From the NCBI GenBank assembly GCA_003344405.1, contig NOWV01000014.1, positions 62,001 to 126,000 of the forward strand: 64,000 nt of DNA, given 5' to 3'. The notes beneath the pieces are model-generated. The model was given only the letters and a program-made list of their open reading frames with translations, was not told the DNA's origin and searched no databases. Positions 1-64,000 of the stretch are shown here, in pieces. Source of the stretch: Trichoplax sp. H2. Taxonomy: Eukaryota. The first letter of the stretch is position 1. The number at the start of each line of letters is the position of its first letter. A program made the position numbers and the translations under genes.

Positions 1-344
1 GTAAGTAACGTCAGTTAATCTTGGTAGATTTGACTGAAAATTATCATAAGTAGATTTACACTGATGAAATCCTTTAATAATTCTACAATTTGCTGAAAAA
101 TTTAGAAAGGAATCATAGTTATGTATAGGACAATTTTCCATCTACAATCATGTAAGCGTATTAATGTGCATAGGTCTTATAATGAGAAAATTACCATAGT
201 AAAAGGGTAATGAATTGATAGGTAGCACAAGTCAAAATTAAATTACGAATACGAATGAACATACAGATTTTTTTACATGATAGCAGTGCCATAACTATTA
301 TCAATCTAATAGTAAGGAGATAGTTGATTGTACTAATTATTATC

Positions 345-350
345 TTTATT
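345..350 (-). promoter_or_regulatory. Candidate polyadenylation signal of the CITED-like gene
   Basis: TTTATT on + (AATAAA on -) about 83 nt past the stop codon; weak on its own in AT-rich DNA. Confidence 0.35.
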
Positions 351-432
351 TCTACGACGATAATACTAGATATTGAGTTGAAGAGTGTCAATATGAAAGA
401 TATAATTAAAATTGATATGTTTCTATCCTTAT

Positions 433-711
433 TTAACTTGGAGTGGTCGGATCAACCAGCTGTGAGTTAAGATCAATTTTTAAATCAGGTAATTCTTCTA
501 GCCTGTATAAGCCAAATTCGAAAATTAAATCGATTATAGTTTGATCATCGATGCTATCGGCTAGTAATTGAAAGTCTTCAAACCAACAACCATCTCGTTC
601 GTAAAATGATTGATGAAGATGGTGATGGAGCAATAGATGATTATTATTCCTGTTCATTGAGTTCTTTCCATGACAGCTTTCATCTTCATTGGTTACAGTA
701 AATTGAACCAT
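433..711 (-). CDS. CITED: CITED-family (CBP/p300-interacting transactivator, ED-rich tail)-like protein, 92 aa, single coding exon
   Basis: C-terminal ADSIDDQTIIDLIFEFGLYRLEELPDLKIDLN aligns by eye, ungapped, with the recalled vertebrate CITED2 CR2 domain [32 protein letters not shown], including the LPEL/LPDL motif. His-rich run upstream. In-frame TGA three codons before the ATG. AATAAA on the minus strand at 345-350. Confidence 0.8.
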   Translation of the reverse strand: MVQFTVTNEDESCHGKNSMNRNNNHLLLHHHLHQSFYERDGCWFEDFQLLADSIDDQTIIDLIFEFGLYRLEELPDLKIDLNSQLVDPTTPS

Positions 712-3700
712 TTTCTCTCAAAGTTTGAAATATTGATATAATATTGAGGATAAAAAGTTTTCAATTTTTTGTGGTACACTTATTTGCTTTGTCAAGTAGG
801 AAACTTGAAAAGGTTTTATAACAACTTATTAATCAACTTTTAACCTATTTTTCGATCTTTTCCTTTCTCTTCTTGGCTTCACTAGCTTGCGATTTTGATA
901 TGTCAATATCGATGATGCTCAATAGGATCAATTCTTATCACCGAGTAGAAATAGAATGGATGGGAAATATTACCAAATATAATCTTGTAATAGTATCCTT
1001 AATATTTTTATGCCTATATATAAGGAAATTATCGAGAAACCAACTTATTAATAATATAATCTAGTAATCGATGGTAACACTGAGTAAATTTAAATTATTA
1101 TTTCAAGTAGAAGGAGTCAGCTGGACTGGAATATTAATATTTAGTCATTGTAGTTTAAGTCAAATCTAGTTCATTCCATTACTTATTGAGCTGGAGTGCA
1201 AGTGAAAATAATTTACACGGTCACGAGTTATTTATATTGTTTCCATGTGATAGAAATAAAGCAAGATTAAATAGAATAGACAAGCAAGACAGGATGTCTA
1301 TATTAATCAATATTATTTCAATAATTTGAACCAATGAGAATGAGTAATAACCTAAAGTCATTTTATTTAATGTCTTTATTGGGGAGTATTATTTTATTAC
1401 GCTTCTATGTGAAAAGAATAGCTTTAGGTGTCGATTTCGATCCTAGTCGATACGCAAATGGAAATAAATTGAGCACGAGGTTGGTAATAATATTAGGAAT
1501 CAATAAAGATTTCAATTAAATAGTCAGACAAGAATAAAATTTGATTCTGTTGTCTTGTCAAGCATTTTATAATCAAAAAAATACATAAGGATATCGGAAA
1601 GGAAGGAATGGAAAGGAAAATAGTACCGTAGTTAAAAGAGTGAAAAATCATCTTTTAGCTCTTTCTTCCTCCTTTCTTGGTATAAATTTTGTCAAAATAT
1701 ATTGTTATATTTAGCTCGTAATCCTTGGTAACAATTATACCTACGTTAGGCATGCATTGATTAACATTATCTTACCCATGGCCGTAGCCTATTTTTACTT
1801 CTTTTTGCTTAATTACTTGATCATCGTCTATAACAACATGGCGCTCTAACTATGTAATTTATTCTATTAAATCCTATTATTGACTAGCTTTATTCAAATA
1901 GATTACAGTTGAAATTCTTCATCATCAACAATAGAATAGTATGACTGCTCTACACCCCCTGCTTGGAATAAAAGGATAATATCAATCATAGAAGGTAACC
2001 ATTTATTAATTGTTTGACTAAAATGATGATTTATCAAAGGGAATTATAAATATAGCGGCGTCGAATTGAATGCACTAAACTCAAAATGAAGGTGTAAATA
2101 AAATTTCCCAAATTTAGATATGGATCATATCCTACATATCCCTAAAAAATTGACGTATACTCGTAGTGCAGAGAGCGAGAGAGAAAATCTATTGACATCC
2201 ATACTGCGATCATAATGATAGCAGATTATATTTTGAAATCATCGAAAATGTCAAAATAAATGATTACAATATTACATCCGTATAATGAGCATCTTTTTAT
2301 CTCGTTATTCTATTCAGTTATAATTTCCAATCTTAGTAATAGTTATAGAAAATCAAGTATTAAAGTAAGGTAATCATAGAAACTATATTATCTGCTAGTA
2401 AATTTAATGCATTTATCTTCGCTTAAGGGAGTTGAGCTTCAAAATTTAGAAATATTTTCAATTTTGATCAGAATGGATAGAGATGAAGAAGAAAAAAGTA
2501 GAAAATAATATTCTATAGCGCAATTGATAAGGAAATTGCTGATTATGTTGGAAAGATATTGAACTATAATGATGACATTGAAATGCTTAATGGAATGGAA
2601 TAAATACTTGGCACCATCTTTTATTATTAACTTGCATTTTATATTTGATAGCACGTTTTGGACTAATCTATCGAGTAAATAATATATTATTCTTGTCAAC
2701 AGCAGTCTATATTATATATTGTATAACGATATAGTTCATTTGATAGGAATAGATGGGATGGACATAACTTTAGTATCCATAACGATATTTTTTATAATAT
2801 ATGCCTTAATAAACTGTTTAATTAGTAGATGAAATAACGTTGATAAAATGAGATGCAATCTTTGATGCAGATCTTACATGGAAAATAAAATTATACTGCT
2901 GCCTACTTAAGGTCCAATTATATATGCAAAGACATATAAGCTATAATTATTTTAATTGCAATATTATAACGACGAGGTCATGATTTATTAAGATATGAAT
3001 TTTTTATACCATCATAATGAATAGATATGAATGTCAAGGATGAATAGACATCTCAATTCATTTTCACTAGTTATTTGTAGAATTTAAAGAATAACATTAT
3101 AAGAAATAAAATATAACCAAGTTATGCTGCAAAATGATGACGTAAATCAACTTAGGAAAATAGAAAAGAAGGCGACATAGGAGGTTAATTAAAGCATCTC
3201 GTCAGCTAATAAAATCAACTTGGTCAATTAGGTTAATAATGCCTCAACTCGATGATAATGTTGAAGGAAGAAAGCCCAATGACTAGAAATATTTAAGATA
3301 TCAAAGTGTGATGATTAAAAAAACTACGCATAGATTAATCTTTGACTGTGACTGTATATATATTTAAAGTATGTACTTGTGGTAATTGAAGCTATCATTT
3401 CTCTGTTGCTATGGCTAAGCAAATAGTTTTGATCAATATAGCTATTATTATTTAAAATAGAGGACTATATCTTTCTATGTTTATATATTCCTGAAGTACT
3501 GCATTACTAAAATCGTCATTATAATCAAGAAACGATTATAATTATCGTTACCTTAGCCTATTCTTACGACTATTGTCATGACGATAGCTAAGAGGGTAAT
3601 TTATGCCCCCAGACGAAAAAGATAATTTCAACGGCATTTAAAACAAGAGAAGCTATGATGACAATTGGATATAGCTAGAATGAATTAGAATCATGAACAA

Positions 3701-6694
3701 TAGTAAATAAAATACAAATAAATACTGTTAAACATGTCAATATCAAAAGTTAAATTAAGCTTTCCGAGACGTTGAGATTGCATGTTAACCTTATTGCTGT
3801 ACTTTATATTTTATCGAGTCTAATAGAAATCAGTCGGTCATTAATTTAATACCCATTCCTCTCTCATCTATATCTTACAATTTTATTCAGTCTTTTCATC
3901 ATCAATGATGGAGAAATAAATTAGTTAATAATGAAAAGAATAAATCATTCCCATAAACGTTCAAGCTAGTTTCCCATCTTTTAGTAACGCTATGATTTCC
4001 ATGTCACATTCAATAAAATGACGATATTACTTATGTGCAATGAATACAAATCGCTTACTCTGGCTATCATTTTCTATCATTTAACCATAGCAAAAGTTAA
4101 ATTGATAAGGCAAATAATATAAACATAAATTAAAAGTAATAGACAATAGCCAATGATTGATCACTAATTCTAATGCTATCATCTAAATCTAATATATTGA
4201 TATCCACAAAGAGTCCAAAGACAGCTTCTATCAATTATAGGATAACATTATCTTATTCGCCTTTTTCTTACTGGCAGAAGGATATACCATATATTCATAA
4301 TACATTTTCATGTGCTCATATTTTATACTCATTCTTTTTGGAAGATAGGAAATCCCCAAAAAAACTTCTTATAGAACGCACCTTGCTACGCCGTCATTTA
4401 TTTCTCATTGTAGTTTGATTGTTAGTATGGTGATTATCTTTCAACGTTAAGTTTGGAAATAAATCCATGATACATTCATATTTTAATCATAGCTGAGTGA
4501 AATGGATAATTTATTCTTGGTTAAGGCAAATAGATTTACTATTTTACTTCTACTTTAGCTTATCATTAAGTACGATTCCTATTGCCAATAATAATTTGTA
4601 TAGTTACGACGTTACAAATACAGATGATGGTTACAAATATTACATCATGATCTAAATGAACATTCCTCAACCTAGCTGCAGTTTATACAGTGTCGATTTG
4701 GATCAGTATAGTAGAATGGAAATCAATAATAAAGTACATAGATGAGTCTGAAACCTGCTTCATTAACAATTTAAAAACTATCATTTATTTTTGATGCCAT
4801 CTAGACCTTGATAGCAAAAAATTCAATTATCTGCCATGTTACCCTTTGACTTCGTATATAAAGTAAAGGAAATTGATACCGAACCAATTTTTCTGCTTAT
4901 ATCTGAATCAGGATAGCTAATACAGATGCTATTAACACATCTTGACCTATGAATTATTAGATTAAAGAATTGCTATATGATTCATTCTATACATAATTTG
5001 CTTCCCTATTCTTATCGTAATGGTGGCAAATTTTTCTGGCGCTCAGATATCGAATTATGTACTGCAGTATAGGAAACTATCCTAAAGAAGTTGCTAGCAC
5101 TATCTTTAAGTTACATTAACTTTAGCTGTGACTTAAAAATTGGTGTAAGTGAATTAATGATGTTTAAGATCTACTCCGCAACTCATATTAAATATCAAAT
5201 ATTTAGCAGTACAATCCAGATGCAATGATTGGTAATGGCTAAAATTAGAACAGTGATTCATACGAGCGAGAAACAAGTAATAGACCAATCTTAAGTTCTT
5301 TGTTTAGACTTTGTCAGTTAGTTGGATTAGTATTTACGCAGGATAGAGAAATGCACATACCCCCAAAAATCATAAAATATAAGTATTTATGACCTGCTTC
5401 ATGATTCAAGTTAAACATCTATTTATCTATATTCAATTTCAGTCGCCTTGCTAATCCCTATTGGTACTATATAGCGTACTATTTACTGCATCTATAGTAA
5501 AAGAGATTGTTTTAAATATGCCTATTTATCGCTGTGGTAGATTACGTCAGTTTTAAAATCCTCTGTCTTGATATTGAACTACATCTAAACTACAGATCAT
5601 GCAGATCTACTTTATGATTCATTTTCAGTGGCAATCATTTTACTAGCTTTCTAGAAAAGGTTAGTAGAGTCTAATGATAAGAATACAATATCAACGTATA
5701 CCGCTAAGGAGATACTTAATAGTTAAAGTAAAGTTCTTTCTTTCGATTGTACTTTAAGTTGGAGTAGATATTAGCTATGGCGAATTAGAGTATAATCAAT
5801 TAAGTTACTAGGCATATCATAGATGATTTCCTAATGCTGCTTACTTAGAGGCATGCGATACTTGTTAGATGCGATTAATGAACATTTCTCAATATGACTG
5901 TAGTAAGTTGTAGTATAGAGAATGATACACGTCTAATCCTTATGTCAATGTTAAATCAAGATATCTTTGGAACGATAAAGGTAAATCTTCTCGATCAAGT
6001 TTATTCACTAATTTCAACTGAAAGAATATATGATCTATTGAATAATGACATCATTGCAATTTTCAAGTAAATCGATTATTTTCTAATCTAACTGAATATG
6101 AATATCATTTGCCATTATCTTACTAGTTATGAATATTTACCCGATAGTAATTATAATAATCCGTTGAAATTCTCTCAAGTTGAATTTTTTTAGCTGGATG
6201 ACCAAGGACAGTAATCTGGATGACTACCGGTTGTGTCAATGATTTGATCCTTGACTGAAGATATTATATATATATCAACTAGAATTCTATCCTTCGATCT
6301 CATAGCGGTGTGATAAACGTCATCAAGGTTGTCCTCGACAACAATAACAACAATGCATTCATTCTTTTCATCTTTCAATCAACAATCAAATGTATTTGTT
6401 GGTATATGTATCATCAATGTGTAGATTGATTAATGCCTGACTCTTTGTCACCTATGGTATACAATTAGATTGATGGTTAGAATAAGAACGCGATGCTGTG
6501 GTGATGGATTGGATCACAAATTACTGATTGGATATTCTTTTAGCTATCGAAATAAGGCGGGAGATCCCCGACTGTGATAATTATCTCAACAAATTAAACT
6601 ATGCGTCTATTTCATACAATTGATCATGATAATGCATCCAAATGATTACGTTAATAATCTACTATTATGATCATGGTTAGTACTAAGATGAATG

Positions 6695-6940
6695 TTGGAC
6701 TACTACTCTCCCCATGTAGCCAACTGTAGATTAGAAATTAAGATGGATAAGATTAGTAGAAACACTTATGCCAATGAGCGACATTGGATTAAAATAGATG
6801 CAATCGATAGAATCATAGCTATAACGAGAACGAATATTGGATTACTCTCCTCATGCAGCCAACTATAGGTTAGAAATCAAGATGGATAAAATTGATCGAC
6901 ATATCGACGAGTAATAATGGATCGAAATTAATGCAATCGA
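6695..6940. repeat. Diverged two-copy tandem duplication, period ~140 bp
   Basis: tactctccccatgtagccaactgtagattagaaattaagatggataa versus tactctcctcatgcagccaactataggttagaaatcaagatggataa; both copies end near atgcaatcga. Confidence 0.85.
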
Positions 6941-7616
6941 ATTTGCAATAAGAATAACTGCAGACTGTAGAGTAGCACAGCTATGAGCAATTCTGAAATA
7001 AGAAAGTAGAATTTGAAGAATATTACTTTAGTAGAATCTAATCATTTATGAAAATATAGAAATGATTATTGGTAGTAGAAGCGAAAGCCAATAGCGATTT
7101 GAGATAGGATATGCGTAATAGAATTCTTATAATTAAAATTATGATCTAATATCATGATCAATAAATTACTGTAAACTAAGGAAATAGTCAGGGGTCGTTG
7201 TTATAGAAAGATCAGCTATAGGGATTAAATAGGTCGTATAGCAGTAGAGACATCAACTATTTTTGTTCCAATTTCGTAGTAGGTGAATTAATTATTAGAG
7301 GTTACATGAGCAGTTAAAGGTGAAATTGCCACCTTTAGCAACTTATAATATAACATCATTCTTTCTCTTCTATACCAAGCTACCAGGAAGACTTACGGGT
7401 TACGGCATTTATTATGATAAAATCGCTTCTAATTATTATCAAACAATATTAACCACTTAAAGGTAATGCTTATGATGCTTTCTATTGAATGTATTTTGGA
7501 TTCTAGCTACCTTTACTATCCAGAAATTACGGCATATATCTATCGTTGGGCCATTGAAACTTATCACGAAAACGTTAATATCATTATTTCATAGCCCGCT
7601 AGACTTAACAACTACA

Positions 7617-7652
7617 ATGATGATGATGATGATGATGATGATAATGATGATG
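7617..7652 (+). repeat. (ATG)n microsatellite, ~12 units with one interruption
   Basis: atgatgatgatgatgatgatgatgataatgatgatg read directly. Confidence 0.95.
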
Positions 7653-8860
7653 ACATTTTGCAAAAGAATAATACATCATATTGATTTTCTGTTTTCTTCT
7701 CTTTGATGATACTTTCGGCATTCTCGCCTGGAACATAGGATTTAGCTCTTCTTTTCATTAACCGCTATATTCAATTAATTATTGTTTCTCAATGAATAAA
7801 AACCCAATCCATGACAATTGGTTTTAATTCTTTACGTGCCCACTATTCTTACAATCTCCCGTTGGTTCTAATAATCATCCATCTTCAATTCTTTCCTTGT
7901 TGACTTTGATACTGTTATTTCTTATATCAATAGTGATAACGGGAAGCTTCTATATTTATTTTTGAGAGATAGATCAAAAGCTGCCCAATGTCGAAATTAT
8001 TGTTTCAGAAATTATATTAAAATGATTTTCCATATAAAGATGTAAACCAATTTGATTTTTATTTCATCGTATTACTCATCCGTAAAAACTGCATTGCTCT
8101 TACTGATTTTCAAATAATATAAAAAAGCCAAATGAATTTTTTTGCTTTACACAGTATCTTATGCTTATTATTATGATTGCAATATAATTCTGTTTTAATC
8201 AAGATACGCATAATTCTATACTAATGTTAAAATTTTAATATGTAAATTACTGATGATTATAGCGGGACTATAATTACCATAAATTAAGATCTAAAACTAA
8301 ATAACTAGTAATATTTATGGAGCACCGAATTTCGGTTTACTGAAGCTCTTCGATAAACCTATAATTACTTCAATGTCATTTTTATAAAAAGAATAAAATT
8401 TTCTTCCATTGCAACTGTTTGTACATAAAATGCCGCAAATCGGAACTACGGTACGATAATGCACTGCTATAGCATCATTTCTATCTGGACAACATTTTTC
8501 ATGAAATATGCGAAACTTGAGATTAATCCATCTGTCATGCTATTATTTCCATATGAAAGTCATATTCTGTTACGTATTTAAGAACTAATATGCGGAAAGA
8601 GAATCCATGGCATGATTTTCAACTAGGGACAATGAGAAATTAGAGAAATAAAGCAAGGGCTACATATTATTGAGATGAATAAATGCATATGTGCAATGCA
8701 TTGTAAAATATATTGATTAGATATAGCCCCAAGCAAGTATGCTAATCAATTAGGAATGACAACACGACGATTTGATATGTTCGCTACGTATATATAACAA
8801 GATAAATGGTTTTATAATAAAATATGGATCTTTCGATGGGATTCCGTAAATGCGTATACG

Positions 8861-9143
8861 AAATATGGAAAGTAGCAAAGTGGCTTAGTTAACCTCTTAT
8901 TGTTATACCTTAACGGTAAGGAATGCACGTAGTACATGTTGTAGCTTCTGTATATTTTATCATTTTATCACCAAGAATTTACCAGCATATCCATTTATCG
9001 AGATATGGAAAGTAGCAAGGAAAACTCAGTTAACGTCATACTATTATTATTATGCCTTAACAGTACGGTAAGGAATAGTGCATGTTGTGGCTTTTGTATA
9101 CTTTGTGATTAACCATCATGAATTTACTAGCATATCCATTTAT
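8861..9143. repeat. Diverged two-copy tandem duplication, period ~140 bp
   Basis: Both copies start atatggaaagtagcaa (8863, 9003) and end gaatttac[c/t]agcatatccatttat. Confidence 0.9.
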
Positions 9144-12103
9144 TATTTTCTAGTGCAAAAAAAGCAATCGCTGCAAAAATGACATCATCATTTGTATGAT
9201 TTTTTATCCAAAAGTAAGCGATTACCTAGCAATCTATATATTCAAATGCAAAGTAAGTAGCAATAATTTTATAATTTAAGAATACGTATATGGTATGTCA
9301 TCAAGCTAACTCATTATAGTCATTTTTGTTGGATATAAATGCAAAGTCAATAGGCAGCTATGATGTCATCGTTGATTTATGATTTTGTCTAGTCGGTAAA
9401 GTTCAACCATAATCTATCAAAGTTACAGCCAACTTTACCTAATGTGTGCAGATAGAGAATAATTATATTAGTTTGAGCTTCATGATTCCATTCATTTGCT
9501 TTTGACACATCGATATTTGTTCATTCTAAAATAAAGGATAAATAGCCAATACAATGATGTAGAAGCTGCAATAATTGTAAAATGCTTTCAGGAAGTCATC
9601 AGCTACGCTCGTATCCAACATTGAATATCTTTTACTCTATCAAAATTATGGCTGCAGGTATGAAATCAAGCGATCCATAGCGATCCGCTAAGTGATGGGA
9701 TTTTATTGACCCCGGGCAAAAAAATTGAGATTTAAATTATCGATCATCAAGATCTAATCAAGAAGTAAAACTATGATTAAAGTAGACTTTGTTTTTTTAC
9801 ATTACACCTGAAAAGGATGGCAAACTTCAAATGATTATTTTCTACTCTATTGATGATTGAATTGTAACAATAGGAAATGATCCAAGTCAATATTAAATTT
9901 TGATTAGTTTGTCTATTCAAGTTATGTCGATGGGCATTATTGTTATTGAGGGTGTTGAGGAGGTGTATTCTTTTGAAATAGGCATTATTCCATCACATGT
10001 ACAAATTGTTATTCTTCCTCAGGGAAAATGAGGTTGTCATTATCATCAAGCTGTAGGATCACAATCAACAAACAATACAATATCAACATCATCCTATATC
10101 ATGCAATATCGACATTGTTGCTTACTCTCTACTCAATCCATTCAAATCAAGAGATTCGATTTAGTCAGCTAAAATAGACGTTCAACTTTCAACAGGATAA
10201 TGTTATCCTGTTATTTTTGTAGTTATTTCTTAGTGATTTTCGAATTAAATCATGATCCATCATCGATCGTTGGAAATTGGTAGACTGTATTATTACACGA
10301 AAATAATTTCCATTTTCTATTTTACTCATTCTCTCTATCATTCCCCCTTTCGTCTATTCTCCTTTAAAACAATGTTGCACTCTTAATGATAACTTTAAAT
10401 ATTAAGAAATAGATTAAAAATGGCTAGCGGAAATGATGACATCAATCTAATACAATAATATTCGTCATCCACTACTCATGATCGCAAAACAATTCTTTCC
10501 TGTCGCCTTTTCCTCTTGATCTATATATATATAATTTTGTATATAATTCTGAAATATTTTAATTCCTGATCTTACATATTGAAATAGGATCATTAGATAA
10601 CGTGATAAAACAGAATTGATCAAAATATATTAGAATTATTATTTGAATTACTGATCTAGACTTTTCCCTATGTGCAAAAATCGATAACTTCAATTCAGAA
10701 TATGTATGATTTTAGCATTTTTTATTATATTAGGTAACTTGGACATTGCAAAAGCAATTAATGTAATTTTCTTGCTATCTAAGGTCTGATAGAACTTGAT
10801 CCATTTGCCAATCAACAAAATAATATAGGATAAGTATCATTTACTATCCTTCCTTATCGGGCAACTTGAACATTGCAAAACAAACTAAATACACCATATC
10901 AGGTTTCCTCTCTTCCTGCAGATCATTGTTATCGACCTTTAGAAATAAGCAGGGTCATTCTAACTTAACTTACTACTATGAACAAGCTTCACGAGTTTAT
11001 GGGGCAATAATTATTTAGAATCAATTTTATGGGGAAACTATCTTCAATATGTCAAGAAACTACGTCTATTCCCCAATCTCTGAACAATTTTAATTTTTAA
11101 CTGTATTCTAATTCATGACACACATTCCGTTAAGTAACTGTATAAAATTGAAGAAATAGTAGGAAAATAATACGATGATGTTTTAATTTTTCAGTCATGT
11201 TAAAATGGATCGGCAGTTTTATACACTGAACCTGAACGTAAAAGACATTTCTATTAAGAGGACAGTTCGTATAATCAGTACTAAATTTTTTATCTGTCAT
11301 TTCAGAGTGTGCGACTGAAATGGCGAAAAATTGCTGTCAAAGTATTATTATTCCGATGTATAATTAGGACTTTAACAGCAACTATGATTAAGTCCCATAT
11401 CCCTTCAGGATGGCAACTTACAGTTCATTAACACTTATAGTCCATATCAGTTTCTATCATGGCTTCTGGATGTGTTTTAAAGACTTTCCCTCTCTGTCAA
11501 GCCTATTAAGTCCCTCTATATTAGAGGAAGATATTAAATAGAGCATTGGTAGAAATTTAATTTTTACTAATATTTCTATAATATCGTGATGACAATTGCT
11601 GTTATGTGCTATTGTCATTTTAGAAGCGAGATAGGAATTTGAAATCAGCATTTCATTCTTAAAAATTTACAAATAGGCAATAGAATTGATTGATGATGTA
11701 AAACAGAAAGAGATTAAAAATTTTGATCATTCTCTTCACTGGTAGCCGTCATTTTTAAAGTGAACCATTTTTCCAGGATACAACTAGAAAACTATATCAA
11801 TTAATTTTTCCCTTTCTATCAAATTGAATCTCCTCTCTAGCTAAGTAGCAATTGGTGCAAATATTAAGTTAGTCTCTCCAAATATTATTCAAACTTATTG
11901 TATAGAGACGATTGTTATCATTTAATAATTTACCCTAGCAATCGATAATACAACTACACGTAGACGGAAATAGAAATCCTTTACTTCCAATCAATCATGA
12001 CAGTCATGGCTTTGAGCCAAGAAATAACCTATAACCGTATTAATTTAAATAATATCTTATCCAATCCAAGATGACGATTACTATTTTTAGGCAATAATCT
12101 CAA

Positions 12104-12497
12104 GATAGAATCGTATTTAAAACTTCAATTCTTGATTATTACTATCCGATTCTGAAAATAATCACTTCTGCCAATTGGTAAATGTGTTTGAATAAATTAT
12201 ATATGTGCATATTAAACCGCATTTCGATTCATGGTTCCAAAATAGTCAATATCGCAGAAAAATATGGATCAAATTTTTTGTATTACCTTCAATCATCATG
12301 TCATTCTTAAGATAAAATCGTATGAAAAAACTTCAATTCTTGGTTGTTATACTACTAGATCCTGAAAATAATCACTTCTACCAATCGATAAGTATGTTTG
12401 AGTAATTATTTTAAACCGCATTCGATCCATGTTACTAAAATTGTCAATGTCACTGAGAGATGTCGATCATTTTTCTGTATTACCTTCCATCATCATA
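12104..12497. repeat. Diverged two-copy tandem duplication, period ~207 bp
   Basis: Shared blocks aacttcaattcttg, ctgaaaataatcacttct, ttaaaccgcatt and tgtattaccttc occur in the same order twice. Confidence 0.9.
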
Positions 12498-13641
12498 TAC
12501 ATTGTTTGTAATTGAATCATACTGTAGGGAAGAAAGTTAAAAGAAATTCAAACTATATTACTTCATCCATTGCATGTTGATGATGATTCTTATCGGAGTC
12601 ATTCTTAATGAATTGAATAAGATAGAATGTTGAAAAATCTTTTTTTTTATCCCAGTCATCATAAGCATTATTCTAAGTGAGTCAATTAATCGATAAAGAA
12701 CAATATAGGTAGGAAATAATTTAAACTGGCTTAAGTGTCGATATTGGTTGAAACTGTAGATGGATAAGAACTAAACTAGCCGAGATTGATCATTGGTGAT
12801 CCGATGAATAATTATTCTAATCCGTTGGTGTTCCGTGTTGTTATTTCCTTTAAAATGGAACAACGTAGTATTTAAAATGATTTTGAATTGAAAATAATGT
12901 CCTCTATACAATAATTCAATACAAAATTAGCATACAAAGTAAAGAAAGGCAGCTATCGATGACCTAGATAAAAGAAGTCAAACAACCAAGCCAATTATAT
13001 TGTCGATTCAATTATAGCTCGAATATTATATCATTTCCTCTTTTTTTGCAAATTAAAAATGGTTTATCATCTTGAACCTAACTCTAATTTAATATCGATG
13101 TTAGCCTATTTCTTATTGTTCAACTTAGGCAAATCTATCATTTTAGAAAGCCAATTCTAACTGAAAATATATCATCAAGCAGAGTTAAATGATTATCTTG
13201 TGTAATAAGAGATTAATGAATATAATAAGAACCTAGAGATTATAGGACTACGATTTTTAATTTAAGCTCGGATAATAACTTGGAAAGCTATTGACTCTCT
13301 TTGACTACAATTTTAAACGTAATTAATTATCTTTAACGAACGGCTGATTATTTTATTCGTTCAAATCCTATCGATAGCTTTGAAATTTCGGATAAAAAGT
13401 ATGTTTGAACAACTCTGTTGACAATATTAGGTCAGCGCTATGATGGTCCGTCAATTATGTTGATTTATTAAACAGTTTAAATAATAACATTTTACTCCTT
13501 ATCCACCCTTAGGATTAGAATTAATTTTGATGAGCTATAGGTCAAAGGGTCAACGTGACCGTCATGGCATCATCAAATTAATTTAAAGTATACGTTAGGG
13601 TACGATAAAGTCAGGATGTGCAATGAAGACTAAAAATCAAT

Positions 13642-14060
13642 ATTCCGTCTATCCAATTGATGGCTTTTCGATCATTCTTCCCTTCCAAACACTACCTTGA
13701 CCAATAGGTACTGCTAATTTCAGGAATTAAACTTATAAAATGATTATCTCAAACCAATCTGTTACTTTAATTTCATGCTCACTTTGAGAATATAACTAAT
13801 ACCTCGCTAAGTCATTCTTGTCGAACGTAAAAGATGATCCAAGTCAAAGAATGTAAATCAACATTCCATCCATCTAATTGATGCCATTCAGATCATTCTT
13901 CCCTTCCAAACACTACCTTGACCAATAAGTACTGTCAATTTCTAGAACTAGACTTATGAAACGATCATCTTAAACCAGTCTGTTAACTTTAATTTAATGC
14001 CCACTTCAAAAATACATATACAACTTCGATAAATTCTTCTTTTGGAAAGTAGGAGATGAT
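13642..14060. repeat. Diverged two-copy tandem duplication, period ~221 bp
   Basis: gatcattcttcccttccaaacactaccttgaccaata is identical at 13670 and 13891, with collinear diverged flanks. Confidence 0.92.
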
Positions 14061-17000
14061 TGGTGATATAGGAATAAACCTAGTTATTTCAGGACAGCCT
14101 AATTTATCCAAGCTAGTTCACTTTGAATTTAGCCAATTTTAATTCTTCTATTTAATACTATCAAACATTTGCTACACTATATTGGCTGTAGGCTATTAAA
14201 ATATCGTCAATGGCATTATTATTATTGCTACCTATCAAGAAACTAGTGCTGGAGCGCTGGAAAGATACATCTAAATGACAGCGAGTTGTAGCAGTTTAAA
14301 TACTAATTACATTATGCTCATGCTAGTTGACGATGATATAATACTCAAGAATTATTTGTTGCACTTTGGTAACAATATAGTTATTCTCACTGTCAAAGAA
14401 TCATTATGTGATAGAGTAGTTGCGAAAGCTAAATAGCAGTTAGAATAAATGCTAAAAACTTATTGAAGGTTGAAATAAAGACAATAAAGAACAAGTATAA
14501 AAAATTTGTCTGATGAATAAAACCATCATCAATTAATATATAATCAATATTTTAAAGATTAAAACAAGATCACAACTGATACTTTCATCATCAACTAGAA
14601 AGAATGATTGAATAATACATATTGAATCATTTTCAATGAAATAAGATGGCTATAGTTAGAGTATTTACATTTATTAAGGTAAAAGAGCAAAATTAGTCTG
14701 ATCTAATACTGTCGCAAATAAGAGAATAACTTATGATTGCGATATTTAATGGTCAATTTTATGTCAATATCTTCAAAATGATATATTCGACAAAGCAATA
14801 AAATGATCAAAGTCAAGATTTTAACAATCAGAATAAATTAGATGAAAACTTGTAACGAGAACATCATTAGGGTATAAGCTGAAAATAAATCTTTAAAACT
14901 ATATCAAATTTTTATCAGGTCTTGACATTATTGAAACTGTAAAAGAATATTAAATGTTGATGGGTAAAAATTTTAATGGAATGATGGGATTAGCTTGTTT
15001 TAAAAATAAGAAGTTTTAATTTTTAATCTATTGGATAAGACTGTTAGAATGTTTAATATTATGTAGGTATATCAGTCAAGAACTCATAAGAGAAATTGGC
15101 TATAATTACTGAAACTCTTGTAATAATCCAATGATAAGAATTATTTTACTTCCACTATTCTATTATCCTAAGAGATGCAATTTTAGAAATGATTCTTGTT
15201 CATTTTACATCAGTCCGTGTAAACCTCGTCATAGTATATTTATCAGAAAATTAATTTTAACATCTAGACATACAGTAGATTGGCAATATAAGGAAGAAAA
15301 TTGAAGTTTTAGCAGCTGATTTCAAACCCCAATTCTTGGTGAAATTCGAATGTGTTTTAAAGTCAATAATTACAAATTACAGATGAAAGGTTAGCAATAA
15401 CTTACGATATCTCTGCAGAGTATTCCAATAACCAAGAAGATTTATTAGAATAGATTTGAATTGTCTGGTAAGAGAGAGCTTGATGGAAAGATTGACCAAT
15501 TAAACTAAATTGTGAAATCAATTTCGCAAGGATTCATCAATGCAACATGGAAAGGGAGAATCATTTTCCATTTACATACTATCTTATCCTAATCAATTAG
15601 AAATGATGATGAAAAAGTAGAGTAACTTACGATTGATCCAGGGGTTATTCAACTGAATAATCGATAGGAGGTAGGATATTTCAATCCGTTAAGATAGCTA
15701 AGAGAAGCGAGAAATAGAAAATAATCTGCAATGCAAAGGTGTTGCTACTGTCAACTGAATTTATTTGTATCGACAATAAGTCGTGGTTCCAAGTGTCTAA
15801 TAAAATTGTCGTTGTCGAATAAAGATTGCATCTATTGGACATGCATTATGTCAATAGATCAAAGTAATAAAGGATAATTGTTATTTATATTATTGTTAGT
15901 ATTCTTTGATTTACTTGTTATTTATTATCTTCTATGTTGATATCAACCTCTAATGTATATTTTGTGACTTTAGAAAGAGGTTAAAGGGGGTGGAGAAAGG
16001 TAACTCCTTATTCAACTTTTTTACTCACTTACTTTACACACTCTCATTCTACTTGTCTTTTGTACTATACTTATTTATATTCAGGTCTTTTTGATTGAAA
16101 TAATAATAGCATCTATTATTAACATCGATTCAATACAACAAATTATTTCAAATCAACATGATAACGAGCAGAAAAAAGACCAAGGAGGAGGGAGGTAAAA
16201 TGTCTTGCTTGTTTGTTGTTCTAGTCAACGAGAATCGTAAGTATAGAAATAGATGACAAGTAATTATCTATTCTATTTTATTATTTTGTTATTTCTAATT
16301 TCCTGCTAATGTATTCTTCATCTTGATCAGTTGTCAAATTCTAAATACAATAATAGCATTGAATTGTAACTGTACTAATGGAGAGAAATCTACTCTAAAA
16401 TACGTACTAAATATAGCCCAAATCAATGAAAAGAACCGGCATAGTCCAAAACAACAATATTTGCTTCCTGATCACGATCAGAACTTCTCTCATAAGGTTG
16501 AAAATTAGCCTTAAATTGCTTAAATTATCTTAGAATGAAATGTGGATATTAAAAATAAAGACGCATAAATTAATACAGAAGGAAAATAAAAAAACCAAGA
16601 CAGGATCCCTGTGATACCACGTCTAAGCAGTATCGGACGCGAACTCCAAAGAGCATCTTGCCATAGAAATTTATTTTCTGATTTCGATAACCTTGCTTAT
16701 AACTTGTCACCACCTCTTTTAACACCCCTCTTAGCCCCCCTTCTGCTTTAAATCCATAAATAAAATATTCCAGTTTTGAATAATTGTCATCGTCGACTCT
16801 ATATTAAACAATTTTTGTCAATTCTCTATAACACGTTAATCTATTTCTTTTCTTTCTCATTTAAGTTCCGTGGGCAGATATTTTGTATTAGTCAAATTTG
16901 GTCTATTATCACTATTTATACCGTCCTATTACTCTGGGCTAAATAATGCTGTAGTACCGGTATAGCATGATGGATTTAATAATTGTAAAATCGAATAAGT

Positions 17001-20000
17001 GATTAGCAAATAAAAAATTGCTCATATTTTAAATTACTATCTTCCAAATTCATTTATTATTCGATGTTTAACTTTAAGGGAAAGAGTAGAAATAGATTAT
17101 TCATCGGAATACGACTAAATAGAATCCTATTACTATAACTTATATATTTATATAATTTTTGCCTTTATATTTTAGCTATACGAGTATATCTCTTCATTAT
17201 TCATTTTTTATACTTTTTCACTTTTTCTTGGTAAGTACATAAATGTTAAAATCTCACTTTTTCTCTCCTTTTATGAAAAATGCACATTATATGCAATTGA
17301 AATATAAAAATACAGATAAATATGCTTGATTAGCTCATTATAATAGTGCAAATATATACAATATTTCCTTACATCTGTTTCACTCCTCAATCTACTGCAT
17401 ATATCAGATATATACGTACATATTTATAGTATGTATTATATAAAAATCTTTAAGCTGCTCTAGAAATAATTTTAAGAGCAAAGATTACGACAAAAAGGAT
17501 AATAATATAGTAATAATAGCTATTAACTCATCGACGTAATTACTCTACGGGCTATTACTATTTAGAATAAAACGGCAACTCGTAAACGAGGTAGTTTTAC
17601 TGCAATATAATAATGATTCTATGGCTTTCGCTTCAATATCAAATTTCAACTGCAAAGAATTCTTTCATGCATATATGTGCTAAAAGCAAAATAAATTCTG
17701 GATATGGAAATCAAATATCGATTCAAATATTATAGCGAAATAGTATCGCGAAGGTCAGAATGTTCAAATAACCACACCTTATACTGCCACATTATGCGTT
17801 ATAAATTCCAATATAATATTTTTTAAGCTATTCTGTAGTATTCTAACACCGTTCTGCTATTAAGAAATTCCTTACTGTCCATGTTCTATTTGTATGGTAT
17901 GCTATACAACAAATGAAATAGCTTAGCTCAATCTTGTAATAATTATAATCAACGAACAGCAGAAACAAATAAAATTAAGCAGACAGGCCTAACAAAACTT
18001 TAATTAGCCTTCAAATTTAATGCCTCCATTAATAATAGTCACAAGAAGGATAATATTTATTTGGTATTTCTGTTATCATTTGGATTATTTTGGGCGTAAA
18101 TCATTTCGTACTGGACACTTGTATATTACTTGCATTAGATAAATCAAATAAATCCTTGACGATCCTAAGAAATAAAAAAGACGTACAACATATGCAGTAA
18201 TTCAATATGTATTTCAATATGTTATGCTTAATCTTACAAATTATTGAATCTTAATACTTAGATTATTATAAATAAAAAGCTTAATGAGATCGAAAGGGAA
18301 ATTAAAACACAATTAGTCAATTATGATAGTTCTTTAATGAACGATGATTGTAATACAATTATTTCTGTACATCATACTGTTGCAATCTTTTTAGTAAATT
18401 TGTCTGTATCTTTGTCGATTTTTCTGTCAAATATCCTTATAATATGCAAAATATGAATATAGCAGAAATAAAAATAGGTTTTTATTCTTAGCTATAGTTA
18501 AATTAAAATTAATTAACCTAAAAAATAGCGTCATATTGAAATAAGAATTCGGATGCAACAAAACACCTATGTAACTTGTAAATGCCCCACTGACTGTTTC
18601 CTTTCGTTTATCCACCTTAATTTACGTCTGTACTAAAATAATCCTAAATATAATCAATTCTATTGCCTATATTAAGTTACGATAAAAGATAGATGCAACA
18701 ATGGCTAAAATTTCTAGAAAATTTGCCAACAACCAGTATTATACGAAATTTTTAAACTAAGATTTCTTTTAAAGTAACTCTACTGAATCGATTCCGTTAT
18801 ATATTGACTAGACTTCATATAAGTATAGATTACTTTAAACAAAATATCAATCTGCGAATAGCTGACTGATAAAGTTTATAGCAGGACCGCCATCAAATCA
18901 TTTCAATGTAAGCTATGCTTAAAACAATAAAATAAAGCGTAGCAGTTAATAAACCTTCCTTTCATCGTTATACGGAAATCTATGATAATAGTATATAATA
19001 ATGATCAATAAGTTGATTCATTTAATGATTTCTTAATCCATATATGGCTATTGATGATGTATGATTACGGATTAATAAATGATCTTTTAAAAATTAGATA
19101 TCTGCTATAAAATAGGCTTAGTTATATAATTATTATCATCATTTCCACCTAACAGAAATATTCAATATCTACATTTGTAAGGTAATGTCGTTATTAAAGT
19201 TAATGCTAGTTTAGAATTTATTCAGTTATAACATAAATATTAATAAATTAGTTTGATTAATGATGAAAATAATATATTTAATGATCATCGTTGTTTTTCC
19301 CTTCATCTAACGTAAAATTATTCAAGGTTATAAAAAATTTCAAATAAACAAAGTCTAATCTATCCTAGCTCTGAATCGTTGTTCAATATTGACTTAGATT
19401 TATTTTCTTTTTATCACTTTTCTAATCAGCATGAATCTTTTATTGAATGCTTAATTTGACGTCAATACAGTCAATCTTAAGAATTATTCTAATGTCATTC
19501 TGTCATGATTCATTTTATTATTGATCGTCAACAATAAATTTACTATCAATGGCTGCGATTGAAACAGTAGCCTGACTTTTTGTATTGACATTTCTTTCTA
19601 TTTCCAACTTTTAACTGTCTATTTCAATCCTTCATTTTCTTTCTTACGATCGTTTTAAGTCAAAACCGTCATTAGTAAGATAGCTGATTATTATTGATAT
19701 TTTTTAATAATCGACATCTACTCAATTGCTTTGGTACTACGTATCGAAGAGACTATAGGATACAACTTATTCGTCAAAATACAGTAGTATTTATCTATCC
19801 ATCAATCAATCATGGATTACCGTGCAAAATCACCATAATAATATTTAATCATGGCTATGACTACATTTCTACGGTCTTTCACAAATGTTGATTAATTATT
19901 ATCATTCCATTGCCCAATTACCATGACAACTACTATATAATAGAGATCAAGTATAATTATATTCCATTACTATTGACGAAATTCGTTACATCATTTCAAT

Positions 20001-23000
20001 GCTACGTATGCATTCAAATAACATTTAACCTTGTTCTTCTATCGTGCAAACTCAAGATGAGAATGAATCATGATGATAGCACTAATAAACACGCATTGGG
20101 AATGCAAACTGATCATATCATCCATTTCAAATAGAATTAAAATACTGTCTCCAAATATGATCGATTTGATAGCAGTTATTTTATTATTGAAGCATCAATT
20201 CATTCAAGATAATAATAAAGAATGATGCACGAAACGATTCTCATCTATGTGGGGATTTTAGTGCAGAGAGCTATATAATCAAACATAAAAGAGATATAAA
20301 TATCAATTATGCAGCCATAACTTATTAAGATTGATTGCAACTGATCAACGGGAGCTTATTGTATCATGGTTGTACTTTAATCAATATTGCATTTCCTTCT
20401 TTTTACATAATTTCTAGCCATGATTATGATGTCTCATTATACTCCTTATCATTATCGTCGGTGTGATAAAAGCGTAAGAAAATTTTTAGTTTATACGATG
20501 GATAGATAGCCAAAGAATATGTAGCAATATAGGCTGCCTAACATTATTAAATATTTTTCAATCATACATTAATAATATATGCAACGTAAATCAATCGATT
20601 CTTATTAGCCCAATTAAAGAAGCCATAGAAGAAAATAAAATAACGCTATGCCATTTTTATTCTATTCTAGAAGCATGCACGAACATTTACTTTAAATTCA
20701 TTTATAATCATCATCACTAATAATCGTATTAGATTGCTATTCACAGTCTCATTCCTGTACCATTTACAACATACGATTCCATTACCCAAGTGATTATTAA
20801 TGTAACACTACATTAGCACGAGCATTTCAAAATATAACGGTCTAGCCAGATAACGGAATAGATAAATATTTCTAATACTAATATATTGCTTCCTGTCATC
20901 AAGCTATGCTATAAAATAGAATACCACTTACAAAAAACAATCTTTTGATTTCTTATTCAATTGTCACATGTTTAGTTATGTCTAGTAATAATTTTTAATG
21001 TTCATCAAGCATAGGATAGATTATAAATACGTTTCATTTATTGAAATATATTATTTTTTATAGTCTCTAATTTTGTTTCTTCATAAAATTCTATTAAAAA
21101 TTAAGTTTAAGAAAATTTGCAAAAGAATGTGATTGCCCATAAATATCTTAACTTTGCCAACCTCAATGTCAGCTTATAATCTAATTAATAATGATCTTCA
21201 CTACAGACGATAATTGGCGATTATTTTTAAGTTGAAAAAAAGATTGACAATAGAACGGAGCTAATTGTTAGAAAATCAAACAATCGTTCCAATTTGCCAT
21301 TATTATCAATCATCTCTGATGATTAACATGCCAAAGGATAATTTAGAATTCAAGCTATTTATTGGAATTTTAAATTGTCTTCAAATTATATCGTGGCACA
21401 AATTGAATGTCCTTTATGCAAAGCTAAAAGGGAAAATTCTTGAATCTATAATCTGGTTTATGATTTTTGATGTCGATCGAAAAATAGGATTTATTATAAT
21501 TAATTAGATTTATTAATTATTAATAATTCGCTTTTCCTATTATTAATGATACTTTTAATCCTTCATAGCAATACGAGTTTTAATTATTTCCTAGCGTTTT
21601 ACTTTACCACATTATTGAATTTTTACGATGATTAAAGAGGCATTCACAAGTTAATCAACTTCTGCGCTCAATTGTCAGCTGTCTTGACTGATGCTAGTCA
21701 CAGCCGCCAGCCTTACATTTAACAACTAACAACTCGATCAAGTTACAATTAAAATTATGAATCAATTATCTATGTCTAATTTTCTCATCACTGAATAGGC
21801 TTTTATAACTAGCAATCATCTTCACAACAATGTCCAAAACTATTATCCTTTAGATTGACGTGAAGTGTCAACAAAGTTTGCCGAAGTTCTAATAAAGTTT
21901 TAATAAATGATCAATATTAGCATTTGTCATCATCAAGAAAATTAAATTACAGAATATCGTCTATAAATATATCCAGTTTATTATCGTTTAAGCTAACATC
22001 TTAAGTAAATAAACCCAATCAGATAGAATAATGATGAATATTGAGCTCTTAATTAATCAACTTTGTAATACCTCCAATCAATAATCTCGAAAAAATCGCT
22101 ACAAGAGCCATTCTTGATTAAGCACCAGAATCCGTTTGCCAATTGAACTAAAAAGGTCTAACATTTTCTGCTTATTTCCTTATTTTAATTAAAATTTATA
22201 AGTATCAGTCAAGTTATTACTTGCATTAGTGTGATTGGTCAAGCTATCATGTTTACAAGCACTTTCTATTCACTTAGCAAACACCAATGTATGGCCTCTT
22301 TCTACGTATTATACTGTATGTATATATATAAAAGAGACAAAACAATAAAAATATATGTGTAAAGTCAAATTTTGATCATACGATCCTAAATTGATTTAAG
22401 GCTTGTATAGTCCAAAGCACAGTTCGTAGTTGTTTAATGAATTAGTAATTATTATCACGATGGCTGACGAACGTGGTCTGACACATACTATACTATGGCA
22501 CTACAATGTAGCAACTAAAAACTAATGACTAAAGACTCGTATATTTATCAAAAATAAAAATAAAAAAAAAATTATGGGCGTTGCAAATATTAAACTAGTA
22601 CGTACAATCATTTATCGAAAAGTGCTAACAAGCCAGACCTGGATTCATAAACACGTACTAGAGACTTACTAGATACCCTGTACGAGTACGCAGCAAAAGG
22701 CAAAAATTATTAACTAACATCTATGAACATTCATTAGAAATGCTAAATAATATAAAGTAATTATCTCATTCACTTTAATATGCGTGAATTAAAGTTAAGC
22801 ACGTTAGACTTAATTTCTACAAAAATTAATAATATATCATTATTTAATCTATCGTTATATTTTAGCAATGATTATAATTCGACTAGTTATCATGGTAAAT
22901 GAATCTATCAATCAATATTACACTTATTTCTTTCTTTGAAAAAGTGACTGATGATCCAATACGAATTGTACCTGTCAACATATATAACATATGAATATAA

Positions 23001-23609
23001 GACCGTCTACTATTGGTACGGATAGGTAATACACTCTATCTTTCGCTAAAGTACTAGATACATATATATATGCCTACAATAAAAGTCAATATTATATGTT
23101 CGCGTATAAAAAAATATCTATATATAACCATTGTTACATGTAGCCTCTGTGCAGAATCGTGCGGTATGAACTGTAGGTGAGTAGGTATATAAAGTTTGTA
23201 AAATGACCGACTTCGCATACGGTCACGTTCAGATACACTTGTTAAAGACTTGGCAGCCACAAATAACTCCACTTAAGTGTACATATCTTATCTTGCTATT
23301 TTTATAATTTAGGTCAATGCTTGATTTTAGCCTATTATTCAACTATATATACAGTTGCTGACATCCTATCTATATGGTAAACCTTTAATACACTTTACAT
23401 GCGCTCACTATAGTAAGCTTAGCACGCGTATATAGATAAATGTGAATTCCAGCAAATACTTCCATATGTGCTCTAGCTAATTGATATTCTGCTACTAAAT
23501 TTCGCAGATGTTGTTTCATCAGCTACTTATACTTCTTAAATATGTAAATTTCATTGCAATTGCACGTAGTAAATACCTCTTGAAACACTAACTATAATAA
23601 GGTAGGCAA

Positions 23610-24600
23610 TTATGTTACTGTTATATAACTTAGTATTGGATTGTACATTATCAGTCGTGTTTAGTATGATGTACGTTAGTTTAGCTTTCTATATTTATCT
23701 AAAGCCATAGACTGTAACAGGAAATTCTTTATTAAGTATAAATGACCATATACAGTAGAATGTTCAGCCTTTGCCGTTACTAGAGGTAAGTATGTAACTC
23801 ATATAGTAGGAGATGGTTAATTCATCGTACTTTGGCTGGTAGAAATAAAGTCTACGTCAGTGCTGTAACTATTACCATATTAATTTATAGATGGTCCACT
23901 GCAAAGTATTTGCAGTACCTTGAGTTTAGTACTTGAGCTAAATACTTAATTGAGCATAGAATTATTAATATGCACTACCGTAGGCTATAATACTTGCGTC
24001 GTTTAATGCGATTAGTTGCTCGTACCCCGGCAAAATATGGTAATTCAATGCCTGTGCTTAACGTGTAGAAGCGTAATAATGTTACTACAATTACTAAATA
24101 GGTCATGCGCTAGGATTTATAAGCGTATGCAACGAGTAGATCGAGAGTTCTTCTTGTTCATAGTTTGTTGTAAATACAGTTACGGTTGGTTTTATTGTAA
24201 TAAAGCTTAATTCGGGTTTTAAATCCAGTTAGACTGATTTATTGTGGACCCTTAAAAAATCGACTTATTACAGTATTGTTACAAATAATAATCTGAACGT
24301 ATGTAAAATTAGGTAGAACTAGTAGACCCTCGCTCGTTATACTTCGCTCACTATACTCATTGTTGCTATGTTGATTTCAGCTACTAACGCCACAAAAGTA
24401 CATAAGTAGGCAACTTTAGATCGTTCAGTAGTTATAACTAAAAGTATTTATAGCAGTTATTTTCGGCTAGAGTAGAGCTGTATGCAGATAATCTTTGTCT
24501 AGAGGTCTAATAAGTTCTAATTTTCCAAAAATTTTTGAGATTTGACGATCAATTAGATCACAATGACTAATTTTAATATATTCCTAAAGCTATTCAAACG
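23610..24600. mobile_element. Old dispersed repeat (probable non-autonomous transposon remnant), copy 1, carrying internal insertions
   Basis: Collinear similarity to 50750-51345, e.g. atggttaattcat[c/t]gtactttggctggt and ttcggctagagtagagct. No ORF and no clear termini; boundaries approximate. Confidence 0.75.
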
Positions 24601-27600
24601 GTAAGACGACTGCTTAGCATGAATTTAAACTCGTATATTGCAATGAACTTAAAATTGCAAATTTATAGGCATACCTAATTTGGCAAATAAGTAATTTATG
24701 TATCATACTACATTACTGGTTACAATAGCACATTTAACGTAAAGCAAAGTAACATATGGGACAACAAAGAAGTAAACTTAGCAGACCCGTTGTATTGCCA
24801 TCGTGGTGCCTTTAATTAGGCAATAAAGCGTTTTATGTGAGGCCTAAAACTGATACTAATACGACTATGCGACTCCCTACGAAGCAAGAAACGGAGGTGT
24901 AAGCCAGTATGGAGAGAAATTTGTATAAGTAAAAGATTGATCATTACTAATGCAGTATTATTGATTACTAATATTTGGAAATATCTTCATTTATATTTGT
25001 ATCGGATCAATTTCTCCCTATTTACTTAGGATATTCCTATCTCTTTACATTAATTCCTTATGGTAAGAATTATTTTTTTAATAACCATAAAGGTGCGAAT
25101 TTCCTTTATACAAATACTACGAAACCCATCTGTAAATAAACCAGGCTAAGAATACTTAATTAAATGATACTAGTCCTATAACTGGTCGCATTATGCTACT
25201 CTTTAATGCCATCCTAAATATGTATAGAGCCATTAAAGTGCCTAAATCAATCTCTAGAATCGTTGAAAGACGAAATCAGGTTGATATAGCATTATGAAAT
25301 ATGGTATAAATTATATAAGACACCTTGCTTGTCTTAGCCCAAGGCTGTTAATAAAGTGATTAAAATGTTTTTCCCATCAGATATATAGCCATCATAATAC
25401 CTTAAGATTGAAGAATATTCGTGAATAAGAGCTTTCTTCTACTAGAGCAACAGTAAAATAAACTAATTGTCGTAAATGGATTCCATCTTTGAGTAAACTT
25501 CCATCGTTGCCTAATTTGAATTGAACTTGCTGACATAAAATAAAATACTGTCATTAAGTACAGTTTGATTGTTAGGATTCAATTTCTCGAAAAAGGAATT
25601 GTTAACGAACAGATTTAACTTCAAAATTGGGAAGTTCATTTAAGAAAGTAAATTATCAATCATACTATGCCGTTTTTGATAGGATAACATAATCTGTCAA
25701 TAATTGCATAAATGGTGAAATTAAATCGTCCTATATAGAAATGGACGTTATTGTCTCCAATTTAATCAAGATCGATTAAAAGGAGGCGGAAAATTCTTAT
25801 TGAATCAAAGCAGTCGTCAATTTGAGGTTAATGTCAACAGCATAGCGTGAAATAAGAAAGAATTAATGCTAAATAGGAAAAGAGGAAGTCATCCAGACAA
25901 TGCTGAGAGTTCATGTTAATAACTGTACTTGCAGTTACTATCATAAATGGAAAGAATGCTCGTCTTAAGACTACTCGAATGCGTCCATGTTAAAGTTTAC
26001 CTAGTATTAAGTAAGATGATATGCTAATTAATGAAAAAGATCTTTATTAACTACTCTGATTTCTATCATATAGATAACAGACGGCTTTCAAAATGAACTA
26101 CTGCAAAGAAATTCCTAAACTAAATTCTAATTAATTAAATCATCTCATTTTTCTCAATTAATAAAAATATTTACGGACAAGACCAACCTCGTCAATATCC
26201 TAAATTTAGGCATATTACAATAATTTTTTGTGCGATATTGCAAGCATGTCAAAGTATCCGTTTCATTTTTTTGTGGCCTTTACTACACGATACCGTTTAC
26301 TTTATCCAAATTACCAACTCGAATACGATAAAAATTCTGCTAGCAACACGAAAATTTTCTTCCGTATTTAAGTATCGCCAGGCCTAATGTCTACTCTTAT
26401 GAACTACCGTATCCATTACAGTTACATAACAACATCTTCATTTCTTAAGTTATTTAAACTCCAGATATAAGTTATTTAAATTATAAATCCTATTATCATT
26501 AATGAAATAGGATATTTAAAGCAATATTATGAATAGATAATTCACGTTACAAGTACTAAGACTCATTTAATTCATTGCTAATAAGATAGAATGGGTGATG
26601 GTAGCATGATTATTGTATTCCTAAATTAATTTTGCAAATTACCAGGCTAAATTTCACTCTGCTTTCATCATTTTAGCAAAAGTACCATTCATTTCTTTAA
26701 TGTAAACGACTTTCTTCCGATAAATTCTAACTAAAATTATATCCTTTCATCCCCAGCTTGTCAAATTAATCATTTAAAAATTACAATGACTGGGATAATC
26801 ACAGATTGTTCATGTGTTATGGATAGACTAGCATAAAATTTAATTACCTATCATTTTAATATCTCTCTGGATTACATTACTCGCGTAATTTATTAGCAGC
26901 AATGAATTATTCGATACTCACTTAAAGTTTTATGATTCCATCTCAAACAGATATTAACGTCGTTTAGTATTGTAGTCTTATGGAAATCGAAATGGATGAG
27001 CAAGACAGAAATTACAAACAATTCGATAAAATAGATATGAAAGAATATGAATCACAAATTAGATAATCAATTCTCACTATGATAAATTCTAAGACTTTGA
27101 TTGACAGTAATAGTGTGATTACTTTCAATGAACGGAAAGTAAAATATAAGCAACAAGACTTCCTGAGCAAATAAAAAGTTGTTGAATTAAAGATCCCTTT
27201 GATCAATTTTCTGGTAAATTAATTAAGATTGCATCGAAATAAATTAAAAGTCTCCTTCGTCAGTTGTTACGTATATTCTGATTTACGATGTTCGAAAACA
27301 GATAATATGAGCAGCAATCACTATTTAATAATGATAACCGAACAAGTTATAGATTTTGTTATGTTATATTTGAAATTTGCTGATATTCGTTAAGAATAAA
27401 TCATAACATATAGTAATGAGCAGGTAACAAAATCAACTATGGTCTAGGCTATATTACAATTGGTAAACAGTATAATAATAGCTAAGGCAAAGAATTGCTC
27501 ATTTACACGAAGAAACTAGTGCTAATATGAAAATCATTGAAATACAGCTTAGCTATTATTGCCAATATTAAGCCCAAAAGTATTATTGTAACTAGTCTCG

Positions 27601-27850
27601 ACATACTATTTTATCCTTTAAAACATTTCGTCTTAGAATAAGACGTGATTGAGAACAACAGAAATGGATCTATTCTAATATAAAAGAAGTTCCGCTAAAA
27701 AAATTTTTAGTAGATAGATTATTGCTACTATTAACACAGCGTCTAGAAGCTAAAAATATAAAGTTGTTAGTCTTTGCCATATTTATACTTATTATGGTAT
27801 CGGCTGAACTTCACTTAGATTATGAACTCGGTTTATTTCTTCTTAATCAG

Positions 27851-28156
27851 AATGAAAGCTGCTATTTCGTACAAATTTTGATGAGTGCCTAGGTTAGTCA
27901 ACGATATTTAGAGCAAAGGCACCAGTCCGTATCCTCTGTGCTATTTATTATTTCATGGCAAAAATTGTAGCGACTGCATTTAGATTAAGAATTTTGGCTA
28001 CGTCTCCTCAAGGAATCTGGATGAAAGCTGTTATTTCGTACAAATTTCGATAAGTAGCTGAGTAAGCCAATGATAGTTAGAGGCTTAGAGCAGATACGCC
28101 TAGTCTATATCTTGTGTGCCTTTTATTTCTTGGCAAACTTACGATAGCCACAGTAC
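27851..28156. repeat. Diverged two-copy tandem duplication, period ~170 bp
   Basis: atgaaagctg[c/t]tatttcgtacaaattt at 27852 and 28021, with collinear downstream similarity (ttagagca, tatttc.tggcaaa). Confidence 0.85.
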
Positions 28157-29282
28157 TACAGACTATAAGTTTTATTGGTTAGAATCTGTATAAGGACAGC
28201 TATATTCAGTTATGACAACCGATTAGAGAATAAGTGAGGGTTAGTACGAGTTTTAATAACGCTATATAAGGCGATATTTACGTTCTCTATGAGGATTCCT
28301 ACGGTATTTAAGCTTGCTATCTAATTCATAGAAAAGGCTACATAGCACGAGTATAGTGATTTTAATAGATCGGTGTACAAGAAGTTTTACTGTATCTCAT
28401 CACTACGGTACCATATCAACGCAGAGTTATTTGGAATTTGACCTTGGTACTTTCTGAATTTTAATAAGAAAGGGGAAATTTACCCGTTCCTCTTTCTATT
28501 CTTCGAATGAAGTGAGATTACTATCAGCGATTAATAAGGTTAAGTAAAAGTTACCTCAAATGCAGGTATTCATATTTCAATCAAGAAGTTCCGCCTTGCC
28601 AAGAATGGATTCACATCTCTTCCAAGTCGACTTTATTCTTAAGTTACAAGTAATCAAATATGTAATATCCAATAATATTATCAATGTCAGTAATAGTCTT
28701 TAAAAATGATTAAAGCGAACGATAACTGAAATAAAAAGACATTTTTCATGAGATTTCGATTCAATAAGGATTTTATTTGTGATTGGATTCACATAGACTC
28801 TCATATCGGCAACAATAGTCATGATTGATAAATCACAGCTGGCTAGCTTGATTCTTAGTTGACGGTTTTTAAGCTCTTGCAAGCCATTGATAACTTTATA
28901 AAGTTGTTATACAGTAAATATCTCCTAGCGGAATTGCATCTACAGCAGCTATGATGGCGGAAATACGTAATGATATATCCATTTTTTATTCTTAATCTCT
29001 TGACTTGCAGCTGCTTTATCGATTCTTTACCGTTAGTAATTGTTAACAGCTGGAGTTTAGAACAAGAAAATTTAACTGTGAATCTGAGGTTACAATTATC
29101 CTCCGCGATATTTGCCTAAGATAATGTAATCAGTTCTATAGGGTCTTTAGGCATATATAATATTTTTTAGAGATTGTTAATCATCTTGACTTCGGAAGCA
29201 TAAACGTTTCATGAAAATTTTGCGCCAACATGATATGAATTAATTGTATTGCAAAGACCTACTGTTAGTAATTTTATACCTG

Positions 29283-29902
29283 TGTCACGGTACCTTTTTG
29301 TCGTGATGAGTTAGAAATGTTATGGTGTTTGTTATTGATGGAAATTGAAATGTTATGGTGTTTGTTATTGATGGAAATTGATGTGTTATGGTGTTTGTTA
29401 GTAAGGTGTTTTGATGATCAACTGTCCTTAGTTATTTTGTATGTATTCGAATAGGAGGATAGACTAGGGAAATATAAATATTGATGCTGTGCAACCTTTG
29501 CGTTAGAGAGTTGTTTATGCTGACACGATTTGTAGTCGTGTTGTAAGATTATTACTGGATAGGAGGTTATGGTTGTGTGATCTCCTACGTGAGATTAATG
29601 TAAATAGTAAATATCTTAGAAAGTATATAAAGACTATCTATGATGTAATGTGGACGAGGAGAAAGGCATAGAAAAGAATAAACTGTAGTGATAGTTATCT
29701 ATTCAAAGCCTAGACTTAGCTACTTGTGTAATCGAGTAATCTAGTGACGGTCAAAGAAGTGTAGTCCCACACCCGAGAAGTTAGTGTTCTAATAGGAAGC
29801 GTAGTTCCAGCAGCACTTGTTCAGTGTCGGGATTGTACCGTACTTAGCTAAGTTTTACACGATAAGTAGAGATCCTGTGTCACAGAAAACGTGGTTGTGA
29901 CA
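29283..29902. mobile_element. Solo LTR of an LTR retrotransposon (620 bp)
   Basis: Starts TGTCAC and ends GTGACA (TG...CA, 6-bp inverted termini). Perfect 5-bp direct repeat ACCTG at 29278-29282 and 29903-29907. Internal ~33-bp tandem repeat, a TATA-like run near 29623 and AATAAA near 29677. Confidence 0.85.
29313..29400 (+). repeat. ~33-bp minisatellite (about 2.7 copies) inside the solo LTR
   Basis: gaaatgttatggtgtttgttattgatggaaatt repeated twice, then a partial third copy. Confidence 0.92.
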
Positions 29903-31492
29903 ACCTGTCATTCCTTTTTAGTTACAGATCTAGTCAAAGATTAGCCTAGCAATAGCTATTGATGAATATCATGAGATCTTAATGCTATGAGATACTTCGA
30001 TTATGATTCTTGGGCTAAATTTTAGCCCGCCATGTTCAATTTGTAATACAAATATCTGAAGCAAAGATGAACTTATAATATGAGAGCTATCTATAAATAC
30101 TTGAAAGTACAGGATTAAATTTACTTAATTGCAGATTTGCATAGCATAATATATACATTGAGAATCGATCTAAATTTTCGTAACTTTTATCAGATAAGAA
30201 AATTCTCTATTAGCTACTAATGAAATATTATGTTCGCTATATTAAAGGTTATGCAACATATTATAGCAAAAAATTTCCATTACTAGAAAGATAAAATGAT
30301 CTACTAATATTTATCTATAATGAAAGAGAGCTTCTGTTCTGTGACTAACTGGTGATGAAAGTTGTGCAGGATATTCGTAATAGGTACTTAAATTGTCTAG
30401 AGGAATATTATATCGATCTTGCCAATAGACAGAGCATTGTAAAATTCAAAATTTTAGGTCGATAGACGGTGAATAGTTTAAGGAAGGTCTTTGAAAATTA
30501 ATTAAACCGAGATTTATATAATAAATAAAAGATATGGAAGATCGTTGATATCATATGCACAATAGACATAATTAAATTCCTATTACAATATTTTTATCAT
30601 TTTTAGTTATAGATTGCAGAATAAATACTTGCTGTAAAGTTAGCTATGGTCTATGGATGACTTTATCAGCTCCGTTTTACAGCTATGGAATACATTTTCT
30701 GATAGCATTATAATTTAACATGACCAAAATCTATCAGTCGATGAGTAAATTTACTACAATTGAAGAAATACTCGTTTAATTGTTTTTATCATGGCCAAAA
30801 GGCAAATTTAATAAGGGTGAAATTTAGCAATATTACATTTTTTTCATCGAATCAGAATGAAAACTTGCTATGGCCAGCAATGAATTCCAAATAAAAAAAT
30901 ACGCGTGGTAATAATTTATTAAAATTCTTTTAAGCAAGCAAAAAATATGAATCAATAATTGCTCAAGGTGTTTTGCAAAGAAACTGCAAAGATAAATATG
31001 AACGATACCATTGGCGACAGAAAGTCATTTTCAATGAAATTAGTGTGGCTATACAGTTAAGATATGATGATTGACAATATAATTGCCAATTTATGAGTTT
31101 ATAAAATACTGGACGTTTCATTCTCTCCAAAGAGCTAGCAATCCATTACATTACGAAAGCTTTCAAACCCAATTACAGTCAGAAAAAAGACAAATATTGA
31201 GATTGACAATTCCATCATAATATATACAGAAGTATTCGCGTAGATTCATTATGACTCATGCTTCGGTAGTAGTGCTGATTGTTGTAAGATACGGATATGA
31301 TTGGATTATATCACCATTCCAGTTAATGCATAATCTCATGCTGAGTGCAATAGGTCACAGATTAATTAGCATTGATTACAAGTATTATAGTGCAAGAAGA
31401 AAATTGGTCTATACTCCATGATTAAAATTTACACATTATTATGACAGTATTACAATCACTTTTATATAGCAAGTATAAGGAGTGATTGTTAT

Positions 31493-32341
31493 ACAAAAAG
31501 AACAAAGTTTTTAATATCGAAATACTCAACTCACTTATCGGTTTACTACTTTACCATATAATAAGGTATAATTACTTACATCTAATTTCTTATAATCAAC
31601 TTATAGACTAATCTGGAAGATTCTAATGCCCTCTAATTAATATAATATTGATTATTATGGGTTTAAATAATGCTGGACTATATCACGTTGTTTGCTAACA
31701 TGAGCATATATTCTTGCTGCTAAGATAGGAAGTGAAGGGTTACTTATTCTAAATCAATAATCAAGTTACCGATAGAAACTTGAAATTCCAACTTATTATT
31801 TTAGAAGATAATAATTACGTTAGANNNNNNNNNNNNNNNNNNNNACAAAAAGAACAAAGTTTTTAATATCGAAATACTCAACTCACTTATCGGTTTACTA
31901 CTTTACCATATAATAAGGTATAATTACTTACATCTAATTTCTTATAATCAACTTATAGACTAATCTGGAAGATTCTAATGCCCTCTAATTAATATAATAT
32001 TGATTATTATTGCGTAAATATATATAGAAAATTTCAGAGTCGAAACGATATATATATTTCTTTGCGCTCGCGCGGCGTATATATCCGATTTTTAGTGTTT
32101 CATTTTTTATTTCCTTTTATTATCTTTTTGTTATTATTTTTCGCGTGGGTCCAGGTCTTCTCTATCTATTATTATGGGTTTAAATAATGCTGGACTATAT
32201 CACGTTGCTTGCTAACATGAGCATATATTCTTGCTGGTAAGATAGGAAGTGAAGGGTTACTTATTCTAAATCAATAATCAAGTTACCGATAGAAATTTGA
32301 AATTCCAACTTATTATTTTAGAAGATAATAATTACGTTAGA
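31493..32341. repeat. Gap-flanking duplication (31493-31824 vs 31845-32341); probable unmerged alleles
   Basis: Near-identical sequence on both sides of the 20-N gap at 31825-31844; the right copy carries an extra 157 bp plus an 8-bp duplication. Confidence 0.9.
32011..32167. mobile_element. 157-bp presence/absence insertion with 8-bp TSD (ATTATTAT)
   Basis: Empty site tattg-attattat-gggttt at ~31646-31664. Filled site has attattat at 32003-32010 and 32168-32175 around the insert. Confidence 0.8.
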
Positions 32342-35148
32342 AAAGAGTAATTTTAGACAATGTTGTACTAGTTAGCAATTTGTACAGAAAGTGATAGCGA
32401 GAAAATTAATTTAAGCAGTACTGTGATTCTAAAATTGCGCACTTCTTTACACATGACAAGCGATGGTCTCATTGTTTTTGATCTTATGTAATCAAAATTC
32501 AAACCATCTATAAAGCATTAATATACTCTTTATTAAGAGATATCAACCGAAATATGATAAAGTAAAGGCTAAAATTCCTTCTGCAAAGCAATTTACAATA
32601 CCTTGACTTATTAACTATATTTTTATTAAATATCATTAATAAATTAATGTAGGAATTATTTTCCCCAATTCCAAGTAGATTAAAATCACTAGTAAATTTC
32701 CTGCTGTGAATTTTTGAATAGTACAGTAAGCGACAGTTATTTACTCGGTTCTCTTATTATGAATCCTTGTAATGATAGGTAAAGATAAAAATTAAAGTGA
32801 AACTACTTTTAAATAAATCCATAAGTTTATTTTTAATAACGGATGATAATAGATTTATTCTAGTTTCTCCTGATTTCTTTAGGAATGAATTTGACAATCA
32901 TAATATATATTTTCAGAGAGCAACAGTGATTTCTACAGGATAAGAATAAAGCAAGACCACATAACGGTGAATCAATCGCTTTCGAATTGGCATAGATTAT
33001 AAAAATGACTACTTTGTTGTTTCCTGAAATCAATTAATATCATTGAATAAAAAAAGTAAAGCTAAATCACGCATCATGATGAAAGCTACTCTAATTTGAG
33101 AATTTGCTTATACTATTTGGTAGAATAGTATATATTGCATGATGATGGCTAAATTGTATCATGACCCGTAACTAAACTTATAAATTTGCACCCGATAACC
33201 GAAGATTATTTGATTTAAGTTCCGTTCAGTGTTTTATTAGCTGCATTTTGAAAACTCTAACTTGGCTTAATTTAATGATAGCTTATAAAATAAATGCCAA
33301 GTACAAAATCAAAACAATAGCGTCCGTTGCGGACTTCAATCAATGTCACGTTAGCTATTTTATTAGTTCAAGATATCTAATTAACAGAAGTATCGAATTC
33401 GTTCATTAGGCCAATAAATCATCCATTGATAAGCAAAAATATCTAATCATAATATTAGCAACAATAAAGGATAAACAGTTAATTAATTTTAATTCTAAAT
33501 TCTGAAGAGCAGCTGGCATATTTTATGTTAGTAATTTATAAATTAATGGTGTCTAGTATGTTATTACTTCTTCGTAGATGGTAAAATAGTTGAATTTATA
33601 ATCTGGACTTAAAACCTGCTTATTTCCAAAAATGAATCTATAATTTGGATAATCTATAGTACAGCAGATACCTATTACTATTTAAGTGATGGAAATAATT
33701 CTGTCTTTACCGGTTAATAATAAAACAATTGAGTATCAAGTAAATTGATCGAGCGTGTCCGTGTCACCAACCAGCTTCGTGACAAGGATAACGTAAAATA
33801 AATCTCTAAATTATTATAATCTCCGGGATTCAGTATCCCTTAACTACCTCACAAGAATTTAGACGCCTTTGATTCTACGTTAAACTCAACTAGACAATTG
33901 AGAACTACTTTATTCAACTATCTGACGGGCTTATATACCCTTCTACAGTAGCTAACATTCATGAGTCATCTTATAAAAATACTTAGATGAGAACATCTAC
34001 TAACTAATTTTTCACCGTCGGACTACAACATGTCCATTCACAGAATCATCTCAGTGCACATTACAGCATAGCATTAAATTTACTGTAACACATTTATAAA
34101 TTAGAGTAATTCCTATTATAAGTAACTAGCTGTAATATATTATCACTATATTATATTCACCAAACTTGAATAGCTATTTCTTCACGGTAGTTCGTACGTA
34201 ATAATCCGTTAACAATCATACAATTTATTTTATATCTATAATGCTTCTTTCATCAATGCGTGAAATCAATTAGTAATGGCGCAGATATGCGTATGTTGTT
34301 ATATCATAATATTAAAATGTCGGTCATGCTGAAAGAAATTATCGGCTGGAATTTATAGGCTCGGAAGTTCGCTTAGCGACTATCGTATTTCTCTAAGTAA
34401 TACCGGTACTTCCTTTTCTAATAGTAAATACAAAAATGCAATCACTGCGGTGGTTAACAATACTACAATTGAAATGATGGTATACTAAAAAATTTATCAT
34501 CAACTGGGTGGTTAGATAGGTCGTCACGATTCTTAGTGTGACGACAACAAACTCATAATGAGTAATTGAAGAATTAAATAGTTAGGTGGTGTTGAATGGA
34601 GCTGTAATAGTAACGTCAAAGTAAAATCGTACGCATTGATGAGAAAGCATTTGTAGAATAGAAGGTAGAGCTAGTATCAATAATATCAGCACAAAAACAA
34701 GCATTAGAAGAGTAATTGTAATCAGCAACCAGCTTAGTGATGAATTTGCTAGATCAACGGAGGAAAAGTAAAATTGCTTCACTGCATCTCCTTATATCTT
34801 AATATTTGTCGTGATACTTTAATATAATACTTTTTTCTTTGATTTGCGAAAAGTAATACATCAGCTAATTATTGTAAAATAAATTAAAAAATTAAAAATG
34901 ATTGCAATAATTGAATAACGTTATCTTTTTGAAATGCGGCATTGGCAGCTGTTTTATTCTCTCTGAGCATAGTTTCCTCCTTCTTAAGCCTTTAAATTAA
35001 TTAGAAGTAATTCCTATAACTTAAATTAAGACTGATTGCAATACCGGTAGGGGATAACGATTGAGATTTTTTCTTTAATTTTATGCGATTCAATAAGAAA
35101 CTCTGATAATAAAAAAATATATTTAATCATATAATATATATCGACAAT

Positions 35149-35368
35149 CATACTTTCGTCAAAGCCTTAGTACGAACAACAACATTACGCTCTTCCTATC
35201 AAAGCTATTTCCGAAATAGTTGATATAGCTTTTATTGATACATTTATTTTTAATCTATATAATCGTATAATCATACCCTTTGACAAAGCACCAATGGGAA
35301 AGGCAACATTGTACTCCTTTCAAAGCTATCATCTATTTCCGAAATAATTGACATTGTTTCTATCGATA
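35149..35368. repeat. Highly diverged two-copy tandem duplication, period ~123 bp
   Basis: catac..caaagc..caacatt..tcaaagctat..ttccgaaa..ttga blocks repeated in order. Confidence 0.65.
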
Positions 35369-38300
35369 GAAGCTGCCTTTATTTTTTCGTTCTAAAGACA
35401 CTAAGTTGTCAAATTGTCCCGCATAAATTATATTTTAATCGGAAGAAAGAATTACTATAGTTAGTCGATAGACATGAGGCAATTTTAACGGATAATCAAC
35501 ACCACATGGTAGTTATTTGTAGAACATTGTTCCTGATTTTGCAAAGATAATAAATAGCCAGAAGGCACGTAGCTATACCGGATCTATTCAATTGAGGGTT
35601 CACAATACTCGTAAAGGTTTCGAAATCAGGAGATAGCTGAAGAAAGCGAAAATAACCAAATTATAATAGTTCCAACGGCTACTATTTATGACAAAGATAC
35701 TGTAATTTCATTTCTTCCTTCAACCTTATATTGATATTAATGTTAATTATACGTTCAAAACAGGTTAAAATAAGTATAAAAATTGTATTAGGAGATTAAA
35801 CTAAGGTAACCTCCACCCGAATTTTAAACATGCGATAGTAATTGTCGGTCTATAACCAAATTATCCAATATTGTTTATTGGAAGCTGAAAAATTAGCATT
35901 CCTGCGAGGAAGAGGGTCGATAATTAAAGCAACATTCCTCACCTTAGTTATAATAACTATAAAATATAAGTATTCTATATTTACATAGCACTAGAATTGA
36001 TCGACTTTGTTTACTAACTTATTATTCTAGCTTCAAATGTTATTTATTCCCTTACTGTCCTAAGGGAAGTAAATACGATTATGAGTTTAATTATATTTAT
36101 GGTATAGATGATGGTATAAAGTCGAATTATGAATACCCATTAAACATTCTTTACAATCTGAGAATGCAATATAAAGAAAACAGGGAGTTCATTGCTGATT
36201 ATTCAATCAATATCCTGATAGACAGTTCTACAATACAATACCTGTCGATTTTGAAAATCGTTTTAAGACATTCACAGTTTCGTAAAAAATTAATTGGACG
36301 GTAAAGAGAATGAGAGGGACAGAACACGAAGATGCTTCTTTTAAGACAAAGTAACCGTCATTTCATTATATCAATTTTGGTCATTAGCCATATGCTGTCA
36401 AGTTTAAGTGAAAATTACGCAAGAAATTTATTTATCGAACCCTTTCCAAGTAATAAAAGCAAATAAATGCATCTATATTCGCAACGGTTATCCTTTCATC
36501 AATGTTAAAATAATTTAGAGATAACGACAATAAAATTTATATTATGGCTGACATGATATTGAATTGCCAGCGATGACATAAAAGTGATTAAATTCTGAAC
36601 TGTCGAGTTCATACACCACACACGTACAGCAGGGTCAATGTCATAAATTTACATTATTAAAATAATTCCACTAAAAATTAAGCTAAAATTGATTCTAAAT
36701 TAGGTGTTGCATTATTTATTTTACCTAAATAGAAAAGTCTTCGTCAAGAAATAATTAGATAGATACAAAAATTTATCACTTTCTGATATGTAGTAGGAGC
36801 GGTATTTAATTAAAATTTATCGAGTCCAGATACAATCCAATGATTAGAAACAACTTTCAAATATGGCTAGCTAGCATCACTCTTATTTTCATTGGAATAT
36901 TATAAGATGCATATTGTAGGCCAATACAATCACAAGAATAATAAATTTAAATAAGTTTAGTAATTAATTTAAAATTCAATCTGCCTAACCTTGAATTTAT
37001 AAATCATATCCCGTTTTAACTGTAGCATAACTTCTATAGCTCTATTAGTATGTAATGAATGATATAACCTTTAATAGAACTTGAAAACTGTTAATTTTCA
37101 GCTTAAACATGTAACTAATAACAATATTAGTGTTTTTACTGTTGTTTCATTGACAAGGCGACATGTAATTATAAAAATGCAAAGTCTTAAAATTGAATAG
37201 TCGTTAAAAATACGATAAAATGGGCTATTTGACGAGGTGAGATGCTTACATGTTGGTAAATTTTTGCAAATTGGCAATAAAGGGTCCCTTCACAGCTGGA
37301 TCCTTAAGTATTCCGCTGTTATTCCATTATATGATGTACTTAAATAAAATCTAGAACTTGGAAACGTAAAGCAAAGCAATTATCATTGATTATAAGACCT
37401 CAAGTTAGAAACATATATAAAATTACCATTTGCAAAACTGCCTTTTAATATCAGATAATTTTTATTCGATTTAGCTTCGACATCAATATCACGAGAATAT
37501 AGCAGGTAGTCAAGAAAAACTGATCATTATTCTTCAATTGCAAAGATTTGAATACGATTATCCAAAGTCTCTTATTTAGGCTCAATCTCATGAAATTAAA
37601 GTTAGATCAATGAGAGATTGTAATGAAATAATGATTGACATAAATTTATATATTAAATTACAAATCTTAATCCAATAACGGTCTAAAATGCTGAGATTCC
37701 ATCTCAGCATCACCTCTTAATTTCGCACTCAATGCCTGTATATTCACTTAACACTTAACGTAGGCTCCATATAAATAGAAACCTACGAAATAGGATATAG
37801 TAATATATGTGGACCTTAATTCATATTCTACTTAGTTGCAAGTATAAATATATTGTAGTACGCCATAGATATAGCATAATATTCCATGTCATCCAGTGTT
37901 CCTCTGTACACCGATATTATATTGCATAGAATCAATGTATATAATTACTGAGATTAGCTGAAATCATAACATCGTTATTCGTATATGCAAAGCAATGTTG
38001 TTGTTATAATGAAATGCATATATTGATAAACCTCACGTACAGATTCTAGAAAATAAATAATAGTATTACCTTTCTCTAAGTTATCTTAACGATTAAGACA
38101 AAAAGTACTATAATATCGTTTATCTCACCACTTCTAAAACTAGATTCGATGAGAAGGGACATATCAGAACGTATGAATTTGCTATAGTTGATTTATCTGA
38201 AGATAAATCATAAGGGAGATCAGCTCATATTAATATATGAAACTCAGAACATTCTTTACTACGATGATAACTGTATAGTCTTAGCGGCTATTAAAAAATT

Positions 38301-38841
38301 ACATAGGCAGAACTAATTGCAGATATACTTGCAAATCTATCTTTATCCAAAAGTGTAAAAGAAGTCATATTTAAAAAATGGGATACAAAGTTTTCAAATC
38401 ATCACAGATCTTGCAATTCAATTCAATGTCAGTAGATTCCTCTAGGAAGATATAAACGTGAGAAAATACCAATTTGCTTTCAATGAATAATCTAGCGAGA
38501 AAGTTGCGTTTACAAGGGAATGTAAAAAGTGGATCAATCGCAAACGGATTGTATTTCAGGTAAATTCAGAAATTGGATTTCAAATTTATTACTATAAAGC
38601 ACCTTATACATGGCAAGACAAATATAGAAATCGCTTCATTGATCTCAAGTTATCGCTTTTGTTAGCTCTAGAGAATTTTTTAAAATTTCAACTTTAAAAA
38701 ATTCTGTCGCGATATATTACCGCAATTTTTATCTCCTTCTATGGTGCCGGTGCATTATATTCAGAATGTGTAGGAGAGAGAAGGTTAAGTAAGTCAATTA
38801 ATTTCTTTTGACTTTATTATTTTTAGCATGAAAAATAGAGC

Positions 38842-39953
38842 AATTATAATTATAGCACACCCTCCTCTTTTTTAGCAGCTGCATGCACATAGTGTTTTTG
38901 TTAAAAGAAGACTGAAAGACAGAGTTCAGGAATTTGCAAAGTCTTTGCCATAGCTATTCATAACCAGAAATATTAGAAATACTTCGCAAAGTTACAATTA
39001 CTGAAGTTTTTATAGGTATAAGAGAGCTACCCGGAACATTTTATTTCTCTTAAATTTATTACATTAAACAAGAGAAACATCAAGAATAAAATAGTACTGT
39101 TTCTTCTTCCTTAGTAACTGCAAGCATGTAGCAATTAAGTTAAAACAGTAAAAAAGATAGAACGTAGGAATGTATAGATTCCTTTGCAATAGCAGTTCAA
39201 ATTATTAACAACTCTATTATATCAGAGCCAAAACAGCATGCGTAGGAATGAGAGAAATAGATACAAATTAAAGGTCTAAGGATAACAAATAAGTAAAACG
39301 AAAGAGTTGCTAGGACAAGAAAAATTGTTTGCATTTTCAATAATATTAACCAATATACTAGCTTATACAAGGTTAATTATCTAATTACTTCATTCACTAT
39401 TACATACGCTATTAAACAATATCAAAGCCGCATAGTCTGTATTTAGTTATATTGTCAAAGCCTAACAAGAATCAATGAAATNNNNNNNNNNNNNNNNNNN
39501 NAATTATAATTATAGCACACCCTCCTCTTTTTTAGCAGCTGCATGCACATAGTGTTTTTGTTAAAAGAAGACTGAAAGACAGAGTTCAGGAATTTGCAAA
39601 GTCTTTGCCATAGCTATTCATAACCAGAAATATTAGAATTACTTCGCAAAGTTACAATTACTGAAGTTTTTATAGGTATACAACCCCATTACATCAGAGC
39701 CAAAACAGCATGCGTAGGAGTGAGAGAAATAGAAACGAATTAAAGGTCTAAGGATAACAAATAAGTAAAACGGAAGAGTTGCTAGGACAAGAAAAATTGT
39801 TTGCATTTTGAATAATATTAACCAATATACTTGCTTATACAAGGTTAATTATCTAATTACTTCATTCACTATTACATACGCTATTAAACAATATCAAAGC
39901 CGCATAGTCTGTATTTAGTTATATTGTCAAAGCCTAACAAGAATCAATGAAAT
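38842..39953. repeat. Gap-flanking duplication (38842-39481 vs 39502-39953); probable unmerged alleles
   Basis: Same sequence either side of the 20-N gap at 39482-39501, with several SNPs; the left copy has ~188 extra bp (~39021-39208). Confidence 0.9.
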
Positions 39954-42900
39954 ACTTTTTTCTTGAGTGCTGCCGCTTAGGGAATCGAGTAATTTATTAA
40001 TTTAAGAGGCGAAATCAAATCAGCATTATTTCTTATCGTTAATTTTCTTGTGAAAGTTGTTGCTTAGATAAATTTACGCATCATTTTAGTATTTACGAAC
40101 TTACTACTGTAACGTATTATCAATACTCCTGAGCTCAGTAAGTAACAATTGATTGATTTAATTATTCGTTGATATTATATCGATAATGAAAAATTCAGTA
40201 GAATTAGCAACTAGACTGACGATTTATATCATTATTTCATTACAAAGAAATTTGCAAGATTACTATAAATGATGCAAAAATCTATGATCGAGCAGTGCAA
40301 TTCCAGGAAATTAGCTCATTAAATCACTACCAATTTCATATTTAGAAATATGATGGTTACTAGATGAGTTCATTTATTTTCAGTTGCGGTTATTAATCTG
40401 TTTACTTAAAATGCAGGCGTATTCTCTGCTAATTATTCCTCGGAACGAACTTAATTTAACCTAAAGTAATGAGTCACCACCACAAAGCAAATTATAAGAA
40501 TTGTGCGGCAGACCGATTTTAATGTATTCATAAAGTCAACAAACGTCAAGATGTAAGTTAAAGCTAGCAATCTGCTATGAATAAGTGACCTTTAAATAAT
40601 CAATAGCGTGGTGAGGGAAAAACAATAGAAAAAATTTGTTTTACTCATTTTCATTTATATTACTTGCTTATCTGGAAATGGAATATGGTCGCAAATATTA
40701 TTTTACCTTATGTTGATTACTTGTCAGATGCTAAAGATTGCATAGAGTAAATTAGGAATATTGCTCAGTGGATTGACTCGAGCGTTAAAGAAAATAGTCA
40801 ATAAAACACAAGGAAATTATAATTATACAATTAACTGCAGACAGATTCTACTAGATCTTGCTTACAACAGTTATGCTATAATATGGCTGTTTTAACGCAA
40901 TATTTATTAATGTACTAATATCTAAATTATATTGCTATGATCTCGTTCCCGATCCTTAGCAAAAAAACTATAATATAACCATTTTAATACTTCTAAAACT
41001 TTTATTCTACATCAACAAATAACGACATCGAAAATACGAAAATATCATGAAAGATAAATTTTGCAGAAAAATTAACTAGACTGATTTAATTATGTATAAG
41101 TACATCATGAAAAATTTTGATTTAAATTAAAACTATTCAAACAATAAACAAGGAATATCTAGATTAAATATTCTTCCATATTCAGCTGTGCTAACTGATT
41201 AAAGTGCTTATCCGAAAGAAATTACTGGGAGTTGCATTGCATTACCATACCTGCTAATAATTATCTTTCTAAATTAACTTGTTCTAATGAGCCATTATTA
41301 CCTTAAACTGATAATTTAGCACTGTTATGCTATTAATATGAATAACTGTATATTTAATCCGTTAGTATTGTTCGCAAAAAATCTTCGTTTTAACAGAGGT
41401 ATACCTAAATTTGACCTGAATTGTAATATAATGACAAACATATAGGCGAATATATTTCATCTCAACGATGCTTGAAAATTTAATTACTTTTGAATAGTGG
41501 CAATATTAACGTTAATTAACATAGTTTAAGTAGCTTGACTCTTTAAGGATATTTAACCTAATTAATGTTTACAATGCAATAAATTAGTTAGTTAAAATAC
41601 ATCTCTATGGTTACTCATGTCAGCTCGAAAGTCAGCTGGAAAACAAGCTCTTTGCCTTGCTAATTCATTTACTTTCTGAGATCTAGTTTACTTCTACTTA
41701 TAATGAGACGGAATTCTAAGTTAATTTTTGAACTGTCAGATATTTTTCACTTTGCAGTCCTTGATTACCGGTATTGAACATTTTTGATTATTTATTAACC
41801 CATTAAACGAAGTAGTTTCGATAATGCTCGAAAATTTTATCACTTAAACTCTTCTGTTGCCGCAATAGAGTTATTTGCAGTGTGGTTTGCTGAGCGCTTG
41901 AACAGACCATAGTATTAATATTATATTTGATAAAATATTTCTTCATGTTACAATCTTGCCCGATCCAAATAAGGACATTATTTATACTCCTATTATTTTT
42001 CTGTAAGAAATTATTTGCTTTTAAATAAGATCTTATGTCAATTGAAATTCAGTAATTTCTCTAATAGTAAAGTCGTTATTGTAAAATTCTTTTTTCGTAA
42101 TCCTTATCATCCATCCCAAATAGCGGTAATTGTTATACATAAAAATATCTATGAATTCAACCAGGAAAATATTAAATTATTTCTGACAATAGTGCTATAA
42201 TTTTATCTATTTCCGGTTTTTCTTATAAAAGCCTTATGTTTGCATTACCTTATTTTCTGTTTATGAATGGCTTATTAGTACGGTCTTGAAATTATGATTA
42301 CACCACTGGCTACTAATAGGTTAGCTAAAGGGTAACAATCTCAATCAAAGGGCAGGAATACATGAGCAATTGAAAAAAGTTACCTGAAAAGATCAGATAC
42401 TGAACAAGTTTTATTGGGTTCTGAAATATCCTTATTAGGCTAGCTATAATTTCTTAACTTAAGTTCTAACGTTACTTTAACTATTAAAGATCCAATGGAA
42501 CAGAATCATACGAGTGCTATAGAAATCATATAAGTTCTAGATGTCTTTTTTAAATGATAGCCGCTACGAATTCTGTTTTATCTTTTTTTTATAATAGTTA
42601 TTGGCAATCATAGAGAATAATGGAATATTAGAGGTACGGGAAATTAATTTATCATATCTGAAGTAACATAACATGTAACCTAACACTCACCAATAACGTA
42701 GAAAGGTAATTAATATCAATAAGACATCTGGTTTAGCAGCTGCATACACACTCATTTATTTAATCATTTTGTCATTCAGTTATGAGAATGACTGCCAAAG
42801 TCTGCTATTGGATAAACATTCCTTGAAGACTAGCTGCTTAAATACGACATTTTGTTTTTAACTGCAAATTTATCAACTTGGAACGTACACGTGGATGTAA

Positions 42901-45900
42901 GCAAAACGAAAACATGATACAGTTTATTGATCAAGCATGACAAATAATCCAGTTGAAAATCCCATCTTATTGACTGATAGAATATGGGGATTATTTTATG
43001 ATTCACAATAGAGCGATACGCTCTATCGAGTAGATAGAATAGAGTTCTAATTTATTAATGTACATTATTTGTTAGCCTAGTAAAGTCAGCACCTCTCTAA
43101 CAGAATGGTAAATATTGGAAATCTTCAGAGTTGTTAATCTTAGACACTATTATATTCTTCATTTTCTTTCCTTGAATAACGGATATGGAATTGAATACAA
43201 AACTCTTTACATCAATTTTGTTTCTATTACGTGCGGCATGTTACTGTATTTTGCTATTTATGTCAGTCGTAATAATCATCAGTATATTTATATGCATGAA
43301 TTAATCTTTACAGCCTGCGCAAAAGTAAACAATAATTAATAGAAAGGAATAAAATGTAATTCAGTTTTTGTTAATCTCCGGTAATGCTATTGAATTGAAT
43401 TTTGTTTCATTTCATGTCATCACCTAATATATGCATCGTATCCTACAAAACAACAGTGGATAATTTTAAAAAATTTCTATAGTTACCCTAGAACATAGAC
43501 ATCTTTGTTTTATAGTATTTCATTTATTAATATTCTTTGAAGCCTGAAGTTATGATATTAAATTTTTCTCTTAAAGATATCCACTAGCCGTTACCAACGC
43601 GGATACTCTTGTAGAATTATACATTACTAAATCAATGATTCAATATGGTGATCTATTATCCACATAAAATTGTAGTTGCATATTTTTGAAATTATTTTGA
43701 CGTAACAAAAGTAATTCAGCAACTGCTATACTGTTCGTTACTGGAGAGCAGATTCATATTTCAATCAATGTGAATCATAGTGTTGCAACTAGTAACTATG
43801 GTAGTGGTATTACAAGTTCTTTTACCAATTTGAATCTTTAATTTTAATTTTGGTCCTTTCAATGTCTTTGATAGCTTAAAAGAGTACTCATATTATGCTC
43901 ATTGATACCAGAGATTTAATCTTATGAAAACGTAATCAAATTAACTCAAAACTTTGAATATTATAACATTCAAAATAACTATTACTGGCTTTTGGTTTTA
44001 CATCCAACTTGTTTTAATATTTCTTAGCGCAAGGCATGCATTTAATTCAATTAAATATTAATTATTCGATAAAGGGTCTCTTACACTACCAGATGCATAA
44101 TATTTGATCCGTCTAATAAGAATAATTACTAGCGATAAGAATTTATTTTTTACTTTTTCATTAGCAAAGTATTATACCCTATAATTCTACAGAAGAAACT
44201 TGGGACAAAGCCTACATAGTTAATTAAATGTTATAGTTAAAAGTTTTAGAGTAAATCTCTCAAGATTGATGAATTACAGTATTTGAAAAGTCATACGAGG
44301 AGACGCTTTACAATCATCGCTTGACTACCGCACTCTTTAGTTTCTTTTGTTACGATTGATTACAACGAGCAGCAAACGTAACAGAAACATTACTAATTAT
44401 AAATAGATATGCTGATATGATTCATCCCACTATGACATGATTGTTTGCTAATAAAATAACTCGTTAATAACATGTCATATCGATCTATCTACTATATCGA
44501 ATTGTTCCGAAGACATTGAATTCAAGTTGTAAATTGCAGATATTAATTGATCATCAATCATTAACTTTGATGTGCTTGAGTGCAAGCAGACAATCGATGT
44601 AATGAGCAGAATTAACAATTTCCTAAATGCAAAATATTTAGTTAATTAAATAACCAAATCCAAACTATATATAATATAATTAGCCTTTAAAATAGAGATC
44701 AGACTTCGTATTTGAAATGTTACAATCAATTTCAAATATTTATAACCTCACAAAGTCTTTATGAAGCAGAATTTGATAATTCACTTCTTTTAAAATGGTG
44801 CATGCACGTAATATGCTAAATTAACTAGAAGATGATGTAGTATACCTAGATTTTTATAAATATACTGCTGATATTTTTCATATTCATATCAAAATTCGAG
44901 CTAAATGCAGTATACTAATTTTAAGCTATCATAACTTTGGTAAAATCCTAGCACATATAACTTGACGGGTTATTTCATCTACACGCTGCGACGCATTTAT
45001 TTGAAGTAAATTTGGCAATATCGTACTGGAAGATTTCATAAGTCAAAATCAATATGAATTGTACCACGCTGCACACATATGAATAAAAATGACCCATTCT
45101 GTAGCTTATCAATTATATAATTATACATAGCATGTAGCATCGTATAACTTCTGGGTGTTGAAAAAATTCATATAAACATTACTTATTTTAGCCTAGTTTT
45201 TCAATTCACTATAAGTCATGTAGAAAACGAATATTCATCATACGTATTCAAGATATAATAATGTAACACTAGCAAACATTTTTCTCTCAAATTTCAAACT
45301 ATAGCTTTGAAAGAATAAATTATTAATAGCTAGTTATTTAGTCATTAATAACATTTAATTCTTTTCATATGTATTGTTTTGAGTCACAGACAGAGTGTGA
45401 CCACAGATACTTACTTATTCCATCACTGTCGTCCTGTAATTCATGATAGAAGTTGATTCTCTTTCAAAATCTATCACATCGACGGCATTAAGCAGATATC
45501 CCGAGTATTGTATTACCAATTTTTTGTTTATTAGAGACAACATATCTCGAAAAAGTTGTTGCAATGAATTACATTGTAGTTTAGATCACGTCAGTTATTT
45601 CTTTTTCTACTTTTATTTGCTTAGAGCAAAGGATAGCAATTATACGATCTCTATTCCCTAGATCCATTTTAGTTCTCGGCAACTATACTATTATTACCTT
45701 TTCTTCATTATTTCTTAATTAGAAAGTCGAGGCTGTTTTTACTTCCTCTGGTTGAAATATTTCATTCTAAATCCGAATAATGATAATGCACCAATTGATG
45801 TGTTGATATGATGACGAATTTGATAGACTGCAAGAATCCAGGTGTTCATTATCTATTCAAGTCTAGATAATAATGTAGTTTTCAATCTTGCATATAATAA

Positions 45901-48900
45901 CTGGATAGAATTGGCATAATTGCGGCTACATTTTGTTTTATGAAATAAGCTTTTCATTAGACTAAAAATACCCTAGTCTTAATTATTTATGATGAGGTTA
46001 CAAGTCTCGAAAATTAAATTGAGAAAAAGCTTTATTTATTCAAACTACCATGCCGCTATGAAGACTGCAATAGAGAAGTAGTGACTCATTCGATTCAAAA
46101 TATTCTAATCTGTTAGATTAATAGCGGTTTAATTAACTAGGAAATTTTGATTTAAAATTTAAATTAGTAAACAATTAAAATTCTAACTGCAGATGCTCTG
46201 CATTAGTATGGTCACTCAAATTAGCTCTCTTAATTGATAATGATGATGCGATCTTTAGATTACCTGTAATTGTATTAACTTATAAAATTTGACCCGAAGG
46301 GTTTTGAATTGCCATATCAATTAACCTTCTAAGGTATAGAATCATTATAGAACCAAATACTCTTCATGAAAAGATTTAAGAGTTTGAAAGTTTAGATTAA
46401 AATTCTAATCGATTTACTCAGACTTTAATATCGTTAGTAACTATATAAGAGATGCAATTAATTTCGATAGAAATATTTCAATTTTAGATTACTAAAAGTT
46501 TCATCAACCTGAAAACTTGGATCTAGTATGGTTATGTTGATGGATTAACGAACTTCTACTGTATATAATATCAGGATAAGAACTACAACAGAAACTCCAT
46601 GAATAGATTAGTAAAGTTCCATTAGATCAAAAGAATTCCTATGAATTAAGAAATGCCTCATTGAAGCTTAGTTTCGATTCTAAGAACCGAATATTTGTCA
46701 TGAATGTAAAATTAATCCAAAATAAAAGTGAAATTCAATCGCAAGACAATAAATTGATTACCCAGCATAAAATTATTCTACAAATCAAATGAAATAATTT
46801 CATGCATCATTGCATTAATTGAATTTCATATTTATTTCACGGTTCAATAAGCTTTCTCTTAAAAATAATTCTCTTGCAAATACAATTACGAATCAATAAC
46901 GAAAGAAAATTGAAAATCTTTTTTTCTTATTTATATTCTTTAGTGAAGTAAGCCCAGCTAAGGATTCGATTTGTTTATTATTCTTTTTCATTCTCATAGA
47001 TTTGCTTAGTTTACGCAATACCGGTAGTAGACATGCTTAGCGTCAATAGAACGCACTGCAAAAACTCTTTGGGCAGCCATTTGTTAAATGGGAAAATATC
47101 TACTAGAAATCAAATTATTTCTTTCATGATTGATATTAATTAGTTGGTTAAGGGCCTAATAGCATTTTTCAAACATCCATTATTTCACCTATATAATTAA
47201 TTACGCAATTAAATAATTTAATCAGCTTTATTGTTATTCCCTGCTATTACAGGATGATGTATGATGTTGAAACTAGTATTTCTATGCTTTTGGTCGATTC
47301 TAAGGACTAGTTATAGCAATTTCTTATCCAAATGATTTGACTTGACAACTAATATTTTATATTTGCGTTACTCAATATTAATCATTTATTAATTATCGTT
47401 ATTTTTTCTCAGGGAATTTCGAGAATGCCACGTTACCTGCTAAACTTTATTTAATAATCAAGTCACTTTTAGTAGATCTATGTACTTATGAATTGTAACA
47501 ACTCCATTATTTCTTATTTCAGTTACAATTTGGTAGTATCATACACTTAATTATGAAAATATTACTTAAGTAAGTTATGGAGAGTTGATCTTATTATCGC
47601 CTATTTTACGAACAATTTTAATCCGCCATGCGTTCTAGTATCCGCGTAATTTTCAAACTATGCATACGTGTATGTGCTACCATATCGTACAATGGATGTT
47701 AAATATCTCTAGTTATCCTCTGAAGCTAAATGTTAGAAGTAATTGTATAATTTTATTATTGTTCCAACAACTCCAATTTTAGTTGTTCCCATTATTCTCT
47801 TTATTCCTTAATTTTATCCTATCAATCAGCTTAGGGACTACTAGTTAGATAGCCAAGCTCTACTTCATATCCCTTTTACCGTTTATCTAAAAATATTTCA
47901 GTGAGCTTAAAGTCAAATATCAAGTTGCGTATTTATTGTACAAGCAGTGATTGCGCGACGATAGAATTGGTGGAAAATTAAAATATCCTTTAATAATTAC
48001 AGTTTGTTAATTAATGCTATCACTCAGCACCTTAACATAGTTGATACATAAACTGTTTCAACCGAGCTGAGCATCCTATTTCTTGAATGTTATCTAAAAA
48101 TTTTCAAGCTACCGCTATTACCGATAATAGCTAAATTTTTCTCTATAGTTGCTGTTTTACCAATGAAATCAATACACATTATCGTGTAAGGGGGACAAAT
48201 TTTATATTACTTTTAAACAATGAACTAATTATGAAAGTGCATCCTCAAAAAGAACCTAAGCTTGATCAGGCACAATAAATCCTAGTTCTATTATTATAGT
48301 TGAATATTCCTGATTTAAAGTAAGCTGGGTTTAATTTCCGCAACAGTACAGGCCGTAACTGTTCTCAGAATTGCAATATCGTTAGATGGTACTTCTCTAG
48401 TTAATTAATCACTGATGAGAATAGAAGAAATATCTTTAGTATTTAATATAATATTATTTCATAATATACTTTGCCGTAACCATATAAGTGGCTTCTTTGA
48501 TCCAAATCACTAGAGCTACAGTTCTGTACTTATGAAGTAGTATGGCCGGAAAGGACTAAATGTAGTTTTTTTCTTTCTCTTTAACTAATAACCTTTCTTA
48601 TACTATGTGTACTCTTAATTTAGACTTTAGCGGCTATTATACATAATTATAATAGTCGAGATTCGGCTTTAGACTTAACATACGTATATAACGCTATAAT
48701 ATTCATTATCTGTACGTTTAACTATAGAAATCAGTAATTCTATGATCTTCTACGGAGCTTCTGAGGTAATATTGAAGCAAAATGGTATAAGGAGAAATAT
48801 TTTATACTCGTACACTCCTTTCTATATAAATTTATGATATTGATGTTGATGTATTTATTACTTCTGTATGTACGGAGACAGAACATACGGATTGCCGGAT

Positions 48901-48932
48901 ATCCAGACGATCGGTTACGTTGATCGCGTTTC

Positions 48933-48946
48933 GTTACTATGACAAC
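48933..48946. promoter_or_regulatory. RFX-binding X-box upstream of the C7orf31/SPMIP4-like gene
   Basis: GTTACT AT GACAAC fits the 14-bp X-box consensus RYYNYY WW RRNRAC. It lies ~250 bp before the ATG of a ciliary gene, in a locally CpG-rich patch. Confidence 0.7.
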
Positions 48947-49192
48947 CATCGAGCTCAAAGAGATGCTATCAGTCAAAATTGTATGAGAGTGCTGTATCAA
49001 ATTAAGCTTACTAAATATCAATTTAGAGGAATGTATCGATTTTAAAAAAATTTCTTCCTTATCATGTAATATAATAAGATTACAACTTCTTTTTTTCCTG
49101 ATATATGCCATTATTGATTAAAATCTATCTTAGATAGTTATTACATTTCATGAAGAATTTATCTATTAATTTGACGTCAACACAGTTTAATC

Positions 49193-52080
49193 ATGGATTA
49201 TACAGCAAATAGAATGCGAGAGCTGTACAAGGAAACAATTGCCGTGCCAGTTTTATCGCCAACTTATCAATCCAACCAGATATTCACACCGCTACAATCA
49301 CCGCAAAGAGAAACTGTATCTGAATCACAGTATGAGATTGCCCAATCACACTCTTTCTGCTATTGAAACACTACTTTATTGATATTTATCTTCATGTGAA
49401 ATTTTAACAAAATTGGCTATTAGCACTCATCAAGATATGCAAGTATTAAATTATAGAATATTCAAAAGTATTTATGTTTTTAATTAGATATCGAACTTAC
49501 TACGAGAAATGGGGACGAGCGACTAAAACCCCGTGGGGAAGACATCACAGCTACGCTGGAATTGGACCGTTATTTCTACCACCAGGACATAGACCAAAGG
49601 AAGAGCCACCAACTAGAGTAGAAAAGGGTCATAAGCATTATGGTAGCGGAATTATACCTTTCCCAACGTAAAATCAAACTTTCATAACAATTCTATTTAC
49701 CATAGCCTTTACTAGGATTCAGAAAAATTTATGTTGTTTCTAATGATTTACGATAGCACACCTGTTCAGCAGAATTACTGTCGCACAGGATCTCAACTAA
49801 GTCGCTTAAGGAAAACAGATGAACTGTAAGAAATGATTGCTGATTCGAAAACTTTACAAAATATTGTTGATAATTCTGTCCTAATTTTGCTATTTTCTTT
49901 CTTTTCATATTGGCTTTTGTAGAGTTCCTAAACCGCTGACAGCAGACTTAGTGTAAGCAATCGACTGCCATAATTTTCTTCTAACATATATCCTCATAAA
50001 TGTATCCTTTACTCATCAGTTTTACCGACATTACTGTAATTGATACTTCCGAAATTAAAAATTTTTTCCTAGTCTATAAATAATTAAACATTTTTATTAG
50101 TAATATTCAGGTTAAGCACCCCTTACCCCGAGAACATCCATATGCTTCGCATATTTCCAAACTATCAATATTTCCTTCTCCGGTTTCTCCTGATGAGGCC
50201 AATGGACGCTTAGCTGTAGCATCGACACCTTATGGTGGACCCCCTCCGGTACCCTCAACCATTGCTACCCAACCATCAGAGCAAATCATACGTGGTAAAA
50301 CTAAAGGATCACCTTGGCGACACGAAATAGTGCAAAATGGAGAGCATCCACTTCATAGAAAAGCATTAACTTGGCATGGAGAAAGTGTTTATCAAGTAAG
50401 ATTAGACTGCTTAGCAAAGCTAAATTGCTAATTATTTAATAATATCTTCAATATTTCATCATTTACTTTTGCACTTGGTAGATTTATAGTGGCCCAAATA
50501 CACCTGTCCGTCAGCAAATTTACCCTGCACCACCCAAGTCTATTGCACCTAATCCTCGACCTCGAGATGGTAATCTAGCAATCTCTCCTCGAACTGCTGA
50601 TACTCTTATTGATGTTCGCAAATCGCTTATGACTACGACGTATCAAAGCAAATATAGTAGTCACGTACCAAATGTTTTAAAAATTCATCGGAAGGGTGAT
50701 GTGACAACAGAGGTAATTAAAGAGTAGATGATCCATTTCTAAAGACTCTATTACAATCTTGTAATGTAACTAGTATTGTAGACTGTTAGCCATGTTTAAT
50801 ATAATGTACGGTAGATATTTATCCTAAGAGATATTTGGCAGCTACAACTATAGACTGTAGTGGTATAGACTATATGCTAGAGTACAGATGACTATATACA
50901 GTAAGCTGTTGAGTTACTAATAAGCTTATAGGTAAAAATAGAACTGTAAATCATATATTAGGATATGGTTAATTCATTGTACTTTGGCTGGTGTGAATAA
51001 TGTCTACGTAAGTACTACAGTCGTATCCATATTGGATTAATGGTGGTCCGCAGTAGAATAGTGTTACTAAGAATAATTTAACTATGTGTAAAATAAGGTA
51101 AAAGGTTGCCATGCGGATTGTAGTTGCGAACGCTACGGAAAGTATAAAAGTATGCAACTTTAGATTATTCTGTTAGTTCGTTCTAGAAGTCTTTCGTAGT
51201 AGTATTCGGCTAGAGTAGAGCTATGTGTAGTTAATCTTTGTATAAGATTCAATAAAGCCCTTATTTTTCTAAAGTTTTGGAATTTCGTGATCGGTATATA
51301 TCACTAACCTACCTGATATATTTATCGTAATATACTAGTAATATTAAAGGCTATCTCACTTATTAAGGCAAAATAGGAAATAAATCATACTTAAGAAAGT
51401 AATTTTATCATTTTAATACACTTATTATTGCGTATATGACTATATAGACTGCAAATCGAATGAAGAAGAACCGAGGCCAACTTTTCATAGGAAATTTCTA
51501 TTCTGAAGTTTACGTGTCAGATAATGAAGATGAGGATGCTAATAAGACTGGTAATCTAGAATAGCTTATTCATTGTTATATAAATAGACAGGAATTAAAT
51601 AAATTGAAGAAACCTTCTATACGATGTTTAATATTTTGTGGTATTGACAATAATGTTATAGATGATGATATGTCGCAAGCAGCGTCTCCAGTGTCGACCG
51701 GTAATAAGAACAGCTCCATTTGCAAAGATCAAGGTAATAGCAGAGAAGTCAAGTTCGAAAATGATGATGATAATAGTGATGAATATAAACGATCTCCAAG
51801 GGTAGTAAAAATCTCAGATAAGGTAACCATAGTCAATGAAGATAACTCCAGCAAAACAGCGATTATAAACAGTAGTAATACAGTACAAAAGTCCCCGGAT
51901 ATCTCATCTCATTTACGAGAAAGGCCAACCGCTGATGATTCAAGGCCTGGCTTCAGTAAGTCTGATATGCACAGAAGATTTAATCAGACTTATTCTGAAA
52001 TATCGCCTGATTTGCGTGAAAATTCAAGATCTGGTAAACGGCAAATTATACATGGCTGTCCAACATACTATTTTCATTGA
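49193..52080 (+). CDS. SPMIP4: C7orf31/SPMIP4-like (DUF4555) ciliary/sperm microtubule protein, 8 exons, ~487 aa
   Basis: Exons 49193-49329, 49488-49667, 49757-49825, 49923-49952, 50101-50395, 50482-50712, 51448-51550 and 51662-52080 join via GT-AG introns into one 1464-nt frame. Motifs PWG..Y.GIGP..LP..HRPK.EPP...KGHKHYG, EHPY.SHI, KALTW.G..VY, YP.PPK..APN and terminal DLREN..SG....HG...YYFH match recalled human C7orf31. Confidence 0.85.
50750..51345. mobile_element. Old dispersed repeat, copy 2, inside intron 6 of the SPMIP4-like gene
   Basis: Collinear with 23610-24600 in the same orientation; accounts for most of this unusually long (735 bp) intron. Confidence 0.75.
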
Positions 52081-52933
52081 TATTGACTAGTTTAAGTGAT
52101 ACAATAGTTGATCCTAATGCCTTCCAACAGTGTTGCTGTAAACATTATAATGGCACTGTTTACTGTTTCTTGACATGTATCAAATAATAGCAATATTACT
52201 AACTAATCTGAAAATAGTAATTCCTAGAACAATTTACTACAGCTAGATGCAGTTCTGATTATTTGTAGCACTTGGATTTGACGTAATATTTATGTTTCAA
52301 TATGGGTTTAAACGCATTTATCAGAACTACTTGTTGTTACTGATTACTCGTTCTATATAGCGTGATATCCGAAGTAATTGCATCTATTTTATTCATGTAG
52401 CAACAAAATTACAGTCAAGATAATTTTATCTAAATGATTTATCAACATGTACGTACATACAATTATTTATCATAGAAAATCTATATGCCCGATCAGTCAA
52501 ATAAATTTATAACTAGGCCATAGTAGCAAATTTCGATAAGATATTGAGGAGTTCAACGAAAAATGTTATCGGCGGTCTAGGACCGTAGTTTCATAGCATA
52601 ATAACTCATTTCTAACGGCTCAAAAATATTTTTATTACAGTCAATTTTATTACAAGATGGCTGATATCATTTTTATAATCGTGTCGATATCAATCATTGA
52701 CGAATTATCAGTAGTAAGTCGTATTTAATAAGGCTTCATTTTGAATGTATCAACGTATATCTTTTAAAGGTAAACTATTTTTGCTACACTTGCATTTTAT
52801 GATGTTTAAAATAAATATAATCATACTTATTCTTATGCTTTAATTTTGCTTCTACAAAATTTTTAAGAAATTCAATTTGTAAGTTACTAAATTGTTAACG
52901 AAAATAATTTGATACAGAGACTTAGCAGATTAT

Positions 52934-54459
52934 TAAAATTGTAAAGACATTAGATTCGGTGAAATGACCAAATTTGCCTTTAATTTTTACGAAAGAATTG
53001 CATTGAATAGCCATACTAGTTACAGTATCAGAGAGTGCAGAAAAAATATAGCCATTATCTCACAATATATTTCTGTGCGATGAAATTATAATAAACACGT
53101 CAAAGCATCTCCTATACATAACATGTAAAATATCTATTGAAAGCAATACTTGATTGCTTTATTAATACCAATTCCTACAACTTCAACCGCTAGAGATACT
53201 TTCAAGCAATCAACAGTTTCTTATTATTTTCTGAATTTTAGTATCAGATTTTATCCCTGAAAATGCGTAATATTCCCTAAATGTTAATCCGTGTGAACAC
53301 TAAATTTACTGAGAAAAAATTAATCACGCTTTATTTACAATTGATAAATAGTTGATAATGATTCAGGAAATACTTATCATGCAAATAGCCATTACAGCTC
53401 ATCAGCCTGGAAATGTATACTGTGAGAACCTACTCAACAAATTGCGTGAAAGCTTCAAATGTAATTATAATAGAACAAATGAAACAAAGTCCACTACATT
53501 GGACATAGATGTTAAAATTTTAGAATTAGTTATTTTTACATATCACAAATTCTTGCACACTTGATTCAAGGCTTCATGAAATCGCTATTTTCATACAATA
53601 CCTGCATTAAAGATTTGCGAAATAACATCTAAACTGCTAAATATATTTTAAATTCTTTGTACTCCATAGAACTGTTAGAATAAATTCAGTGTTCAAGCTA
53701 AAGCACGAATGGAATTTCAAACTATCAATCATCTCACAATAATGATACAACTGAAATTTGCAAAAAATATATAAGCACTATATTCTGGCTAACAGCGTCG
53801 ATACNNNNNNNNNNNNNNNNNNNNTAAAATTGTAAAGACATTAGATTCGGTGAAATGACCAAATTTGCCTTTAATTTTTACGAAAGAATTGCATTGAATA
53901 GCCATACTAGTTACAGTATCAGAGAGTGCAGAAAAAATATAGCCATTATCTCACAATATTTTTCTGTGCGATGAAATTATAATAAATACGTCAAAGCATC
54001 TCCTATACATAACATGTAAAATATCTATTGAAAGCAATACTTGATTGCTTTATTAATACCAATTCCTACAACTTCAACCGCTAGAGATACTTTCAAACAA
54101 TCAACAGTTTATAATAGAACAAAATGAAACAAAGTCCAATACATTGAACATAGATGTTAAAATTTTAGAATTAGTTATTTTTACATATCACAAATTCTTA
54201 CACACTTGATTCAAGGCGCTGATAATTTTCATGAAATCGCTATTTTCATACAATACCTGCATTAAAGATTTGCGAAATAACATCTAAACCGCTAAATATA
54301 TTTTAAATTCTTTGTACTCCATAGAACTGTTAGAATAAATTCAGTGTTCAAGCTAAAGCACGAATGGAATTTCAAACTATCAATCATCTCACAATAATGA
54401 TACAACTGAAATTTGCAAAAAATATATAAGCACTGTATTCTGACTAACAGCGTCGATAC
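52934..54459. repeat. Gap-flanking duplication (52934-53804 vs 53825-54459); probable unmerged alleles
   Basis: Near-identical sequence either side of the 20-N gap at 53805-53824. The left copy has ~247 extra bp (53220-53466) and the right copy ~10 extra bp near 54218. Confidence 0.9.
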
Positions 54460-54602
54460 CAGTTGTTATTTTTACAATACGCAAGTACGGAAAATCAAAG
54501 ACACACACGTATAAAAGTTAATTAATTACGTACATCTAAATCTATCTTCTTGATCGCCTTAATAAAATTCACAACGAATCACAAAATTTATTTCAGCTTA
54601 AT

Positions 54603-56978
54603 TTAAAATTTTAATTTCTTTTTCTTTTTCGCTGCCACTTTCTCCGCATTTTTAGCCAGCTTCTGTTCTAGTTCTAGACGCCTTTTTAGTTCTGCATTTT
54701 CCTCCTATTTCGATAAAAGCAGAAAATATTTATAGTTGCGATTTCATTGCATTAGCGTACAATCATAAATAAAATAAATACTTCCTACCTTTTGAGGTGT
54801 AACTTGTGGAGATATAGTCGCTTTCTGCTTTTTTATAGGGGATTTCTTTTCGGGCGAGATACTTTCATTTGGCATTAAAGAGGGTGGTAACTTATTAAGC
54901 CATGAGCCAGCTCCGCCAGTGACTGCGGCAGACTCTCTTTGGGTGCCCGACATATCATATAAGCTATTTTCAAAAGCTTGATCTTTAAGAGAAAAACATT
55001 AACTTAATTGCTGCAACTTTATATAATAAGGACAAATATAAAATTACTTACCAAAATTGTAACTATCTCTGACTTGAAGCCATGTCTTTTTAATCATTAA
55101 TTGTTTGTACAGCTCCGATACTTTGGTAGCTACAAATTTTGATGTACCAGTTCGAATTTGGTCTTCAAAATCCTGCAATAATAAATTTACAAGTTGAAAT
55201 ATTATCGCTGTGTAATAAGGCTACATCATGTTTTGGTCGAATGTAACATTTACTGTAAGCATTCTAGAGAATACTGTCAACGGAATAAAGACTTGTAAAG
55301 TCAATAAAAGTCAATGGGAATACCTTTGATGTTATCATTTCATTCGTAAAAGATTTCTCGTCGAATTTAGAAGTTTCTAATTGTTCTATACAGACGAAAG
55401 ATGACAACTCAAGTTTACTTTACTTCGTCTAAATTTGTTTGTTTTTTTGGCCATGTTATAAGATATAGGCGTAACAGGAAAATAAATTAGTATTGGTTTA
55501 TACATTATTACTTCTTGAGCATCTTGCCCCAGTACTTTTGTAATCGTCGATCTCTCTATCCTTATTTACGATGATTTTTTTCAGCTCTTCCTGTCTTCTC
55601 AGCAACTCACTAATCATCATCCATAATGGTTGTATCAAATGCAAATCTAACTATACATTAAGAGAATCAAAACAAGAGGATTATTTAATAATTACAATTG
55701 GATCTTTAGTCATACATGCACGATTCATAATACTAGGCAGTTGCAAAAGTTATACATTTAATTGTTGTTCAGTTTAATATTAATCAGATACCTCTTGGAG
55801 ATGAGCAAGCTCGCAATGGAATGTCCAGTTAAATGGAAGCCCAGCTAGGAGAGTGCTAAAACTGAACATAACCATTTGATCGCCTTCCTGATATAAGGTG
55901 TGCGTCATATCCTCATTAATAGTTTACACTCTATACAATATTCACATATATATTCTTATTGCTTATTTCAGAATGTAGTGAATGCTAGTAAAAATATTAA
56001 CCTGATTATCTTGAAATTCCAAACTGTAATTTATGTCAGGCTTTTGAATTTCAATCGACTTGCTAATATGTTTCAGGATTTGATGTAATGGAGCTTCAAC
56101 ATTGGGATTAAGTACCTATAAGTCAAAAGTAGAAAATTACATCGAATTTTATTGCACTAAAAATAAACATAGCAAAGCAATGCGGGCTTTGTTATATGTA
56201 AAAGTAAATACGTTATGTGAATTTAAATAAGAGTCAACTGTCTATGGGTTCGTTGGTACTAAGATCAACATCCAAGCAGTATTTGGATTCTTCAGCACCG
56301 TAGACTAATTACAAGTATTTCGATTTATACCATAACGGCCATTTGCATTAAAGGCAACGTTACGTGGTTAATAACCGCTATAACATTTCTATATTTACGT
56401 GATGCTACTTTCGTTTGTAACAACATTCAATGTAATCATGCAAGTTTAAACACTACTGCTATGATGAATATGTTGGTGATAGCAAAGGTACAATACATGT
56501 GGTTGCACATTTCAATTTTCTTCAAGCCAGTATATTATTATACAGTATGTCTGTTATAATTTACATTGCACCCAATGCAATCAACAGTCGTTGTAAGAGC
56601 GTTCAATTTAAGCTGCTTGGCATTTGTAAGGACAATTCGTCATGTAAACCACGAATATCAGACAAATCAAGATGACATGTATAGGAAATGGTGCATTGCT
56701 TATTTTAAGAAATGTCCATAGCTATAATGTAGTGGATGTTTTGTGTGCTAGTCTAATTAATAAATACCATTAGATACCTTGCATCGTTTCCTAATATCCA
56801 TTTGATCTAATCTCTCTGACCACAATCCATAATTAGGATCGTATAAACAAACTTCGTAATCTTCTTCAGAAAAATACGACTTGATTAAGTAAACTTTAGA
56901 GTTAATCTCAAATGGATGCCAACTTTGAGAATTGAGATCCCCTTGTCGATTTCGTCTCCATTCCATTTCAGCAGCCAT
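54603..56978 (-). CDS. NHEJ1: Non-homologous end-joining factor 1 (XLF/Cernunnos), 8 exons, ~342 aa
   Basis: Exons 56978-56778, 56115-56002, 55887-55792, 55650-55512, 55385-55324, 55172-55052, 54982-54789 and 54704-54603 splice in frame (1029 nt). XLF motifs LAGLPFNWTFHC, HLIQPL, KDREIDDYKSTGA and LETSKFDEKSF are present, plus a basic/hydrophobic C-terminus KKKKKLKF. Confidence 0.93.
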
Positions 56979-57339
56979 GATGCTATGATGATAAAGCACT
57001 TGATAGATAGCAAATGATTTGGGCTAAAGTCAAAATTGAATTCGAGAAAGTGTCGTAACGTTAGTGATCAATGTGGAACAAGAATTTGATCAAGATTGTG
57101 GCATGCAAGAAAGTAATGTAAACTGGGTCCAATTTGTACTACTGTACACTGTACACTGTACACCGTCGGTATCTCCTTTAATTATTATTCTACGCGTACG
57201 TTTACAGTAATGTATTAGCTGGAGAGGGAATAAATATTACTTCTGATTCAAGATACGATGGGTGAATTCGTTAATCTGCAGTCATAAATCACCCCATCAG
57301 CTAATTCTACGTTGCAGAGAGTAGAAAGTCAAATCGTCG

Positions 57340-57365
57340 GCTGGGCAGGTCCACACCTGCCCAGC
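57340..57365. other. Perfect GC-rich inverted repeat (11-bp stem, 4-nt loop) in the NHEJ1-GGACT divergent intergenic region
   Basis: GCTGGGCAGGT-CCAC-ACCTGCCCAGC read directly. Confidence 0.85.
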
Positions 57366-58307
57366 TCCAGTGGTTGGTTGCCTAGACTACAAAACTGCTG
57401 AGACGGAAAGCGAGTTGAGTCGTGGCCTTCTACAGTACAATATACTATACCCTACAAGTTGGTATTGGTTCGGTACGTACTGTAGACTGTAGAGGTTTAA
57501 ATCTTCCTCTTAGTATTATCCCAGTGTACTGTTCGATACATGAGTCCAGCTATTGTGCATGTTATGCTGTGTTGAATGAGCTTGCGCAGTTACGTTCATT
57601 AACCAAGATGGAGGAGCAGCTCCGGGCATAGACAATTCGTTACAGGTGCATCTAGTAGTCCATTGCTCGGAATGCAAGAGTACAGCAGTGATTGCATGAC
57701 TATCATAGCAATCTATGTATTGACAGATTTCTGCTAAGGAATATCATCAATAATTAACTAATCACTGACGAACGTGCCGGGCAAATTCGTTCAGTATCAT
57801 ACAGTAGACTCATGGACTACTAGAAGAAGACTTTCTAGTAGACCGACCATGAATGGACTACAGTATACACCACCGTCAGGCTCAGTGAAGCATGCTGTTG
57901 TCTCTACTCAACGCCAAAGTTTCATACAACCAAACAATTTGTAGTCTTGACAGTCTGTATTCAATAAATGGACTACCAATAGCATGAAAGCGTTAGCAAA
58001 AGTATAGAATCTAAACAACTAGCGATGATATAATTACTAGTAATTCAACAATGCTTACGATGTCTTCATAGTAGAAGTGCTACCTAAAGCTACACTAATA
58101 AACTTCTACTAACTGACAGTACTGTTTGCGATAGGGGCAGTCGGGTACGACCAGGTATTCTATCCCATGGCGGTAAGGGTATCCATGCCTAATTGCCCAT
58201 GCCTGGTAAACCGGCGGTACAGCTGTCATCTGCGCATACCCAATGTGCTCGAGACGAGATTATTGCTAGTTTTGTTCAAATTAACAAATTGGAGAAAGTT
58301 TACAAGA

Positions 58308-59947
58308 ATGGACCCACTATTAGTATTTGTCTATGGAACTCTAAAAACAGATGAACCTAATCATTATTTACTAGAAGATCCAAAGACTGGTAAAGCAAAG
58401 TTGATCGCTAAAGGTCTGACTGCTGCTCCTTATCCATTAATTGTACACTCTTGCTACAGTATTCCCGTTATGTTGGATGAGCCTGGTCGCGGCCACGTAA
58501 GTCAAGCAAGCCGTACACTATTTGTACTGGATATTGATGCAAATGCTCTCTTTTCATGTACAATAATGCATCTTGATGTAGTAGTATACTGATGCATACG
58601 AGCATCTATGCATGAAATCATTAACATACTGTTCAATGTCTACTCGATGCAATCAATTTCGTCTTTAATACTGGTTGAACTACAATAAGTACTGTACTTT
58701 ACATGGTATACAGTATACTGTACATACAATACACTGGACACTGAACAGTTCTGTCTCTGCAGGCGATATCAAAACTCGATGAAATGATTAAGAACTAGAA
58801 TACTGCCATCAAAGTTGTAGACTCATATATAGTTCGCTCATTAATATACGCGTATAGCTTAATATACAACAGAGCCTACAGTCTAGCTTATTCTCTAGAA
58901 ATTCCAGGCCAAATTATGCTCGAATTGAGGGACTCCAGTTTAAGCAGTCGTTGCTATTCGTACCATTGTATGCATGACTAATTTACTATCCAAGTAGCAG
59001 TATCACAGTAAAATGCGTAATTAGGTGTAGTGCTACTTATTGATTTGTATTCCAAGTCCTTTGCTTGCTACTCGAATTATATTAAATTAATTCAACTAAC
59101 TATAACTACGGATATCAGTATGCTAATTTAAAATATCCAGTTTTACACTCTACATCCCTAGGAAATAGCACTGAACGAGTCGTTTGTGCATGGCAGTGAA
59201 AGTGTAAATAACAACGTCGATTACCATTCTGTTATCCACCTACTAAGCCAACATACTCGTATATCTTGCTTAATACACAGTCCGCTAATGTTATTGATTT
59301 AAACTTGTGCATGGACATATGAACAAACTCATCAATGTTTACAGTTCTAACACAGCGATACATTAGTTTATACAGTTTGAAAATTATACCTAATTTCAGT
59401 CAAGGATCATACTGTATTAAAGTGTAACTATAATACCGTATTAACATACGTATAGACTTTTATATGCTGCGATTTGTCACTTAGACTTTATACTAAAATG
59501 CTTGATATTTTAATTTTTCACGAACTGTACTTAAGTGTACTATAATCCCGTATTAATATACGTAAAGACTTTTACAAATATCATTGATATTCTAATTTTT
59601 CAATTTACTTATAGATGATAGAAGGCGAGGTATACAGAATCGATAATGATATGTTACGAGTTCTGGATCAATTGGAAGGTCATCCTGAATTTTATACGCG
59701 AACCATGATTGATATTACATTAACGGAATTAGCTTACTGCGATACAGAATTGCCATACAGCCTTAATGATAAAATCCAGTGTCAGGCCTACATTGTCAAG
59801 AACTATCGAAAAGATCTTATCAATAACGAACTCTTCACCTGCTATACAACTTACCATCCCAATATCAGTCCATACATCCTACACACTGAAAGGCAGGCAG
59901 AACTGTCTTATGATGAGCTTGTAAAGTCTGTTCATCAAGACGACTAA
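58308..59947 (+). CDS. GGACT: Gamma-glutamylamine cyclotransferase (GGCT/AIG2-like fold), 2 exons, ~173 aa
   Basis: Exon 1 58308-58496 (LVFVYGTLKTDEPNHYLL...YPLIV) ends at gtaagt. Exon 2 59615-59947 follows a tag acceptor and has IEGEVY...LDQLEGHPEFYTR with the catalytic Glu. Phase-0 intron. Confidence 0.88.
59411..59574. repeat. Diverged two-copy duplication in the GGACT intron, period ~114 bp
   Basis: actgtattaaagtgtaactataataccgtattaacatacgtatagactttta versus actgtacttaagtgtactataatcccgtattaatatacgtaaagactttta. Confidence 0.85.
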
Positions 59948-60435
59948 AATGATCACTCAAATTCATAGCTTAGCCCCCTGCTATCAATACTTTTCACTGA
60001 TTAAAATAGTATTTGTAGCCATTTATTTTATTCAGTTTTTAATCTAATTTGATTTGTATACAATAATGATCTTAACATGACGGGCATCTTTAAATTACTG
60101 AAAAGTGAAATTTTAGGTATTGCCGATTGGCAAGCTTGTTTAATGTTAACCTAATGAGTATATATATATATGCGATCGTAGAAATTCAAGCTATTTAACC
60201 TTCAAGTTTTCATCATGTGCTACTTAAGTGTCTTAAAAATTCTTTTAATTGACTGCCATGTGATGAACTGTAAACAGTTTCAGTATGATGTATTATAAGC
60301 GGCATCGTAAAATAACTCCCAATGAACAAGTTAAAAACCACGATGAATTTGGTAGCATAATTGTATCAATCTAGTAAATGTTTTACTGTGCGGTCCAACA
60401 ATGATATAGTAATCTTTCTAGCGATCAAATACTTG

Positions 60436-63400
60436 CTACGCCCAAATATCTTGACGATAGCGCTTTTCTTTCATCATCGTTAATACTATCTTTGAAGCCT
60501 CCTCCTTAGGTATACCTTTATTACCCAATTAAGTTGGTACATAAAAAAATATTTGTTATCATTGTTGTATAAGGCAGGGGCTTCTCGATTTATTTTTTAC
60601 TTTGGGGTAAAAAAAAATTGAGAAGTCCTTGTATAAGGATGCTAATCGAAAATTGTTATTCCAAATTAGAATTTTTGTCATCGTAAATTGATCACACTCT
60701 ACCTTTATTACGTTCGATTAAATCGATAATCGTATTCATAACATCCTTGGCCATTCCTTGGGCATCACTTCAATTTGTTCGTAGAATAAAAATTTATTGG
60801 TGTGAACACATGCGTAGATAATTATAGCAGTAGCCCATAGCAAAATCATAGATTATTTTTAAATGAATGTGTCATACCCGCAGACATATACTAATGCCGA
60901 TTCTTCCAATAGAAGCTTCACGACTTTATCAGATTGTTGCCGAAGGCATTCTTGAACATATCTTGGAAACTTCTCGCTTAAATTTTCTTGCACTTCTCGC
61001 GAAAATGCTACATAGTGATGTGTTAGTATCTTTCTATGAAGATATGTATTTATGTCATTTCTGTATAACGAAATTAAAAGTAATGAGACAAGGCTTGAAA
61101 TTATCTCTAATTTAATAAATCCAAAATGATTATATTGACGATTTACTTGTATAAATAATCTCGATCTTTATGTCTGCAACCGTAAAATAATAACCAAGAG
61201 CCATAATGAGCTGTTTGTGCCATGTCATTCTCTATTAACCACCTGCAAGTAGAAAGGCATGCGATGGATATCCACATTTAAATTTAGAAAATGATACAAT
61301 TCGGATTAAACGATGTTCGTTGGCAACACATTTAATCAGTAATCCTAGGTAAGTAATGCGTATACCTGTGCTCCAAAAACCCGACATATGGCGATATCCC
61401 AGTACCAGCACCAATCATAATTAAAGGAGTGCTCTTATCATTGGGCAAGTTAAAATTTTGATTCCTTCGGCTACTGATTCCAATCTAACGAAATTATATA
61501 TTTTTAAGCTAGTTTATTCTTTCAACATGACTTCTTGTTACTAAGTTAATTTTTGATACGAAGAAATTTGTTACAGTAATAACCTTTACTGTTCCAACAT
61601 TATTGCCATGCGATAGCTGTGGCGAATGCAGATGTTTCGTTATAGACTGAAGCCATCCAGAACACAAACCTTCCCTACCAACCAATTGGATCAAGATTAG
61701 GTTAGTAAATTTACAACCAGCATGATGCTTAACTATTGCTTAGCCGAAATATTACCTTAGCCCCCTTGTAGCGATAGAAGGAGGTAACTGTACAATAGTA
61801 AACGCAACTTTCATGATTTTCTTACCCTGGATTGGGGAGCTATTATGATGATATCATTACAATTAGCTTAATAGTGTTTAATGCCATTAATAGTGATTTG
61901 ACCTACTTGACGATAGAGTATGGGCGGGGCTGCAGCCGTGGTAGCAGTTCTACTCATGCAGATCGTAGACAAAGTTCGATTACAGAAGATAATATTTCGA
62001 GAATATAATTGTCGCATACTAAAGCAATACCGTACCTATTACTTTAATAAATGGTGGCCTACAAGACGGAAACGTGGCCAAAATATCCAGAAAAGAGATA
62101 GAAGAATTGCATATTAAATTGGTGTAATCGTTTCCTCCTAATGCATAAAGACCATTTATTTATTAGCTTACTTTACTCGATACTACAACCGTATATGTGT
62201 ACGTGCTATCATATGCAATATTAACTTTCCATGCAACAAATTCATGCTTAACCTTCGCGACTAGATAATTGGAGTAATCTTTTCCTCTCGTTTTGATTTT
62301 CCGTATACTCTGCTAACATACGTAAAGTAGCCTAGACAAATACAGAATATTGATATGTTATAGATGTTGCGATGCTCCTTCATCTGGATATCTGTGAAAT
62401 GAACTAAGACCTTTTTAGGTATGCTTCGTATATCGCAGTGAAACATTAAAGCTTCTTTTATAGTACAATCTTTGGGAATATGATCAGGAATCTTTGGAAC
62501 TAAGTATATAAAAGCAAATAGAATGAAAATTCTTTATTTCTCGTAGATCTGATCGTTACATATTAATAGAGCTATTATGCTATAGATGCTTACGTCGTTT
62601 CTTAGTTTCCGACATAACCCGTAAAGTAAATGTCCTATTACGTATGTCGATAAGACCCAACCTATATTGTTAAATATTTAAATTATACCATGACGAATTA
62701 ATGAATCCATCATAAGAATTGAGAATATAGCTGGTATTATTCAATTTCAGATACTTCCAGGAAGATACCTTGAAATAATCCAGTTTACTTCTTCTTCATT
62801 ATTAGGGCAGAATACATTAATGGAATCTCCCGGTAAAAAATCTATGCTTTCATCCTAATTGTTTGATATACGTATATTTAGGATAACTAATATCATCTAC
62901 AGCACATTAAGAATATGCTATAAATAAAAAATTACAATTACGTTTTGACAGAGAACTAATTCTAAAACTTTCTTTATGGCATTTTCAGCAGTCAAATATT
63001 TCGCTTCCTGAACGTTGGCTAATATTATATCTGTACGAGCTCCTATACATCTATTTACATAATCGCAACTTGCGGTATTGTCGAGCTATCCGAAATTAAA
63101 GAAGGTAACGACAAATATTACAACAAAACTATGATGATTTGACAAGATATCATCTATATATGTGTCAGTAATACCATATCAGTATCAGCTTGATCCGTTT
63201 CCGATATTTCAATATTTAAATATGGCATTGGTAATGTAGGTAGCTTTAAATCTTAGTAATAAATGCGAAAAAATAAATGAATATCACTTAATATTTAGCA
63301 TGCCGTTGTAATAAATATATAATTTAAAAAATTGCAAACCTTCAGGAAATGTCGCATCATACTCTTTCAGTTTTGATTCTAGCTGGATAACTTCATGCAT

Positions 63401-64000
63401 ACCAGCTAAAAGCTCTTTAGCGTTTTGTTCCAGAAGCTGTTCCGGTGCAATTTTCATTGATTCCGTATTTTCGGAAAGTCGGTCAATCGTGTTATTTAAG
63501 GAGTCCTTAGGACTACCTGTGGCATATGTCTCTTCAGTATTAGAAATATTACTACTGCCCGATAGGATTTCACTTGCTTTAACTTGATTATCCATACTTA
63601 TTGGTGATATGGCATCATTAGAACCAGTCGTCGATATATTTACATTATCCTTCAATTAAAGAACATACCATTATATGATTTACACCCATTGCAGCTCATT
63701 CCTTTTATTACTTTCTATACATAAGATGAGAAACTTAATTTCCGTATTATTGGTACGTAATTGCAATACTTTCTGTAAAGCATCCCATAATCCGTCTTTC
63801 CACGGCTCTACAACTATCTCCAACCTATAAGTAGGGGCAAATATTATCATTATCAACTTGTAAATAACCCGGTATACACAATGTAATCCTACTAGTACTG
63901 TAATAATATAATACCTACCCAACTGCATCATCGGCGCATCCAATTGGATAAAAACTGCTTGCTCCTAACGTTTCCAGCAGGCCATTCAGCGTTTTACCGC
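60436..64000 (-). CDS. MTRR: Methionine synthase reductase (diflavin reductase), multi-exon, 5' end lies beyond the window
   Basis: Minus-strand exons give [16 protein letters not shown] (FMN domain end), [27 protein letters not shown] (FAD RxYS), [59 protein letters not shown] and terminal RYRQDIWA-stop. These fit MTRR better than POR or NDOR1. Confidence 0.92.

Follow-up and report, generated by a model that had tools for sequence, protein, structure and literature searches.

A small, expressed and conserved gene whose acidic product may carry a divergent minimal CITED-type TAZ1-binding domain

The switch in which CITED2 and HIF-1alpha contend for the TAZ1 domain serves as a textbook example of how disordered proteins compete. 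CITED2 has been assigned a narrow range: the available text of a 2025 preprint (bioRxiv 10.1101/2025.06.06.658374) confines it to vertebrates and the lancelet, and a table in an earlier study (PMC1868935, 2007) files it under the genes of Chordata origin. We asked whether a short open reading frame in a 64,000-nucleotide stretch of genomic DNA (hereafter, the window), likened to the CR2 domain of CITED proteins in a preliminary description made from the letters alone, is a gene, and whether its product could belong with that family. The frame is a real, well-expressed and conserved gene rather than a chance frame. Its product is a largely disordered acidic protein of 92 residues, and sequence comparison suggests that the core of this protein, at approximately residues 43-87, may be a divergent minimal CITED CR2-type TAZ1-binding domain, a reading to which we assign a probability of about 0.5.

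The frame runs from ATG to stop on the minus strand of the window (433-711) in the list of open reading frames, and an in-frame stop 3 codons 5' of the ATG means that it cannot extend upstream within its exon. Position, start codon, length and residues are as first transcribed, the stretch quoted in the preliminary description being residues 52-77. The His/Asn-rich leader announced there was also borne out, with 12 His or Asn among the 37 residues of the leader (residues 1-37). The following 55 residues (38-92) hold 14 Asp/Glu vs three Lys/Arg and form a Glu/Asp-rich C-terminal domain. Searching the window with the gene's protein and its two orthologues (tblastn) recovered no second copy, the best other match having E=2.1. 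The parts of the coding sequence, with the observations that define them, are as follows.

433..711, minus strand: CITED-like coding sequence, 92 codons plus stop (open reading frame, upstream in-frame stop, 5 of 5 variants synonymous)
688..711, minus strand: residues 1-8, MVQFTVTN (8 of 8 columns invariant in three orthologues)
601..687, minus strand: residues 9-37, His/Asn-rich leader, predicted disordered (3 of 29 columns invariant; 8-residue gap in the orthologues; pLDDT below 50 at residues 6-38)
583..600, minus strand: residues 38-43, where the acidic C-terminal part begins, leading into WFEDFQ at 43-48 (E38, R39 and W43 invariant)
472..561, minus strand: residues 51-80, the CITED-matched stretch with the alphaA and LP(E/D)L counterparts (Pfam and PDB matches; 20 of 30 columns invariant; AlphaFold helix at 56-65)
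481..492, minus strand: LPDL motif, residues 74-77 (gap-free against the LPEL of CITED2; LPEL in both orthologues)
436..471, minus strand: residues 81-92, C-terminal tail with L-N-x-Q-L-[VI]-D (6 of 12 columns invariant; preceded by the invariant D80)

The 1400 bases that surround the frame were present in 20 of the 24 listed public sequencing runs, drawn from 8 studies, and four of the 24 (X17, X6, X5 and X18) were aligned to window positions 1-5000. In X17 and X6, whose library type was guessed as 'RNA?', contigs with a word depth of 327.4 and 171.6 span window positions 1-1013 and 1-1003, respectively, and past base 1170 the depth in these two runs was at most 13.5 in every bin. A loose end at 1013, found in both, continues with 29 letters that match 15406-15434 exactly and no other site. 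A second loose end in X6, at 1014 and carried by 2 reads, continues with 20 letters identical to 6142-6161. The two stretches skipped in this way have canonical intron ends on the minus strand (GTAAGT...AG and GTAAAT...AG), from which it follows that the X17 and X6 contigs are spliced RNA of the frame's own strand. RNA coverage, proposed as a check in the preliminary description, thus revealed a spliced transcript at depths of 327 and 172. The gene has its whole coding sequence in one exon, with a choice of non-coding first exons upstream of it. Its description as 'intronless' is accordingly right for the uninterrupted coding part but not for the 5' UTR, which is spliced across 14,392 or 5,127 bases. 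The two runs recorded as RNA, X5 and X18, showed no depth step, with 15-23 over the gene, about as in the flanks, and may hold DNA; their contigs stop at 990 and 1003, neither with a joint, and these two runs offer no more than a faint hint. Outside the coding sequence, the transcript has these parts.

712..1013, minus strand: 5' UTR part within the coding exon, 302 nt, without ATG, start context GAGAAAATGG
1..432, minus strand: 3' UTR (the transcript extends 198-288 letters past the first base of the window)
1014..15405, minus strand: 5' UTR intron a, 14,392 nt, GTAAGT...AG (loose end in X17 and X6; splice sites)
1014..6140, minus strand: alternative 5' UTR intron b, 5,127 nt, GTAAAT...AG (loose end in X6, 2 reads; splice sites)
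15406..15434, minus strand: upstream non-coding exon 1a, 3' end only (loose-end match)
6141..6161, minus strand: alternative upstream exon 1b, 3' end only (loose-end match)

Relatives of the protein are few and closely matched in layout. A HMMER (phmmer) search of 1.84 billion representative proteins returned a single match at E<=0.001, an 84-residue protein (P0001) that aligns end to end with the window protein at E=2.7e-21; the second member of its 90% cluster (P0002) also has 84 residues. The two share 57 and 64% identity with the window protein, respectively. Counting the columns that are invariant over the three sequences, conservation was complete in residues 1-8 (8/8), low in 9-37 (3/29), where the 8-residue length difference falls, highest thereafter in 43-69 (23/27), and intermediate in 51-80 (20/30) and 81-92 (6/12). 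D52, D55, I59, L62, I63, E65 and F66 are identical in all three. The motif at 74-77, given as LPEL in the preliminary description, is LPDL in the window protein; it is in P0001 and P0002 that the canonical LPEL occurs. Two blocks outside the CITED-matched stretch are also identical in the three orthologues, namely MVQFTVTN (688-711, minus strand) and the acidic-aromatic WFEDFQ (568-585, minus strand). The CITED comparison leaves both unexplained, and judging from their conservation they could form a second interaction site.

Further searches for relatives added none. A word-indexed homologue search with the window protein at near lengths gave no candidate; with profile A1, the same kind of search recovered only P0001 among 8 candidates at near lengths and, at longer lengths, none of 336 candidates at E<=1, and a scan of metagenome contigs with this profile gave 136 pattern matches, none of which was confirmed. 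That billions of proteins include just two relatives is what a sparsely sampled lineage would give. The exact window protein was absent from a collection of approximately 15 billion proteins, a look-up that a variant differing by one residue would escape. Public annotations seem, then, to have overlooked it, in keeping with the earlier suggestion that small frames of this kind are missed, and the gene offers a concrete case of a small single-coding-exon gene apparently absent from public protein sets.

Could the transcript nevertheless be a non-coding RNA, or the frame an accident inside a UTR? The length of the frame does not speak against this, and we dropped it as evidence of a gene: the window holds 11 stop-to-stop frames of at least 94 codons vs 5.0 on average in 30 shuffled versions, so that frames of such length arise by chance at the window's composition. 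The absence of the exact protein from the protein collection also points in this direction. Against it stand the sequence differences among the four aligned runs: all five variants within the frame lie at third positions and are synonymous, where only 19% of the possible single changes are. The 302-nt leader contains no ATG vs 6.0 expected from the ATG density of the window (Poisson P=0.0025), the start codon lies in a good context, with A at -3 and G at +4, and the orthologues are full-length proteins with an invariant start and conserved blocks. We therefore regard a non-coding origin of the signal as very improbable; transcription with splicing, the synonymous variants, the lack of an upstream ATG and the full-length orthologues establish the gene, and purifying selection on its protein is part of what these data demonstrate. 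In the same comparison, the runs differed at 2 of 734 UTR bases, at 5 of 93 third codon positions and at approximately 35 of the 4,000 bases that follow; these counts, small as they are, hint that the UTRs of the transcript are constrained as well.

We then compared the protein with known families and structures. In Pfam, CITED (PF04487) was the sole family reported for the window protein at E<=10, with E=0.003 and 18.1 bits, a value that overstates significance because the frame had been picked for its CITED look. The alignment places residues 51-80 on positions 160-189 of the 210 in the CITED profile. P0001 alone gave the same answer, with CITED again the sole family (E=0.0083, 16.7 bits, profile positions approximately 158-186). 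Neither the window protein nor P0001 reached the gathering score of the family (18.1 and 16.7 vs 27 bits). The Pfam scan proposed with the preliminary description thus named CITED and nothing else, but at a score below the curated cut-off.

A search against PDB chains pointed to the same family. Four chains matched at E<=10, and all are CITED2 or CITED2-HIF fusion chains: 1p4q_A at E=0.005 and 1r8u_A at 0.0096 (both CITED2), and the fusion chains at 0.02 and 0.46. With a two-sequence profile as query, the top three improved to 0.0031-0.0049, and the sole other match had E=1.2. The alignment with CITED2 covers 32 residues without gaps and has 13 identities, among which are both Asp residues before the helix, the G-L after it and the L-P-x-L at equal spacing. 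We checked the CITED2 numbering against D221, D224, 225-235 and W247 as given in the available text of PMC13286877, and obtained the following correspondence (window protein, then CITED2).

D52 and D55: D221 and D224
56-66: alphaA helix, 225-235
G67-L68: G-L after the helix
L74-P75-D76-L77: LPEL, 243-246
K78 (R in P0001, K in P0002): W247

An alphaA region of the CR2 type, preceded by counterparts of D221 and D224, is therefore present without gaps, and an LPEL-type motif follows it at the fixed spacing. The alignment found in the PDB search ends at residue 82 of the window protein. In the tail after LPDL, residues D80, L81, N82, Q84, L85 and D87 are conserved and the window protein has no aromatic residue; the L-N-x-Q-L-[VI]-D that follows the invariant D80 is a possible degenerate counterpart of phiC. 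The CITED likeness coincides with the best-conserved block of the protein (23 of 27 columns invariant in residues 43-69 vs 3 of 29 in 9-37). CR1 and CR3 gave no match, the profile being covered at positions 160-189 only. What was first called a CR2-like domain consequently holds for the part from alphaA to LPEL, where CITED and CITED2 are the sole resemblance, but CR1 and CR3 are missing and phiC is at best degenerate.

Structure prediction and broader searches were less specific. AlphaFold2, run on the three-sequence alignment, gave a low-confidence model (mean pLDDT 58.5), with 72-84 over residues 41-70, helices at 43-53, 56-65 and 71-85, and disorder over 1-38; a Foldseek search of PDB with this model, read at that confidence, returned 0 matches. 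The relation to CITED put forward at the outset did not surface in the large protein search: among the 1.84 billion representatives no CITED protein matched at E<=0.001, and the word-indexed searches likewise found none. To gauge how readily Pfam reports CITED in this DNA, 20 other frames of 76-171 aa served as a control set, chosen from the window's 63 stop-to-stop frames that reach 65 aa or more; CITED appeared in none of the 20, and their confident matches were to ordinary families.

One other lead was followed and set aside. Queried with the whole protein and with residues 38-92, the ESM Atlas returned bacterial ankyrin-like or unnamed clusters, the best at 0.85. An ankyrin repeat was rejected, as its scores of 0.83-0.85 and 74-89 shared features lie under the guide values of 0.9 and 170 and Pfam reported no Ank family at E<=10; we took these clusters as noise.

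How should a likeness of this size be read? One explanation is that it is due to chance: the small acidic product of the gene would be genuine but have some other function, for instance as a different protein-interaction adaptor or as a lineage-specific factor that evolves fast, and its resemblance to CR2 would mean nothing for function. Scores under the curated cut-off, a frame selected by eye for its CITED likeness, the lack of a significant CITED match among the 1.84 billion representatives, the empty Foldseek result and Atlas scores of at most 0.85 are all as this explanation would have them. It accounts less well for two differently built libraries, Pfam and PDB, giving CITED as their sole or top answer, for the absence of CITED from the 20 control frames, and for the position of the likeness, which falls exactly on the best-conserved block and on residues named as functional in CITED2 in the available text of PMC13286877. 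On balance, we consider a chance likeness rather unlikely.

Convergence is the other explanation, by which a lineage-specific small acidic regulator evolved its own amphipathic helix and LPxL and may bind TAZ1, with no descent from CITED. TAZ1 ligands are short linear motifs, and HIF-1alpha and CITED2 both carry LP(Q/E)L and occupy the same TAZ1 site according to the available text of PMC8784115. The match here extends over approximately 30 residues only, and CR1 and CR3 are absent. Moreover, the available texts of bioRxiv 10.1101/2025.06.06.658374 and PMC1868935 report no CITED between lancelet and placozoans, a large phylogenetic gap that favours convergence or chance. Several aspects of the match speak against this explanation, however. 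It runs collinearly and without gaps through 32 residues with the same spacing from helix to LPxL, it lies C-terminally in a Glu/Asp-rich tail as in CITED, its identities include the G-L, R and N, which do not look like contact residues, and the only PDB matches with E<1 are CITED2 or CITED2-HIF fusions aligned over their CITED2 part, with no stand-alone HIF among them. We think convergence rather unlikely, though it and chance likeness both count as serious rivals, and return to the reading in which residues 43-87 would be a divergent minimal CITED CR2-type domain.

Comparison with known TAZ1 ligands indicates what such a domain would share with them and what it would lack. With the CR2 of CITED2, seen together with the TAZ1/CH1 domain of CBP/p300 in 1p4q and 1r8u, the window protein has in common the gap-free 32-residue match with its 13 identities, the location of this match C-terminally in an Asp/Glu-rich tail, and a helix predicted at the position of alphaA, the rest being predicted disordered. 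It differs in having LPDL for LPEL, Lys (Arg in P0001) at the position of W247, and no recognisable aromatic phiC; it is also only 92 residues long, without CR1, CR3 or a Ser/Gly-rich region, and remains below the Pfam cut-off. In its available text, PMC13286877 describes CITED1 and CITED4 as small, fully disordered co-regulators that share with CITED2 only the conserved C-terminal domain, their CTADs being 45% identical to that of CITED2 and binding TAZ1 more weakly. The identity of the window protein to CITED2 (13 of 32) is of similar order, a comparison made with these paralogues by description only. Vertebrate CITED1 and CITED4 are approximately twice as long as the window protein and have kept CR1. 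The C-TAD of HIF-1alpha shares the LP(Q/E)L-type motif, but no stand-alone HIF chain matched, 7lvs_F and 7qgs_B doing so via their CITED2 part; in addition, the helix precedes LPxL in the window protein, as it does in CITED2, whereas in HIF it follows.

On this basis we propose how the protein would act if it is of the CITED type. Its C-terminal core would fold upon the TAZ1 zinc-finger domain of the organism's own CBP/p300, with residues 56-66 forming the alphaA helix and LPDL (74-77) occupying the LP(Q/E)L pocket, and the hydrophobic and acidic tail, L-N-x-Q-L-[VI]-D, might stand in for the aromatic phiC with weaker contacts. According to the available text of PMC8784115, the phiC of CITED2 combines aromatic or hydrophobic with acidic residues directly after LPEL and is needed for tight binding and efficient displacement of HIF, and a CITED2 peptide of alphaA and LPEL alone keeps this mode of TAZ1 binding at reduced strength and is a poor competitor of HIF. 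Since such a peptide behaves in this way, occupation of TAZ1 by the window protein would be expected to be of moderate affinity and reversible, and a CITED2-style one-way switch against a HIF C-TAD is unlikely. The lack of CR1 and CR3, together with a short and unconserved leader, suggests one of two roles: the protein may serve mainly as a competitor or 'plug' against other TAZ1 ligands or, alternatively, it may be a small adaptor that recruits CBP through the N-terminal octapeptide and WFEDFQ.

We infer that the DNA is placozoan. The statement in the preliminary description that placozoan HIF-alpha is reported to lack the C-TAD agrees with the available text of bioRxiv 10.1101/2025.06.06.658374, which states that placozoans have no HIF C-TAD and no FIH, and denies them CITED2 as well. 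Our own search for non-chordate CITED, confined to the literature, found none under Trichoplax or placozoa, Nematostella, cnidaria, coral, mollusc, sea urchin or invertebrates in general. Names of the 'CITED-like' kind may occur where certain invertebrate genomes have been annotated automatically.

A tentative scenario, against which we would put the odds, is that the last ancestor shared by placozoans and bilaterians already had the CITED-TAZ1 module, in the form of a minimal 'TAZ1 plug' (alphaA plus LPEL) of approximately 90 residues, engaged in HIF-independent competition at CBP/p300, and that the HIF switch, the aromatic phiC, CR1 and CR3 were added later, in chordates. Within that scenario, the ancestral job of CITED would be independent of HIF, because HIF-alpha lacks a C-TAD in such an animal. 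If true, it would date a TAZ1-binding module to early animal evolution, show a form of the module without phiC, CR1 and CR3, and bring the role of CITED before the HIF C-TAD within reach of a direct test that needs a single peptide and a single TAZ1 domain. It would also add a new minimal CITED-type TAZ1 ligand to a lineage described, in the available text of bioRxiv 10.1101/2025.06.06.658374, as lacking the family.

The remainder of the window provides the genomic setting of this gene. G+C content is approximately 30% throughout, which, with the GT-AG introns and the genes named below, would suit a small animal genome such as that of a placozoan, and scans with Rfam (at gathering thresholds) and for tRNA returned 0 and 0, with no rRNA. 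Among the control frames scanned, none in the first 48 kb had a Pfam match, and the right-hand 15 kb is gene-dense. Close to the CITED-like gene, a spliced contig of X17 on the plus strand joins 1477 to 1900 and 1992 to 2116 across GT..AG introns (exons 1340-1477, 1900-1992 and 2116 onward), which reveals that the 5' UTR intron contains a second, opposite-strand gene. An ATG frame at 1334-1519, with a hydrophobic, signal-peptide-like start, overlaps the first exon of that second gene. Towards the right-hand end, we found an exon encoding an XLF N-terminal domain (56757-57023, minus strand, E=3.3e-10), a two-exon GGACT/AIG2-like gamma-glutamyl cyclotransferase gene (58113-58592 and 59615-59947, plus strand, E=2.1e-05 and 4.5e-09) and a weak match to an oxidoreductase NAD-binding domain (60859-61167, minus strand, E=0.0091). 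An exon at 50084-50431 on the plus strand matches the Pfam family of SPMIP4-like proteins (sperm-associated microtubule inner protein 4) with E=1e-33, which suggests that the DNA is from a eukaryote with cilia or flagella, probably an animal.
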